A stretch of DNA of 64,000 nt from Bacteroidales bacterium UBA4772 (lineage in GTDB: Bacteria; Bacteroidota; Bacteroidia; Bacteroidales; VadinHA17), in contig DHHM01000017.1 in NCBI GenBank assembly GCA_002403305.1, positions 29,298 through 93,297 of the forward strand, given 5' to 3'. Made by a program: the position numbers and the translations under genes. The notes under the pieces were generated by a model. That model worked only from the letters and a program-made list of their open reading frames with translations, was not told the origin of the DNA and did no database searches. Each line of letters opens with the position of its first letter. The stretch's first letter is position 1. Below are positions 1 to 64,000 of this stretch, in pieces.

Positions 1-644
1 GTGAAAAAACATACGTGAGGATGAGCTACGCCGCATCACTGCTGATAGTTGTGATCGGAATCATTGTAGGCTTCATGGTGACATCGATAAATGACGTAGT
101 GCTATGGATCACCGCAGCACTCTGGGGAGGATACACCGCCCCCAACTTTCTTAAATGGTACTGGTGGCGCTTCAACGGCTACGGCTATTTCTGGGGCATG
201 CTCTCCGGAGTGCTTGCAGCACTTTTCCTGCCGATGCTTAATCTTGAAATACTCCAGAACTGGCCGCTGACGGAGAACTTCAGCATGAATGCCTTCCCGG
301 TTATCTTCCTGATCTCTCTCATCGGCAGCGTGCTCGGATCACTGCTGACAAAAAAGGAAGACGACGAGACACTGAAGAAGTTCTACAGGCAGGTGAAACC
401 CTGGGGATTCTGGAAGCCCGTTGAAAGAATGGTGCTGGCTGAAGAGCCCTCCTTCAGGGCAAACCGCGACTTCTGGAGAGACATGTTCAACATCGTCGTG
501 GGAATCGTGTGGCAGATCTCGCTGATGGCCTTCCCTGTCTTCCTGGTTCTTCGTGAATGGACCCAGTTCTACGTGGCAACGGCAGTCATGATAGTCACTA
601 CCGTTATACTGAAATTTACCTGGTGGAATAAACTAAAAGACTAA
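1..644 (+). CDS. sodium:solute symporter-type transporter, C-terminal part (5' end outside window)
   Basis: Frame 3 is open from the window edge. The product has several hydrophobic helices and an aromatic-rich [15 protein letters not shown] segment typical of SSS-family C-termini. It sits directly upstream of the GH94 gene. Confidence 0.55.
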
Positions 645-651
645 GCCTGAC

Positions 652-3084
652 ATGAGATTCGGCCATTTTGATGATAACAATAGGGAATATGTAATTACCA
701 GCTACAGGACCCCCTACCCGTGGATTAACTATCTCGGCAACAGAGATTTCTTCTCCATAATCTCAAACACAGCCGGCGGTTACAGTTTCTACCGCGATGC
801 CCGTCTCCGCAGGCTGACACGCTACAGGTACAACAATGTACCGCTGGATGATGGTGGCAAATACTTCTATATCAATGACAACGGTAGCGTGTGGTCGCCC
901 GGCTGGAAGCCGGTGAAGGCCGATGTTGACGACTACTCATGCCGCCACGGCATGGGTTACACCGCCATTGGTGCGGAGAAGGACGGTCTGCGGGCCGATC
1001 TGCTCTGTTTCGTGCCGCTGGATGACACCTGCGAGGTGCAGCGCGTCACCCTCCGTAACAACAGTGGCAGGGCAAGGCGGATACGACTCTTCTCTTTCCT
1101 CGAGTGGTGCCTCTGGAATGCGCACGACGACCAGACCAACTTCCAGCGTAACCTCTCCACCGGCGAGGTGGAGGTTGAGGAGGGAGTGATCTACCACAAG
1201 ACCGAGTATCGCGAACGCCGCAACCACTATGCCTTCTACTCTGTCAATGCACCTGTTGCCGGGTTCGACACAGACAGGGAAAGCTTCCTGGGAATCTATA
1301 ACGGATTTGACCGTCCCGATACGGTCTTTGCAGGCAAACCGCGCAACAGCATCGCACACGGATGGTCACCGGTAGCATCACACTGCCTTGAGATTGACCT
1401 CGAACCGGGTGAGAAAAAGGAACTGGTGTTTCTGCTTGGTTATGTGGAGAATCCCGAAAGTGAGAAGTTCATCGCTCCAAAGGTGATCAACAAGACCAGG
1501 GCAAAGGCTATGATCGGCAGGTATGACACTGTGGAGAAGGTTGACGTCGCCTTCAGTGAGCTGGCAGATTACTGGGAGCGGCAGCTTTCGGTGATCTCGC
1601 TTGACCACCCCGACCCGCGCCTGTCGCGCATGGTCAACATCTGGAACCCCTACCAGTGCATGGTAACCTACAACATGTCACGCAGTGCTTCCTATTTTGA
1701 GTCGGGCATCGGCCGCGGTATGGGCTTTCGCGACTCCAACCAGGATCTTGCCGGATATGTTCATATGACACCGCAGCTGGCCAGGGAGAGGATCATAGAC
1801 ATAGCCTCCACCCAGTTCGATGACGGGAGCGCATACCATCAGTACCAGCCGCTGACAAAGAGAGGCAACGCCGAGATAGGAGGCAACTTCAACGACGACC
1901 CCCTCTGGCTTATCTTCGGGGTGGCAACATACCTTAAGGAGACAGGCGACTGGTCGATACTCGATGAGACAGTGCCCTTCAACAACGACCCCGCCAACAC
2001 CGCCAGCCTCTTTGAGCACCTGAACCGGTCGTTCCGGCACGTTGTGAATCACCTCGGACCCCACCGCCTGCCGCTGATAGGACGGGCCGACTGGAACGAC
2101 TGCCTGAACCTTAACTGCTTCTCCACCAATCCTGATGAGAGCTTCCAGACCACTGAAAACCAGAAGGGAGGCAAGGCGGAGTCGCTCTTCATAGCCGCCA
2201 TGTTTGTGCTCTACGGTAATGACTTCGTCGCCATTGCCCGGAAAAGAGGCGAAGACCGGCTCGCCGACGAAGCAGAGCAGCATATCAGGAGCATGGCTGA
2301 AGCCATCGACGCACACGGCTGGGACGGCGAATGGTTCCTGCGGGCCTATGATTTCTACGGCAACAAGGTGGGCAGCAAGGAGAACGAGGAGGGTAAGATC
2401 TTCATCGAGACCCAGGGCATGTGCATCATGGCAGGCATCGGACTGGAAGACGGCAGGGCCCTGCAGGCACTCTCCTCCGTCAATCAACACCTGGCATGCG
2501 AATACGGCATAGTGCTTAACAACCCGGCTTTCACAAAATACTACCTGCAACTGGGTGAGATATCGAGCTATCCCGAGGGTTACAAGGAAAATGCCGGCAT
2601 CTTCTGCCACAACAACCCCTGGGTTATCATCTCCGAGACCCTTACTGGCAACGGCAACAGGGCCTTCGACTACTACAGCAGGATCACACCTTCATACCTT
2701 GAGGAGATAAGTGACCTGCACAGGACGGAGCCCTATGTCTATTCACAGATGATAGCGGGTAAAGATGCCTTCCTTCCCGGCGAGGCGAAGAACAGCTGGC
2801 TGACAGGCACCGCCGCATGGTGCCTCTACGCGGTCACCAACTACATCCTGGGTATAAGGCCCGATTATGACGGGCTGATCATCGAACCGTGCATCCCGGC
2901 CGACTGGGACGGCTTCACCGTCAGGCGCAAATTCCGGGGAGCAATCTATAACATCGAGGTGCTGAACCCGGAGCACAGGATGAAGGGTGCCTGGGAGATA
3001 ACCGTCGACGGCAAAAAACACGGCTCATCCCTGCTGCCACTCTTTACGGAAGGAACCGAACACAATGTAAGAGTGATAATGTAA
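652..3084 (+). CDS. GH94 cellobiose/cellodextrin phosphorylase
   Basis: 810 aa with ATG at 652. The N-terminus [30 protein letters not shown] and the overall length are typical of cellobiose/chitobiose phosphorylases. No signal peptide is present. Confidence 0.88.
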
Positions 3085-3146
3085 TCATATGAGACTTACC
3101 GGAGCAACAGCCCGAATAAGTATTTATTTACTACCTTACATTTGTG

Positions 3147-3165
3147 TTTCATTCGACCAATGAGA
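3147..3165. promoter_or_regulatory. 7-5-7 inverted repeat TTTCATT-CGACC-AATGAGA (candidate operator)
   Basis: Palindromic arms were read directly. The core 21-mer CATTCGACCAATGARATAAAT recurs at 28332-28352. Confidence 0.35.
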
Positions 3166-3328
3166 TAAATAATCTTTAATGGGGTTTCCGATCTTTACCC
3201 GTGAAATGTGTAATATGCTAATTATCAACAAATTAAAAAACAAAGGATCTTTTCATAAGTAACTGATTATCAATTTTATCAAAAAAACTACGGGAGATGA
3301 TAAGATACCCCATTTAATCCTTATACAA

Positions 3329-5068
3329 ATGAAAACTTTGCTGACCATCCTCACTCCGGCGCTCCTGGTGCTCCTTGCAGCATCAGGCTGCGGCAACCCA
3401 TCCCTGAAGAAAGCCAGGATTGCATCACCGGCTGACACCGGATCACTCTTGGTAAACCAGGTAGGGTACCTTCCCGAAGCACCAAAGGTGGCTCTCATAA
3501 GAGATGAGGCTGCCGAATTTGAGATCATCGATGCGGTGAGCGGCAAGAAAGTCTTTGCGGGCACCGCCGGCGAAGCTGGCTACTGGGAGCTCTCGGGCGA
3601 TACTGTGCGCGCGGCCGACTTTTCAGAGCTGACGCAACCGGGAACATACAGGCTCTGCCTGGAGGGTACGGAGCGCTGCTCGGCACCCTTCAGCATCGGT
3701 GTTGATGTCTACAGGGAGATCACAAAAGCCTCGGTGAAATCGTTTTACTTTAACCGCTCAGGACAGGAGATCACTGAAGGATACGGAACCAATTGGGCTC
3801 GTCCCGCAGGCCATCCCGACACCGCTGTCATCGTTCACCCGTCGGCCGCCTCGGCAAAAAGACCGGCCGGCACTGTCATATCCAGTCCCGGCGGATGGTA
3901 TGACGCCGGCGACTATAACAAGTATGTCGTCAATAGCAGCATCACCAACTGGACCCTTTTGCTCTTCTACCAGCTTTTCCCTGACTACTGCGGCGCCCTC
4001 GACCTCAACATCCCTGAGAGCAGCAATGATATCGCCGACCTGGTGGATGAACTGCTCTACAACCTCAGGTGGTACCTCACCATGCAGGACCCGTATGACG
4101 GAGGAGTATATCACAAGCTTACAACAAAGGCCTTCAGCGGATTCGTCATGCCCCATGAGGCTACGGAGACACGCTATGTGGTTCAGAAGAGCACTGCTGC
4201 CGCGCTCGATTTCGCTGCCGTGACGGCGATGGCATACCGCGTCTTTGCCGATGATCCGTCTGAAGAACTGCGTACCCTGGCAGCCGGGTGCCTCGAAGCA
4301 TCGGACAGAGCCATGAGCTGGGCAGAGGCCCATCCTACCATGATATACATGCAGCCGCCGGATATCTCTACAGGAGCATATGGCGATAACAACCTCTATG
4401 ACGAGCTTTTCTGGGCCCGGGCAGAGAGGGCACTGGCACATGAGACTATCCCCGAACCCGGATTTCTCAAAGGCATAAAGGCTGTCGATCCCTCCTGGAA
4501 CCAGTCGGCCACACTGGGACTGATCTCCCTGGCGCTGTCGGAAAGTGCTGCATTCACAGAGCTGCGGGAGGCATCAAAAACCCTCATCATAGACTATGCT
4601 AACGAGCTGGTTGAAAAGTCGGCATCCTCTCCCTATCTCATCAGCCTCGACCAGTTTGCCTGGGGAAGCAACTCCGGTGTGGCAAACCAGGCCCTGATCA
4701 AGATAATCGCCATGAAGCTGACGAACAATACCAAATACATGCCTTCGCTCCAGGCCGATGTCAACTGGCTGCTTGGCACCAATCCTGCAGGATACTGCTT
4801 TGTGACGGGATTCGGGACACTCTCCCCAATGAATATTCATCACCGTCCGTCCGGCGCTGACGGTGTGCCGGAACCGGTGCCCGGCTTCCTGGCGGGAGGG
4901 CCCAACACGGTGGTGATGAACGACTGCCAGCCGCCGGTACCGCGTTCATCGTTCCCGGCAAAGTCATACACCGACAGCGAGTGCAGCTACTCCACGAATG
5001 AGATAGCCATCAACTGGAATGCACCGCTGGTCTTCGTTCTCGGAGCGATGGAGAACATGATTCCATAA
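3329..5068 (+). CDS. GH9 endoglucanase, lipoprotein
   Basis: Lipobox LLAASGC. GH9 signatures present: GGWYDAGDYNKY, HHRPS, LAGGPN and a C-terminal YSTNEIAINWNAPL. The N-terminal region is Ig-like. Confidence 0.85.
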   Translation: MKTLLTILTPALLVLLAASGCGNPSLKKARIASPADTGSLLVNQVGYLPEAPKVALIRDEAAEFEIIDAVSGKKVFAGTAGEAGYWELSGDTVRAADFSELTQPGTYRLCLEGTERCSAPFSIGVDVYREITKASVKSFYFNRSGQEITEGYGTNWARPAGHPDTAVIVHPSAASAKRPAGTVISSPGGWYDAGDYNKYVVNSSITNWTLLLFYQLFPDYCGALDLNIPESSNDIADLVDELLYNLRWYLTMQDPYDGGVYHKLTTKAFSGFVMPHEATETRYVVQKSTAAALDFAAVTAMAYRVFADDPSEELRTLAAGCLEASDRAMSWAEAHPTMIYMQPPDISTGAYGDNNLYDELFWARAERALAHETIPEPGFLKGIKAVDPSWNQSATLGLISLALSESAAFTELREASKTLIIDYANELVEKSASSPYLISLDQFAWGSNSGVANQALIKIIAMKLTNNTKYMPSLQADVNWLLGTNPAGYCFVTGFGTLSPMNIHHRPSGADGVPEPVPGFLAGGPNTVVMNDCQPPVPRSSFPAKSYTDSECSYSTNEIAINWNAPLVFVLGAMENMIP

Positions 5069-5155
5069 CATAGATCAGGAAAGTAAATGCCTCCCGGGAC
5101 TGATCGATCCGCAGAAAAGAGTAAATTTAAGCACGCAGATCAAATCAGTTAAGCA

Positions 5156-6349
5156 ATGAGTACCAGGAGAGCTTTTATAAAAAAGAGCGGGTTAACCGCA
5201 GGCGGACTGGCAACAGCAACCGTTCTGGGCGGCAGCATGCTGCCGGGTGGTGAGGGCAATGCAGTCAGGCAGCAGGGCGTGAAGGGCCTGAAGATCACGA
5301 AGATGTTTGCTGATCCCCTCACCTATGAGATGGAACCCTTTCCGATCGCCCTGGGCGTGATGACAAACCTTGACAATGCCTTTGTCAGAATTGTACTTGA
5401 GAACGGTATTGAAGGTTACGGGGAAGCCGCACCCATAATGACCATCAACGGTGAGAACCAGCAAACCATCCTTGGTACCCTGAACAGCTGCCGTGAGTTC
5501 ATTGTCGGTCAGGATATAAATAACTACAGGTCAATTGCCTACACTCTGAAGAGTGCTTTCTGGGCCCAGTCGGCCGCCAGGTGCGCCATCGAGATGGCCC
5601 TGCTCGATGCCTACACAAAAACGCTGGGGATTCCCTTTTACCGCTTCCTGGGAGGAACTGAAACCAAAATAGAGACTGATTATACAATCGCGATAGTCCC
5701 TGGTGAAGAGGCAAAGAGACAGGCCATCAAGCTTGCATCCGAGGGTTTCAGGGTCATAAAGACAAAAGTGGGGGTTAACCTGAAGGAGGACATTGACAGA
5801 GTACTTGCAATAAAAGACGGTGCCCCTGAATGCGGACTGCTTATTGATGCCAACCAGGGCTATAACCCAAAAACTGCACTGCGCTTCATCAATGAGGTGG
5901 TGAAACATGACATCTACCCGGTGATGTTTGAGCAACCGGTTCTGAAATCTGACCTTGCCGGGATGAAATATGTGCGCGACAATACCGAGATCCTGGTTGG
6001 CGCCGACGAGTCGGTTTTCACCCGGGCGGATGCCATCAATGTTGTACGTACGGGCTGCGCCGATGCCATCAACATCAAGTTAATGAAATCGTGCATAATA
6101 GAGGCACTGGATATCGCCGCCGTGGCACGCAGCGCCAATCTGAAACTGATGATCGGCTGCATGGTTGAGACAAACCTTGCCCTGGCATGTGCAATTCATT
6201 TTGCTGCCGGTGTGGGAGGTTTCGACTTTATTGACCTCGACCCCTCCTTTGATGCCACAAAGTGCCCGGTCAGGGGAGGACCTGTTTACTCACCCCCGTA
6301 CTGGACAATAGGCTCAGGAGCAGGCCTGGGGTTCAGTGGCAGGCAGTAG
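5156..6349 (+). CDS. enolase-superfamily dipeptide epimerase / MLE-subgroup enzyme with twin-arginine signal
   Basis: Catalytic and metal motifs VIKTKVG (KxK), DANQG, EQP, ADES and IKLMK are present. The N-terminus MSTRRAFIKKSGLTAGGLATA matches the Tat consensus S/T-R-R-x-F-L-K. Confidence 0.75.
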   Translation: MSTRRAFIKKSGLTAGGLATATVLGGSMLPGGEGNAVRQQGVKGLKITKMFADPLTYEMEPFPIALGVMTNLDNAFVRIVLENGIEGYGEAAPIMTINGENQQTILGTLNSCREFIVGQDINNYRSIAYTLKSAFWAQSAARCAIEMALLDAYTKTLGIPFYRFLGGTETKIETDYTIAIVPGEEAKRQAIKLASEGFRVIKTKVGVNLKEDIDRVLAIKDGAPECGLLIDANQGYNPKTALRFINEVVKHDIYPVMFEQPVLKSDLAGMKYVRDNTEILVGADESVFTRADAINVVRTGCADAINIKLMKSCIIEALDIAAVARSANLKLMIGCMVETNLALACAIHFAAGVGGFDFIDLDPSFDATKCPVRGGPVYSPPYWTIGSGAGLGFSGRQ

Positions 6350-6397
6350 GTCAGTCGGCAGTCGGCAGTCGGCAGTCGGCAGTCGGCAGTCGGCAGT
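6344..6397. repeat. heptanucleotide tandem repeat (CAGTCGG)n, six perfect units plus degenerate flanks
   Basis: Counted directly: perfect units run 6352-6393, a degenerate unit CAGTAGG contains the epimerase stop codon, and a partial unit lies at the 3' end. Confidence 0.95.
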
Positions 6398-6513
6398 AGC
6401 ACAAGACATTCCCCTAAAATCATATGCCGTAGGCATTACAGTATTGTAGCACAATGCGTTAATCCCAAAAACATATGCCGTAGAGCCAGAATTGCTATCG
6501 GAAATCCCCGCTA

Positions 6514-6804
6514 TTATATCTTCAGATAATCTCCCAGCGCCGCCACATACTCCGCAAATTTCTTCCGTCCCAGGTCGGTGATGCTGCACATCGTCTGGGG
6601 ATAACTCTCGCCGAAGCTCTTGCTCACCGATATGTAACCCGCATCCTTCAGCTTCCCTATCTGCACGCTGAGATTTCCCGCTGTCGCCTCGGTCTTCTCA
6701 CGCAGGTAACTGAAGCCGGCGCTGTCGACGCTTATCAGCACCGACATTATCGCCAGCCTGAGCTGCGAATGCAGCAACGGATCAAGCTCCCTGAAAGGTG
6801 TCAT
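6514..6804 (-). CDS. small winged-helix transcriptional regulator
   Basis: 96 aa with a wHTH-like pattern LHSQLRLAIMSVL...ATAGNLSVQIGKLKDAGYI. It overlaps the upstream membrane-protein gene by 23 nt, suggesting an operon. Confidence 0.6.
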   Translation of the reverse strand: MTPFRELDPLLHSQLRLAIMSVLISVDSAGFSYLREKTEATAGNLSVQIGKLKDAGYISVSKSFGESYPQTMCSITDLGRKKFAEYVAALGDYLKI

Positions 6805-7378
6805 GGCTGCCCCTTTTTCTGAGTAAATAACCGGGTATAAGATACCCTACAATCATTGCCACCGGCATCGCCAGCCCCGAGACGGTCTCACCGCCGAAAT
6901 GTGCCACCAGCGCCAGGAACCAGAAGGCGCCGGCACCCCACATAAGCGGCCTGAACTTGAGTATCACCCCTGAAATAAACAACGGAATGGCGGCCATTAA
7001 CAGCATATACTTCGCCACACTGCCTGTCTCAAGCGGGTATACAATGAAAAAAACTATTGAAGCAAATAAAAATGCTATCCATGTCCATACGTAGATACTC
7101 GTTCCGTAAGTAAAGACCTTCTCCTTCTTGCCTCTGGTGAATCCGTAGATAAGCGATACCACCGTCCCGGGAATGACAAAGAACCAGACATACCAGGAGT
7201 TTGTCCATCCGACAAACTTCCAGAGAATGAACTCGGAGAGGCTGCATACAAAGATCAGCCAGCCCCAGAACAGAAGGTGAAAGCTCGACTGAGTGACACT
7301 CACTCTGGTCTTGTTGATCATCTCAGTGATGACGCTCAGGCTCTCCTCTCCGGTCATCATTTTTTCTTCATTTTCCAT
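6782..7378 (-). CDS. multi-pass membrane protein of unknown function
   Basis: About five hydrophobic helices. I chose ATG at 7378 (MENEEK) because the track start at 7426 is a TTG that overlaps the -7 box at 7423-7430. Confidence 0.5.
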   Translation of the reverse strand: MENEEKMMTGEESLSVITEMINKTRVSVTQSSFHLLFWGWLIFVCSLSEFILWKFVGWTNSWYVWFFVIPGTVVSLIYGFTRGKKEKVFTYGTSIYVWTWIAFLFASIVFFIVYPLETGSVAKYMLLMAAIPLFISGVILKFRPLMWGAGAFWFLALVAHFGGETVSGLAMPVAMIVGYLIPGYLLRKRGSHDTFQGA

Positions 7379-7422
7379 GGCTTTTGTTACTTTTACATTA
7401 TATGTTGAAATAAATTCTTGCG

Positions 7423-7430
7423 ACAAATAT
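7423..7430 (-). promoter_or_regulatory. Bacteroidota -7 promoter box TATATTTG
   Basis: The reverse complement of CAAATATA matches TAnnTTTG, about 45 nt upstream of the ATG at 7378. Confidence 0.4.
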
Positions 7431-7541
7431 AAACTAGTTTATGTTATAAACCTAATTATTTTATAGATTATTTTTGAGATCAGACGGGGTTTTGACTTAT
7501 TAAGTTGTATTATAGATATTTAACAATATAATAACATATTT

Positions 7542-7892
7542 ATGGGAGTGATCAGGATTGAGGATATGGAGTTTTATGCCTTTCACGGGCATTACCGCGA
7601 GGAGCAGATAGTGGGCAATCACTTCATGGTTGATGTGACAATTGAGACTGACACTGACAGGGCAGGGAAGAGTGATGAGCTCAGTGACACCCTCAATTAC
7701 CAGGCGGCATATCTCGTGGTGAAGAAGGAGATGGAGACCACATCAAACCTCCTGGAACATATTGCCACAAGGATACTTGATGCTCTTTACAGGGAGATGG
7801 CCGGCATCATCAAGGCGACGGTAAAGGTGTCGAAGCTCAACCCGGTCATGGGCGGCAGGATAGGCAGGGTCAGCGTTGAACTGGAGAGGTAG
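7542..7892 (+). CDS. folB: dihydroneopterin aldolase
   Basis: 116 aa. The pattern IRIEDMEFYAFHGHYREEQIVGNHFMVDV is typical of FolB. Confidence 0.85.
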   Translation: MGVIRIEDMEFYAFHGHYREEQIVGNHFMVDVTIETDTDRAGKSDELSDTLNYQAAYLVVKKEMETTSNLLEHIATRILDALYREMAGIIKATVKVSKLNPVMGGRIGRVSVELER

Positions 7893-7958
7893 CCCTCTCC
7901 TCCCGTCCTGCCAGTTTCGATCATGTGCCTCCGGTGCAGGATTTATCTCAAATACACC

Positions 7959-7966
7959 TATTTTTG
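7959..7966 (+). promoter_or_regulatory. -7 promoter box TATTTTTG
   Basis: Matches TAnnTTTG 23 nt upstream of the glnS ATG at 7989. It lies inside the longer track ORF that starts at 7923. Confidence 0.4.
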
Positions 7967-7988
7967 TACTCTCAATTTACTAAACTAC

Positions 7989-9689
7989 ATGAAAGAACCT
8001 GAATCAATATTAAAACCCGAGTCACAGCACTTTATTGAACAAGCGATAGAGAAGGACCTGAGTGAGGGCAAGAACGGCGGGCGTGTGCACACCCGCTTCC
8101 CGCCAGAGCCGAACGGCTATCTTCATATAGGACATGCCAAGGCCATCTGTCTCGACTTCGGTATGGCAGAGCAGTACGGCGGCAAGTGCAACCTCCGGTT
8201 TGATGACACCAATCCCACAAAGGAAGACGTTGAATATGTTGATTCGATAAAAGAAGATATCCGGTGGCTCGGCTTCACCTGGGAAGACCGCGAGTTCTAC
8301 GCTTCTGACTACTTCGGAAAATTGTGGGACTTTGCAGTGTCGCTTATAAAGCGCGGTCTGGCATATGTCGACGACCAGAGTGCGGAGGCGATCTCCGGGC
8401 AGAAGGGAACGGTAACCCGTCCGGGGGAAGAGAGTCGTTTCCGCAACCAGGATGTCCGGAGCATTGAGGAGAACCTTGATCTCTTTTACCGCATGAACGA
8501 GGGTGAGTTTGAAGAGGGCAGCCGAGTCCTCAGGGCAAAGATTGACATGGCCTCGCCCAACATGCACATGCGTGATCCGATCATATATCGAATTCTCAAG
8601 ACACCGCATCACCGTACCGGCAGCAAGTGGAAGGTCTATCCCATGTACGACTTCGCCCACGGGCAGTGCGATTACTTTGAAGGGATCACCCATTCACTCT
8701 GTACCCTTGAGTTCGAGGTACACCGGCCTCTCTACGACTGGTTCATCGATCAGCTCAAGACTGACGACTACCGTCCGCGACAGATAGAATTCAATCGTCT
8801 CAACCTAACCTATACAGTCATGAGTAAGCGCAAGCTGCTTGAGCTGGTGAAGGACAAAGTTGTAAGAGGCTGGGATGACCCCCGCATGCCAACACTGTGC
8901 GGGCTGCGCCGCAGGGGTTACACCCCGGAGTCTGTCAGGCGCTTCGTTGACCTGATAGGTTACACCAAGGTGGAGGCCATCAATGATGTTTCTCTATTGG
9001 AATATGCCATACGGGAGGACCTGAATAAGCGCGCCCCAAGGGTCTTCGGTGTGCTCAAACCCCTGAAGGTGATCATCATCAACTACTCCGGGAATATCAC
9101 CGAGGAGATGGATATAGAAAACAATCCCGGGGATGAAAGCCACGGCAGGCGCCTGGTGCCGTTCAGCAGGGAGCTCTTCATTGAACAGGATGATTTTATG
9201 GAGAATCCTCCTCACAAGTTCTTCCGTCTTGCCCCCGGCCAGGAGGTCAGGCTCAAGGGAGCTTATATCATTAAATGCACCGGAGTCGTGAAGAATGATG
9301 CCGGGGAGGTCACCGAGGTACACTGCAGCTATGACCCGGAGACGCGCAGCGGCGGACCGCAGGCCGGCCGCAAGGTAAAGGGCACCCTCCACTGGGTGTC
9401 GGCCTTACACGCCCTCGATGCCGAGGTCAGGCTCTACGACAGGCTCTTCAGCGATGAGGATCCATCAGGGCACAGGGATGTTGACCCGAGGGAATTCCTC
9501 AATCCCGATTCGCTGACCATACTCTCCGGCTGCAAGGTGGAGCCCTCACTTGCTGAAGCAAAGCCGCTCGACAAGTTCCAGTTCCAGAGGGTGGGTTACT
9601 TCTGTGTCGATTATGACAGCAGGCCCGGCAGGCTCGTCTTCAACCGCACCGTCGGGCTGAAGGACACCTGGGCCAGGATGAACAGATAG
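7989..9689 (+). CDS. glnS: glutaminyl-tRNA synthetase
   Basis: Class I motifs [11 protein letters not shown] (HIGH) and VMSKRK (KMSKS). The length and the C-terminal anticodon-binding region are typical of GlnRS. Start moved to MKEPES because of the promoter box. Confidence 0.93.
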
Positions 9690-9762
9690 CCGGGAGTGCA
9701 GCGCAAAGAGCATATTGTTTGCGCAAAAACTGCGTTATAACAATATTCCGCGGAAAATACTT

Positions 9763-9770
9763 TATATTTG
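9763..9770 (+). promoter_or_regulatory. -7 promoter box TATATTTG
   Basis: Matches TAnnTTTG 14 nt upstream of tRNA position 1. Confidence 0.4.
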
Positions 9771-9783
9771 CAGCCGCATAACA

Positions 9784-9856
9784 ATGCTCCGTGGTGTAAT
9801 TGGCAACACGCCTGACTCTGGATCAGGAAAGTCTAGGTTCGAGCCCTAGCGGAGCA
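9784..9856 (+). tRNA. tRNA-Gln (anticodon CUG)
   Basis: Folded by hand. Acceptor TGCTCCG/CGGAGCA, D stem GTGT/ACAC, anticodon stem CCTGA/TCAGG, loop CTCTGGA (anticodon CTG), T stem CTAGG/CCTAG with loop TTCGAGC. It is 73 nt with no encoded CCA. Confidence 0.95.
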
Positions 9857-9857
9857 A
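9816..9857 (+). repeat. attL-like direct repeat (3' half of tRNA-Gln)
   Basis: 42 nt, 40/42 identical to 17302-17343 in the same orientation. Confidence 0.85.
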
Positions 9858-10112
9858 CTCAATTCCACCCATAAAGCTCTGATATATAAAACGATCAGAA
9901 CTTTTTCCTTTTATATCACTGAAACTATACTGAAACAAATTAACTGTTATGTCTTTTTGTTACCTCTCTGTTTGGTTTAAAAGAACGTCTATAATATTCT
10001 AAAATGCATTTTCAAAAATTTGACAAATTTTTTATAACAATGGAAATGATATCTTAACTTGCTAGTATTATTTTCAGAAATGTAAGATTAATGTTAACTA
10101 AACTTAACACTG

Positions 10113-10514
10113 ATGAAAAAGGCATTATCATTTATCGTGTTTCTTTTGCTTGCTATTGCATGCCAAAAGAATGAAGTTGAACTCACTGTCTCATCTGAAT
10201 TAAAAAGTTATCAGGAGGAAACAAAATCAATCTCATTTTGTGATTCCATGTATATAATTAAAGATACTCTTTCATGGAGGAAATTATCCGGTGATGAGAA
10301 ATTAAAAGCCTGCCAGTTAACTGATTTAACATTGGACACAATTTCTACTTCCGATTTGGTAAAAACATGCTTTAATTATCCGCTTTACTTCGAATTCTCA
10401 TTGACAAATGACGAAGAAAAGTCGATTTCTTACATGATTGATTCTTATAATGGATTGACAGAGCTATCGAAAAGATCTGATGGTGCTAAAGAATTAATGG
10501 AATTATATTCATAG
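10113..10514 (+). CDS. lipoprotein N-terminal module (ends at an in-frame TAG; same frame as the next ORF)
   Basis: Signal peptide plus lipobox LLLAIAC. The stop TAG at 10512-10514 is followed three codons later by the in-frame ATG of the next ORF. Confidence 0.5.
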   Translation: MKKALSFIVFLLLAIACQKNEVELTVSSELKSYQEETKSISFCDSMYIIKDTLSWRKLSGDEKLKACQLTDLTLDTISTSDLVKTCFNYPLYFEFSLTNDEEKSISYMIDSYNGLTELSKRSDGAKELMELYS

Positions 10515-10523
10515 ATTCCTGTT

Positions 10524-11462
10524 ATGAGTGAGAATAATAAATACAATTCTGATGAGCCAGGCATGCCATTCCGACTTAGATATTTAGAGTTATTACTGAC
10601 AAATAGCACATTTATGAGGCAATTGGATGAAGCAGGCAAAGAATCATTAATTACTCTATTCGAGAAAAAACGAAAGGAAAAACTGAATAATCCAGAAATT
10701 TATGGTAATTACAGTACAGAAAATATCAGTGGTTATATAAAGAAAATATTAATAATTCAGGAAGCTGTAAAATATTATTTTCTTGGTACTATATATGTTT
10801 ATACTCCATTCAGGAAAAGCGTAACAGGAGATACTTATACAGACTTTACATCCACTGAAAAATATTACGCCACAAAAAATGTTCTTGATAATTACAATGT
10901 TGTTTTATTGGACAGTGCCACACCAAAATACAATTGCCACAGTTATGCCTGGAATCTATCAAACGGTGGAGATACGTGTTGGATAGAAGCTACCATTCAG
11001 ACCTTAAATGATAATCTTTCAAAGTATTGGACCAATGATTTATATTCTACACCCAAGCCAAACAATTCTTATGGCTATACAAGAGTTTTTTACTACAATG
11101 GGGACCATTCGGCATTGTCGCCATACGCTTCATATCAGTACACATCGAAATGGGGCTCTGGTCCATTAGTGAGACATTCTCCTACAGAAGTCCCTTCAGA
11201 ATATGACCCGTCTCACAGAACCTATTATGGCAACCCGGGCATTAACGGGGAGGAGTATATAATATTGGGTAACACGTATGCTTATATGGTTCTTCCAAAC
11301 ATGAATTATGCAACATATTCCTGGAGAATAGAAGAAGATGATGACAGATACAGTATAGTATCACAAAGTGGAAATACCGCTTATATTCTATTTACCAGGG
11401 GAGGAACATTTCCTATTTATTGCGACATTTATAATTCTTATAGTCTTAATGGTGGTTACTAG
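10524..11462 (+). CDS. hypothetical protein with conserved Cys/His pair (YNCHSYAW ... GDHSAL); probably the distal part of a split lipoprotein
   Basis: It has no signal peptide of its own and lies in frame with 10113-10514. The Cys...His spacing is reminiscent of a thiol hydrolase, but this is inference only. Confidence 0.45.
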   Translation: MSENNKYNSDEPGMPFRLRYLELLLTNSTFMRQLDEAGKESLITLFEKKRKEKLNNPEIYGNYSTENISGYIKKILIIQEAVKYYFLGTIYVYTPFRKSVTGDTYTDFTSTEKYYATKNVLDNYNVVLLDSATPKYNCHSYAWNLSNGGDTCWIEATIQTLNDNLSKYWTNDLYSTPKPNNSYGYTRVFYYNGDHSALSPYASYQYTSKWGSGPLVRHSPTEVPSEYDPSHRTYYGNPGINGEEYIILGNTYAYMVLPNMNYATYSWRIEEDDDRYSIVSQSGNTAYILFTRGGTFPIYCDIYNSYSLNGGY

Positions 11463-11468
11463 AAAGAT

Positions 11469-13997
11469 ATGAAGTCTTCATATTTAAGGGTATTTGCCTT
11501 AATCTTTTTACTCGGCTTCTACGGTTCAATGACGGGGCAGAAACGTGTAACAGTAAGCGGGAAAATATCCGGCTATGCAGGAGAAGCCCTTACGGGAGCA
11601 ACTATCATTGATGCACAGAATAAAAACAAAGGAACCTACTCAAACGCTAACGGATATTATTCTTTTTCCCTGACACCGGGAGAAGTGAGGCTTCTTTTTA
11701 GCTATGTGGGATATAAGGCTAAAGAGTTCATACTGATGCTGAAAAGTGATACTACGGTCAATGTCTCACTTACAGAAGATAACAGTATTGAGGCAGTCAC
11801 TGTTTATGCAAGGGAAAAATACAATAATGCCATGAACTCAAGAATGAGCGTCATAGAGCTGCCGGTAACACAGATCAAAACAACACCGGCCCTGTTCGGC
11901 GAAACGGATGTGCTTAAATACATCCAGCTTCTGCCCGGCATTCAAAGCGGAGGAGATGGAAATGTGGGACTATATATCAGGGGAGGTAACTATGACCAGA
12001 ATATGATCACTCTTGACGGGGCAACAATTTATAACCCTGAACACATGAAGGGATTTGTTTCAGTGTTCAATGCCGATATTCTTGACAGGGTTACAGTATA
12101 TAGAGGCTGTTTCCCGGCAATGTACGGATCACGCCTGTCAGGGGTGGTTGACATAGGGATAAAGGAAGGTGATCTTAAAACTTATCACGGCTCAGCTACA
12201 ATAGGGCTCCTCTCTGCCAAATTCAATCTTGAAGGACCTGTTGACAGCAGTAAAACTTCTTTTATAGTATCCGGACGGAGATCTTTTTACAACCTTATAA
12301 CAAGTGCTTTCCTGAATGCTGTTTATGATAATACCGATGCTTTGACACAGTTCACTAACATGTATTATTATGACATTAACGCCAAACTAAGCTGTAACTT
12401 TTCAGATAGTGATAAACTCTCATATAATTTCTATTTAGGACGTGATGAGATTGATTCCGATGGTAATAAAACTGAGTTGCAGAATACAGAGGATGATAAG
12501 GTATACTCTATCAGCAGTAAATATGACAATAAGAATATTTGGGGAAACATTGTATCTGGTCTAAAATGGAGCCATCTGTTCAGTGACAAACTATCATCAG
12601 GCACAATGTTGAACTATAGCAGATACCGGTACAATTTTACTGTAGCGTCCGACCAATCATATTCTGAAACCTATGTTGATGAAACCGGGGTTGATTCTTC
12701 AAATACTACAATATCTTCCGTGGGCTATCTGTCTGAAATTGATGATATTTCTTTAAATTATGATATCATATATGCCCCTTCCGACAGGCATACTATCATG
12801 GCCGGCATCTCAAATTCACTTCAGCTCTTTAATCCCACGGTCTCTGCTTATCGTTATTCGGAAACAGTGGTAAACGGTATTAAGACGGAAGATGTGACAG
12901 ATAATCCACAAGGAAATTCCCTGTTTATGAACAACCTGGCCTTATATGCGGAAGATGATATTGATGTTTCCAGGTTTCTCAGGGTAAATGCCGGGCTGAG
13001 GTTTAACCTGTATTTCATAACGGGGAGATCATACGCTTTCCCGGAGCCGCGCCTTAGTATGCGGATCTTATTGTCTGAAGGACTATCAATAAAAGGTTCT
13101 TATTCATTTCTTAGCCAGGGAATTCACCTACTCAGCAGTTCAAACCTTATAATGCCGTCAGATATATGGGTACCGGTCACCGGTCCAATAGAACCTATGA
13201 CCTCAGCTCTTTATTCAACAGGTATTTTCTTTGATCTGAAAAAAAAGGTCCATTTTTCTGTAGAGGGTTATTACAAGACTATGAACAATGTCCTTGAGTA
13301 TAAAGAGGGCGTTTCTTATATCAATAATTCTGATGGATGGGAGAACATGGTTTCTGTTGGATACGGATGGGCATACGGCCTGGAATTTTTAGTTCAGAAA
13401 AACACAGGACGTATTACGGGAAGCATTGCATATACCTGGAGCAAATCATTAAAAAAATTCGACAGCGCAGACAACATAGTTTATAACGGTAAAACATTTT
13501 ATGCACGCAACGATTGCAGGAATAATTTCAGCGCAAACCTCACCTGGAAAATTAGCATGAAGTTTGATATTTCCGGCACTTTTATATATAAAACCGGCAG
13601 CAGGGGAACTCTGGCCGAGACTATCTTAATTGCCAGAAATTTCATTATTTATACAAACGAAACTCCTAAAGGCGGAATTTATTCAAACAGTATGCCCTCT
13701 GGCACTTCTGTCACCAATCCTTCCGGTGCCGCCACATTTAACACGTATTATAAGTTATCATCATATTCTGTAAAGAATGGGTATAGGTTACCCGATTATC
13801 ACCGGCTTGATATAGGAATGAACTATCATTTGTACCATAAGAAGGGTCTGAGTACCATTAATTTCAGTATCTGTAATTTATATAATCACTTTAATGTTTA
13901 TTCAGTCTATCCTGCAAGTGAAGGATGTAATTATGTATTGAAAGGCTTGTCCCTGTTTCCGTTTATGCCGTCATTCAGTTATACATATAGTTTTTAG
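11469..13997 (+). CDS. TonB-dependent receptor (CarboxypepD_reg N-domain, plug, barrel)
   Basis: Signal peptide. CarboxypepD_reg-like VSGKISG...GATIID...NGYYSF. Plug motifs PGIQSGGDGNVGLYIRGGNYDQNMITLDGATIYN. Aromatic C-terminal residue. Confidence 0.85.
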   Translation: MKSSYLRVFALIFLLGFYGSMTGQKRVTVSGKISGYAGEALTGATIIDAQNKNKGTYSNANGYYSFSLTPGEVRLLFSYVGYKAKEFILMLKSDTTVNVSLTEDNSIEAVTVYAREKYNNAMNSRMSVIELPVTQIKTTPALFGETDVLKYIQLLPGIQSGGDGNVGLYIRGGNYDQNMITLDGATIYNPEHMKGFVSVFNADILDRVTVYRGCFPAMYGSRLSGVVDIGIKEGDLKTYHGSATIGLLSAKFNLEGPVDSSKTSFIVSGRRSFYNLITSAFLNAVYDNTDALTQFTNMYYYDINAKLSCNFSDSDKLSYNFYLGRDEIDSDGNKTELQNTEDDKVYSISSKYDNKNIWGNIVSGLKWSHLFSDKLSSGTMLNYSRYRYNFTVASDQSYSETYVDETGVDSSNTTISSVGYLSEIDDISLNYDIIYAPSDRHTIMAGISNSLQLFNPTVSAYRYSETVVNGIKTEDVTDNPQGNSLFMNNLALYAEDDIDVSRFLRVNAGLRFNLYFITGRSYAFPEPRLSMRILLSEGLSIKGSYSFLSQGIHLLSSSNLIMPSDIWVPVTGPIEPMTSALYSTGIFFDLKKKVHFSVEGYYKTMNNVLEYKEGVSYINNSDGWENMVSVGYGWAYGLEFLVQKNTGRITGSIAYTWSKSLKKFDSADNIVYNGKTFYARNDCRNNFSANLTWKISMKFDISGTFIYKTGSRGTLAETILIARNFIIYTNETPKGGIYSNSMPSGTSVTNPSGAATFNTYYKLSSYSVKNGYRLPDYHRLDIGMNYHLYHKKGLSTINFSICNLYNHFNVYSVYPASEGCNYVLKGLSLFPFMPSFSYTYSF

Positions 13998-13998
13998 T

Positions 13999-14958
13999 AT
14001 GATGAAAAGAGAGATTTTCATAATTCCGGTTTTTGTCCTGCTGCTTTCAGCCTGTGAAAAGACACTTGAATTCAGCGGCGGGATCACTGATCCGAAACTG
14101 ACGGTCTGTGCGCTGGCCAGTCCAGATACAACCTTTAAGGTTTATCTGTATCAATCACTCTTTTTTCTTGATATTCATACATATTCCTCTCAATTTTACC
14201 TGGACTCTGATGCTGCCGTTCAATTGTTAGTTAACGAAACTGATTTATACAGCACCTCTTCTGATACAATCGAAAGTATAGATCTTTCCGGTTATAAGCC
14301 GTTAATAAACGATGAACTGTCATTAACAGTTTCATGCGAAGGATATGAGACTGTTACAGCTCAGACAACCGTTTTGGAGAGACCTTCTTTTAAGATAACA
14401 GACCATTACTCTTTATACAGTAAAAATCCGGTAGAGGTAATGAGTGATGGAATGATACATCCGATTGATTTTTGGGGGACAGACACTGTTATGAATATCT
14501 CATGCATGATTAATGATCCGGGAAATGTAAGCAATTATTACAGGTTGAGTGTAAAAAGCATAGGGAGCACAAAGGAAGGCCCATTAGGGGTGGATGATTG
14601 GGCAACGGTCAAAGATATCTTCTCTTCAGATGATATACTTTTTGTTGATAACAATATATCTGTCTCAATTAACGGGTGGCCAGAGCACTTTTCAAATGTA
14701 TTTGATGACTCTCTGTTTGACGGAAAAGAATATACCTTTGCTGTAGAGTCAAGGCAAAGATCTGCTGCGTATTCATGGGTTGAGATTGAGCTTCAGCATA
14801 TCTCGGAAGATTTATATAAATACCTGAAGAGTGTTGAACTGGCACAATGCTCAACAAATGACATTTATGCCGAGCCAGTAAATATTTTCTCTAATGTTGG
14901 AAACGGCTATGGAATATTGGGTAGTCTTTCAGGCAGAAAGTTTTATTTACAGTTTTAA
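13999..14958 (+). CDS. DUF4249-type lipoprotein partner of the TonB-dependent receptor
   Basis: Lipobox LLLSAC. It lies immediately downstream of the receptor, and its size and position are typical of DUF4249. Confidence 0.65.
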   Translation: MMKREIFIIPVFVLLLSACEKTLEFSGGITDPKLTVCALASPDTTFKVYLYQSLFFLDIHTYSSQFYLDSDAAVQLLVNETDLYSTSSDTIESIDLSGYKPLINDELSLTVSCEGYETVTAQTTVLERPSFKITDHYSLYSKNPVEVMSDGMIHPIDFWGTDTVMNISCMINDPGNVSNYYRLSVKSIGSTKEGPLGVDDWATVKDIFSSDDILFVDNNISVSINGWPEHFSNVFDDSLFDGKEYTFAVESRQRSAAYSWVEIELQHISEDLYKYLKSVELAQCSTNDIYAEPVNIFSNVGNGYGILGSLSGRKFYLQF

Positions 14959-15081
14959 CTATTTCAATTAGTGTTCCAGTAATTACAGGCGTGCTCACCA
15001 AATAACAGATTCTATCCCTTTTGCAGGCAAATGTCATGAATGTATTCGATACAATCAACAGCAAGATGGACCAGAGACCTT

Positions 15082-15264
15082 TCATAATTCTGTGCGATAT
15101 ACCAGTTTATCATCTCCGGAACCGTAGAACTCACGCAGGGTGGCTTCGAGCTCATAGCCGTTCTTCAGGTAGAATTGCCTCGTCGGTTCATACAGCGGCC
15201 TGCCGGAGGTTTCCCAATGTGGGCTATAGCTCAATGTCCGGTCATTTACGGCAATTTGCTGATC
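15082..15264 (-). pseudogene. GNAT acetyltransferase C-terminal remnant
   Basis: My minus-strand translation reads ...RPLYEPTRQFYLKNGYELEATLREFYGSGDDKLVYRTEL*, a typical GNAT C-terminus. An upstream stop at 15265-15267 means no N-terminal domain exists. An ATGA overlap leads into about 20 codons of a membrane-protein start (MKGLWSILLLIV). Confidence 0.5.
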
Positions 15265-15684
15265 CTAGCTTCCCTGGCCCCTGACGCGGGAGTCATTGCC
15301 TATAACAAACTTACCGGAGCAGTATCATGGAAAACACCTTCGCTTGGAAATGTGGGATATGTCAGTCCATCAATTGTCAAAGTAGACGGCAAAGACCAGG
15401 TTGTTATGATTACGGCATCCGGCGGTGGTTTTGGAAATGCTGCCCGCACCCCGAGTAATGTCGTGGGTATTGATCCTCAAAACGGAGCTGTACTGTGGAC
15501 CTATTCAAACTGGAGTTCCTGGATCCCCACACCAAATGCTTTTGATGCCGGCCAGAACAAGATCCTGATCGTTGGTGCTTACAATGCAGGTGCTGCGATG
15601 AACCAAATTGAAAAAAGCGGTGACAAATACAATGTGAAGGAGCTATATAGAACTGCGGATTTTGGGGAGCACACAAAACTATAA
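15175..15684 (+). pseudogene. PQQ/BamB-like beta-propeller fragment truncated by the IS element
   Basis: Repeats of the type GVIAYNKLTGAVSWKT and GIDPQNGAVLWTY are present. The ORF ends exactly at the left end of the IS and has no credible N-terminus. Confidence 0.5.
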
Positions 15685-15745
15685 TACTCCCCTGAATTGA
15701 GACCACTGGTTAAGGTTAAATTTGATAACTTTAAACCAGTGCATT

Positions 15746-16033
15746 ATGAAATCGAAAAGACAAAAACATTCAGCAGCCTTTAAGGCGAAAGTAGCAATTG
15801 AAGCATTACAGGAGCGGGAGTCTCTCATTGAGCTTTCCAAGAAGTATGGTATCCATCCGAACATGATATCACGCTGGAAGAAGGAGTTTTTGGACCGTGC
15901 GCCGGAGCTTTTTGACAAGCCGGGCCAGGATAAGAAGTAGGATGCTGATCTCGAGAAATTATATACCAAGATAGGTCAGTTAGAGATGGAGCGTGAGTTT
16001 TTAAAAAAAAACTTGAAGAAGCTGGGTCTGTAA
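15746..16033 (+). pseudogene. IS3 orfA (HTH) interrupted by an in-frame TAG at 15938-15940
   Basis: MKSKRQKHSAAFKAKVAIEAL...WKKEF...PGQDKK*DADLEKLYTKIGQLEMEREFLKKNLKKLGL. The leucine-zipper-like tail continues in the same frame after the TAG. Confidence 0.75.
15998..16011 (+). promoter_or_regulatory. programmed -1 frameshift window TTTTTAAAAAAAAA
   Basis: The A-run lies at the orfA/orfB overlap. The orfB frame is -1 relative to orfA and is open from 16003. Confidence 0.6.
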
Positions 16034-16047
16034 CTGAACGTCTTGGT

Positions 16048-16857
16048 ATGGTTAACCGTGAAGAGCCGTTGAGTATCCGCTGCCAGTGCAACCTGGTAAG
16101 TGTCAGCCGGGGTAGTTTTTATTACAAGCCCCTGGGAGAGAGCGAGGATAATCTGAAGCTTATGAGACTGATGGATGAGCATTATCTTGAACACCCTACG
16201 GAGGGAGTAAAAAGGATGCGTGACTTTTTGCTTACCCTTGGTCTACTTGCCAATCATAAAAGAGTACGCAGGTTACTGGGGTTAATGGGCCTGATGGCAA
16301 TCTATCCCAAGAAGAACCTGAGCCGGCTTGGACAGGCGAAGTACATCAGACCCTATCTTCTGCGGGATCTGAAGATAGTTCGTCCGAACCAGGTATGGGC
16401 AATCGATATCACGTACATTCCTATGCCAAGAGGTTTTCTCTATCTGACGGCAATAATAGATGTTTACAGCCGCTATGTTGTCGGCTGGGGCATATCCAAC
16501 ACTCTTGACGCTAGCTGTAGCCTGAATGTCACAAAAGAGGCTATTGCCAGGCACGGGAAGCCGGAGATCATCAACTCGGATCAGGGAAGTCAGTTTACCT
16601 GTCATGACTGGATTGAGTACCTGGAGAGTGAAAAGATCAAGATCAGTATGGATGGAAAGGGTCGGGCTATCGATAACATCTTTATTGAAAGGCTATGGAG
16701 ATCTGTCAAACACGATTATGTTTACATTAAAGTACCCTCTGACGGTCTGGAGCTATACCAGGGACTCAAGGGATATTTTGATTACTACAACAACCGGCTA
16801 TGCCATCAGGGAATTGGTCGAAAGATCCCGGCAAGCCTGTACAAGTCTGTGGCATGA
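16048..16857 (+). CDS. IS3 orfB, DDE (rve) transposase
   Basis: Catalytic regions WAIDITY, INSDQGSQF and IERLWRSVKHD. In life it would be made as an orfAB fusion from 15746. Confidence 0.85.
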   Translation: MVNREEPLSIRCQCNLVSVSRGSFYYKPLGESEDNLKLMRLMDEHYLEHPTEGVKRMRDFLLTLGLLANHKRVRRLLGLMGLMAIYPKKNLSRLGQAKYIRPYLLRDLKIVRPNQVWAIDITYIPMPRGFLYLTAIIDVYSRYVVGWGISNTLDASCSLNVTKEAIARHGKPEIINSDQGSQFTCHDWIEYLESEKIKISMDGKGRAIDNIFIERLWRSVKHDYVYIKVPSDGLELYQGLKGYFDYYNNRLCHQGIGRKIPASLYKSVA

Positions 16858-17037
16858 TATTAACAGAAATTGGAGATGTTAACAAAAGAAAAAAGTAATC
16901 AAAAAAGAAAATGTGTTAATAACCAGAATAACTCTGCGAGTTATTTCCGGTTATGTAACACTGGATTACATCATCATCATAAGAAAACTTATATTTGTTA
17001 ACCTGTGGTCTGACAGAAGGGAGTACTTTATATAACC

Positions 17038-17076
17038 GGCTTGAGGTGGTCAATTATCTTTGGCTTGAAGTGGTCA
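17038..17076 (+). repeat. two 15-nt direct repeats GGCTTGARGTGGTCA spaced 24 nt start to start
   Basis: Read directly at 17038-17052 and 17062-17076. Confidence 0.8.
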
Positions 17077-17173
17077 TGGGGACAGGTTTTTCAAGCTTAA
17101 TCAAAAGCGTATATGAATGCTTACCAACCCCGGTTTTTCAAAATATTGCTAATGGTCGATCCCCATGTGAAAA

Positions 17174-17197
17174 CTTGCTAGGTTTCTTGCTAGGTTT
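17174..17197 (+). repeat. tandem 12-mer CTTGCTAGGTTT x2
   Basis: Read directly at 17174-17185 and 17186-17197. Confidence 0.85.
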
Positions 17198-17301
17198 TGG
17201 GGATAAATGGTATGAAAAGGTAGAAATATAAAGATTTTGTCATTACACATTAGTGTTGACATTCAATGTGTTAAGGTTATTTCTTTATAATTTGATTTAA
17301 T

Positions 17302-17343
17302 TCTGGATCAGAAGAGTCTAGGTTCGAGCCCTAGCGGAGCAAC
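17302..17343 (+). repeat. attR-like direct repeat (copy of the tRNA-Gln 3' half)
   Basis: 40/42 identical to 9816-9857. It lacks the 5' half of the tRNA. Confidence 0.85.
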
Positions 17344-17346
17344 AAG

Positions 17347-17375
17347 AAAATCCCGTGTATGCGGGATTTTTTTTG
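17347..17375 (+). terminator. intrinsic terminator (probably the original tRNA-Gln terminator)
   Basis: Hairpin AAAATCCCG-TGTATG-CGGGATTTT followed by a T-run. Confidence 0.65.
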
Positions 17376-17399
17376 CGACGTTGGGGCGAGAAGCTGCGA

Positions 17400-17416
17400 T
17401 CCCGATTTATCGGGAG
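17400..17416 (+). repeat. 17-nt palindromic element TCCCGATTTATCGGGAG, copy 1
   Basis: Exact copy at 17467-17483 and exact reverse complement at 56776-56792. Confidence 0.9.
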
Positions 17417-17466
17417 AGTAGTCCCAATAGCGAAGCGTATCGGGAAGCCCTACCGTGCCCCGGGAA

Positions 17467-17483
17467 TCCCGATTTATCGGGAG
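17467..17483 (+). repeat. 17-nt palindromic element, copy 2
   Basis: Identical to 17400-17416. Confidence 0.9.
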
Positions 17484-17656
17484 AATCGGGGGCGGAGCAA
17501 CTGCTGCCGGCCACCACCACCTTCTCCGGCGAACACGATTACCGGTCAGCGGGTTACTAATTTTTGCCCCTTCCTTGCAGATTGTCCTGAATTTGCTTTA
17601 ATTTTGGTATGGCTTTGTTGTTTAAAATGTCTGTATAGTCTCAACTTTCCCTTAAC

Positions 17657-18598
17657 ATGAAAAGGATTCTGCTCCTGGCACTTATCCTGACGGGTACTGT
17701 TTTCCCTGTATTCCCGCAGGATCAGATCATCACCCGCAACAATGATACCATTGAATGTAAGATCACAAGGGTGAACCGCAATGATCTCCTGTTTGAGATT
17801 GACACTAAAGGAGTCATCTCTTCGGGAAGAATCCCCTTCACCGAAGTAGTGAGCTACTCGGTTACTACAACACCATCCGACAGCAGGAGACCTGCCAGCC
17901 TACCCGGGGCACAGAGACCTGCCAGCCCCGTTGCCGGTCCCTCTCCGCGGCTGCGGCTGAGCCTGAACGGAGGAGCAGGGTATATATTCAGCAGCTCGGA
18001 GAAGGCCGAAGAGAGCATGGCGGCCTGGGGGATAGCAGACGACGATGCCGGAGCATATTATAATGATCTTAAACTCGGCATCTGCGGTAGCGGCGACATT
18101 ACGTTTATGGTGACACCAAGGATCGGCACAGGACTACGCTACAAATTCTTCTACACAGATGCAGGCGTCGAAGGCTTCTTCGACCCTAACGACGGGATAT
18201 ACCTGATGTATGGGACTTACAGTGAGCATATCTATGTCAATTTTGCAGGTGTTTCCCTGTTTTACACTGAACCGCTGGGCAGAAGTCAGAAATTCAGTGT
18301 CTACGCTTCATGGGCGGCAGGATTGACTCTCTACAGAAACGAAGCCGAAACCTTCCAGGGAAATCTCCTGATCACCGGTAACGCTTTAGGGATGGATGGG
18401 TCACTGGGTCTTGAATACCGCCTTACCCCCTCCATGGCTCTGGGTGCCGAACTGTCAGCCTTCAACTCCCTGCTCAGGAAGATTGAAATGACAGACGGAA
18501 CAAACACCGAGACCCTTGAACTTGAAAAGGAAAACATTGAAAATCTCTCAAGGTTCGAACTTTCTTTGGGAATCAGATTTTACCTGTGGAACAGATGA
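17657..18598 (+). CDS. putative outer-membrane beta-barrel protein
   Basis: Signal peptide, a Pro/Ala/Ser linker, alternating-hydrophobicity strands, and a C-terminal aromatic region RFYLWNR. Confidence 0.5.
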   Translation: MKRILLLALILTGTVFPVFPQDQIITRNNDTIECKITRVNRNDLLFEIDTKGVISSGRIPFTEVVSYSVTTTPSDSRRPASLPGAQRPASPVAGPSPRLRLSLNGGAGYIFSSSEKAEESMAAWGIADDDAGAYYNDLKLGICGSGDITFMVTPRIGTGLRYKFFYTDAGVEGFFDPNDGIYLMYGTYSEHIYVNFAGVSLFYTEPLGRSQKFSVYASWAAGLTLYRNEAETFQGNLLITGNALGMDGSLGLEYRLTPSMALGAELSAFNSLLRKIEMTDGTNTETLELEKENIENLSRFELSLGIRFYLWNR

Positions 18599-20259
18599 AA
18601 AGAGCAGCATTATACATAGTATCCGGGATCATCCTACTTGCAGGCATCTCCTGCAGTAACAAATTCCTGGAAGAAAATGAGGTCGATCTTTTTGGTATCG
18701 CGGATACCCTCTTCCTGACCAGCTATGATGAAACGGTACAGGTCACCCTTCAAACCTCACTGGCTGATCACGATTTCACGATCTACATGCAGCCAAAGTT
18801 CTTGTCATTCAATTCAATGCACGGAGAAATACGCAACGGATCCATCTCCCTCGATCTCACTGTACTTCATGAAAACATTGATGCCTGGCAGCCGTTTTTC
18901 TACACAATGGTAGTACTCGATGTGGAGAATGTGGGCCTTGTCGGTTTCAACGTAGTTTATACCGATTACAGAAACGTCTCTTTGTACTGTTCCCCGACAT
19001 CTCTTACCTTTACCTCTCCGGACTCCCTGGAATTCATCCTGTCTAATAACGGCTACGGCTTGCTGGCCTGGCAGATAACCGCAATTCCTGAGTGGCTTAC
19101 TGTCTCCCCGGGTGAAGGAACGATCCTTCCCGGCAACTACCAGCCTGTTACAGTCAGGATCCTGCCCCAAATGGTGACCTCCGGGCAGGCCTACAGCGGT
19201 TCAATAAAGATCGGCAACAATTCCGGTTCCGGCTATTACACGCTGCCGGTCTATATAACAGAGTCAGCCATCCCTCCTGCTGATGCTGATCAGATAACCA
19301 GCCTGCTTACCGACGCCGAATATCACCACAATTCGGGGATAATGGCCATCTGTACAAAATCGCCCAACCAACTCATCCTGTTGAACACTGCCACTCAGCA
19401 CTCAGACACGATACCTCTTCAGAAGACTCCAAATTGCATCAGTTTCTCCGAGGACGGGCAGAAAGCAGTCATCGGGTATTCGGTGGCATCGGTAGGTTAT
19501 TTTGATGTCGGCAGTCGGGTTATTACTGAAGAATACAATATAGACTGTATCCCGTATGATATTGTACTCGGGGATAATGAATGGTGCTATATAACACCCA
19601 CGGAAGATCAATGGGAGCAGCTCCGGAGTCTCAATCTCAGCACCGGGGAACTGTTCGTAAATTCACCGGCATCACAGATCTATGAAAAGACCATCATTAA
19701 AAAGATCCCCGGCAAACCACTTATGGCCGGGACACAGACAGGATTGAGTCCTTCCGGACTGCTGCTGTTTGATCTGTCTGCCGGGAAGGCTTCTGATCTC
19801 TTTACCCGTTACCATGAATCAATAGACCGTTTCTGGATTTCAAAAGACACGACCCGACTCTATGCAGCATACGGTAATGTGTACCTTATACCCGAATATG
19901 ACGGCGAGTTCCATTCCAGTGCTCCTCCTGTGTATGGAAACATAGGCGCTGAACTGTTTTCCATCAGTGCCCTGGATGATTGCCCGGTCATCAACAGTGT
20001 CTTTGCCGGCACTGCCAACATTCATTATCAGACCGGCAGCTCTGCCCAGATATATCAGTTCAACGCGACAAACCTCAATAAAACAGCTGCATACACCGTG
20101 AAGCCTGTATGGCTGAATATATCGGGCAGCACATCACTATATTACACCTTCCCCCGCTTCCTTTTCGTCAACAACGAGGGGACTAAAATGTATGTGCTCA
20201 AGAGCCCGAGGAACGACTACGGTATTGAAGGATGGTTCATGGAGACCATAGATCTCTAA
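18595..20259 (+). CDS. surface lipoprotein with a BACON-like domain and a probable beta-propeller
   Basis: Lipobox LLAGISC. BACON-like segment LLAWQITAIPEWLTVSPGEGTILPG. The ATG at 18595 forms an ATGA overlap with the upstream stop. Confidence 0.5.
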   Translation: MKRAALYIVSGIILLAGISCSNKFLEENEVDLFGIADTLFLTSYDETVQVTLQTSLADHDFTIYMQPKFLSFNSMHGEIRNGSISLDLTVLHENIDAWQPFFYTMVVLDVENVGLVGFNVVYTDYRNVSLYCSPTSLTFTSPDSLEFILSNNGYGLLAWQITAIPEWLTVSPGEGTILPGNYQPVTVRILPQMVTSGQAYSGSIKIGNNSGSGYYTLPVYITESAIPPADADQITSLLTDAEYHHNSGIMAICTKSPNQLILLNTATQHSDTIPLQKTPNCISFSEDGQKAVIGYSVASVGYFDVGSRVITEEYNIDCIPYDIVLGDNEWCYITPTEDQWEQLRSLNLSTGELFVNSPASQIYEKTIIKKIPGKPLMAGTQTGLSPSGLLLFDLSAGKASDLFTRYHESIDRFWISKDTTRLYAAYGNVYLIPEYDGEFHSSAPPVYGNIGAELFSISALDDCPVINSVFAGTANIHYQTGSSAQIYQFNATNLNKTAAYTVKPVWLNISGSTSLYYTFPRFLFVNNEGTKMYVLKSPRNDYGIEGWFMETIDL

Positions 20260-20297
20260 ATATCAATGTGATAAATGAAGGGGAGAATCCGGGGCCC

Positions 20298-20972
20298 CTA
20301 TGCTGCCGGCTTGTTCTTCTGTGTGTGGAAATAGGTCAGACCGTTCAGTTCTGTCATGCTGACAAGCTCCAGCCCGACCTCCTTCAGCAGGCTTGCAACA
20401 GCTCGCTTGGTCAGGTACCTGTTGGTCTTTGCATCAATAAAGTTGTACATGCGGTTTACGAAGGGTATCCTCGACTCAATGCCGTTTTCATAAACCTCAG
20501 CCTTCTCCCTCTCCAGCTTCTCCAGGTAGTTCTCCTTGTCGGAATAGCCGTTCTGCGACCTGTTGTCTACAAAACAGCCTATGAAGTTGCTCCTGGAGGG
20601 TAGCAGACCGGTGATCTGCTTCAGGAAATCACGGACCTCCCTGATGTGATTCAGCTGCTTGAGGGTAATGACGGTCTTTATACCCTTCATATCCTCGGCA
20701 TCATAGAAGTAATGACGTGAGGAGGGTATTACCAGGACTCCCGATTCCGAGATGAGGCCCCTACGGTCAAGGTAATCTATCAGATGCTGACGAACCTCAA
20801 CGTCCAGCTCCTCAAAAAGGTGCATCAGCCCGCTGTCCTGCAGGGACAGTTGTTTCGGGCTTACCTTCCTGATAGCCTTGTCGTTAAAAACGTCCGGATT
20901 TGTTCCGATAGTTCCTTTATCCATAGGTTGCTTAAATACGCTAAGAAGTGCAATTATTATGCCACTCTCCAA
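20298..20972 (-). CDS. hypothetical protein, degenerate class-I methyltransferase-like fold
   Basis: LNHIREVRDFLKQITGLLPSRSNFIGCF resembles the post-motif-II region of SAM methyltransferases, but no GxGxG SAM loop is visible. The start is uncertain and may be the internal MDKGT. Confidence 0.4.
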   Translation of the reverse strand: MESGIIIALLSVFKQPMDKGTIGTNPDVFNDKAIRKVSPKQLSLQDSGLMHLFEELDVEVRQHLIDYLDRRGLISESGVLVIPSSRHYFYDAEDMKGIKTVITLKQLNHIREVRDFLKQITGLLPSRSNFIGCFVDNRSQNGYSDKENYLEKLEREKAEVYENGIESRIPFVNRMYNFIDAKTNRYLTKRAVASLLKEVGLELVSMTELNGLTYFHTQKNKPAA

Positions 20973-21122
20973 TCCGGATCCTCGTTACCGGCATTTACAG
21001 GGTCAAATTTATGACCTATTATTTATAACACCTAATCAATTTTGATGTTCACCAGCCCCCGTTTGACCAACGCACCAAAAATGAAGATATTCCGGTTTTC
21101 GGCGTTGACACTCCCTGTCAGG

Positions 21123-21401
21123 TCAGTTTTCAATCCGAAATTCAGCATAGCCGACCGGAGCCGATTCGCTCACGTCGGCATTGTCAACATATCCAATGCC
21201 GTGGCCCTTCCTGCACCAGGCAGCAAATGAGGCCAGTTGTTCCCTGTCGCCCTCAGCCTCGATATATACACTGCCATCGGCCATGTTTTTTACATAGCCG
21301 GTAATACCCCTCCTCCATGCCTCCCGGGCGGCACTCCATCGGAAGCCCACACCCTGCACCATCCCGGTGATATGAATCCTGTAAAGCAGTCTATCTTCCA
21401 T
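21123..21401 (-). CDS. acyP: acylphosphatase
   Basis: 92 aa with the signature ITGMVQGVGFRWSA ... GYVKNMADGSVYIEAEG. Confidence 0.85.
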   Translation of the reverse strand: MEDRLLYRIHITGMVQGVGFRWSAAREAWRRGITGYVKNMADGSVYIEAEGDREQLASFAAWCRKGHGIGYVDNADVSESAPVGYAEFRIEN

Positions 21402-21514
21402 TGTCAGAATAATCCGTCAGGTTTGACAGGCCGGAATCACTGTTTCAGTTTTCCATACAATTTAAGCTAAATTTACGCAATGTTCCATATAAAAACCAAT
21501 ACTTATTCCGGTTG

Positions 21515-23626
21515 ATGAAGAGAGGGCATAAAATAACATTGACTGTCGTCTGCATCATTATTCTTATTCCGGTGGTTTTCATCCTCACCGTCCAGGCAGG
21601 ATTTTTCGGGCGACTGCCGGGGAAGAGGCAACTGCTCAACTACAAGAATGCGACGGCTTCCGTTGTGCTGTCGGCTGAAGGGGAGATGATCGGTAAGTTT
21701 TACTCCGAAAACAGGACGGCCATAGAGTACGACAGGATCCCCGCTCACGTGACGGAGGCGCTGGTGGCGACTGAAGATGTGCGTTTCCATGAACACTCCG
21801 GCATTGACACCAGGAGCCTCTTCAGGGTCATCTTCAAGACCATCCTCTTTCGCGACCGCAGTGCGGGTGGCGGCAGCACCATCACACAGCAGCTGGCCAA
21901 GAACATGTATGGCAGGAAGGACTATGCGCTCTTACCGCTGTTCCTGAACAAGACCAGGGAGGCACTGCTGGCCCGTCGCATTGAGAAGGTATTCAGCAAG
22001 AAGGAGATACTGACTCTTTACCTCAATACTGTCTCCTTCGGGGAGAACCTATACGGCATCGAGGCAGCCTCGCAGAGGTACTTCAGCAAGAGCACCCCCG
22101 AGCTGCAAAGAGAGGAAGCTGCGGTGCTGATAGGCATGCTCAAGGCAAACACCCTTTACAATCCCCGTCTCCACCCCGACAATGCTCTCAGGCGCAGGAA
22201 CGTGGTGCTGCACCAGATGGAGAGGTATTCTTACCTGGATAAGCGCAAGGCTGATTCCCTCTGTGCACTGCCGCTGGAGCTTGATTACAGCAAGATGGAT
22301 CTTGCAGGTCCGGCCGACTATTTTATGGTCAGGGTCAGGAATGAGGCCGGGCGCATCCTGAGCGATCTCACTCCCTTCCGGGGCAGGGAGTGGGATATTG
22401 AAAGAGAGGGCCTGGTTATCACCACCACTCTCAGCCTTCCGTTGCAGCAGGCGGCCAATGAAGCCATCGCGGTGCATATGCCTCGCATGCAGAAGAGGCT
22501 CGACGAGCAGTACGGCACATCATCGGGCAGGAGAGCCCTGCGGGATATCCCTGACAGCCTCAGAAAAATGATGACCACCCTGCATGCCGGGCTGCTCGCC
22601 CTCGATCCGTCAACGGGTGCCGTCAGGGCATGGGTCGGCGGCATCGATCACCGGACGCAGCCCTATGACCAGATACTGGTGCGGCGGCAGCTGGCCTCAG
22701 TCTTCAAGCCTGTTATCTTCGCCGCTGCCCTCGAAGACGGGATGGAGCCGTGTCGCTATCTCGAGAATGACTCGGTCACCCTCTCAGACTTTAAGGACTG
22801 GAGTCCTGAAAACTATAACCACTCCTTCGGTGGCAAATACTCCCTCGCCGGTGCCCTGGCACAGTCGATGAACATACCTGCCTTCAGCCTCTTCATGCTC
22901 ATAGGGTTCGACAAGGTGGAAGATCAATGGAAGAAGATGGGCTTTACCTTCCCTCTGGTCAACACCCCCTCACTGGCCATGGGAACAGCCGAGGCAAGCG
23001 TGCTGGAGGTTGCCCTCGGCTATGCATCTTTTGCCACCGGAGGGATGACGGTGAAACCCCACTTCATAAAATCCATCAGCGACTCGGAGGGCAATGTCCT
23101 GTGGCAGAATGATTTCCATCAGCCCGACGAGAGAGCCCTCTCTGAGAGGTCGAGCCTGCTCATGGGAGCCATGCTTCAGAAAGCCATCAGGGAGGGCACC
23201 GGCGCCTCCGTTCACAGCGTCTACGGTGTCAGATTACCGCTGGCAGGCAAGACCGGAACCTCACAGAACTATGCCGACGCTTGGTTTGCAGCCTTCAATC
23301 CAGGTCTGGTTATAGTGAGCCGCGTGGGGGCCTCCACCCCCGCGGTACACTTCAACAGTGGCAGGTATGGCTCTGGCAGCGCCCTGGCACTGCCGCTGGT
23401 GGCTATGACACTGAAGAAGGCAGAGCGCGACCCGGAGCTCATGAAAGAGATCAATGTGCCATTCCCCGAACTGCCACCGGAGCTGGAAGCAGCACTGCTC
23501 TGCCCCGACTTCAGGGAGAAGACATTCTTTGACAGACTGATAGACCTCTTTGACGATGACGAGATCCTCTACGAAGAGGCCGGAAAACGCCGGCGCTCAA
23601 TCCTTGAAAGGATTTTTCGGAGATGA
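21515..23626 (+). CDS. mrcA: bifunctional penicillin-binding protein 1A (GT51 transglycosylase + transpeptidase)
   Basis: GT51 motifs EDVRFHEHSGID and GGSTITQQLAKN. Transpeptidase motifs SVFKP, SMN and KTGT. An N-terminal TM anchor is present. Confidence 0.9.
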   Translation: MKRGHKITLTVVCIIILIPVVFILTVQAGFFGRLPGKRQLLNYKNATASVVLSAEGEMIGKFYSENRTAIEYDRIPAHVTEALVATEDVRFHEHSGIDTRSLFRVIFKTILFRDRSAGGGSTITQQLAKNMYGRKDYALLPLFLNKTREALLARRIEKVFSKKEILTLYLNTVSFGENLYGIEAASQRYFSKSTPELQREEAAVLIGMLKANTLYNPRLHPDNALRRRNVVLHQMERYSYLDKRKADSLCALPLELDYSKMDLAGPADYFMVRVRNEAGRILSDLTPFRGREWDIEREGLVITTTLSLPLQQAANEAIAVHMPRMQKRLDEQYGTSSGRRALRDIPDSLRKMMTTLHAGLLALDPSTGAVRAWVGGIDHRTQPYDQILVRRQLASVFKPVIFAAALEDGMEPCRYLENDSVTLSDFKDWSPENYNHSFGGKYSLAGALAQSMNIPAFSLFMLIGFDKVEDQWKKMGFTFPLVNTPSLAMGTAEASVLEVALGYASFATGGMTVKPHFIKSISDSEGNVLWQNDFHQPDERALSERSSLLMGAMLQKAIREGTGASVHSVYGVRLPLAGKTGTSQNYADAWFAAFNPGLVIVSRVGASTPAVHFNSGRYGSGSALALPLVAMTLKKAERDPELMKEINVPFPELPPELEAALLCPDFREKTFFDRLIDLFDDDEILYEEAGKRRRSILERIFRR

Positions 23627-23688
23627 ATTTCATCAAATCTTCATACTCGACTCTTTACTTGCATCCCCGTTAAATAAACCATACAGTT

Positions 23689-24513
23689 ATGAAGAAGACA
23701 TTGATTTTACTTACGGCAGCAGCATTCCTTCTCATCACCGGCGCTTGCAGTGAGATGAAGGACAATGCCGGTGACGGGAGGCTGGTGATCAAAATGACTG
23801 ATGATCCGTTTTATATAAGCGGTGTAGAATCTGCCACAGTAACTATTACAAAAGTTGAAATAAAAAAGGTGGGCGACGGAATCAGCGACGGCACTCCGTG
23901 GATGGTCCTCTCAGAAGAAACAGTGACGCTTGACCTGATTGACCTCAGGAACGGTGTCACGGAAACATTGCTCGACCTTGAGGTCCCGGCAGGTGAATAT
24001 GACCAGGTCAGGCTTTACGTGGATGAGGCAGGACTGAAGCTGAAGGATAATGATGATCCCTACAGCGTTAAGGTTCCCAGCGGCAGCCAGACCGGTATAA
24101 AGATACATATCACTCCATCCCTGGAAGTGTCTGACGGTCTCACGGCAGAACTGCTTCTCGACATGGATCTTTCAAGATCCTTCATCCTCCGGGGCAATAT
24201 GCGAAACAATAACGGTTTCATCTTCAAACCGATCATCAGGGCCGCCAATATGACCTCGGCAGGAAGGATTCAGGGCATCGTAACAGACACCCTTGATGCA
24301 GCCATCCGCGATGCCATGGTATGGCTGGAACAGGATACCGTTGTCGCCACGGCGTTCGCCGACTCACTGGGTTACTATGCCATAATTGGCGTACCGGCCG
24401 GCACATACTCCGTCACGGCAGCCAGAGAGGGTTATGACACCCTGAGCTACCGGGGAATTGTTATCAGGCCCGGTAACAAAACCGTACAAAATTTCAAGCT
24501 GAAGAACAGGTAA
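23689..24513 (+). CDS. DUF4382-like lipoprotein with a C-terminal CarboxypepD_reg-like domain
   Basis: Lipobox ITGAC. LVIKMTDDP ... VTITKVEI pattern. C-terminal GYYAIIGVPAGTYSVTAAREGY. Confidence 0.6.
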   Translation: MKKTLILLTAAAFLLITGACSEMKDNAGDGRLVIKMTDDPFYISGVESATVTITKVEIKKVGDGISDGTPWMVLSEETVTLDLIDLRNGVTETLLDLEVPAGEYDQVRLYVDEAGLKLKDNDDPYSVKVPSGSQTGIKIHITPSLEVSDGLTAELLLDMDLSRSFILRGNMRNNNGFIFKPIIRAANMTSAGRIQGIVTDTLDAAIRDAMVWLEQDTVVATAFADSLGYYAIIGVPAGTYSVTAAREGYDTLSYRGIVIRPGNKTVQNFKLKNR

Positions 24514-24546
24514 CCGGTTGACCCGGAAACCGACGGCACAGTGAAG

Positions 24547-24578
24547 GCCGCTCCGAAGACGGGGCGGCTTTTGTTTTT
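24547..24578 (+). terminator. intrinsic terminator
   Basis: GCCGCTCCG-AAGA-CGGGGCGGC followed by TTTTGTTTTT. Confidence 0.65.
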
Positions 24579-24669
24579 GACAGGATTTTTTGCTAAATTT
24601 GAAAGTTATCCGCTGTTTTAGGCAACGGAATACCGATGCCGGTCGTATCAGAATTAATATAACAAGGTA

Positions 24670-26136
24670 ATGAGACGAAACAAAATCCTGTCAGGTATGG
24701 TACTGCTCGCTGCAGCAATGCTGCTTGCAGTATCCTGCGCTGTTAATCCTGTTACCGGGAAGAAGCAGATCATGCTCATGTCAGAAGCCCAGGAAGTTGC
24801 CCTCGGCATCTCCTATGATCCACAGGTACTGGCCACATTCGGGGTATATGATGATCCCAGCCTTCAGGCATTCGTACAGTCGAAAGGCACGGTGATGGGC
24901 AAGATCTCCCACAGACCCAACCTTGAATACCATGTAAAGGTTGTTGACTCGCCTGTGGTGAATGCCTTTGCTGTGCCCGGTGGCTTCATATACCTTACCC
25001 GCGGCATCCTGGCACAGTTTAATAACGAAGCTGAACTCATGGGAGTGCTTGGGCACGAGATGGGGCACGTTGCCGCCCGCCATTCCGTCAGCCAGCAGAC
25101 CAAACAACAGCTTGGCACACTGCTGCTGATAGGCGGAATGATCGCCTCCGAGAAGTTTGCCAACTATGCTCAGTATGCCATGCAGGGTATGGAGCTGCTG
25201 TTCCTGAGCTACAGCCGTGACGATGAGCGAATGGCCGATGCTCTTGGCTGTGAATACTCTTCGAAGATGGGTTTTGACGCAACAAAGATGGCCGATTTCT
25301 TCAATGTGCTTAACAAGATGAACATGGCTCAATCACAGGGCGGTGTTCCCACCTTCCTGTCTACCCACCCCGATCCGGGCGACCGCTACAACTCTGTCAT
25401 ACAGCTCAGCAAGACCTGGCAGGACAGTCTGAAGCTGCCGTCATACAAGGTCAATTCAGATTCATACCTGCAACTGATTGACGGTATTATTTACGGTGAA
25501 GACCCCAGGCAGGGCTACACCGATGACAACACCTTCTATCACCCGGAGCTGAGATTCAAATTCTCATATCCCCCCGGATGGGAGCTTACCAACGCACCCA
25601 CGCAGGTTATCGTACAGCCTCAGGACGGCCGGGCACTGTTACTGTTCACCCTCGCAAACCAGAAGACACTCCAGTCAGCTGTCGACAGCACACTGGCTGC
25701 CTACGGTCTTCAGCTTCAGCGGGCGGAAAGGAGAACCGTCAACGGCCTACAGGCAATAATCACCCTATCCATGCAGCAGGCCAAGGACCAGTCGACCGGT
25801 GCGGTGAGCACAAACACGGTCCTCTCATACTTTATAGAATACGGCTCAATGATCTACGTCTTCCACGGTGTGTCAACCGAAGCCGATTTCAACAATTATG
25901 TAAGTACTATGGAGTCTTCAATGAAGACATTCGCTAAACTAACCGACCCCTACAGGATCAATGTTAAGCCGCAGAAAATAGCCGTCAGGAGGGTCCAGCG
26001 TACTGGCACCCTCGCCAGTGCTTTCAGCTACTACGGCATGAAACAGGATATGTGGGAGGAGCTTGCGCTGCTTAACAACCTGGAACTTAACGACCAGATC
26101 GCAGCAGGAAAAATGATTAAGATTGTAACTCAGTAA
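24670..26136 (+). CDS. M48-family Zn metalloprotease with a C-terminal LysM-like domain
   Basis: HEMGH at LGHEMGHVAARH. Signal/lipobox LAVSC. The C-terminal ~45 aa is LysM-like. Confidence 0.8.
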   Translation: MRRNKILSGMVLLAAAMLLAVSCAVNPVTGKKQIMLMSEAQEVALGISYDPQVLATFGVYDDPSLQAFVQSKGTVMGKISHRPNLEYHVKVVDSPVVNAFAVPGGFIYLTRGILAQFNNEAELMGVLGHEMGHVAARHSVSQQTKQQLGTLLLIGGMIASEKFANYAQYAMQGMELLFLSYSRDDERMADALGCEYSSKMGFDATKMADFFNVLNKMNMAQSQGGVPTFLSTHPDPGDRYNSVIQLSKTWQDSLKLPSYKVNSDSYLQLIDGIIYGEDPRQGYTDDNTFYHPELRFKFSYPPGWELTNAPTQVIVQPQDGRALLLFTLANQKTLQSAVDSTLAAYGLQLQRAERRTVNGLQAIITLSMQQAKDQSTGAVSTNTVLSYFIEYGSMIYVFHGVSTEADFNNYVSTMESSMKTFAKLTDPYRINVKPQKIAVRRVQRTGTLASAFSYYGMKQDMWEELALLNNLELNDQIAAGKMIKIVTQ

Positions 26137-26192
26137 AAACCGACAGATTGACAACACAGACATTTAACAGACCGGGAGCATATAACTCCTGG

Positions 26193-27128
26193 ATGGGTAA
26201 GAACGGGCTTTATGTCCGTTACTCTGCCATCGCCCTCATCGCATTCATCCTGCTGGTAAGCTCACTCTTCACCATCGGTCCCGAGGAGGTGGGTGTCATT
26301 ACACGCTTCGGCAAATATGTGAGGCAGGTTGAGCCGGGACTGAATGTTAAGGTACCCGTTATTGAACGGCTCTATAAGGTGGCTGTCGAGAGGCAGCAGA
26401 AGGAGGAGTTCGGTTTCCGTACTGTTGAGGCAGGCATAAAATCCGAATATACCAAGAAGGGTACTGTTGATGAATCCCTGATGCTCACGGGTGATCTGAA
26501 CCTGGCTGATGTTGAATGGATAGTACAGTACCGCATAGTAGATCCTTACATGTTTCTCTTCAAGGTGAGGGAAGCGGTCTCAACCCTGCGTGATATCTCC
26601 GAGGCCTCCATGCGCGAGATAGTAGGTGACCGTACGGTCAACGAGGTGCTTACCGTCGGGAGGTCTGAGATAGCCTCCAGCGTACACCAGAAGATGCAGG
26701 AGCTGTGCAGCGAATATTCACTGGGCATCAGGATAGAACAGGTGGTGCTGCAGGATGTCAACCCTCCTGACCCTGTAAAGGACGCCTTTAACGACGTCAA
26801 CCAGGCACAGCAGGAGAGGGAGACACTGATAAACCAGGCCAGGTCTGATTATAACAAGGTGATACCAAAGGCTAAAGGCCAGGCGGAAGAGACAATACAG
26901 CGCGCCGAAGGCTATGCCACCGAACGGGTAAATAATGCTCTGGGCGAATCTTCAAGGTTCAACGCACTCTACCTCGAGTATATCAAGGCCCCGGAAGTGA
27001 CCAAGAGAAGGATATACCTTGAGACCATGGCAGAGGTCATACCAAAGCTCGGGCACAAGATCATTACCGACGAGAGCGGCAACAACGTGCTGCCACTTCT
27101 TCAGATGCAACTCACCTCAAACAACTGA
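26193..27128 (+). CDS. hflK: FtsH protease modulator HflK (SPFH/band-7)
   Basis: TM helix then an SPFH domain (GVITRFGKY ... VNPPDPVKDAFNDVNQAQQERE). The track start at 26148 is a TTG, and the first ATG is at 26193. Confidence 0.85.
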   Translation: MGKNGLYVRYSAIALIAFILLVSSLFTIGPEEVGVITRFGKYVRQVEPGLNVKVPVIERLYKVAVERQQKEEFGFRTVEAGIKSEYTKKGTVDESLMLTGDLNLADVEWIVQYRIVDPYMFLFKVREAVSTLRDISEASMREIVGDRTVNEVLTVGRSEIASSVHQKMQELCSEYSLGIRIEQVVLQDVNPPDPVKDAFNDVNQAQQERETLINQARSDYNKVIPKAKGQAEETIQRAEGYATERVNNALGESSRFNALYLEYIKAPEVTKRRIYLETMAEVIPKLGHKIITDESGNNVLPLLQMQLTSNN

Positions 27129-27131
27129 CCC

Positions 27132-28082
27132 ATGCCGGCAAAAAACACAAAACTCATAGTATATATAGCCCTGTTCGCAGTGGCTCTCTTTCTCATCCTG
27201 GAATGCGTCTTCATGGTCAAGGAGACGGAACAGGTTGTCATAACCCAGTTCGGGAAACCTGTAGGAGAACCGAAGACAACCCCGGGCCTGAAGCTGAAGA
27301 TGCCTTTCATCCAGAAGGTAAACTACTTCGAAAAGCGTTATATGGAGTGGGACGGCGACCCCAACCAGCTACCCACCAAGGATAAAAAATTCATTTTCGT
27401 CGATGCCTATGCCAGATGGCAGATCACCGATCCCCTTCAGTTTTTCAAGCGACTGACCGATGAGAGAGGTGCACAGTCGAGGCTGGCTGACATTCTCGAC
27501 GGAGAGACACGTGATTATATCGCCGGTCACAACCTCGAGGAGATCGTTCGTTCCACCAACAGAACCCCTATCTCCTCCGGACTGATAGGAGAGGAGACGG
27601 GAGACACTCTCTCTGACATCGAGACCGGAAGACTCAAAATAGAGGAGATGATTCTCAAATCCTCCAATAAGAAGGTGAGCGACCTTGGTATTGTGATCCT
27701 CGATGTACGCATCAAGCGGCTCAACTATGTCGAGGAGGTCCGGACGCAGATCTACGAGAGGATGAAGAGTGAACGGTACCGTATCGCCGAGAGGTTCAGA
27801 TCGGAGGGCCAGGGTGAAGCCTCCAAGATCAACGGTGAAAAGGAGCGTGACCTCAAGACCATTCAGTCCGAGGCATTCCGTAAGGCTGAAGAGATCCGGG
27901 GCCGTGCTGACGCCAAAGCAGCAGCTATATATGCCGATGCCTATGACCAGACATCCTCATCCAGAAACCTCTACGCTTTTGTGAAGTCGATGGAGGCCTT
28001 CCGCATGACCTTTGACACTACCACAACAATAATACTATCAACGGACGGAGAGCTCTACAAATACCTGAAGGACTTCCGGTAG
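27132..28082 (+). CDS. hflC: FtsH protease modulator HflC (SPFH/band-7)
   Basis: TM helix plus an SPFH domain, immediately after hflK. Confidence 0.85.
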   Translation: MPAKNTKLIVYIALFAVALFLILECVFMVKETEQVVITQFGKPVGEPKTTPGLKLKMPFIQKVNYFEKRYMEWDGDPNQLPTKDKKFIFVDAYARWQITDPLQFFKRLTDERGAQSRLADILDGETRDYIAGHNLEEIVRSTNRTPISSGLIGEETGDTLSDIETGRLKIEEMILKSSNKKVSDLGIVILDVRIKRLNYVEEVRTQIYERMKSERYRIAERFRSEGQGEASKINGEKERDLKTIQSEAFRKAEEIRGRADAKAAAIYADAYDQTSSSRNLYAFVKSMEAFRMTFDTTTTIILSTDGELYKYLKDFR

Positions 28083-28328
28083 CCGGCCAGACCGGCCTCA
28101 ACACAAATCCGCGTTCTCCTGCCTGCACAATGTGTAAGGTAAACCGCTGTTTATCAACAGCCGGGACCTGTATATCAAAATGAGCATTGCCGGCGGCTCC
28201 TGCTGTTGTAAATTAGCATTGAGTTTTGACAGTTTAATTTACCTTCCAAAACTCTGCAGGAAGAGACAAAATGAAACTTGCATGAGCAATATCTCACATA
28301 AGGATCTGAATATAAAATTTCATGCAAG

Positions 28329-28347
28329 TTCCATTCGACCAATGAAA
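28329..28347. promoter_or_regulatory. 7-5-7 inverted repeat TTCCATT-CGACC-AATGAAA (second copy of the candidate operator)
   Basis: Shares CATTCGACCAATGARATAAAT with 3150-3170. Confidence 0.35.
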
Positions 28348-28365
28348 TAAATGTTTTATATACGA

Positions 28366-28500
28366 ATGAAAACCTATTATCAGATAACAGCGGAAGGAAT
28401 AGGAATAGTCCTGCTCCGGAAAAGAAAGATCGCCAAAGCACTTCGCAGGTGGTTGCGTGAAAATGGTTTGTCCTACGAGTACAGTTTTTACATCCAATGA
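28366..28500 (+). CDS. possible 44-aa small protein (MKTYYQITAEGIGIVLLRKRKIAKALRRWLRENGLSYEYSFYIQ)
   Basis: It is the only clean + strand ORF between the palindromic motif and the orphan terminator at 28541-28573. No homology is known to me. Confidence 0.2.
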   Translation: MKTYYQITAEGIGIVLLRKRKIAKALRRWLRENGLSYEYSFYIQ

Positions 28501-28540
28501 TCTTTCTGAAACAGGTTCTTTTGGCACTATCCGGAGTAAG

Positions 28541-28573
28541 AGAGCCGGCCCCTGACGGCCGGCTCTTCTTTTG
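28541..28573 (+). terminator. strong orphan intrinsic terminator
   Basis: A 10-bp GC-rich stem AGAGCCGGCC/GGCCGGCTCT with a 6-nt loop, then TCTTTTG. It lies 460 nt beyond the hflC stop. Confidence 0.65.
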
Positions 28574-28761
28574 CTCACTGACAGACAGAAAAGGCCGCAG
28601 TTATCCACCGCAGCCTCTGTTCTGAATGTATTGCACAGTGCCGTGATTCAGCCCCTGTCGGGGAAGAACCTGCGCCACCAGTAATATTTCCGTATTCTTG
28701 CCATAATCAAATCGTTTGCAAATATGCAAACAATTTTTCTTGCCTGTTATTGTATGACGGA

Positions 28762-29193
28762 CTATTTTTTCAGAAGATCACGTATCTCCTTGAGAAGCTC
28801 AATATCCTCAGGGGGTGGCGGTGGTGCTGCCGGAGCTGCTTCCTCTTTCTTCTTGAGATTGTTCATGGCCTTGATCACAAAGAAGATACAGAGTGCAACA
28901 ATCACAAAGTCGAGAACGGTCTGTATGAAGACACCGTAATTGATAGCCACTTCCGATACAGCAGGCTGAACCACTGCTTCTCCTTCAGTTATGGCCTCCT
29001 GTCCCTTCTGGAGAATCGCCCTGAGATTGCTGAAGTCGACCTTCCCCAGGAGAAGACCCAGAGGCGGCATAAGCACGTCATTTACCAGTGAGGTGATGAT
29101 CTTGCCAAAGGCGCCGCCGATGATTATACCAACGGCCATGTCAAGCATGTTACCCTTAACGGCAAATTCCCTGAATTCTTTCACAATTCCCAT
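28762..29193 (-). CDS. mscL: large-conductance mechanosensitive channel
   Basis: [46 protein letters not shown] aligns closely with the N-terminus of E. coli MscL. Confidence 0.92.
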
Positions 29194-29394
29194 AATCAAG
29201 TTTTTTAATGGTTTTTTAGATCAGGTTAACACTGATTCAAATATACAAAAGGCATTGAATATCCGACAGTCAGGCCAGCTAAATTATGAGCCGGGAAATT
29301 AGTAAATCACGATTTTTTATACTATCTTACAGGTTCATTGCATTGTGGCAGGCTATTCCAAAATATTAATTATTAACCAATAAAACAGAAGATC

Positions 29395-29595
29395 ATGGCA
29401 GTACTGAAAGTAATCGAGATTCTTGCCTCTTCCCCTGTAAGCTGGGAAGAAGCAACAGCTTCCGCAGTTAACGTGGCAGCCAAAACCGTAAAGGAAATAC
29501 GCTCCGTATACGTTAAGGAGCAGAGTGCGGTGGTAGTGAAAAACAAAATTACCGAATACCGGGTAAACGTGAAAATAACCTTTGAAGTAGTGTAA
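29395..29595 (+). CDS. dodecin-family flavin-binding protein
   Basis: 66 aa. The pattern KVIEILASSPVSWEEATASAV...EYRVNVKITFEV is typical of dodecin. Confidence 0.75.
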   Translation: MAVLKVIEILASSPVSWEEATASAVNVAAKTVKEIRSVYVKEQSAVVVKNKITEYRVNVKITFEVV

Positions 29596-29605
29596 TCAAA
29601 CAATT

Positions 29606-30067
29606 ATGGGACTGATTTCATTCATCAAAAACGCCGGCACGAAAATCTTCAAGTCGGAAGAAAAACGGGAAGAGGAAAAAGCGGAGCTGATCGCTGAACA
29701 TATCAAAAAGTTCGGGTTTGACGTCAGCAAGGTAAAGGTTGCCGTTGACGACGAAAAGGTGATTCTGACGGGGCAGGTTGACACCCGGGCCAACAAGAAC
29801 AAAATCATCGTCACCGCAGGCAACGTTGACGGCATCTCTGCCGTTGAGGACCATCTGCTGGTAATGACCCCGGAGCCGGTTGCGCCTCCTGAGCCCGAAA
29901 AACAGTTCTACACTGTCAAGAAGGGTGATTACCTCTCAAAGATCGCCAAGCAGGTTTATGGCGATGCCCGTAAATACCCGGTCATCTTTGAAGCCAACAA
30001 GCCTATGCTCAAAGATCCCGATCTCATCTATCCGGGACAGGTGCTCGTTATTCCACCCCTGCAGTAA
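29606..30067 (+). CDS. ygaU: BON + LysM protein (YgaU/Kbp-like)
   Basis: MGLISFIKNAGTKIF ... FYTVKKGDYLSKIAKQVYGDARKYPVIFEANKPMLKDPDLIYPGQVLVIP is collinear with E. coli YgaU. Confidence 0.85.
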   Translation: MGLISFIKNAGTKIFKSEEKREEEKAELIAEHIKKFGFDVSKVKVAVDDEKVILTGQVDTRANKNKIIVTAGNVDGISAVEDHLLVMTPEPVAPPEPEKQFYTVKKGDYLSKIAKQVYGDARKYPVIFEANKPMLKDPDLIYPGQVLVIPPLQ

Positions 30068-30083
30068 AGACACCACTAAACTT

Positions 30084-30827
30084 CTAAACCAGGCGGAAAG
30101 CCTCAGTAATGCCCGCCAGCTCCCTGATGACCACCGAGGCGCAGGCAATGCCGAAGGCGGCGGGCATATAGGACATTGTTCCCACGCTGGAGGCTTTGTT
30201 GCTCTCTTCAGAGCCGCGGACAATAAGCTCCTTGTCAACCGCCTCCGGACTGTATACGGCGAGGAAACCCTCATGTACCCCCAGCTTGTGAAGCTTTTTG
30301 CGAAGCATGCGTGCCAGGTTACAGAAATTTGTCTCCGAGATATCAGCCACCCTGATGGCTGTGGGGTCGTACTTCCCCCCTGCGCCCATGGAACTGACCA
30401 ACCGCATATTAAGCCGCAGCGAGTGATATACCAGGAAGACCTTCGGCGACAGGGTGTCGATGGCATCCACCACAAAATCATATCTCTCCTCTTCAAGAAT
30501 GTCAATCATCCTCTGGTCACGGATGAACTCAGGGATTATTCTCAGGCGGAGCTCAGGATTGATATCGGTCAGCCTCTCTCCCATCACCTCCGCCTTTTTC
30601 CGTCCTGTGGTTGATGTCAGCGCCGGCAGTTGCCTGTTCCTGTTTGCAGCAGTGATTATATCGCCGTCGATGATGGTCATGGCCCCCACCCCGGCCCTGC
30701 ATATCATCTCCGCAGCCCAGGAGCCTACCCCTCCCAATCCGGCCACAAGTACATGTGACCGCTTCATCTTCTCCAGCGCCTCAGGGCCCAGGAGCATCTC
30801 CGTGCGTGAAAGCCATCCCTCCGTCAC
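30084..30827 (-). CDS. tcdA: tRNA threonylcarbamoyladenosine dehydratase (ThiF family)
   Basis: VLVAGLGGVGSWAAEMICRAGVG Rossmann motif. GTG start forming a GTGA overlap with the tatD stop. Confidence 0.8.
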   Translation of the reverse strand: MTEGWLSRTEMLLGPEALEKMKRSHVLVAGLGGVGSWAAEMICRAGVGAMTIIDGDIITAANRNRQLPALTSTTGRKKAEVMGERLTDINPELRLRIIPEFIRDQRMIDILEEERYDFVVDAIDTLSPKVFLVYHSLRLNMRLVSSMGAGGKYDPTAIRVADISETNFCNLARMLRKKLHKLGVHEGFLAVYSPEAVDKELIVRGSEESNKASSVGTMSYMPAAFGIACASVVIRELAGITEAFRLV

Positions 30828-31495
30828 AGGCTGTAGTTTAAAAGTGTATTGAAATTTCTGCGCATCAGCCTTTCTGCCGCTTCTGCATCATAGCCTGCCT
30901 TTGACGCGAAGAGACGGTATACCTCTGCAATCTGCTCTCCGGAGTCGTCGGTCTCAAGCAGTATCCTCTCAGGACTCAAAGCCTCCAGCACGGCAGGTTT
31001 CAATCCACCGGTTCCCAGCGAGAACCAGAACCCCTCGTCGGCCAGCGATGCAGCCAGTATGCCGTTGCCACTGAAGCCGTGAATGACCCAGGGCCGGGCC
31101 GGCTTCATCTCCTTCCGTGCCCTTCTCAGCTCATCCCACCCCTTCACGCAGTGAATCACCATGGGTTTATCCATTTCCATGGCCAGCTCCGCCTGTAAGA
31201 TGAACGCCCTGTACTGAACCTCCTGTGGCCCACCTTTGAGGCGGTCAAAACCCGCCTCTCCTATCACTGCCACATGCGGATGTGCCACGGTAAGCAGAAG
31301 CTCTGTCTTCAGATGCGCCAAGTTGTCATCCGTAAGCTGCCACGGATGTATGCCGGCGGAAAAGAGGGTGTTGGGAGGGAAGTCACGAGGCACCTCGTCA
31401 CCGGCCATCAGGTTCATGACAGTGATGGTATCACCACTTCCGGTGGCATTGTGAGTGTGAAAGTCGATGAATTTTATGCCCCTGCCGGGATTCAT
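30824..31495 (-). CDS. TatD-family metal-dependent hydrolase
   Basis: FIDFHTHN, IGEAGFD and VIHCV motifs. ATGA overlap with the gltX stop. Confidence 0.8.
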   Translation of the reverse strand: MNPGRGIKFIDFHTHNATGSGDTITVMNLMAGDEVPRDFPPNTLFSAGIHPWQLTDDNLAHLKTELLLTVAHPHVAVIGEAGFDRLKGGPQEVQYRAFILQAELAMEMDKPMVIHCVKGWDELRRARKEMKPARPWVIHGFSGNGILAASLADEGFWFSLGTGGLKPAVLEALSPERILLETDDSGEQIAEVYRLFASKAGYDAEAAERLMRRNFNTLLNYSL

Positions 31496-33015
31496 GACAG
31501 TGCCGGTGCCAGTCTGCGGATACCGTTGTCAAGACGGCGAAGGGTCTCATCCCTGCCTGTCAGCCCGACGATATCAAACAGGTGCGGACCCCTTGACGCC
31601 CCCACCATGAGGAGCCTGAACAGGTTGAGAATGGTCCCGGTATTATAGGGACTTCCGGCAATCCACTCTTTGACTCTCTTTTCAAGAGTCTCCGAGGTAA
31701 ATGGCTCCACAACTGAAACAACTTCACGGAGCTCTCTCATCTGCAGGGGCGAATCGGCATTCCATCTCTTCCTTACAACATCCGGGTCATAGCTATCCGG
31801 AGCGACGAAGAAGAAGTCAGCCTCGTTCCACAGCTCCTTCACAAATCCCACACGCTCCTTTACCAGTGAGACAATCCTCACGAGGGTGTCATGACCGGGA
31901 CTGAATCCCTTTTCCTCTACTATTGGCATGAAGAGCTCCGCCAGCTCCTCATTGCTCTTCATCTGAAAATATCGGCTATTAAACCACTTCGCCTTCTCGG
32001 GATCAAACCTCGAACCTGACTTGCCCACCCGCTCTATGGAGAAACCGGCGATCAGCTCCTCCATTGAGAATATCTCCTGTTCGGTCCCGGGGTTCCAGCC
32101 CAGCAGGGCGAGCATATTCACGAATGCTTCCGGGAAATAGCCCTCCTCACGGTATCCCGCGGCCGTCTCACCGTAAGGCCAAAAGAGGGGAAAAACCGGG
32201 AAACCCATCTTATCGCCATCGCGTTTACTAAGCTTACCCTTGCCCGTGGGCTTGAGCAGCAGCGGCAGGTGCGCGAAGAGCGGAGCCTCCCATCCGAAGC
32301 TTCGGTAGAGCATGACATGCAGCGGCAGCGACGGCAGCCACTCCTCACCCCTGATTACGTGCGAGATCTCCATAAGATGATCGTCAACGATGTTGGCCAG
32401 GTGGTAGGTGGGCATACCGTCCGACTTGAACAGCACCTTGTCATCAAGGGTGGAGCTGTTGACAACGATATCGCCCCTGATAAGGTCGGAAAAATGAATA
32501 TCCTCGTTCTCAGGCATGCGGTACCTTATAACATAATGCTCTCCGGCAGCCATCCTGATCTTCACTTCCTCATCACTGAGGGTTAGTGTGTTGCACATCT
32601 GCATGCGGGTGGCACCGCCGTAGTTGAAGGTCTCCCCGCGGGACTCATACTCCTTTCTGATCCTCTCAAGCTCCTCCGGCTGGTCGAAGGCATAATAGGC
32701 GTCACCCGATGCAAGAAGCTGCAGGGCAAACTGCTGATAGATGCCTTTCCTCTGGCTCTGCCGGTAGGGGGCAAAGGCACCTCCTTCCCTTACCCCTTCA
32801 TCCGGTTTGATGCCGGCCCACTCCAGAGCATCCATGATATACTCTTCGGCACCCTCCACATAGCGTGTCTGATCTGTATCCTCGATGCGCAGTATGAATT
32901 CCCCGCCGTGATGTTTGGCAAAGAGATAGTTATAAAGAGCCGTTCGCACACCGCCTATATGCAGCGGACCTGTGGGACTGGGAGCAAAGCGCACGCGTAT
33001 TTTCCTGTCTGTCAT
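31492..33015 (-). CDS. gltX: glutamyl-tRNA synthetase
   Basis: RVRFAPSPTGPLHIGGVRTALYNY (HIGH) and KLSKR (KMSKS). Start placed at MTDRKIRVRF. Confidence 0.93.
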   Translation of the reverse strand: MTDRKIRVRFAPSPTGPLHIGGVRTALYNYLFAKHHGGEFILRIEDTDQTRYVEGAEEYIMDALEWAGIKPDEGVREGGAFAPYRQSQRKGIYQQFALQLLASGDAYYAFDQPEELERIRKEYESRGETFNYGGATRMQMCNTLTLSDEEVKIRMAAGEHYVIRYRMPENEDIHFSDLIRGDIVVNSSTLDDKVLFKSDGMPTYHLANIVDDHLMEISHVIRGEEWLPSLPLHVMLYRSFGWEAPLFAHLPLLLKPTGKGKLSKRDGDKMGFPVFPLFWPYGETAAGYREEGYFPEAFVNMLALLGWNPGTEQEIFSMEELIAGFSIERVGKSGSRFDPEKAKWFNSRYFQMKSNEELAELFMPIVEEKGFSPGHDTLVRIVSLVKERVGFVKELWNEADFFFVAPDSYDPDVVRKRWNADSPLQMRELREVVSVVEPFTSETLEKRVKEWIAGSPYNTGTILNLFRLLMVGASRGPHLFDIVGLTGRDETLRRLDNGIRRLAPALS

Positions 33016-33202
33016 AATTGATAAATTATTCATCCCGGGCAGATGGCGCCCGCACTATGCCAGGACTATCTGCCTATATGTGACAAAGATATAACAAATG
33101 GTGCAGGCACGGGTAAAGTATAAATCCCAACGCTGCAAAAATCATTTTATATGATTTGTATTTATCGTACATTTACGAGACAACTGTTTATTGTTCACCA
33201 TT

Positions 33203-34237
33203 ATGAAAAAGATGAAGGCTCTCGTTAAGGCTCAGGCTACCAAAGGATTATGGATGCAGGAAGTGCCTGTGCCGGAGCCCGGATACAATGATGTAATCAT
33301 AAAAGTCAAAAAGTCGGCCATATGCGGTACGGACCTGCATATCTATGAGTGGAATGAGTGGGCTCAGAAGACCATCGGGGTCCCCATGACCATAGGCCAT
33401 GAGTATATGGGTTATATCGACAAAGCCGGCCCCGGCGTGACGAATGTAAAGGTGGGCGACAGGGTCACCGGTGAAGGTCATCTCTTCTGCGGCACCTGCC
33501 GTAACTGCCGCCGGGGCAGAGAGCATGTATGCGAAAACACGGTTGGGATAGGAGTACATATCGACGGATCGTTTGCAGAGTATGTAAAAGTGCCGGCACG
33601 TAACGTGGTTCTGCTTGATCACCGCATCCCCGATGACTGGGCAGCCATTATGGACCCGTTTGGCAATGCCACCCATACTGCGCTGGCATTCCCCCTTCTG
33701 GGTGAGGATGTGCTGATCACCGGATCAGGACTGATAGGCAGCATGGCTGTTGCCATCGCCAGGTTCGCCGGCGCCCGTAATGTGGTAGCCACTGACCTGA
33801 GCGATTACCGCCTTGAACTGGCAAAAAAAATGGGCGCAACAAGGGTCCTCAATCCCGGAAGGGGAGAAAAAATACACGATGTCCTTGAACCCCTCCACAT
33901 GAAGGGATTCGATGTCGGGCTTGAGATGTCAGGCTCACCTGCCGCCTTCCGCGAAATGATTGAAAACATGTATAATGGATCCAACATTGCCTTACTGGGA
34001 ATCCTCCCCTCTGACTTCGAGGTCCCATGGAGCGATATCATCTTCAAGGCGCTGACCCTTAAGGGAATATATGGACGTGAGCTCTGGGAGACCTGGTATA
34101 AGATGCAGATGATGATCATCGGCGGAATCAATCTTGACCCTATCATTACACACCGTTTCCATATTGACGATTTCCAGAAGGGATTTGACATCATGGAAGA
34201 GGGCAACTGCGGTAAGGTGATCTTAAACTGGGAGTGA
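33203..34237 (+). CDS. tdh: L-threonine 3-dehydrogenase
   Basis: Zn-ADH pattern [15 protein letters not shown] and [16 protein letters not shown]. Its length and end resemble Tdh. The track start at 33191 is a TTG, and the ATG is at 33203. Confidence 0.9.
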
Positions 34238-34317
34238 GCAAAATTCTCTCTCCACAATTGCTGTTTTATAAAATAGTCCTATCTTGATGTCATTGTGTAT
34301 AAATATACCTGACATCT

Positions 34318-36024
34318 ATGTTGTCTGAACATCCGTCGTATGAAGAACTGACCAGGGACTTCAGCTGGTCCATTGCCGAAAAAGAGCTTGAATACACTCC
34401 CGGAGACATTATAAACATAGGTTGGCATTGCTCCGACAGGATATGCCATAAGGGCAAGGCAGACAAGATTGCCCTTTACTATGAGGGGTTCGGTGGCACC
34501 CGGAAGCAGTATACCTTCAATGATATCAGGCTGGCGGGAAATACTATCGGTGCTTTCCTCCTCAGCCAGGGAATCGCTGAAAGTGACCGGGTCTGTCTTT
34601 TTATGGACAGGATTCCCGAATTGTACCTCTCATTCCTGGGGATACTGAAGATCGGCGCCATCGTTCAGCCTCTTTTTTCCGCTTTCGGGGATGAATCTCT
34701 CTTTGTGCGCCTCGACAATGCAGAGACAAGGGCTGTCATAACGCAGAAGAAGCACCTGTCCAAGGTGAGGAAGATCCGCTCATCACTGCCCAAACTGGAA
34801 TTTGTTATCATAGTTGACAACGTAAAGCCCTCCGAGCTCGAACCCGGAGAGATCCTCTTCAGCCTTGAAAACGCTGAGCCTGTCGAGAAATTTGAGATAG
34901 CACCAACCCGGGCAGAAACCCATTCGCTGCTTCATTACACCTCCGGCACAACCGGTCAGCCCAAGGGGGTAAAGCACGTCCATTATTCCATCATGTCACA
35001 GTACCTCACCACAAAATGGGTTCTTGACCTGCGTGATGATGACATCTACTGGTGCACTGCTGACCCGGGTTGGGTGACCGGCACCTCGTACGGAATAATC
35101 GGACCGTGGAGCCTGGGTGTGACGCAGTGTGTCCTGGATACCGGATTTTCCGCCCAGGCATGGTACCGGTTTATTGAGAATTATAAAATAACGGTATGGT
35201 ACTCGGCTCCCACCGCCATCAGGTCACTGATGAAAGCCGGAGACGAGCTGGTGAAGGAGTTTGATCTCTCCTCCCTGCGTCACCTGGCAAGCGTCGGCGA
35301 ACCCCTCAATTCAGAAGCCGTTATATGGTCAGGAAGGGTGTTCGGAAAACAATTTCACGATACATTCTGGCAGACGGAGACAGGGTCTATAATGATCACC
35401 AACTTCCCCGGGATGAAGATTAAACCCGGCTCCATGGGAAAGACCTTCCCGGGAATAACGGGAGCAGTACTTGATCCGGTCACTTTCACACCTATCGGGG
35501 AGCCCGGCAAAGCCGGTCTTATAGCCTTCCGGCCCGGATGGCCCGCCATGATGAGAACATACTGGAGGAATGAGGAGAAATACAGGGAAAAATTCGTCAA
35601 CGGATGGTATCTCTCCGGCGACAGGTCGAGCATCGACAATGAAGGCTACTACTGGTTCATGGGACGTGATGACGACGTAATTAATACCGGCGGGCACCTG
35701 GTGAGCCCGTTCGAGGTCGAATCAGCGCTGCTCGAACATCCTGCCGTCGGTGAATCAGGGGTGACCTCCAAACCTGACGAGATAAACATGGAGGTGGTTA
35801 AAGCATTCATCACCCTCAAACCCGGTTTTACTGCCGGCCCTGACCTTGAACTTGAGATAATGAACTTCATCCGCAAAAAGCTCTCCCCACTGGCAATGCC
35901 ACAGGCTATTGAGTTCATGGATACCCTGCCCAAGACACGCAGCGGAAAGATCATGAGAAGAGTGCTTCATGCCAGGGAATGGGGTGAGGAGATAGGCGAC
36001 ATTTCAACTCTCGAAAATGACTGA
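34318..36024 (+). CDS. Acs-type adenylate-forming acyl ligase (AMP-binding)
   Basis: HYTSGTTGQPKGV, WCTADPGWVTGTSY, YWFMGRDDDVINTGGH and a C-terminal PKTRSGKIMRR. Collinear with short-chain AcsA-type enzymes. Confidence 0.85.
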   Translation: MLSEHPSYEELTRDFSWSIAEKELEYTPGDIINIGWHCSDRICHKGKADKIALYYEGFGGTRKQYTFNDIRLAGNTIGAFLLSQGIAESDRVCLFMDRIPELYLSFLGILKIGAIVQPLFSAFGDESLFVRLDNAETRAVITQKKHLSKVRKIRSSLPKLEFVIIVDNVKPSELEPGEILFSLENAEPVEKFEIAPTRAETHSLLHYTSGTTGQPKGVKHVHYSIMSQYLTTKWVLDLRDDDIYWCTADPGWVTGTSYGIIGPWSLGVTQCVLDTGFSAQAWYRFIENYKITVWYSAPTAIRSLMKAGDELVKEFDLSSLRHLASVGEPLNSEAVIWSGRVFGKQFHDTFWQTETGSIMITNFPGMKIKPGSMGKTFPGITGAVLDPVTFTPIGEPGKAGLIAFRPGWPAMMRTYWRNEEKYREKFVNGWYLSGDRSSIDNEGYYWFMGRDDDVINTGGHLVSPFEVESALLEHPAVGESGVTSKPDEINMEVVKAFITLKPGFTAGPDLELEIMNFIRKKLSPLAMPQAIEFMDTLPKTRSGKIMRRVLHAREWGEEIGDISTLEND

Positions 36025-36034
36025 ATATCACGAG

Positions 36035-36060
36035 CTTGCAGATATAACCCTCAAACGAAA
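36035..36060 (+). repeat. direct repeat R1 CTTGCAGATATAACCCTCAAACGAAA
   Basis: About 22 of 27 positions match R2 at 36116-36142. Confidence 0.6.
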
Positions 36061-36115
36061 TCGGCTTCCCGGAGCTGTGAAAATTAATCGTCATGATAAG
36101 TGAGATTTATGGCAA

Positions 36116-36142
36116 CTTGCAATTATAACCCTTAAAACGAAT
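36116..36142 (+). repeat. direct repeat R2 CTTGCAATTATAACCCTTAAAACGAAT
   Basis: Second copy, ending 5 nt before the carrier-protein ATG. Confidence 0.6.
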
Positions 36143-36147
36143 ATGTT

Positions 36148-36411
36148 ATGGAAGAGAATAATCTTAATGAGATGAAGGAGCTGATCCGGAACTATGTCAT
36201 CAAAGAGTACATCGATGATGATGACACTACGATAACAGATGATACACCTCTTATTTCCAGCGGTTACGTTGATTCGTTCTCGATGGTGTCACTGCTCGTC
36301 TTCCTCGAGAACAAATTCAAGATCAAGATCCCTCCAAGCAAGGCTACCCCTGAGGCATTTGACAGCGTAAACAATATTGTGGCACTGGTAAACCAGTATT
36401 TGAATAAATAA
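36148..36411 (+). CDS. stand-alone acyl/aminoacyl carrier protein
   Basis: 87 aa and acidic. The phosphopantetheine-site pattern SGYVDSFSMVSLLVFLENKF is DltC-like. Confidence 0.75.
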   Translation: MEENNLNEMKELIRNYVIKEYIDDDDTTITDDTPLISSGYVDSFSMVSLLVFLENKFKIKIPPSKATPEAFDSVNNIVALVNQYLNK

Positions 36412-36423
36412 ATCACAGACATC

Positions 36424-37671
36424 ATGAGTTACTCTGAAAAAACAAAGGACCTTTATCTGTCACAGCTGGCAGATATCAAAAACGCCGGGATATTCAAGGA
36501 GGAGCGCTTCATCCACAGTTCCCAGGCCGCCGATATTGAGGTTGAGTTTCCTTCAGGCTCAGACCTTAAGAAGGTCATCAACATGTGCTCAAACAATTAT
36601 CTGGGCCTCTCAAGCCACCCTGAGGTTATTAAGGCTGCTCATGACGGTCTTGAGTCAAGAGGTTACGGCATGTCATCCGTACGTTTTATCTGCGGTACTC
36701 AGGATATACACCGTGAGCTTGAAAAAAGGGTGACTGAATTCCTGGGCACAGAAGACACAATACTGTTCCCATCCTGCATGGATGCCAACGCGGGTGTTTT
36801 TGAGGCTATACTCACCAGTGAGGACATCATGATCTCCGACAGGCTGGTGCATGCCTCAATCATTGACGGCATGAGGCTATGCAGCGCCCAGCACGACACC
36901 TTCAAGCACTCCAGCATGGAGCACCTCGAAGAGAAACTACTGCTCCACTCAAACAAAAGGCTAAAACTGGTGATCACTGACGGGGTCTTCTCAATGGACG
37001 GGGACACGGCAAAGCTTGATGAGATGGTCCGGCTATGCGAAAAATACGATGCCCTGCTGCTGGTGGATGACTCCCACGCCACCGGATTCATAGGTAAAAC
37101 AGGCCGCGGGACACATGAGCTCTGCAATGTCATGGGCAAAATTGACATCATCACCACCACCTTCGGCAAGGCCCTGGGCGGAGCATCAGGAGGTTGTGTC
37201 TCGGGAAGAAGGGAGATAGTGGAGATGTGCAGGCAGAAGGCACGCCCCTACCTCTTCTCAAATACCATCGCTCCCGTAATAGTGTCAGGTGTCCTGAAGG
37301 TGTTCGATATCCTTTCGGCCAGCACTGAAAGACGCGACAAGCTGGAGAAGAATGCGGCATTCTGGAGGAAAGGACTGACAGAGGCAGGCTTTATTCTCAA
37401 GGAGGGTAATACCCCTATCGTTCCTGTTATGCTCTTCAATGCTAAGCTGTCACAGGATTTCTCAAAGGAACTCTTTAACGAGGGTATCTATGCCATAGGT
37501 TTCTTCTTCCCGGTGGTTCCAAACGGCCAGGCCAGGATCAGAACCCAGATATCCGCCGGCCATGAGAGACACCACCTCGGGGCAGCCCTTGAAAAATTCA
37601 TTAAAGTGGGTAAAAAACTGGGCGTACCGGGCCTTACCAAAGAACAGATAATCGAAAAGTTCGGACTGTAA
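36424..37671 (+). CDS. alpha-oxoamine synthase, Kbl paralogue (PLP-dependent C-acyltransferase)
   Basis: Collinear with the adjacent kbl and with E. coli Kbl: NNYLGLS, GMSSVRFICGT, VHASIIDG, TDGVFSMDGD, DDSHATG, and TTFGKALGG carrying the PLP lysine. It has a ~15-aa C-terminal extension. Confidence 0.85.
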   Translation: MSYSEKTKDLYLSQLADIKNAGIFKEERFIHSSQAADIEVEFPSGSDLKKVINMCSNNYLGLSSHPEVIKAAHDGLESRGYGMSSVRFICGTQDIHRELEKRVTEFLGTEDTILFPSCMDANAGVFEAILTSEDIMISDRLVHASIIDGMRLCSAQHDTFKHSSMEHLEEKLLLHSNKRLKLVITDGVFSMDGDTAKLDEMVRLCEKYDALLLVDDSHATGFIGKTGRGTHELCNVMGKIDIITTTFGKALGGASGGCVSGRREIVEMCRQKARPYLFSNTIAPVIVSGVLKVFDILSASTERRDKLEKNAAFWRKGLTEAGFILKEGNTPIVPVMLFNAKLSQDFSKELFNEGIYAIGFFFPVVPNGQARIRTQISAGHERHHLGAALEKFIKVGKKLGVPGLTKEQIIEKFGL

Positions 37672-37811
37672 GAGCCCGGAAATATTGTGGCGGATACCCT
37701 GACGCACGATAATAAATGCGTGCCATTTTAATCTTCTGGAGATGATTATCGTCATTGAATAATCACTGTAAAACGCGATCTTTGCATCCAATTAAGTGAT
37801 TCTTCTCTCAG

Positions 37812-39005
37812 ATGTACAATCAATACCGGGATTATCTCAGGACGCAGATCCACGAGATAAAGGAAGCAGGGCTTTACAAGAAAGAACGTGTCATTGTCTC
37901 ACCGCAGGGTGCGGAGATTACTCTTGACACCGGTCAGCGGGTGCTTAACTTCTGTGCCAACAACTACCTGGGACTGTCGGCCAATGCAAAGCTGGTTGAA
38001 GCGGCAAGAAATGCACTTGATACTCACGGCTACGGTATGTCATCGGTACGCTTCATATGCGGTACAGGAGACCTGCATAAGGAACTGGAGCACAAACTTG
38101 CTGAGTTCTTCGGCACTGAGGATACCATACTCTATGCTGCCTGCTTCGATGCCAACGGCGGTGTGTTCGAGCCTCTTCTGACAAGCGAAGACGCCATAAT
38201 CTCCGATGCTCTTAACCACGCTTCCATAATTGATGGGGTGCGCCTCTGCAAGGCACAGCGTTACCGCTATGAGAATGCCGACATGGAAGACCTGGAGAGC
38301 CAGCTGCAGCAGGCACAGGAACAGCGCTTCAGGCTGGTGGTCACTGACGGTGTCTTCTCCATGGACGGCAACGTGGCTCCGCTTGACAGGATCTATGAGC
38401 TGGCAAACAAATACGACGCCATGGTCATGGTCGACGAGTCTCATTCAGCAGGCGTGGTGGGTGATACAGGCCGCGGTGTCACCGAGCTTTACAACCTGAA
38501 GGGTAAGATAGAGATCATCACCGGCACGCTGGGCAAAGCATTCGGAGGAGCCATCGGTGGATTCACCACCGGCAAGAAGGAGATCATCGAGATGCTGCGC
38601 CAGCGCTCGCGGCCATATCTCTTCAGCAACTCCATCCCGCCGCTGGTCGCTGCTGCAGGCATAAAGATGGTTGAGATGATGACAGAGACCAATGAGCTGC
38701 AGGACAAGCTCCATTTCAACACTAAATATTTCATGGACAGGATGCTGGATGCCGGCTTTGACATCAAGCCCACCCAGTCAGCAATCTGTGCCGTGATGCT
38801 CTATGACGCCAAACTGTCACAGGAAATGGCGGCAAAGCTTCTCGATGAAGGCATCTACGTCACCGGTTTCTACTACCCGGTAGTCCCCAAGGGCCAGGCC
38901 CGCATCAGGGTACAGCTCTCTGCAGCACACGGGCAGGAACATCTTGACAAGGCAATCGCTGCCTTCACCAGGGTAGGAAAAGAGCTGGGCATCTTAATGT
39001 ATTGA
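37812..39005 (+). CDS. kbl: 2-amino-3-ketobutyrate CoA ligase (glycine C-acetyltransferase)
   Basis: Near full-length collinearity with E. coli Kbl: FCANNYLGLS, ISDALNHASIIDGVRLCKA, TGTLGKAFGG and YPVVPKGQARIRVQLSAAH. Confidence 0.9.
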   Translation: MYNQYRDYLRTQIHEIKEAGLYKKERVIVSPQGAEITLDTGQRVLNFCANNYLGLSANAKLVEAARNALDTHGYGMSSVRFICGTGDLHKELEHKLAEFFGTEDTILYAACFDANGGVFEPLLTSEDAIISDALNHASIIDGVRLCKAQRYRYENADMEDLESQLQQAQEQRFRLVVTDGVFSMDGNVAPLDRIYELANKYDAMVMVDESHSAGVVGDTGRGVTELYNLKGKIEIITGTLGKAFGGAIGGFTTGKKEIIEMLRQRSRPYLFSNSIPPLVAAAGIKMVEMMTETNELQDKLHFNTKYFMDRMLDAGFDIKPTQSAICAVMLYDAKLSQEMAAKLLDEGIYVTGFYYPVVPKGQARIRVQLSAAHGQEHLDKAIAAFTRVGKELGILMY

Positions 39006-39098
39006 ATCTTTTTGCGTCATTCATTATTAAATATATATTAACAGAGGATAAAAATTAAATATTTTAATCCTTTTTGTTTGGCCATTAAAAAATGTTTT

Positions 39099-39106
39099 TA
39101 CTTTTG
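39099..39106 (+). promoter_or_regulatory. -7 box TACTTTTG, with TTTG about 19 nt upstream
   Basis: Matches TAnnTTTG. A -33-like TTTG sits at 39077-39080. Confidence 0.45.
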
Positions 39107-39124
39107 TCACTTCAATTTGAGTTT

Positions 39125-39184
39125 ATGAACCACATTTCACTGTTTATTATTGCCCTCACACTTATTATCGCTTCGAGCGCATAA
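39125..39184 (+). CDS. ilv/leu operon leader peptide MNHISLFIIALTLIIASSA
   Basis: 19 codons, five Ile and three Leu. It lies between the promoter box and the terminator that precedes ilvD. Confidence 0.6.
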   Translation: MNHISLFIIALTLIIASSA

Positions 39185-39221
39185 TCGGGGAGTAATATAT
39201 AGTTAAGAATAATAGTATACG

Positions 39222-39254
39222 AAAGCTTCCCGGAAAACCGGGAAGCTTTTTTTT
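39222..39254 (+). terminator. attenuator terminator upstream of ilvD
   Basis: AAAGCTTCCCGG-AAAA-CCGGGAAGCTTT followed by T8. It ends 14 nt before the ilvD ATG. Confidence 0.8.
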
Positions 39255-39267
39255 AAACAGTTCATCA

Positions 39268-41094
39268 ATGAAAAGAGAACTCAGGAGCCTGAGAACAATG
39301 ACCGGCAGGACCATGGCCGGGGCAAGGAGCCTCTGGAGGGCAAACGGCATGAAGGAGGAACAGTTCGGGAAACCGGTGATAGCAATTGTCAATTCATTCT
39401 CACAGTTCGTTCCGGGTCATATGCACCTGCACCAGGTCGGGCAGGCTGTAAAGAAGGAGATTGAGAGTCTTGGCATGTTCGCCGCAGAGTTCAACACCAT
39501 AGCCATCGATGACGGCATAGCCATGGGCCACGGGGGTATGCTCTATTCACTCCCCTCGCGTGAACTTATTGCCGACAGTGTCGAGTATGTCTGCAATGCC
39601 CACTGTGCTGACGCCATGATATGCATAAGCAACTGCGACAAAATCACCCCCGGGATGCTCATGGCTGCCATGCGCCTCAACATACCTGCGGTATTCGTCT
39701 CCGGAGGTCCTATGGAGGCCGGCAGGGCAGGAGGAAAAGCTGTTGATCTGATCACTGCCATGGTGGCTGCAGCTGACGACAGCGTCACTGACGAAAACCT
39801 GCTTGAGATAGAACGATCGGCCTGCCCCACCTGCGGATCCTGCTCGGGCATGTTCACCGCCAACTCAATGAACTGCCTGTCAGAGGCTCTCGGACTGGCA
39901 CTGCCAGGCAACGGCACCGTGGTGGCCACCCACACCAACAGGAGTCAGCTCTTTACCCGGGCCGCCAGGCTGATAACAGAACTGGCACAGAAATATTACG
40001 AACAAGGGGATGAATCCGTACTGCCACGTTCCATTGCCACACGAGCTGCCTTCATCAATGCCATGTCGCTTGACATGGCGATGGGGGGATCCACCAACAC
40101 TGTCCTCCACCTACTTGCCATTGCCCGTGCTGCCGGAGTTGATTTTACCATGAAAGACATTGATGAACTCTCACGCACAGTTCCCAACATATGCAGGGTC
40201 TCCCCCTCCTCATCTTTTCACATTGAAGATATCAACCGTGCCGGAGGGGTCTTTGCCATACTCGGAGAACTGGAACGAGCCGGACTGCTCGACACCTCAG
40301 TGAGAAGAGTCGACTACCCTACACTGGGGGAAGCGATTGATGAATGGGATATTATCAGCCCTACCGCCTTGCCGCAGGCTCATCATCTCTTCCTGAGCGC
40401 CCCCGGTGGTGTGAGGAGCACACTGGGCGGCACTGTAACAGAACTGTATACCTCACCAGATAAGGACAGGATCAGCGGGGCCATAAGAGATGTCAGCCAT
40501 CCATATAATGCTGACGGAGGACTGGCAGTGCTTTACGGCAACCTGGCACCGGACGGATGCATAGTGAAGAGTGCCGGCATCGACAGTTCGATGCTCAGCT
40601 TCAGCGGCACGGCAGTGACCTTTGACTCCCAGGAAGAAGCTGTCACAGGAATACTGAACGGGAAGGTGAAAGAGGGCGACGCAGTTGTGATACGCTACGA
40701 AGGTCCGCGTGGCGGTCCGGGCATGCAGGAGATGCTATACCCCACCTCTTACCTCAAATCCAAAGGGCTGGATAAAAAATGTGCACTCATAACAGACGGT
40801 CGCTTCTCCGGAGGCACGGCAGGACTCTCAGTGGGACATGTCTCACCCGAGGCCGCAGCCGGTGGAACCATCGCCCTGGTCAATGACGGCGATATTATTG
40901 AGCTCGACATACCGGGAAGACTCATCAGACTGGCAGTCACTGAAACAAATCTGGAAGAGAGGCGTCGCAAAGAAATGCAAAAAGGAGCCCGGGCGTTCAC
41001 CCCGGCAGGCAGAAAACGGGTCATACCGTCGTCGCTGCAGGTATACGCTGCCCACGTGAGCTCGGCAGACCAGGGAGCAGTGAGACTATTATGA
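39268..41094 (+). CDS. ilvD: dihydroxy-acid dehydratase
   Basis: [16 protein letters not shown]...[19 protein letters not shown] ... [11 protein letters not shown] is collinear with E. coli IlvD. Confidence 0.95.
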
Positions 41095-41110
41095 CAATAA
41101 AACAGGCATA

Positions 41111-42853
41111 ATGAAAGAGAAAACTAAAACTGCCGGAGGACAGGATATGAATAACTATGAAGCAGAGGTCACGGGAGCCGAAGCACTCCTTAAATGTCTC
41201 ATTGAAGAGGGCGTTGATACAATATTCGGTTATCCCGGGGGAGCAATTATGCCTGTCTACGACAAACTGCTTGATTACAGCGACAGGCTCCGGCACATAC
41301 TGACACGTCATGAACAGGGGGCTGCTCACGCCGCACAGGCATACGCCATGGTAACCGGAAGACCGGGAGTATGCTTCGCCACATCAGGACCGGGGGCAAC
41401 AAACCTCGTGACAGGGATAGCCAATGCGTTCCTCGACTCCGTGCCGGTGGTATTCATCACGGCACAGGTAACATCAGGACTTATCGGTACCGACGCTTTT
41501 CAGGAGACTGATATACTCGGCATCTCGACGCCGGTGACCAAGTGGAATGCCCAGGTCAAAAAGGCGGCCGATATTCCTGACACCATTGCGCGCGCATTTT
41601 ACATCGCCAGGTCGGGCCGTCCGGGCCCCGTACTGGTAGATATCTCGAAGGATGCACAATTTGAAAATCTCAGCTATAGCTACCGGAAATGCACATACAT
41701 AAGAAGTTATAACCCGGTCATCCCTCTTCATATCAGGGATATTGAATCAGCGGCCGTAATGATCAATCATGCGGATAAACCCCTTATCCTGGCAGGCCAC
41801 GGCGTTATCCTCTCCGGTGCCGCAGATGAACTGAAAGCCTTAGCTGAAAAGGGAGGTATCCCCGTTGCAGCAACGCTTCTCGGACTGCCGGCTTTCCCGC
41901 AGAGGCACAGGCTTTTCGCAGGAATGCTGGGCATGCATGGCAACTATGCACCCAATGTCCTAACCAACCAGGCAGACCTCATCATCGCAATAGGCATGCG
42001 CTTCGATGACAGGGTTACCGGTAACCTTAAAAAGTATGCACCTGAAGCCAGGATAATTCATATTGAGATTGATAAGGCGGAAATCAATAAAAATGTAAGG
42101 GTCGACCTTGAGATCAACAATGATGCACGGGAAGTCCTTACGGCTCTCCTTCCACTTCTGCGTGAGAAGAGCCGTGAGAAATGGATAAGGGAGTTCAGAA
42201 TCCTCGACCGGGTGGAGTATGAAAAGGTTATCAGACCGGAGACAGAGCCCGGCGAGGGTGAAATCCGAATGGGGGAAGTTGTGAATACAGTCTCGGACAT
42301 TACGGAAGGTGATGCGGTCATCGTCACTGACGTGGGGCAGCATCAGATGGCAGTGGCACGCTATTACCGTTTCAGTGAGAAGAGCATTCTGGTGACATCA
42401 GGCGGGATGGGCACCATGGGATTCGGCCTCCCGGCATCGCTGGGAGCAGCATCAGGAAATCCCGGCAAACCTGTTATTGCCTTTATCGGGGACGGCGGCT
42501 TCCAGATGACGCTTCAGGAGCTGGGAACCATAATGCAGTATCAGATCCCCGTCAAAATAATTCTCCTCAACAACAGCTTCCTGGGCATGGTACGCCAATG
42601 GCAGGAGATGTTCTTCAACGGAAGGTACGCCTCTACTGAAATGGTAAACCCCGACTTTGTGGCCCTGGCCGGAGCCTACGGCATCCAGGCCCGCAGCGTG
42701 ACACGCCGTGAGGAGCTAAGCCAGGCAGTGGGGACAATGCTTGCTGCCGAAGGCCCATTCCTGGTTGAGGTAGCCATAGGCAGGGAGGCTAATATCCTTC
42801 CTATGGTCGAACCCGGGGCATCAGTCTCAGAAGTCACACTAACATACAGATAA
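41111..42853 (+). CDS. ilvB: acetolactate synthase large subunit
   Basis: ThDP enzyme with FGYPGGAIMPVYD and GDGGFQM...LNN motifs. Confidence 0.92.
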   Translation: MKEKTKTAGGQDMNNYEAEVTGAEALLKCLIEEGVDTIFGYPGGAIMPVYDKLLDYSDRLRHILTRHEQGAAHAAQAYAMVTGRPGVCFATSGPGATNLVTGIANAFLDSVPVVFITAQVTSGLIGTDAFQETDILGISTPVTKWNAQVKKAADIPDTIARAFYIARSGRPGPVLVDISKDAQFENLSYSYRKCTYIRSYNPVIPLHIRDIESAAVMINHADKPLILAGHGVILSGAADELKALAEKGGIPVAATLLGLPAFPQRHRLFAGMLGMHGNYAPNVLTNQADLIIAIGMRFDDRVTGNLKKYAPEARIIHIEIDKAEINKNVRVDLEINNDAREVLTALLPLLREKSREKWIREFRILDRVEYEKVIRPETEPGEGEIRMGEVVNTVSDITEGDAVIVTDVGQHQMAVARYYRFSEKSILVTSGGMGTMGFGLPASLGAASGNPGKPVIAFIGDGGFQMTLQELGTIMQYQIPVKIILLNNSFLGMVRQWQEMFFNGRYASTEMVNPDFVALAGAYGIQARSVTRREELSQAVGTMLAAEGPFLVEVAIGREANILPMVEPGASVSEVTLTYR

Positions 42854-42858
42854 TCATT

Positions 42859-43419
42859 ATGAAGCAGGAATATACAATATCGCTCTTTACTGAGGATCAT
42901 ATAGGAATCCTCAGCAGGATAACCCTTATCCTTACCCGGAGACAGATAAACATAGAAAGCATTACTGCCTCGGAATCTGCAGTCAAAGGTGTTCAGATGC
43001 TTACCATGGTGGTCACCACTACGCCTGACATGGTGAATAAGGTTGCCACACAGATTGAAAAACTGGTCGATGTCATCAAGGTATTCGTGCACACCTCCCC
43101 TGAGATAATATGCCAGGAGATAGCACTGTATAAAGTCACCTCCAGGGGGCTGATGTCAGGCAGTATGATTGGCGATCTCGTACGGAAACATCATGCCCGC
43201 ATACTTGAAGTGACACCTGAATATATCGTCGTGGAGAAGAGTGGCAACAGGGCTGAGATAACTGATCTCCTGGCTGTTCTTGAACCATGCGGCGTGCTTC
43301 AGTTCGTCAGGTCGGGCAGGATAGCTGTAACAAGACAGGTCAAGGAGCTGAATGCATACCTGAAAGAGATGGAGGAAGCCGAACGGGGAGGACCTGAAAA
43401 ACTTGAAGTATATAATTAA
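42859..43419 (+). CDS. ilvN: acetolactate synthase small (regulatory) subunit
   Basis: ACT domain LFTEDHIGILSRITLILTRRQINIESI. Position directly after ilvB. Confidence 0.88.
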   Translation: MKQEYTISLFTEDHIGILSRITLILTRRQINIESITASESAVKGVQMLTMVVTTTPDMVNKVATQIEKLVDVIKVFVHTSPEIICQEIALYKVTSRGLMSGSMIGDLVRKHHARILEVTPEYIVVEKSGNRAEITDLLAVLEPCGVLQFVRSGRIAVTRQVKELNAYLKEMEEAERGGPEKLEVYN

Positions 43420-43450
43420 CTGAATTACACTAATCTAACAATAGACAATT

Positions 43451-44497
43451 ATGGCACAGATCGATTTTGGAGGAGTAACAGAGAGTGTTGTGACAAGGGA
43501 AGAGTTTCCGCTCTCAAAAGCACGTGAAGTATTGAAGAATGAAGTTGTGGCCGTCATCGGGTACGGGGTCCAGGGGCCGGCACAGGCTATGAACATGAGA
43601 GACAACGGCATCAACGTGATTATAGGACAGGCACCCGAATTCAAAAATGACTGGGAGAGGGCTGTGGCTGACGGGTTCGTTCCCGGGAAAACTCTCTTCG
43701 GTATTGAGGAGGCTGCAGAGAGAGGCACCATCATTCAGTACCTTGTCTCCGATGCAGCTCAGAGGACCCTCTGGCCCCGGATAAAACCCTGTCTTACGAC
43801 AGGCAAGGCGCTATACTTCTCTCACGGCTTCTCCGTCACATATAAGGAACATACCGGTGTGGTCCCTCCTCCGGATATAGACGTCATCCTCTGTGCTCCG
43901 AAAGGTTCAGGAACCAGTGTAAGACGCAACTTCCTCGCCGGCGCCGGCATCAACTCAAGCTACTCCGTCTTTCATGATCATACAGGCAGGGCTGAAGAGC
44001 GTACCATTGCCCTCGGCATCGCCATTGGCTCAGGTTACCTCTTCCCCACCACATTCGAGAAGGAGGTGTTCAGTGATCTTACAGGTGAGCGTGGTGTGCT
44101 CATGGGCGCCCTCGAGGGTATCATGGAGGCACAGTACCAGGTGCTGCGCGATAACGGCCATTCACCGTCGGAAGCCTTTAACGAGACAGTGGAGGAGCTG
44201 ACGCAGAGCCTGATACGGCTTGTTGACGAGAAGGGGATGGACTGGATGTATGCCAACTGCAGCGCCACGGCGCAGCGCGGCGCTCTCGACTGGAAACCGA
44301 AGTTCAGGGAGGCCACACTGCCGGTCTTCAGGGATCTGTATGACAAAGTCAGCTCAGGAGAAGAGTGTGTCAGGGTACTCACTTCAACCGGGTCAGCCGA
44401 CTACCGCGAAAAGCTCGATGCGGAGCTAAAGGAGATGGGCAGATCAGAGCTCTGGAGAACAGGTGCGGCAGTGAGAAAACTGAGACCTCAGAAATAA
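43451..44497 (+). CDS. ilvC: ketol-acid reductoisomerase
   Basis: [21 protein letters not shown] Rossmann motif and the class I KARI length. Confidence 0.93.
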
Positions 44498-44516
44498 CAT
44501 TCACCAAACAGATATT

Positions 44517-46034
44517 ATGGAAAACAACAGGGTAATAATATTCGATACGACCCTCCGTGACGGTGAGCAGGTACCAGGCTGCCAGCTCAACACGGTTGAG
44601 AAGATTGAAGTTGCGAGGGCACTGGAGGCACTGGGAGTGGATGTGATCGAGGCAGGGTTCCCCGTATCGAGTCCGGGCGACTTCAGGTCGGTGGTAGAAA
44701 TATCAAAGGCAGTCCGTAACCCGGTCATCTGTGCCCTGACAAGAGCCGTGAAAAAGGACATAGAGGTGGCAGCCGAGTCCCTCAGGTATGCTGAGAGAAA
44801 GCGGATTCACACAGGAATAGGTACATCCCCTTACCATATTCAGCACAAGATCAAAACGACGCCGGAAGAGATAATCAAAAGAGCCGTCGATGCCGTTAAA
44901 TACGCCAGGAAATTTGTTGACGACGTGGAATTCTACGCCGAAGATGCCGGCAGAAGCGACAACGCCTATCTCGCCAGGGTGATCGAAGCTGTCATAAAAG
45001 CAGGGGCCACAGTGGTAAACATACCTGATACAACAGGTTATTGCCTCCCGGAGGAATACGGCGTCAAGATCAGATACCTCGTCGAGAATGTCCCGAACAT
45101 TGACCAGGCAGTCATCTCAACACACTGTCACAATGACCTCGGGATGGCCACCGCAAACACAATGATGGGCATCATCAACGGAGCCCGCCAGGCGGAGGTG
45201 ACAATCAACGGCATTGGCGAGAGGGCAGGTAACACATCGCTTGAAGAGGTGGCAATGATCATAAAGAGCCATCATGACCTGAAGCTCTCCACCGGCATCA
45301 ACCCGAAGCTGATATTCAGCACCAGCAGGTTGGTCTCCACACTGATGAGCATGCCCGTACAGGCCAACAAGGCTATTGTCGGGAGAAATGCCTTTGCCCA
45401 CTCGTCAGGAATACACCAGGACGGTGTTCTCAAGAACCGTGAAAACTACGAGATAATTGATCCTAAGGAGGTGGGCATAAGGGAATCTTCAATCATCCTT
45501 ACGGCCCGCAGCGGCAGGGCGGCTCTCAATCACAGGCTCGACCTGCTGGGCATTAAACTGGGGAAGGAGGAGCTTGATGAGATCTATCACCGTTTCCTCA
45601 TCCTTGCCGACAAGAAAAAGGAGATCAATGACGAGGATATTAAGATCCTGTCAGGAGAGGTCTTCAGGGGTGAGAAGAGGCTTAAGCTGGAGACATTGCA
45701 GGTCCTGTGCGGCAACTCGGTCACCCCGGTGGCAACAGTAGGCGTGAGGATCAACGGCGAGGTGCATACTTCCACCGCCCCGGGGAACGGTCCTATCGAC
45801 GCCGCCCTGACAGCCGTCAAACACCTGATCCATGACAATGTACACCTCGAGGAGTTCCTGATACAGGCAATAACGCGGGGAAGCGACGATATCGGCAAGG
45901 TGCATATCCAGGTTGAGCATGAAGGAAAGATCTTTTATGGCTTCTCAGCAAACACGGATATAATTACTGCCTCCGTTGAGGCATTCATTGATGCTGTTTC
46001 AAGGATTGACAATGGAGCCACGGACACTGTTTGA
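44517..46034 (+). CDS. leuA: 2-isopropylmalate synthase
   Basis: [20 protein letters not shown], and a C-terminal LeuA dimerisation/regulatory domain. Confidence 0.93.
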
Positions 46035-47424
46035 CAAGATCTGGGATCCACATGTCGTGAAGTCTGTTGAGGACGGTCCGGATGTGCTATATATCGACCG
46101 CCACTATATCCATGAGGTCACCAGCCCCCAGGCGTTTCCGGGCCTTCGGCAACGGCGCATCGGGGTCTTCAGGCCTGAAAAGACCACAGCGGTGGCAGAC
46201 CACAACATACCCACCACAGATCAACATCTTCCGATAAGGGATGCCGTCTCACGGGCACAGGTGGAAGCCCTGGCAGACAACTGCAGGGTAGCCGGGATCG
46301 AGTACTTCGGCATAGGTCATCACAATAACGGTATTGTCCATGTCACAGGCCCTGAACTGGGGAAAACCCTGCCCGGGATGACTATAGTATGCGGCGACAG
46401 TCACACATCAACCCACGGAGCTTTTGGTACCATTGCTTTCGGCATAGGTACCAGCGAAGTGGAGATGGTGCTGGCGTCACAGTGCATCCTTCAGACCAGG
46501 CCGGCAAGGATGAGGATAACCGTCAACGGAGAACTCAGTAAAGGGGTGACGCCCAAAGATCTGATCCTATATATTATCTCTTCCATCTCCACCAGCGGTG
46601 CCGCCGGTTATTTCGTCGAATATGCAGGAGAGGCTATAAAAAGCCTGGGTATGGAGGCCAGAATGACCATTTGCAACATGAGCATTGAAATGGGAGCCCG
46701 CGGTGGCCTGATAGCACCTGATGAGATCACCATTGATTATCTCTCGCGAATCCCTTCATTCAACAGAAACCCTGAAGCCGAAAGCCTTACTGAGAATTGG
46801 CTCTCACTGCGGACTGACCCCGGGGCGGTATTTGACAGGGAACTGGAGTTTGATGCCTCATCCGTACCGCCAATGATAACCTGGGGGACAAACCCGGGAA
46901 TGGGTATGGCTGTCGATGGAAAAATACCTGAAGCAGACCAGCCCGGACCTGGCGGCAACGACTCCTTTCTGAAGGCACTTGAGTATATGGGCTTTAAACC
47001 GGGAATGAAGCTCCTGGGCCATCCTGTGGACTATGTCTTCCTGGGTAGTTGCACCAACGGCCGCATAGAAGATCTCAGGGCTTTTGCCTCTATGGTGGAG
47101 GGAAGGCAAAAAGCCCCGGGAGTAACGGTACTTATAGTGCCCGGATCACAGCAAGTTGCACGGCAGGCAGAAGAGGAAGGGCTTACAGAAATATTTAAAA
47201 GGGCAGGCTTTGCTATGAGACAGCCCGGATGCTCATCATGCCTTGCAATGAATGATGATAAGATACCTCCAGGGAAATATTCTGTCTCAACCTCGAACCG
47301 TAATTTCGAGGGGAGACAGGGTCCCGGGGCAAGGACAATCCTTGCGGGGCCGCTTGCCGCTGCTGCCGCTGCAGTTACTGGAAGGATAACAGACCCGAGG
47401 GAACTGATACGGGTTTGTGATTGA
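46012..47424 (+). CDS. leuC: 3-isopropylmalate dehydratase large subunit
   Basis: [16 protein letters not shown]..., CGDSHT and [11 protein letters not shown]. It overlaps the leuA end by 23 nt. Confidence 0.93.
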
Positions 47425-47439
47425 TAAAACCGACAGGCA

Positions 47440-48042
47440 ATGAACAGAAGAAAATTTACCATACTGGAGTCAACATGTGTCCCCCTGCCCCTCGGAAATG
47501 TTGATACCGATCAGATCATACCTGCGAGGTTCCTGAGCGCTACTTCAAGAGAAGGGTTTGGTAAAAACCTCTTCCGCGACTGGCGGTATGACAAGAATGG
47601 CAATGAAATAAAGGATTTCGTTCTCAACCGGCCGGAATACGGAGGATCCATACTTGTCGCCGGTAGTAACTTCGGATGTGGCTCCAGCCGCGAACATGCG
47701 GTATGGGCTATCGCCGACTACGGCTTCAGGGCGGTTGTCTCTGACTCCTTCGCCGATATCTTCCGGAACAACGCACTTAATAACGGATTGCTGCCGGTGG
47801 AGATACCCTCCGGCATGCTCAGTGACCTGACTGAACAGATAGGAGCGAATCCTGGTATAATAGTGAAAATTGACCTTGAACGGCAGATTATCTCGGCTGA
47901 TGAGACCGGTATGTCTGTCCCCTTTGCAATAAATTCCTTCAGGAAGCAATGCCTGCTCAATGGTCTTGACAACGTCGGTTTCCTGGTAAATATGAGAAGC
48001 AGGATTATTGAATATGAAAAGAGCAGAGGAGGCCCGGGATGA
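47440..48042 (+). CDS. leuD: 3-isopropylmalate dehydratase small subunit
   Basis: NVDTDQIIPARFL and GSNFGCGSSREHA. Confidence 0.93.
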   Translation: MNRRKFTILESTCVPLPLGNVDTDQIIPARFLSATSREGFGKNLFRDWRYDKNGNEIKDFVLNRPEYGGSILVAGSNFGCGSSREHAVWAIADYGFRAVVSDSFADIFRNNALNNGLLPVEIPSGMLSDLTEQIGANPGIIVKIDLERQIISADETGMSVPFAINSFRKQCLLNGLDNVGFLVNMRSRIIEYEKSRGGPG

Positions 48043-48155
48043 GGATTGAGATAATGGATACAACTCTTCGCGACGGCGAACAGACACAGGGCCTCTCCTG
48101 TTCGCCGCTGAAGACTTCAGTATTTAACGGAAAATCAGTTTCAGATGGAATTTAA
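48039..48155 (+). pseudogene. remnant of a second LeuA/CimA-family (citramalate/IPM synthase) gene
   Basis: An ATGA overlap with the leuD stop is followed by [18 protein letters not shown], the family N-terminal signature. Unrelated sequence follows, with a stop inside the leuB start. Confidence 0.6.
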
Positions 48156-49212
48156 GATAGCAGTTCTGCCTGGTGACGGGATAGGTCCTGAGATCATTGA
48201 ACAGGCCGTTAAGACAATGAATGCGGTTGGCAAGAAATTCAACCATTCATTTAATTACGAATATGCTCCCGTTGGTGCAGCAGCCATTGACAAGACGGGT
48301 TCACCCCTTCCTGATGAGACCCTGATAAAATGCAAAGCCTCTGATGCGGTTTTGTTCGGTGCCATCGGTGACCCGAAATATGATAATGATCCTTCAGCCA
48401 GGGTAAGACCGGAACAGGGACTCCTTGCCATGCGCAGGGAGCTGGGGCTGTATGCAAATGTGAGACCGGTAACAACATTCCCTCCATTACTTGACAGATC
48501 ACCTCTGAAAAGGGAGATTCTTGACGGAGTTGATATTTTAACGGTGAGAGAACTGACAGGCGGTATCTACTTCGGAAAACCTCAGGGCAGGTCTGAAGAC
48601 GGGAAAACAGCGTATGACTCATGTGTCTACAGTGAATATGAGATTGAACGTGTTGTCAGGCTTGCCTGTGAATATGCCCTTAAGCGAAAGGGGAAGGTCA
48701 CCGTGGTCGACAAGGCGAATGTACTGGCAACATCAAGATTGTGGCGTGAAACATCAAAAGAGATCGTTCATGATTACCCTGGAATAGAAATGGACTTTCT
48801 GTTCGTCGACAATGCTGCCATGCAGTTAATCCAGAATCCGCTGCGGTTTGATGTTATTGTTACCGAGAATATGTTTGGTGATATCCTGTCCGATGAGGCA
48901 AGCGTGATCACAGGCTCCCTGGGCCTTCTGCCGTCAGCCTCAATCGGATCCTCAACATCTGTCTTTGAACCTGTACACGGATCCTATCCCCAGGCAGCAG
49001 GTAAGAATATCGCCAATCCCCTCGGCACAATCCTGTCGGCAGCAATGCTCCTCGAAACAGGACTAAACCTCACCAGGGAATCAGATGCCCTGAAAAAAGC
49101 AGTTGAAAAATCTCTTGAAGCCGGGATGGTAACAGAAGATCTGGACAGAAGTAACCCCTGCTCAACCAATATGGTTGGCGACTGGATATCAGAATATATT
49201 TTGCACAATTGA
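48145..49212 (+). CDS. leuB: 3-isopropylmalate dehydrogenase
   Basis: IAVLPGDGIGPEI and NMFGDILSDEASVITGSLGLLPSAS. Confidence 0.95.
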   Translation: MEFKIAVLPGDGIGPEIIEQAVKTMNAVGKKFNHSFNYEYAPVGAAAIDKTGSPLPDETLIKCKASDAVLFGAIGDPKYDNDPSARVRPEQGLLAMRRELGLYANVRPVTTFPPLLDRSPLKREILDGVDILTVRELTGGIYFGKPQGRSEDGKTAYDSCVYSEYEIERVVRLACEYALKRKGKVTVVDKANVLATSRLWRETSKEIVHDYPGIEMDFLFVDNAAMQLIQNPLRFDVIVTENMFGDILSDEASVITGSLGLLPSASIGSSTSVFEPVHGSYPQAAGKNIANPLGTILSAAMLLETGLNLTRESDALKKAVEKSLEAGMVTEDLDRSNPCSTNMVGDWISEYILHN

Positions 49213-49233
49213 ACCCACGGAGCACATAAGATA

Positions 49234-50076
49234 ATGGATCGTCAGATGTATGTAGCCATTCAGGGCGAAAAGGGCAGCTTCCACGAGGTGGCGGCAAATG
49301 ACTTTTTTGGAGATGAAAGAATTATTCTGGTGCCATGCCCAACATTCGATGAAACTGTTAATGCGGTGCTCCGGGGCAGAGCTGAATATGCTGTTATGGC
49401 AATAGAGAATGCCCGCGCAGGAAGCATACTTTACAATTACAACCTTATCAGGGAGTCGCGTCTTAAGATACTTGGCGAGATAAGACTCAGGATCAGGCAA
49501 AATCTCATGGCACTTCCCGGAACAACAATTGACTCGTTAAGTGAGATCAGATCTCATCCAATCGCTCTCGCCCAGTGTATGGAATTTCTTAATACTCTGA
49601 AAGGAGTGACATTGATCGAGACCGATGACACTGCCGGTTCTGCCAGGATTATAAGTGAACAGGAACTTGCCGGGACAGCCACTATCGCATCAGCCAGTGC
49701 AGCTGATATATACGGTCTTGAAATTCTTGCCGGGGGCATAGAAACATATAAAAAGAACTATACGAAGTTTCACATTATAGGTAATGAATCTGTAATGCCA
49801 ACTGTGGGAGATAAAGCATCGGTTTGTTTTGCCACGGGCCACAAACCCGGATCACTTGCCAGGGTTCTGATGATACTTGCCGACATGGATATCAATCTTT
49901 CAAAGATACAGTCTGTCCCCCGGCTGAACGGGACCTGGGAGTATATGTTCTATGTCGATCTTGAACTGAGCACTGTTTCAAAAATGGAACATATAGTCAA
50001 AGCACTTGAAGAACATACAATGAACCTGGAGATACTTGGGATCTACAATAAGGATAACAATCTGTACGAAAGTTAA
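49234..50076 (+). CDS. pheA: prephenate dehydratase (PDT + ACT)
   Basis: AIQGEKGSFHE, the ESRL-type region, and ACT domain SVCFATGHKPGSLARVL. Confidence 0.85.
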   Translation: MDRQMYVAIQGEKGSFHEVAANDFFGDERIILVPCPTFDETVNAVLRGRAEYAVMAIENARAGSILYNYNLIRESRLKILGEIRLRIRQNLMALPGTTIDSLSEIRSHPIALAQCMEFLNTLKGVTLIETDDTAGSARIISEQELAGTATIASASAADIYGLEILAGGIETYKKNYTKFHIIGNESVMPTVGDKASVCFATGHKPGSLARVLMILADMDINLSKIQSVPRLNGTWEYMFYVDLELSTVSKMEHIVKALEEHTMNLEILGIYNKDNNLYES

Positions 50077-50138
50077 AAAGTCAGAGAAACAGATAAATTA
50101 ATATTACTGTCATGCCTTTGCCGTGATCAAATAATTAC

Positions 50139-50146
50139 TATTTTTG
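50139..50146 (+). promoter_or_regulatory. -7 box TATTTTTG, with TTTG at 50117-50120
   Basis: Matches TAnnTTTG 18 nt before the leader ATG. Confidence 0.45.
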
Positions 50147-50163
50147 TGCCGAAGAAATAAAAA

Positions 50164-50220
50164 ATGTTTTTGAACAAACTACATCATCATCATTCTCATA
50201 CTTGCTCTCAGGCGAGATGA
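50164..50220 (+). CDS. his operon leader peptide MFLNKLHHHHSHTCSQAR
   Basis: 18 codons, with five His among six consecutive codons. It lies between the promoter box and the terminator upstream of hisG. Confidence 0.75.
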   Translation: MFLNKLHHHHSHTCSQAR

Positions 50221-50251
50221 AATTGGTGTGTGGTGAACACTGAATATCATA

Positions 50252-50284
50252 AACCCGTCTGAGCAGATCAGACGGGTTTTTTTT
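50252..50284 (+). terminator. attenuator terminator upstream of hisG
   Basis: AACCCGTCTGA-GCAGA-TCAGACGGGTT followed by T8. Confidence 0.8.
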
Positions 50285-50320
50285 GTCGCACGGTCTGCTC
50301 AGTCAAACAGAAAAATTAAG

Positions 50321-51178
50321 ATGAGCATACTGAAAATTGCAATCCAGAAGAGCGGAAGACTGAGTGAGAGCTCCCGCAAATTGTTTGAAGAGTGCGGCAT
50401 AAAGATCACCAACGGGTCAGGCAGCCTGAAGGTCATCGCAGGCAACTTCCCCGTTGAGATACTCCTTCTCCGTGATGATGATATCCCCCAGTACGTTGAG
50501 CAGCAGGTTGCCGACATAGGGATAGTGGGTGAGAACACAGTCTATGAAAAGAAGAAGGATGTGGATCTCCTTGATCAATTGGGGTTTGCCGGCTGCCGCC
50601 TCAGCCTGGCCATCCCGAAGGACGAGGCATACACTGGCCCGGAATTCTTCATGAACAAAAAGGTGGCCACGAGTTATCCTGTGCTTCTCGGTGAGTATTT
50701 CGCCTCAGGAAATATCAATGCCGAGATCGAGGAGCTGAGCGGCAGCGTTGAGATAGCTCCAGGCATTGGCCTTGCCGATGCTATCTGCGACATCGTCAGC
50801 TCCGGCAGCACCCTGATTACCAATGGCCTCCGCGAGGTGGAGACGATCATGAAAAGCCAGGCAGTCATGATAGCTAACCGGAATATCAGCGGCGATAAGA
50901 AAAAGATACTCCAGAAGCTGCTCTTCCGTATGAGGGCTGTCAGGAACGCCAGGGAAAATAAGTACATACTGCTAAATGCACCCGAAGCGGCCGTTACGGA
51001 TATCTGCAGGATCCTTCCGGGGATGAAGAGTCCGACCATATTGCCGCTGGCAGAAAAGGGATGGTGCAGCCTCCACTCCGTGGTAAAGGAAGATGAGTTC
51101 TGGGAGAGGATAGACCAGCTCAGGGAGGCAGGAGCTGAGGGGATCCTGGTAATACCCATAGAAAAAATGATACTGTGA
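50321..51178 (+). CDS. hisG: ATP phosphoribosyltransferase (long form)
   Basis: LKIAIQKSGRL..., DIVSSGSTL, and a C-terminal regulatory domain. Confidence 0.92.
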   Translation: MSILKIAIQKSGRLSESSRKLFEECGIKITNGSGSLKVIAGNFPVEILLLRDDDIPQYVEQQVADIGIVGENTVYEKKKDVDLLDQLGFAGCRLSLAIPKDEAYTGPEFFMNKKVATSYPVLLGEYFASGNINAEIEELSGSVEIAPGIGLADAICDIVSSGSTLITNGLREVETIMKSQAVMIANRNISGDKKKILQKLLFRMRAVRNARENKYILLNAPEAAVTDICRILPGMKSPTILPLAEKGWCSLHSVVKEDEFWERIDQLREAGAEGILVIPIEKMIL

Positions 51179-52491
51179 TGAAGAGACTTATTTACCCGGG
51201 TCAGGAAAAGATCAGTGCAGCCCTGGGCAGGCCGTCGGCAGGTAACGAAGATATTGACGGAACCGTCAGGGAGGTACTCGACAGGGTCAGGGCACAGGGT
51301 GATGTCGCCCTGCGGGAATTCTCACAAAAGTTTGATGGTTATGCCCCTGCTTCCTTAAAGGTGGATGAGGTCACTATACAGGAGGCTGAAAATGATGTGC
51401 CACCGGAGCTCAGGGAAGCCATGCGACGGGCCTATGCAAACATCTCCTCCTTTCATTCAGCGCAGTTGCAGAGGTCGGCGCCGGTGATCACGGCCGATGG
51501 CGTAAAATGCTGGAGTCGCGATGTGCCCGTTGAGAAGGTGGGGCTTTATATTCCCGGAGGCACAGCACCGCTCTTCTCCACCCTGCTGATGCTGGCCATA
51601 CCTGCACGGCTTGCAGGATGCCGCGATATCATCATCTGCACCCCGCCCGGAAGAGAGGGCAGGGTCAATCCGCTCATCCTTTATGCAGCCTCACTGGCCG
51701 GTGTCACTGACATCTTTACTGTAGGCGGGGCACAGGCTATAGCTGCCATGGCATACGGTACTGAATCGATCCCCGCAGTTTATAAGATTTTCGGCCCCGG
51801 AAACAGCTTCGTTACCAGGGCCAAGGAACTCGTGCAGCTCGAGGGAACGGCAATAGACATGCCTGCCGGTCCCAGTGAACTGCTGGTCATAGCCGATGAG
51901 AGCGCCAACGCTCCCTTTGTGGCTGCAGACCTTCTCTCACAGGCGGAGCATGGCACCGACAGCCAGGTTATCATGCTCACCGACAGCAAGATCATGATGG
52001 ACAGGGTAGAAGCGGAAATTGAAAAACAGGCAGCACTGCTGGAGAGAAACAGTATCGCCATGCAGTCGCTGGAGAACAGCTCCCTGATACTGCTTGAAAC
52101 AATTGATGAATGCCTGGAGGTCAGTAACAGGTATGCCCCCGAACACCTGATCCTGGCAACTGCCGACGCACATCGCCATGCCGCAGCAGTGATAAACGCC
52201 GGGTCAGTTTTCCTCGGTCCTTACAGCAGCGAGAGTACGGGCGACTATATGACCGGACCCAATCATACCCTTCCTACCGGTGGTTATGCCCGAAGCTACA
52301 GCGGCCTGTCTACCGGCAGCTTCATGAAGAGGATCTTCTTCCAGGAGGTGACAGCTGAAGGCATAATGAAGATAGGCCCGGCAACTGAGCTGATGGCCGG
52401 TGCTGAGATGCTCGGAGGACACAGGAACGCCGTCTCTGTAAGACTAAAATATCTTGAAGATGAACAGAACAGATCAACTGGTAAGGCCTAA
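51178..52491 (+). CDS. hisD: histidinol dehydrogenase
   Basis: GGAQAIAAMAYGTESIP, AGPSE, QAEHG and the overall length. TGATG overlap with hisG. Confidence 0.94.
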   Translation: MKRLIYPGQEKISAALGRPSAGNEDIDGTVREVLDRVRAQGDVALREFSQKFDGYAPASLKVDEVTIQEAENDVPPELREAMRRAYANISSFHSAQLQRSAPVITADGVKCWSRDVPVEKVGLYIPGGTAPLFSTLLMLAIPARLAGCRDIIICTPPGREGRVNPLILYAASLAGVTDIFTVGGAQAIAAMAYGTESIPAVYKIFGPGNSFVTRAKELVQLEGTAIDMPAGPSELLVIADESANAPFVAADLLSQAEHGTDSQVIMLTDSKIMMDRVEAEIEKQAALLERNSIAMQSLENSSLILLETIDECLEVSNRYAPEHLILATADAHRHAAAVINAGSVFLGPYSSESTGDYMTGPNHTLPTGGYARSYSGLSTGSFMKRIFFQEVTAEGIMKIGPATELMAGAEMLGGHRNAVSVRLKYLEDEQNRSTGKA

Positions 52492-53491
52492 CGTGAGGGC
52501 CCTGGTGCCATATTCATCGGCCAGGGATGAATATGAGGGAAGAGAGGGCATCTTCCTCGATGCAAATGAAAGTCCCTTCGGTCCGCTCAACAGGTACCCC
52601 GACCCACGCCAGCGGGCACTCCGGGCGGCCGTAGCCAACCTGAAGGGTATCCCTGAAGAGAACATATTTCTCGGTAACGGAAGCGATGAGGTTATTGATC
52701 TCTGCTACAGGATTTTCTGTAATCCTGGTGCCGACAAAGTGGTGATTTTTCCCCCTACATACGGGATGTACCGGGTATCAGCAGCAGTCAATGACGTTGA
52801 GGTGATCAACGTGCTACTCGATGAAAACTTCGATATTGATATCCCGGCAGTAACACCTCTTCTCGAAGATGACCGCATAAAGATGATCTTCATCTGCTCT
52901 CCCAACAACCCGACCGGCAACAGCATGGACCCTGGCAGGATCGAGTTCATCATCAGGAATTTCCGGGGAATAGTCGTGCTTGACGAAGCTTATGCCGATT
53001 TCAGCGATAAACCCTCATTCATTGAAAAGATTGGTCTCCATGACAACCTGATCGTCATGCAGACCTTCAGCAAGGCCATGGGTATGGCGGCGGCAAGGAT
53101 AGGGATGGCATTTGCCTCACCGGACATCCTGAAATACCTCTTCCGGATAAAAGCTCCCTACAACATAAGTACCCTGAACCAGGAGGCTGCACTTCAGAGA
53201 ATCGGAGACATCAGACCAGTAAAAGTACAGACCGGGACCCTGATAGATGAGCGCAGGAGACTTGCCGGGAAACTGGAGACCGTTCCGGTAGTTGAAAAGG
53301 TCTGGCCTTCCGATGCAAACTTCCTCCTTGTAAAGGTCAGGGACGCTGACACTGTCTACGACAAACTGACAGGCAGGAATATCATAGTCAGGAACAGAAG
53401 CCGCGAAATAGCCGGATGCCTGCGCATTACGGCAGGCACCAGGAGCGAGAACGACAGGCTTCTGGATGAACTGGGCAAAATAAATATATAA
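52460..53491 (+). CDS. hisC: histidinol-phosphate aminotransferase
   Basis: LDANESPFG, NPTGN, and TFSKAMGMAAARIG carrying the PLP lysine. Confidence 0.9.
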   Translation: MNRTDQLVRPNVRALVPYSSARDEYEGREGIFLDANESPFGPLNRYPDPRQRALRAAVANLKGIPEENIFLGNGSDEVIDLCYRIFCNPGADKVVIFPPTYGMYRVSAAVNDVEVINVLLDENFDIDIPAVTPLLEDDRIKMIFICSPNNPTGNSMDPGRIEFIIRNFRGIVVLDEAYADFSDKPSFIEKIGLHDNLIVMQTFSKAMGMAAARIGMAFASPDILKYLFRIKAPYNISTLNQEAALQRIGDIRPVKVQTGTLIDERRRLAGKLETVPVVEKVWPSDANFLLVKVRDADTVYDKLTGRNIIVRNRSREIAGCLRITAGTRSENDRLLDELGKINI

Positions 53492-53590
53492 AGATCAGGC
53501 GATTACAATCACAAACAGAATCAAAAGATTTTGAATATAAACCCTGAATGATTGATCCAAATCACAAACAAGTATGAAAATATATCGCAT

Positions 53591-54679
53591 ATGAAAAAAG
53601 TGTTGTTTATAGACAGGGACGGCACCATTTTAAAAGAGCCGTCCGACCAGCAGACCGACAGCCTGGAGAAGCTGGAATTCATGCCGGGGGTAATATGTGC
53701 CCTTTCAGCTATCTCCAGGGAGACAGATTTTGAGCTTGTGATGGTGTCAAACCAGGACGGGCTGGGGACACCGGCATTTCCCGAAGAAGCTTTCCTTGCT
53801 CCTCATAATAAGATGCTCTCCATCCTCGAGGGTGAAGGAGTGAAATTCGCGGCACAGTTCATTGACCGCTCCTTCGAGGAAGAGAACTCTCCCTTCCGAA
53901 AGCCGGGAACGGCAATGCTGACACAGTATCTTGCACAGGGTGTCGATCTCGCATCATCATATGTCATCGGCGACCGTCTGACTGATATCGCACTGGCCCG
54001 TAACCTGGGGTGCAGGTCGATCTGGATCAGCAGGGAGAAAAACAGTGAGGCCGCACTCTGCACCACCAACTGGGATGAGATCCGACGGTTCCTGAAAAAG
54101 ATACCGAGGAGAGCATCCGTAACAAGAAAGACCGGTGAAACCGACATTGAGGCCGAAATAAATCTGGACGGAACGGGGAGAAGCAGCATATCCACAGGCC
54201 TTGGTTTCCTTGATCATATGCTGGAACAGCTGGCACGCCACGGGGGCATCGACATCACCATTAAGGCAACCGGAGACCTCAGGGTCGATGAGCACCATCT
54301 GGTTGAAGACGTGGGGATAGTACTCGGGGAGGCTTTTAATAAAGCCCTTGGAAGCAAAAAGGGTATCGGACGCTATGGCTTCACCCTGCCCATGGACGAC
54401 TCGCTGGCACAGGTGACCCTTGACTTCGGAGGGAGACCCTGGCTAACCTGGGACGCGATATACAGGTCGGAAAGGGTGGGCAGCATACCGTCAGAGATGT
54501 TCTCACACTTCTTCCGGTCATTCAGTGACACCGCAAAATGCAATATACACGTGCATGCTGCCGGAGAGAATGAGCACCATAAGACCGAGGCCATCTTCAA
54601 GGCTTTTGCCAGAGCCATGAGGATGGCAGTCAGCAGGACGGATGACGGCCTCCTGCCATCAACAAAGGGACAGCTTTGA
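53591..54679 (+). CDS. hisB: bifunctional histidinol-phosphatase / imidazoleglycerol-phosphate dehydratase
   Basis: HAD motif FIDRDGT. IGPD motifs DEHHLVEDVGI and GENEHHKTEA. The track start at 53552 is a TTG. Confidence 0.92.
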   Translation: MKKVLFIDRDGTILKEPSDQQTDSLEKLEFMPGVICALSAISRETDFELVMVSNQDGLGTPAFPEEAFLAPHNKMLSILEGEGVKFAAQFIDRSFEEENSPFRKPGTAMLTQYLAQGVDLASSYVIGDRLTDIALARNLGCRSIWISREKNSEAALCTTNWDEIRRFLKKIPRRASVTRKTGETDIEAEINLDGTGRSSISTGLGFLDHMLEQLARHGGIDITIKATGDLRVDEHHLVEDVGIVLGEAFNKALGSKKGIGRYGFTLPMDDSLAQVTLDFGGRPWLTWDAIYRSERVGSIPSEMFSHFFRSFSDTAKCNIHVHAAGENEHHKTEAIFKAFARAMRMAVSRTDDGLLPSTKGQL

Positions 54680-55257
54680 TAGCAATACTAAAATACAATT
54701 CCGGAAACATCATGTCAGTCAGGGTGGCACTGAAGAGACTCGGACATGATGCAGTTATCTCTGACAACCCTGAGCTAATCAGCAGGGCAGAGAAAATCAT
54801 TATTCCGGGTGTGGGCGAAGCTGCCTCAGCCATGAAGCATCTCAGGGAGAAAGGCCTTGACAGGGTCATAGTCTCACTCAGGCAACCCGTGCTGGGCATC
54901 TGTCTGGGACTGCAGCTCATGTGCACCTCTTCGGAGGAGGGTGAAACTGAAGGCCTGGGCATCTTTGATACACAGGTCAGAAGATTTCCTGCCGGGGCCA
55001 GGGTCCCCCATATGGGATGGAATGATTTTGTCAGCCTGGGTGACGACCCTCTGCTAAAGGGAATTGATCCGGGCGATTATGTCTATTATGTCCACAGCTA
55101 CTATGCCGGGGTCAACGGTTATACCATAGCCGTTTGCGATTACGGATTGCCCTTCTCCGCGGCGATGCGCAAAGACAACTTTTTTGCTACCCAGTTCCAT
55201 CCTGAGAAATCAGCAGAAACAGGGTCCCTCTTACTTGAAAACTTCCTCAGGCTATGA
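54676..55257 (+). CDS. hisH: imidazole glycerol phosphate synthase, glutaminase subunit
   Basis: IAILKYNSGN and GICLGLQLM (catalytic Cys), plus FHPEKS. A TTG start overlaps the hisB stop. Confidence 0.9.
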   Translation: MIAILKYNSGNIMSVRVALKRLGHDAVISDNPELISRAEKIIIPGVGEAASAMKHLREKGLDRVIVSLRQPVLGICLGLQLMCTSSEEGETEGLGIFDTQVRRFPAGARVPHMGWNDFVSLGDDPLLKGIDPGDYVYYVHSYYAGVNGYTIAVCDYGLPFSAAMRKDNFFATQFHPEKSAETGSLLLENFLRL

Positions 55258-55967
55258 GAATAATTGCAGCCATGGATATAATGGATGGCGCCTGTGTCAG
55301 GCTGGCCCAGGGCGACTACTCAAGGAAAACCGTCTATGACAGTGACCCTCTTGATGTGGCAAAGGAGATGGAAGAACACGGAATAAAATACCTCCATATG
55401 GTTGACCTCGACGGTGCCAGGGAAGGGAAGATCCGGAATCACACGGTGCTGGATGCCATAGTCAGCAATACAGGACTGAAGGTCGACTTCAGCGGGGGAA
55501 TAAGGTCTGACAATGATCTGCGCACTGTATTCAGTTGCGGAGCCTCACAGGTAACCTGCGGGAGCATAGCTGTGACAAAACCTGCCCTCTTCCTTCAATG
55601 GCTGCAGGAATACGGCCCCGAAAGGATCATCCTGGGCGCCGACTTCCGGCAGAGGAAGGTGGCAACCGGAGGATGGCTCGCCGAATCTGACAGTGACATC
55701 ATCAGCTTCCTGCAGGGCTACAGGAAGGAAGGCGTCATCTACGCCATGTGCACTGACATTGAAAAAGACGGGATGCTGGACGGCCCCTCGTTCGACATCT
55801 ACAGGGAGATAGTCGCTATCGAAGGTCTCTCACTTATTGCCAGCGGCGGCATAACCTCCGCAGCAGACATCATGACCCTCCGTGATGCAGGATGTGAAGG
55901 CGCCATCATCGGCAAGGCAATTTATGAGGGTAAGATATCACTGAAAGAACTGGCCGCATTATGCTGA
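55254..55967 (+). CDS. hisA: ProFAR isomerase
   Basis: [10 protein letters not shown] ... LHMVDLDGA ... ASGGI. Confidence 0.92.
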
Positions 55968-56716
55968 AGAAGAGAATTATACCATGCCTTGACATAAAGG
56001 ATGGGCGTACCGTTAAAGGGGTGAGCTTTGTCAACCTCCGGGATGCCGGTGACCCTGTAGAGCTGGCCGGAGCATATGCTGACCAGGCTGCGGATGAGAT
56101 TGTCTTCCTCGACATAACGGCAACACATGAGAAGAGAAAGACGCTGGCACCCCTGGTGGAGAAGATCGCCAATGCCATAAACATCCCCTTTACTGTCGGC
56201 GGAGGCATCAGCACCAGGGAGGATGTGTCAGTTCTCATCAGCTCCGGGGCTGACAAGGTGAGCGTCAACACCGCTGCCGTTCTTGATCCCGCTCTTATAA
56301 CCAGGCTGGCCGACAGCTTTGGCAGCCAGTGCATCGTGGTGGCAATTGACGCACAACTCATTGACGGTGACTGGCGGGTCTGTATCAACAGCGGCAGGAA
56401 GGTCACCGCGGTCAGGGCACTGCAATGGGCTGAAGAGGCAATGCTGCGTGGTGCCGGTGAAATACTCCTCACCTCCGTCAACAGCGACGGTACAAAAGAG
56501 GGTTTCTCAACAGAAATTACTGCTGCCGTAAGCGACAGGGTGAACATACCCGTCATTGCCTCAGGCGGCGCAGGCACCATGGAACACTTCAAAAAGGTCT
56601 TTGAAGAGACATCGTGCACGGCTGCACTGGCTGCCTCAGTATTTCACTTCGGCGAGATACTGATACCTGACCTCAAAAGATACCTTCAGAAAAACAAAAT
56701 AAACGTAAGAGTATGA
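55961..56716 (+). CDS. hisF: imidazole glycerol phosphate synthase, cyclase subunit
   Basis: [27 protein letters not shown] and ASGGAGT. Confidence 0.95.
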
Positions 56717-56775
56717 AACCTCCATGTATTTGCATACATAAACATAATAATATAATAATCAACTACATGGAGGTT
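56717..56775. repeat. 12-bp inverted repeat AACCTCCATGTA ... TACATGGAGGTT with a 35-nt AT-rich loop
   Basis: Read directly. It starts on the base after the hisF stop and abuts the 17-nt palindromic element. Confidence 0.8.
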
Positions 56776-56792
56776 CTCCCGATAAATCGGGA
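56776..56792 (-). repeat. 17-nt palindromic element, copy 3 (reverse complement)
   Basis: CTCCCGATAAATCGGGA is the reverse complement of TCCCGATTTATCGGGAG at 17400 and 17467. Confidence 0.9.
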
Positions 56793-56825
56793 CAGGCTAT
56801 CATACCATTAAAAATAAATTATCAT

Positions 56826-57125
56826 ATGATGAATATCAATTTTAACAAGGGAGACGGCCTGATCCCGGCCGTGATACAGGACAGCACCACGATGCAGGTA
56901 CTGATGGTGGGTTACATGAATGAAGAGGCCTACAGTAAAACCGTCAGCGAAGGGAGGGTCACATTCTTCAGCCGGAGCAGGCAGAGGCTCTGGACCAAGG
57001 GAGAGACCTCCGGTAACTTTCTGACCGTGGTTGAGATGCTAGCCGACTGTGATCAGGATGCCCTGCTGGTCAGGGTGGTTCCGGCAGATGAAAAAAATAT
57101 TTTTCTGCAGCAGCTGCGGTATTGA
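56826..57125 (+). pseudogene. hisI: truncated hisI (PR-AMP cyclohydrolase N-terminal 87 residues only; no HisE)
   Basis: GLIPAVIQD...FFSRSRQRLWTKGETSGNFL...DCDQDALLVRVVPA matches HisI. It then diverges (DEKNIFLQQLRY*) just before the expected GPxCHTG..SCF zinc motif. Confidence 0.75.
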
Positions 57126-57134
57126 ATTTTCACT

Positions 57135-57221
57135 ATGTTTGCATCGATGCAACAATTCACATTATATATCTGGCGCTGGTGCAGCTCAAAAGATGAGTCT
57201 GTGAATCACGTCGTTATATAA
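57135..57221 (+). CDS. trp leader peptide MFASMQQFTLYIWRWCSSKDESVNHVVI
   Basis: A short ORF containing TGG-CGC-TGG lies between the hisI remnant and the terminator upstream of trpB2. The layout resembles the known Bacteroid-trp leader motif. Confidence 0.6.
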   Translation: MFASMQQFTLYIWRWCSSKDESVNHVVI

Positions 57222-57244
57222 CCTGTATAGTATAATTATGCTAA

Positions 57245-57278
57245 GGGGCGCGCTGATCACAGCGCGCCCTTTTTTTTT
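57245..57278 (+). terminator. attenuator terminator upstream of trpB2
   Basis: GGGCGCGCT-GATCAC-AGCGCGCCC followed by T9. Confidence 0.8.
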
Positions 57279-57301
57279 ACTAACCTCAAAAACTTCAAGA
57301 A

Positions 57302-58666
57302 ATGGAAAAGATCACAAAGATTCTGCTGACGGAAAACGAAATGCCCCGCAAATGGTATAATATCATGGCTGACATGCCCAACAAGCCGTTGCCTCCCCTG
57401 AACCCTGCCACCGGCAAACCGGTGGGTCCCGACGATCTTTCGGTCATCTTCCCGATGGAGCTGATAAAACAGGAGGTGTCAACAGAGAGATATATTGAGA
57501 TCCCTGATGAGGTGCTCGATCTTTACCGCACCTTTCGTCCTTCTCCCCTCTTCCGGGCTCATAACCTCGAGAAGGCTCTCGGCACAAAGAGCAAGATCTA
57601 CTACAAGTACGAGGGTGGCAACTATTCCGGGTCACACAAGGCTAACACCGCCATACCGCAGGCCTACTACAACAAGATGGAGGGTGTGAGGCGCATAACC
57701 ACGGAGACCGGGGCAGGCCAGTGGGGCAGTGCCATGAGCTACGCCTGCAACCACTTCGGGCTGGAGCTGCTGGTATTCATGGTCAGGGTAAGCTATGAGC
57801 AGAAGCCCGGACGCAAGCTTATGATGAACGCCTATAATGCCAGGGTGGTACCCTCTCCCAGCACCATGACAGTTGCCGGAAGAAAGGTGCTTGAGCTCGA
57901 TCCCGAATCACCGGGCAGCCTGGGGATCGCTATCTCAGAAGCTATGGAAATCGCCGCCCAGGACCCCTACACCAAATACTCACTGGGGAGCGTGCTCAAT
58001 CACGTCATCCTCCACCAGACGATAATAGGTGAGGAGGCGCTGATACAGTTTGACAAGGCCGGTGACTACCCCGACGTGGTGATAGGCTGCTTTGGCGGAG
58101 GCTCCAACTTCTCCGGCATCTCCTTCCCCTTCCTGCGCGAGAACCTGACGAACGGCAGGCAGACAAGGCTGGTGGCTGTGGAGCCTGCCTCCTGCCCGAA
58201 GCTGACCAGGGGTAAGTTCACTTACGACTTCGGAGACCAGTCGGGCATGACCCCTCTTCTGCCGATGTATACGCTGGGCCATAATTTCATCCCCGACAAG
58301 ATACACGCCGGGGGACTGCGTTATCACGGTGCCGGGGTGCTTGTAAGCCAGCTGCGCAAGGACGGATTTGTTGAGGCGAAAGCCAAGATGCAGCGCGAGT
58401 GCTTTGAGGGGGCCATACTCTTTGCCAGGACTGAAGGCATTCTTCCTGCGCCGGAGTCGTCTTATGCCATCGCGGGTGCTCTTGATGAGGCACGCCGGGC
58501 TGATCTCGAGGGCGTCTCAAAGACCATCCTCTTCAACCTGAGCGGCCACGGTCACTTTGACATCACCGCCTACGAGAAGTATTTTGAAGGTTACCTGCCC
58601 GATCATGAGGCCACCGCAGAGGAGATAGACCTGTCACTGGTAAACTCGGCAGTACCAACCTTTTAA
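57302..58666 (+). CDS. trpB: TrpB2-type tryptophan synthase beta-like protein
   Basis: 454 aa. It has the long N-terminal extension MPRKWYNIMADMPNKPLPPL, then GSHKANTA and TETGAGQWGSA, which is typical of TrpB2. Confidence 0.88.
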   Translation: MEKITKILLTENEMPRKWYNIMADMPNKPLPPLNPATGKPVGPDDLSVIFPMELIKQEVSTERYIEIPDEVLDLYRTFRPSPLFRAHNLEKALGTKSKIYYKYEGGNYSGSHKANTAIPQAYYNKMEGVRRITTETGAGQWGSAMSYACNHFGLELLVFMVRVSYEQKPGRKLMMNAYNARVVPSPSTMTVAGRKVLELDPESPGSLGIAISEAMEIAAQDPYTKYSLGSVLNHVILHQTIIGEEALIQFDKAGDYPDVVIGCFGGGSNFSGISFPFLRENLTNGRQTRLVAVEPASCPKLTRGKFTYDFGDQSGMTPLLPMYTLGHNFIPDKIHAGGLRYHGAGVLVSQLRKDGFVEAKAKMQRECFEGAILFARTEGILPAPESSYAIAGALDEARRADLEGVSKTILFNLSGHGHFDITAYEKYFEGYLPDHEATAEEIDLSLVNSAVPTF

Positions 58667-58672
58667 ATAATG

Positions 58673-58719
58673 ACTGCCGACTGTGAACTGCCGACTGCCG
58701 ACTGCCGACTGTGAACTGC
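58673..58719. repeat. heptamer repeat (ACTGCCG)n interrupted twice by TGA, the reverse complement of the 6352 array unit
   Basis: Read directly as ACTGCCG ACTG TGA ACTGCCG ACTGCCG ACTGCCG ACTG TGA ACTGC. Confidence 0.9.
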
Positions 58720-58789
58720 TTCCAGCCACCGGAGCTTTCTTCGACATCCGTAGTTTTAACGTAGGATGTAGCGAAGGTGGCCGACTGAA

Positions 58790-61432
58790 TCAGCTGCACT
58801 TCGATGCCCCGCAGTCGGTGCAACGCAGGCATCCCTCCTGGTAAACGAGGTTCGTGGAGCCGCAGTTCTCGCATTTGCCCTTGGCCTTTGTGCCATTGGG
58901 GATATACCGCTTGAGCGAGCGCTCCACCCCGTTTTTCCAGGTGTTGATAGACTCACTGTCGAGCTTCATCGATGAGACCAGCTCAACAACATCCTTGGCC
59001 GGCATTCCGTAACGGAGGACGCCGGAGATGAGGCGCGCGTAGTTCCAGAACTCTGGCTTGAACATGTGCGACAGCCCGCCGAGGGTGTTCTTGTAACCGT
59101 ACTTGTCGGTATACTGGAAGTCGTACCGGGTGTTACCCGCATCATCCTTGTTCTTGATGATGCGTCCCTTGACAATGCTCTTGGGTATGGGGAACATCTC
59201 GTCATCCTGGAGGCCGGTGAAGATCTCATACGGGACTCCCTCCTTCAGTCCTACGAAGGCGATCCACTTCTCCTCGTTGTTCTGGAAGCGGATCACGTCT
59301 GCCTCAAGAACCTTGGGCCTCAACGGCGACCATTCGTTTTTCTTTTCGCTTTTGCTGTTGGAGACGAGAACCCCGGCCCTTGATCCGTCACGGTATACCG
59401 TTGCCCCCTTGCATCCCTCCTTCCAGGCGGTGAGGTAGAGCTCGGAGACAAGCTCCTCCTTTGCCTCGGCCGGGAGGTTGATGGTGACACTGATAGAGTG
59501 ATCCACCCACTTCTGAATGGCCCCTTGCATGCGAACCTTGGCAACCCAGTCGACATCGTTGGCGGTGGCCTTGTAGTAGGGTGACTTGGCTACGATGGCA
59601 TTTATGTCTCCTTCCGACATGTTTTTCACCTCCTCATAGTTGTATCCGTTGACCTTCATCCAGTCGATGAACTTGTGATGGAACACCACAAACTCCTCCC
59701 AGTGGTCTCCCACCTCGTCAACGAAGTTTACCTTCACATCCTTGTCGTTTGGATTGACCTTGCGACGTCGCTTGTAGAAGGGCATGAAGACCGGTTCAAT
59801 GCCTGAGGTGGTCTGGCTCATGAGGCTGGTGGAACCGGTTGGTGCTATGGTCAGCAGCGCTATATTGCGCCTGCCGTTCTTCTCCATCCCGGCCACCATC
59901 TCAGGGTCGGCCTCGCGCAGGCGGGTGATAAAGGGATTGTTTTTCTCCCTCTCACTGTCGTATATCGGGAAGGCTCCCCTCTCTGTAGCCATAATCGTTG
60001 ATGCCCTGTAGGCCTCCACGGCCAGGGTACGGTGAACGTTCACGGAGAATTCAGTAGCCTCATCGGTGCCGTAACGCAGTCCGAGAGCGGCAAGCATGTC
60101 GCCCTTGCCGGTGATGCCTATGCCTGTGCGCCTTCCCTCGCTTGTCTTGTGCCGTATGTTTTCCCACATGTTGCACTCCACCCTCTTCAGCTCCGGGTCT
60201 TCAGGGTCGGCTTCGATCTTGGCGATGATGGCATCGATCTTCTCCTGCTCGAGGTCGATGATGTCATCCATGATACGCTGTGACAGGTGAACATGCTGTT
60301 TGAACAGGTCGAAATCAAACGAGGCCTCCGGGGTAAACGGGTTCCTGACATAGCTGTATAGGTTGATGGCTATGAGCCTGCAGCTGTCATAGGGACAGAG
60401 GGGTATCTCACCGCACGGGTTGGTCGATACCGTCTCATAGCCGAGGTCGGCATAACAGTCTGCCACGCTCTCCTTCCTGATGGTATCCCAGAAGAGAACG
60501 CCGGGCTCAGCCGATTTCCACGCGTTGTGTACAATCTTGTTCCACAGCTTGCGGGCATCGATATCCTTTACAAACTTCGGGTTGTCGGACTTGATGGGGT
60601 ACTGCTGACGGAAGCTCTTACCGTTCACCACGGCATCCATGAACTCGTCGGTGATCTTCACCGAGACGTTGGCCCCCGTTACTTTACCCGCCTCCAGCTT
60701 GGCGTCGATGAAGCTCTCTGCATCAGGGTGCTTGATTGAGATGGAGAGCATCAGCGCCCCGCGGCGGCCGTCCTGTGCCACCTCACGGGTGGAGTTGGAA
60801 TAGCGCTCCATGAAGGGCACGACACCCGTGGAAGTCAGTGCGCTGTTGAGCACCGGGGAACCCTTCGGGCGTATGTGGGAGAGGTCATGGCCTACGCCGC
60901 CGCGGCGCTTCATGAGCTGTACCTGCTCCTGGTCTATCTTCATGATGCCGCCGTATGAGTCAGATTCACCCTTGTTGCCAATGACAAAGCAGTTGGAAAG
61001 AGATGCAATCTGGTAGTCATTGCCTATGCCGGTCATCGGCCCGCCCTGGGGAATGATATATCTGAAATCCCTGAAGGCCTCATAGATGGTCTCCTCCGGA
61101 AGCGGGTTCGGGTATATTTTCTCAATACGGTGAATCTCCGAAGCAAGACGGCGGTGCATGTCGTCAGGACTCTTCTCGTAGAGGTTGCCGTAAGAGTCCT
61201 TGAGCGCATATTTGCTTGCCCATACCTTTGCAGCAAGGTCATCGCCGCCGAAGTACCCGCGCGTCGCTATCAGAGCCTCGTCGTACGTATATGTCTTTTT
61301 TGTACTACGGGCTGATGACCTGCTCTTTTTCTCCCCCACTGTCTCCTCTTTTTGCACTTTCTTCTCCTCCTTGTTTGACATCTCCTTTTCGTTAAGGGCG
61401 ACAGGAACTGTATGGACAAATGAATCTTCCAT
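58790..61432 (-). CDS. nrdJ: class II (adenosylcobalamin-dependent) ribonucleotide reductase
   Basis: About 880 aa. It has the NPCGEIPL catalytic-Cys region, TIAPTGS, and a C-terminal CxxC...CxxC tail. The ATG at 61432 is preferred over the track TTG. Confidence 0.9.
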   Translation of the reverse strand: MEDSFVHTVPVALNEKEMSNKEEKKVQKEETVGEKKSRSSARSTKKTYTYDEALIATRGYFGGDDLAAKVWASKYALKDSYGNLYEKSPDDMHRRLASEIHRIEKIYPNPLPEETIYEAFRDFRYIIPQGGPMTGIGNDYQIASLSNCFVIGNKGESDSYGGIMKIDQEQVQLMKRRGGVGHDLSHIRPKGSPVLNSALTSTGVVPFMERYSNSTREVAQDGRRGALMLSISIKHPDAESFIDAKLEAGKVTGANVSVKITDEFMDAVVNGKSFRQQYPIKSDNPKFVKDIDARKLWNKIVHNAWKSAEPGVLFWDTIRKESVADCYADLGYETVSTNPCGEIPLCPYDSCRLIAINLYSYVRNPFTPEASFDFDLFKQHVHLSQRIMDDIIDLEQEKIDAIIAKIEADPEDPELKRVECNMWENIRHKTSEGRRTGIGITGKGDMLAALGLRYGTDEATEFSVNVHRTLAVEAYRASTIMATERGAFPIYDSEREKNNPFITRLREADPEMVAGMEKNGRRNIALLTIAPTGSTSLMSQTTSGIEPVFMPFYKRRRKVNPNDKDVKVNFVDEVGDHWEEFVVFHHKFIDWMKVNGYNYEEVKNMSEGDINAIVAKSPYYKATANDVDWVAKVRMQGAIQKWVDHSISVTINLPAEAKEELVSELYLTAWKEGCKGATVYRDGSRAGVLVSNSKSEKKNEWSPLRPKVLEADVIRFQNNEEKWIAFVGLKEGVPYEIFTGLQDDEMFPIPKSIVKGRIIKNKDDAGNTRYDFQYTDKYGYKNTLGGLSHMFKPEFWNYARLISGVLRYGMPAKDVVELVSSMKLDSESINTWKNGVERSLKRYIPNGTKAKGKCENCGSTNLVYQEGCLRCTDCGASKCS

Positions 61433-61671
61433 GGATCTCAAAAAAATATTAAAGTTTGATAATAAGTTACTTAATCTACCTTCCGTAAGAATGAACCGGT
61501 TTTGCTAAAATAGACAAGCCGGTCAGAGGAGACAAGAAGAAAATACCTCTTTTATCAACATATATATCAACTTTTATGAACTTTGTGGATGCCATCTGTC
61601 CATGTCTCGCAAACTGCTCTTCATGCCCGCCAACCTGACCTCCGGCCATTTATCACGCCCGGCACGCTGAT

Positions 61672-61702
61672 AAAAAAGAAAGCTGCCTCGCTTTGAGACA
61701 GC
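61672..61702 (-). terminator. intrinsic terminator of the lipoprotein gene
   Basis: On the minus strand, GCTGTCTC-AAAGC-GAGGCAGC (one mismatch) is followed by TTTCTTTTTTA. Confidence 0.5.
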
Positions 61703-61770
61703 CTCTTTTATTATCTCTCACGCAACTTATGCTGCGTGTCACATACTTATGGTATAAAGTATCGTATTAC

Positions 61771-63267
61771 TTACTTCGAACTTACGTGGCTGAAATAAAT
61801 ACTATTTGAAAGCTGCGGTGATCCGCCATAAGAGCCCTTCGGTGCAATAACCGTCAGTTGGTCTCCCACTTTAATGCCTTTGTCAGCTATCAGGTATTTT
61901 CTATCGTCACCAGTTGCACCATAACCCGGATAACAGCCATACACGTAGATTTCACTGTCGCCGTCTTTCAAATAAAGATTACCATATGTATCACTGGTAA
62001 TCGATGTAATTTCACCGGTTACCATAAAGTAGGTACTGGCATCGTCAGGTTTAGTCAGCACCTCTGCAATGGTTGCCGTTGTTACAGGAATAGAGCTTTC
62101 CAATACAGCAGAGCTTACTTGTGGATTTCCATTATATGCGGCACGTTTTCCGACAATAGTGATGATGTCACCCACTTTTAAACCTTTGGTACTGAAATCC
62201 TGAATACCATATACATAGACCTCACCTGAGAAATCTCTCAGGTATAAATTGCCATATGTGGGATTGGTAATACTGGTTATCACACCTGCCAGGCGATACT
62301 GAGTGTCACCAACTTCAGCCGCAAGAAACTCGGCAATAGATGCCTCCACAATCGCTCCTGTCTGGCTAAGTGATGTTTGTGAAGAATAGTCTTTAGTCCC
62401 GTCAGTGGTATGGAATGTGATTGTGGTTCCGCGGTCTCCGCCTGTATTGGCAGAGGCTTTGAATTTCACAACAGCATACGTTCCTTCCGATTGAATGGAG
62501 GAAATTGACAACCAGGATTCGGCATCTTCAGGAATTTCTACCGATACGCCTTGTCCTTTGCAGGTAAGGTATGCAATAAATTCACCACCTTCGATAGGAA
62601 GTACTGCGTTTTCAACAGAATCAACTTTAATCAGTGATTTGTTGATTGTGATAACCGTTACATTTACCAATTCCACCGTTGATCCGTAGGTAGTTTTTGG
62701 TCCCTGAACAGTTACTTCATCGCCCACCTCAAGTCCTAAACTCAAAAAGTTTTTCGTACCACCCTTCGCATCAAGAGTACCATAGATATAAATAGAACCT
62801 GTTGCATCCTCCAAGTACCAGTTACCGTAAGTTGTGTTGGTAATTGCTGTACAAACCCCGGTTACCTGATAGGTCTTGCTGTCTGGTCCGGCAATTACAT
62901 CCGCACAGGTGGCAGTTTCAATTGTTGCCAGACCCTGGATGACGTTTACTCTCTGAGTTTTGTCTCCACATTGAATTTTTACCTCTCCGGTGCGACCATC
63001 CAGGGTAGATTCAGCTGAAAACGTAAGCGTTGATTCACCGGCACTGCCAGAGGTTGAAGAGATAGTCAGCCATTGTAAACTGTTCTCTACTGTCCAGCTA
63101 TCATTGGCTGTTACGGTAATGGATGTAGAACCACCCGCTACCGGGATAGACACGTATGACGACGATACCTGAATTTCATCAAGCAACGTCACAGAGAATT
63201 CATCGTCACAGCTTATCATCAGGGCAACTGACGCGATGAATAATGGGAAAAAGTATTTTAATTTCAT
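61771..63267 (-). CDS. surface lipoprotein: BACON - OB-like - BACON - OB-like - OB-like
   Basis: Lipobox ALMISC. Two BACON-like segments are present (SWTVENSLQWLTISSTSG and ESWLSISSIQSEG). Three internal repeats share ITxxTYGN(L/W)YLxDxxGxIY(V/I)YG ... VGDxxTV. Confidence 0.6.
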   Translation of the reverse strand: MKLKYFFPLFIASVALMISCDDEFSVTLLDEIQVSSSYVSIPVAGGSTSITVTANDSWTVENSLQWLTISSTSGSAGESTLTFSAESTLDGRTGEVKIQCGDKTQRVNVIQGLATIETATCADVIAGPDSKTYQVTGVCTAITNTTYGNWYLEDATGSIYIYGTLDAKGGTKNFLSLGLEVGDEVTVQGPKTTYGSTVELVNVTVITINKSLIKVDSVENAVLPIEGGEFIAYLTCKGQGVSVEIPEDAESWLSISSIQSEGTYAVVKFKASANTGGDRGTTITFHTTDGTKDYSSQTSLSQTGAIVEASIAEFLAAEVGDTQYRLAGVITSITNPTYGNLYLRDFSGEVYVYGIQDFSTKGLKVGDIITIVGKRAAYNGNPQVSSAVLESSIPVTTATIAEVLTKPDDASTYFMVTGEITSITSDTYGNLYLKDGDSEIYVYGCYPGYGATGDDRKYLIADKGIKVGDQLTVIAPKGSYGGSPQLSNSIYFSHVSSK

Positions 63268-63284
63268 ATTGCCTGTACTTTTTA

Positions 63285-64000
63285 TTAGTTGAAAATATAT
63301 TTGATGCCGATTAAAGCATACCAGCACTGACCCAATGTGTAGCTTGGTGTGAAGGTTTTGGTATCACCATTGATTGAAGAGGGTGTGGAGAATGTAGCCA
63401 CACCATCAGCATCCACACCTTCATATTTGAGAATACGAGCTTCCGAACCGATTGCCGGATTCAGATATTTGCCGACGCCCCATTCAGAATTAAACAGGTT
63501 CAACATATTTTTGAGATCGAGGCTAAGTTGCAGCCTGTGTTTGTCTTTGCCTGCAATAAAAACAAAATCGTGTTTGTAGCCAAAGTCAATGCGATGAACC
63601 CAGGGAGAGTAAACGCTATAGGGCTCTGCATATTCCCCCTGGTGATTTTTCAAATAACTATTGGCATGAACATAGTCCATAAAGCGGGTTTTGTCGTCTG
63701 CCGAAACAAATCGGAATTGATTGCTTTCCACATCAGCGTCGGTAGGAACATAGATTGCATCGTAGTTGTAACCGTCACTGTTGATATCGTTAATCATCAT
63801 GTATGAGTATTTTGCTCCACCATGCCATGCTTCATAGATAAAGCTATAGTGATTACCGCTCTTATCGTGGGTAGTAAGTGAAGCCACCAGACGATCGGGT
63901 GTGGTGTATTGGGAATTATGCAATCTGATGAAGTTGGGGCCTTCCACCGTGGGCACGTATGTAAATGCAGATTCTGCATTAGATCCCGGCATACCTGTTA
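63285..64000 (-). CDS. TonB-dependent receptor, C-terminal part (5' end outside window)
   Basis: The frame is open to the window edge. It shows beta-barrel strand periodicity and ends ...YALIGIKYIFN, with an aromatic residue near the terminus. Confidence 0.65.
   Translation of the reverse strand, partial: TGMPGSNAESAFTYVPTVEGPNFIRLHNSQYTTPDRLVASLTTHDKSGNHYSFIYEAWHGGAKYSYMMINDINSDGYNYDAIYVPTDADVESNQFRFVSADDKTRFMDYVHANSYLKNHQGEYAEPYSVYSPWVHRIDFGYKHDFVFIAGKDKHRLQLSLDLKNMLNLFNSEWGVGKYLNPAIGSEARILKYEGVDADGVATFSTPSSINGDTKTFTPSYTLGQCWYALIGIKYIFN

Follow-up and report, generated by a model that had tools for sequence, protein, structure and literature searches.

A divergent Kbl paralogue next to an Acs-type ligase and a carrier protein in a conserved threonine-cleavage gene block of Bacteroidales

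In the window (the whole stretch of 64,000 nucleotides analysed here), the plus strand carries, in this order, the genes for L-threonine 3-dehydrogenase (tdh), an Acs-type adenylate-forming ligase, a small carrier protein, a divergent glycine C-acetyltransferase paralogue (Kbl2) and an orthodox glycine C-acetyltransferase (Kbl1). All five reading frames lie where the original prediction had placed them, with three same-strand genes between tdh and kbl. The arrangement is not due to chance: genomic evidence, which extends to gene content, family membership, residue patterns, conservation and synteny, documents the complete block in 41 loci and about 12 partial loci ending at contig edges, all from species-representative genomes. 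The reading that I favour, tentatively and with somewhat less than even confidence, is that Kbl2 runs the Kbl reaction on the thiol of the carrier, threonine thus yielding glycine and acetyl-carrier, while the ligase loads that carrier with acetyl derived from acetate. If so, Kbl2 would probably pass acetyl to the carrier and not to CoA, and would perhaps supply cell-surface acetylation.

The two outer genes encode orthodox enzymes of threonine cleavage. The tdh reading frame (33191/33203..34237, + strand) opens with a TTG at 33191, the likely start codon being the ATG at 33203 or 33212; its product contains the ADH_N and ADH_zinc_N domains and passes both Tdh equivalogs (NF003808: 531 bits, cutoff 380; TIGR00692: 468 bits, cutoff 458). 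Kbl1 (37812..39005, + strand; 397 residues), a glycine C-acetyltransferase or 2-amino-3-ketobutyrate CoA ligase, passes the Kbl equivalogs (TIGR01822: 674 bits, cutoff 493), shares 58% identity with E. coli Kbl and clusters in the tree with that enzyme and canonical representatives. Its PLP lysine is Lys242 (38535-38537), and it retains the K147..RYRY strand.

Kbl2 (36424..37671, + strand; 415 residues), a Kbl-family alpha-oxoamine synthase (AOS) predicted to be carrier-dependent, also passes both Kbl equivalog cutoffs (566 bits on the Kbl equivalog, cutoff 493), and its closest structural matches are CoA-dependent Kbl enzymes. Its identity to Kbl1 is 51%, in line with the earlier estimate of roughly half, and the motifs then quoted are all present (GYVDSFSMVSLL, TTFGKALGG, RLVHAS against ALNHAS, CMDANAG against CFDANGG), as is the C-terminal extension, a supplementary helix that begins at P402 (37627). 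All PLP and glycine catalytic residues are kept, with the PLP lysine at Lys249 (37168-37170) and the histidine at His143 (36850-36852). Kbl2 departs from orthodox Kbl at positions of the substrate channel that do not vary there, the orthodox Asn135 being replaced by Val142, and it has an FPxG insertion. The Kbl2 sequences are monophyletic in 200/200 bootstraps and sister to Kbl1 in 0/200, so that, with its altered channel, Kbl2 does not nest among orthodox Kbl enzymes with an identical active site. It is the best conserved of the five proteins of the block (mean pairwise identity 89.1%), exceeding Kbl1 in 236 of the 250 locus pairs. Judged from its sequence, Kbl2 is a real and distinct enzyme, and no recent copy of Kbl1.

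The adenosyl-pocket strand of Kbl2, S154-F160 (36883-36903), has been rewritten by the fixed changes K147S, R150H, Y151D and R152T, whereas almost every other protein with 50% or more identity to E. coli Kbl keeps the pattern K..(R/K)(Y/F)R(Y/F). R150 sits 14 residues past the catalytic histidine, which is the position of Lys156 in ALAS, and an AF2 model (pLDDT 93.4) places it on the corresponding strand. Lys156 lines the adenosyl pocket of succinyl-CoA, and its mutation raises the Km without abolishing activity (PMC4615937). By homology with ALAS, rather than from a Kbl-CoA structure, Kbl2 therefore appears to have lost the residues that grip the adenosine of CoA. It shows no gain of positive charge over Kbl1 (net -5.6 versus -6.4), which speaks against the carrier reading.

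The ligase (34318..36024, + strand; 568 residues, AMP-binding and AMP-binding_C domains) is a short-type Acs-like enzyme that narrowly passes the acetate--CoA ligase model NF003313 (749 bits, cutoff 729). Its closest solved relative is the 572-residue Acs 9g79, which I take to be Bacillus subtilis AcsA (E 1.8e-167, aligned over residues 7-566, about 55% identity on a rough reading of the alignment). The acetate pocket of Acs (W309, V310, T311, V386, W414) is complete and invariant in the ligase family, the key residues of the window ligase being V253 (35074-35076), V326 (35293-35295) and W351 (35368-35370); the equivalent of the Acs lysine K609 is likewise invariant, the catalytic lysine here being K544 (35947-35949). 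At the position of Acs R526 the window ligase has L461 (35698-35700), and this residue is Leu in 59/59 members of the family and Arg in both E. coli Acs and 9g79. Since the equivalents of R194 and R584, putative CoA-contact residues, are retained and the acetate--CoA ligase equivalog is passed, the enzyme may still produce acetyl-CoA. The intact pocket indicates that the tethered group would be acetyl, or propionyl at most, which makes long-chain products, including the lipid head group or sphingoid-like base proposed originally, very unlikely. The ligase is predicted to activate acetate and to charge the adjoining carrier; no second adenylating enzyme able to load the carrier recurs in the related loci.

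The carrier (36148..36411, + strand; 87 residues, PF00550, PP-binding) is a stand-alone protein of the aminoacyl/peptidyl-carrier (DltC/PltL) type, whose phosphopantetheine serine is Ser43 (36274-36276). Its best NCBIfam matches are all below cutoff (ACP_for_OlsHI, 57.6 versus 130; DltC, 39.7 versus 68), and among solved structures its closest relatives are 6cxt, PltL, DltC and PigG. The DSFS serine, whose conservation had been in question, is invariant, together with the helix II core, in 72 carrier sequences, and the core is identical between loci in which the carrier is linked to kbl and those, described below, in which it is linked to MBOAT genes.

The genes of ligase and carrier constitute a fixed pair. 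They adjoin in 77 of 78 loci, across two genomic contexts, in a sample that was collected with the carrier as seed and thus leaves carrier-less ligases outside; in that sample the ligase does not behave as a housekeeping Acs found apart from a carrier. In the spacer that separates them (36025..36147, + strand), about 80 nt of the carrier leader have undergone a lineage-specific duplication, with the repeat TTGCA..ATAACCCT..AAA(A)CGAA at ~36036 and ~36117. The two copies are confined to the window and the loci closest to it (L001-L003), the spacer measuring only ~40-48 nt in most related loci. Downstream, 8-17 nt separate the carrier gene from kbl2 in 43 of 53 loci, kbl2 starting 12 nt past the carrier stop codon in the window. 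Neighbourhood look-ups seeded with Kbl2 recovered identical neighbours, with kbl2 directly after a PP-binding gene wherever the contig reaches far enough upstream, and neither these look-ups nor the locus survey yielded a Kbl2 without a neighbouring carrier. A tdh gene was found in 43 of the related loci. The block occurs in more than 40 species-level genomes of Bacteroidales. Its hosts form a group of uncultured anaerobic Bacteroidales. The genes gltX-tatD-thiF upstream are common to the kbl-type loci, which points to a single ancestral arrangement inherited vertically rather than to many independent events; the linkage of ligase and carrier to Kbl2 may therefore be one historical event passed down vertically.

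Ligase, carrier and Kbl2 are thus conserved together, as had been anticipated, but the ligase-carrier module is not specific to Kbl2, since it also occurs in about 25 other loci that lack tdh and kbl, where it usually adjoins an MBOAT gene and a gene for an SGNH-like protein of about 310 residues. In 15 kbl-less loci the pair lies beside an MBOAT gene (PF03062; 172 bits on the DltB model); each complete MBOAT has a C-terminal F(I/L)YF(Q/R)F, and the next gene encodes the ~310-residue protein with GSS/GDS and DxxH motifs, a putative SGNH protein by these short motifs only. In bacterial MBOAT-SGNH systems FxYxxF serves as the acyl-shuttle motif, and the acyl group that DltB takes up comes from a carrier protein (PMC12148441). 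Both contexts meet in L047, where ligase, carrier, kbl2 and MBOAT genes follow one another on a single strand, and in L057, where the MBOAT pair is lodged between tdh and the ligase gene; among the loci examined, MBOAT genes are absent from the window and from most of the kbl type, a point against the link with surface acylation. In L025, kbl2 has been lost and ligase and carrier are retained, which agrees with an independent role of the pair. Where a PatA/DltB-type MBOAT and an SGNH-like protein are its neighbours, the pair looks like a Dlt-like acyl-donor module, and by analogy it would there form the cytoplasmic donor side of a system that acylates the cell surface, most likely by O-acetylation. 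Dedicated ligase and carrier genes beside the MBOAT gene imply acetyl-carrier as donor; no description of such a donor for MBOAT-SGNH O-acetylation was found in the literature searched. Why acetyl-carrier should be needed is not evident, since PatA-type MBOATs draw acetyl straight from acetyl-CoA (PMC12148441).

The favoured scheme, from carrier loading and acyl identity to the carrier dependence of Kbl2, the direction of its reaction and the final acceptor, is one that I infer from context and residues. The cluster would be a threonine-cleavage operon with an added carrier-protein branch. Tdh would oxidise threonine to 2-amino-3-ketobutyrate, which Kbl1 would cleave with CoA to glycine and acetyl-CoA. 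The ligase would adenylate acetate and load the acetyl onto the phosphopantetheine arm of its neighbour, the DltC-like carrier, and Kbl2 would interconvert 2-amino-3-ketobutyrate plus HS-carrier and glycine plus acetyl-S-carrier. In the catabolic direction the carrier would receive threonine-derived acetyl with no ATP spent, in parallel to the route from acetate through the ligase.

The same components could run the other way, Kbl2 condensing ligase-made acetyl-carrier with glycine to 2-amino-3-ketobutyrate, which would lead to aminoacetone and alkylpyrazines by decarboxylation or to threonine by reduction through Tdh. Every condensation residue is present in Kbl2, the genes of the carrier and Kbl2 are tightly coupled, the order ligase, carrier, synthase is that of known carrier-dependent AOS modules, and Tdh and Kbl reactions run both ways in vitro. 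The equilibrium of Kbl, however, lies on the cleavage side, and a route that costs ATP looks redundant where Tdh supplies 2-amino-3-ketobutyrate from threonine at no cost in ATP and Kbl1 would be able to condense acetyl-CoA. With tdh upstream, cleavage to glycine and acetyl-carrier accounts for the gene order no less well than the condensation first proposed. As condensation also leaves unexplained both the association of the pair with MBOAT genes elsewhere and the MBOAT gene right after kbl2 in L047, and as the acetate pocket argues against long-chain products, I consider this direction unlikely.

Synteny might instead exist without coupling, Kbl2 being an ordinary CoA-dependent isozyme, perhaps with other regulation or for a short acyl-CoA, and the pair serving only an MBOAT system encoded elsewhere, its place in the operon being fortuitous. 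Such an isozyme would pass the Kbl cutoffs and resemble CoA-dependent structures, as Kbl2 does, and the sameness of the carrier in both contexts, the retention of the pair in L025 and the single lineage behind the arrangement all agree with it. The basic strand of nearly all other Kbl-clade proteins is nevertheless gone, a redundant isozyme is not expected to be more constrained than Kbl1 and the best conserved member of the block, and Kbl2 was never seen away from the carrier, 8-17 nt behind which its gene starts; absence of coupling is thus doubtful, though a serious competitor. Nor does it seem at all probable that the ligase is an ordinary acetyl-CoA synthetase recapturing acetate for general metabolism, a different enzyme loading the carrier. 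The NF003313 score, the end-to-end alignment with 9g79, the conserved pocket, K609 and R194/R584 equivalents and the name acetyl-CoA synthetase in one source speak for that function. They are set against a cutoff only narrowly exceeded, Leu for R526 in every member, the lack of a recurring alternative adenylating enzyme and adjacency to the carrier, at about 45 nt, in nearly all of the carrier-seeded loci of both contexts.

With the E. coli kbl-tdh pathway the block shares orthodox Tdh and Kbl1 enzymes, and Kbl2 has the same fold, PLP lysine, stacking histidine, cofactor Asp/His, carboxylate arginine and glycine-site loop as E. coli Kbl. In E. coli, however, kbl and tdh adjoin, whereas three genes separate tdh from kbl1 here, and Kbl2, the predicted user of a carrier thiol, lacks the K147/R150/R152 strand and Asn135 and adds the FPxG insertion and the C-terminal helix. 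Caulobacter has an Spt with a dedicated ACP and acyl-ACP synthetase. A precedent for carrier dependence is Alistipes SulA, a cysteate acyl-ACP transferase and AOS-fold enzyme of Rikenellaceae that prefers acyl-ACP to acyl-CoA (PMC9304779). The likeness to such modules noted originally holds for the layout of adenylate-forming ligase, small carrier and AOS enzyme, but not for the parts: by HMM scoring the synthase is Kbl-type and not SPT-type (310 bits, against 640 for SPT models), the ligase belongs to the short Acs enzymes, has an acetate pocket and is no long-chain acyl-ACP synthetase, the carrier is of DltC/PltL type and no fatty-acid ACP, and the reaction would yield a C4 amino-keto acid or acetyl-carrier rather than a lipid base.

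In the Dlt system, D-alanylation of teichoic acids proceeds from carrier to MBOAT, Tyr, SGNH Ser and polymer (PMC12148441). The block resembles DltABCD(X) in its stand-alone ligase and DltC-like carrier, loading being predicted here, and related loci add a DltB-like MBOAT and a membrane-anchored GSS/GDS partner. It differs in that the ligase is Acs-type and not a DltA adenylation domain, the cargo is predicted to be acetyl and not D-alanyl, the MBOAT has its own FxYxxF tail, as in PatA, with no DltX, all components fall below the Dlt equivalog cutoffs, and the hosts are Gram-negative Bacteroidales. PatA/PatB and AlgI/AlgJ are matched by the C-terminal FxYxxF of the related-locus MBOATs, the putative SGNH partner that follows and the predicted acetyl cargo; the donor of PatA, though, is acetyl-CoA, whereas these loci encode a dedicated ligase and carrier beside the MBOAT. 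Finally, the ligase shares its length class, acetate pocket and catalytic lysine with the short-type AMP-forming acetyl-CoA synthetase 9g79, from which it is set apart by a barely passed equivalog, the family-wide Leu for R526 and, in the carrier-seeded loci, its pairing with a carrier gene.

Five co-oriented open reading frames on the plus strand of the window make up a block in which three genes separate tdh from an orthodox kbl, just as the original prediction had described, and Pfam and NCBIfam confirm the family of each product. The tdh frame found by the ORF scan starts at 33191 or 33203 and ends at 34237, and its product passes both Tdh equivalogs. Next come the gene for an Acs-type ligase of 568 aa (34318-36024), which has AMP-binding domains (Pfam) and narrowly passes the AMP-forming acetyl-CoA synthetase equivalog (NF003313-type short acetate--CoA ligase model, 749 bits against a cutoff of 729), and the gene for a DltC-like carrier of 87 aa (36148-36411) with a PP-binding match (Pfam). 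The last two genes encode enzymes of the Kbl family: a divergent paralogue of 415 aa, hereafter Kbl2 (36424-37671), which scores 566 bits with both Kbl equivalogs, TIGR01822 (cutoff 493) and NF005394 (cutoff 460), and the orthodox enzyme, Kbl1, of 397 aa (37812-39005; Kbl equivalog 674 bits, cutoff 493). The spacers measure 80, 123, 12 and 140 nt, in that order. No terminator-like sites were found in them, counts being at chance level, and no riboswitch or known RNA family matched the cluster above threshold.

The cluster ends at kbl1, since a separate unit begins after it, with a -7 motif, a leader ORF and a hairpin before ilvD. The interval 39006-39267 is likely a leader-peptide attenuator of ilvDBNC: a TAnnTTTG motif (Bacteroidota -7) lies at 39099, upstream of ilvD, as does an Ile/Leu-rich leader ORF (MNHISLFIIALTLIIASSA, about 39125-39184); the element just 5' of the ilvD start at 39268 is a strong hairpin accompanied by a T-run (about 39222-39255). 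The sole Rfam match in this interval, to Phe_leader, is weak (31 bits, below threshold). A long same-strand gene run (39268-57125) follows, starting with ilvD, ilvB, ilvN and ilvC (by family-label similarity) and continuing with leu- and his-like biosynthesis genes, judged from N-terminal sequences only. Within the block, the ligase-carrier spacer (36025-36147) contains an element of ~24 nt twice (TTGCA..ATAACCCT..AAACGAA). In most related loci this spacer is only ~45 nt long and has one copy-like leader; the two-copy form, seen only in the window and in loci L001-L003, appears to be a duplication of the carrier leader specific to this lineage. Elsewhere in the window, a stretch of low GC (10113-16857; 0.36-0.42) encodes a TonB-dependent receptor, a DUF4249 protein and an IS3-type integrase (rve, 16048-16857), and is probably an acquired segment that bears no relation to the finding.

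When the carrier was used as a query against one genome per species, 175 relatives were retrieved, and the best 80 of the corresponding loci (L001-L080) belong nearly all to uncultured members of the Bacteroidales, sampled from sediments, peat, springs and digesters. The neighbourhood proved conserved, which was one of the checks proposed at the outset. The complete tdh-ligase-carrier-kbl2-kbl1 block is present in 41 loci, further partial copies ending at contig ends, and in the carrier-seeded set the ligase gene lies immediately 5' of the carrier gene in 77 of 78 loci. The gap between carrier and kbl2 is 8-17 nt in 43 of 53 loci, and look-ups seeded with Kbl2 returned this neighbourhood at each of ten places (10/10). 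The flanks of the related loci are also those of the window, with gltX-tatD-thiF upstream and ilvDBNC or ribonucleotide reductase downstream.

By its scores and its fold, Kbl2 belongs to the Kbl family. Its best fold matches are the CoA-dependent Kbl structures 7BXP, 1FC4 and 3TQX (TM 0.91-0.96), and it keeps the catalytic set (K249, H143, the DDSH motif, the ARIR arginine), all PLP and glycine-site residues, and the same SVRFICGT loop as Kbl1. The motifs quoted in the original prediction are all present, and the identity of Kbl2 to Kbl1, estimated there at about half, is 51%; that to E. coli Kbl is 54%. In a search of 1.84 billion representatives, no family was found nearer to Kbl2 than ordinary Kbl, at 51-55% identity. 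Neighbour-joining bootstraps bear out the proposal of a distinct paralogue: Kbl2 is monophyletic in 200/200 replicates and falls outside the core clade of E. coli Kbl and Kbl1 in 132/200, within the wider Kbl-like radiation. Recent duplication of Kbl1 was considered as an origin and is ruled out by the sisterhood of the two in 0/200 replicates and by the identities to Kbl1 and to E. coli Kbl. Kbl2 is moreover better conserved than any of the other four proteins (mean pairwise identity 89.1% versus 86.2% for Kbl1, the difference being in favour of Kbl2 in 236 of 250 locus pairs), which indicates a constrained enzyme and not a decaying copy.

Seventy-three positions are fixed differently in Kbl2 and in canonical Kbl. 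The clearest changed cluster, in orthodox Kbl numbering, comprises K147S, R150H, Y151D, R152T and Y153F, to which N135V, F112M and G116A are added; further differences are an inserted FPxG and an extended C-terminus. Across 47 Kbl2 sequences, each residue of the resulting S..H-D-T-F pattern, and likewise Val135, is fixed in 95% or more, and most of these residues in every sequence. Conversely, library representatives with an identity of 50% or more to E. coli Kbl almost universally have K..(R/K)(Y/F)R(Y/F); Kbl2 is the outlier, and partial deviations are seen in P0129, P0157 and the truncated P0144. The CoA-adenosyl strand of the Kbl clade (K147..R150-Y-R-Y plus Asn135) is not preserved in Kbl2. 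R150 lies 14 residues downstream of the catalytic His; at the same offset in R. capsulatus ALAS, Lys156 lines the succinyl-CoA adenosyl pocket, and Km increases 23-fold when this Lys is mutated (PMC4615937). An AF2 model of Kbl2 (pLDDT 93.4) reproduces the His-helix-strand layout, and in it the C-terminal extension forms an additional helix (406-413). Net charge gave no useful difference that would point to a positive docking patch (-5.6 for Kbl2 versus -6.4 for Kbl1).

N135V was also considered as a marker of carrier-fed alpha-oxoamine synthases (AOS) and was rejected: long AOS proteins devoid of Asn135 are fused to PilZ or to response-regulator domains and not to carriers, and such fusions exist both with and without Asn135. 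A PilZ (c-di-GMP-binding) N-terminal domain occurs in many AOS proteins of 520-920 aa among the library representatives (P0199, P0209, P0225, P0229, P0232, P0235, P0239, P0247 and P0269), P0209 having a GNAT domain in addition, and P0219 bears a response-regulator receiver domain. These architectures suggest that some AOS enzymes are controlled by second messengers. Two other natural fusions join an AOS to different partners, namely a zinc alcohol-dehydrogenase (Tdh-like) domain attached to a Kbl-like AOS in P0157 and an AAA_26 (dethiobiotin-synthetase-like) domain in P0236.

The nearest solved relative of the ligase is a 572-aa Acs, 9g79 (E 1.8e-167 over residues 7-566), to which it is about 55% identical on a rough reading of the printed alignment. 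Mapping the ligase family (59 sequences) onto E. coli Acs numbering revealed that the equivalents of the acetate-pocket residues W309, V310, T311, V386 and W414 and of the catalytic K609 are invariant in 59/59 ligases. The pocket therefore predicts acetate as the cargo, with propionate as the upper limit, and excludes long chains; long-chain ligase models scored far under their cutoffs. At R526, where both 9g79 and E. coli Acs have an Arg, all 59 ligases carry a Leu.

The core of the carrier, comprising helix II and the DSFS motif with its serine, Ser43, is almost invariant and is alike whether the locus is linked to kbl or to an MBOAT gene (see below). The closest solved relatives are the aminoacyl/peptidyl carriers PltL, DltC and PigG, not fatty-acid ACPs. 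The serine motif and helix II resemble those of DltC, with scores of 39.7 and 31 bits on DltC models whose cutoffs are 68 and 52. The top NCBIfam match, the OlsHI carrier family of the planctomycete GH3-type ornithine-lipid pathway, was discarded, as 57.6 bits against a cutoff of 130 does not make the carrier a member.

The ligase-carrier pair also occurs without tdh or kbl, in about 25 loci, and in 15 of these it adjoins a gene for an MBOAT protein (PF03062) of ~490 aa. This protein scores 172 bits with the DltB model (cutoff 375), and the C-terminus reads F(I/L)YF(Q/R)F in each of the 14 complete MBOATs, so that the FxYxxF acyl-shuttle motif of bacterial MBOAT-SGNH systems (PMC12148441) is present. 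In such systems, acetyl-CoA is the source from which PatA charges its Tyr, and D-alanyl-DltC the source for DltB (PMC12148441). The next gene encodes a protein of ~303-321 aa with an N-terminal membrane segment, which matches nothing in Pfam or NCBIfam; an SGNH/DltD identity was not borne out by any family match, its PDB matches being His-tag artefacts, and the label SGNH-like is based on GSS/GDS and DxxH-like motifs and on gene position. Neither an MBOAT nor a DltD-type partner lies within the 64-kb window.

The two contexts are tied together by L047, in which ligase, carrier, kbl2 and MBOAT follow each other on one strand, by L057, in which the MBOAT pair sits between tdh and the ligase gene, and by three MAGs that hold a locus of each type (comparison of two such pairs gave identities of 81-82% for the ligases and 78-83% for the carriers). 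A neighbour-joining tree of the ligases is compatible with separate kbl-linked and MBOAT-linked clades but does not resolve them. A set of four genes without tdh or kbl, encoding an Acs-type ligase, a DltC-like carrier, an FxYxxF MBOAT and an SGNH-like protein of ~310 aa, recurs in L041, L046, L048, L052-L054, L058, L060, L062, L064, L067, L072, L073, L078 and L080, and may constitute a system for carrier-dependent acetylation of the envelope; a literature search found no description of such a set. In L025 (8001-9546), the order is tdh-ligase-carrier-kbl1, with a clean 91-nt junction where kbl2 is absent. This locus indicates that kbl2 can be lost and the ligase-carrier pair retained.

The reading that I favour, tentatively and at somewhat less than an even chance, combines three steps. 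The ligase would load acetate onto the carrier; the carrier would donate the acetyl group to the MBOAT-SGNH pair for envelope acetylation; and Kbl2 would use the carrier thiol to convert Tdh-made 2-amino-3-ketobutyrate into glycine and acetyl-carrier, at no cost in ATP. Put together from genomic and residue-level evidence (genes, families, residue patterns, conservation and synteny were observed directly), it accounts for the constant ligase-carrier pairing, the association with MBOAT, the tight coupling of carrier and kbl2, the lost CoA-adenosine strand, and the loss of kbl2 with the pair kept. That the genes might be neighbours without being functionally coupled draws on the shared flanking synteny, which implies one ancestral arrangement passed on vertically, so that the number of loci is not a number of independent events; this explanation appears unlikely.

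The original prediction was that Kbl2 runs in the condensation direction, joining a carrier-tethered acyl group to a small amino acid. The adjacent ligase, carrier and AOS genes are indeed laid out as in an ACP-dependent serine palmitoyltransferase (SPT) module, and the idea of a functional unit that is conserved and includes a distinct paralogue holds; a lipid product does not, given the acetate pocket, nor does a self-contained triad, since the pair occurs without kbl. Condensation seems improbable. Still more so is an ordinary Acs accompanied by a carrier that another enzyme loads. The ligase family conserves the equivalents of R194 and R584, which I take, from mutagenesis of S. enterica Acs, to be putative CoA contacts, and the ligase may therefore still make acetyl-CoA; its constant adjacency to the carrier gene nevertheless argues for the carrier as its predicted acceptor. 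The combined reading, if extended to a carrier branch of threonine catabolism, in which a Kbl enzyme moves the acetyl group of 2-amino-3-ketobutyrate to a Dlt-like carrier and the acetyl-carrier feeds MBOAT-SGNH acetylation of a cell-envelope polymer, becomes rather doubtful.

To my knowledge, Kbl has so far been treated as strictly CoA-dependent, and a literature search found no description of a carrier-dependent Kbl or of a system uniting an Acs-type ligase, a carrier and an MBOAT. If the reading is correct, Kbl2 would be the first carrier-dependent Kbl, and the thiol partner would be swappable in a housekeeping catabolic enzyme, beyond lipid and natural-product pathways. The acetyl-carrier protein would likewise be the first such donor for a bacterial MBOAT, in a Dlt/Pat hybrid of Gram-negative Bacteroidales: an Acs-type ligase and a DltC-like carrier beside PatA-like MBOATs would constitute a third donor arrangement, besides acetyl-CoA and D-alanyl-DltC, possibly present in environmental Bacteroidales across 175 or more species-level genomes. 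Current names, "glycine C-acetyltransferase" for Kbl2 orthologues and "acetyl-CoA synthetase" for the ligase cluster, would then hide a carrier-dependent function.

Among known systems, SulA of Rikenellaceae is an acyl-ACP-dependent AOS (PMC9304779). Kbl2 is not of the SPT type, scoring 310, 275 and 223 bits with SPT models whose cutoffs are 640, 500 and 670, and whereas the ligase of the SPT module is a long-chain enzyme, the acetate pocket is here invariant, including the W414 equivalent. Compared with carrier-dependent AOS modules in general, the synthase is Kbl-type, the ligase acetate-type and the carrier DltC-like. Like PatA, the MBOAT of the related loci carries a shuttle tail of its own. 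The ligase differs from that of the Dlt system in being Acs-type and not a DltA D-alanine adenylation enzyme; the donor module is therefore akin to DltA/DltC in its logic, but not in its ancestry.
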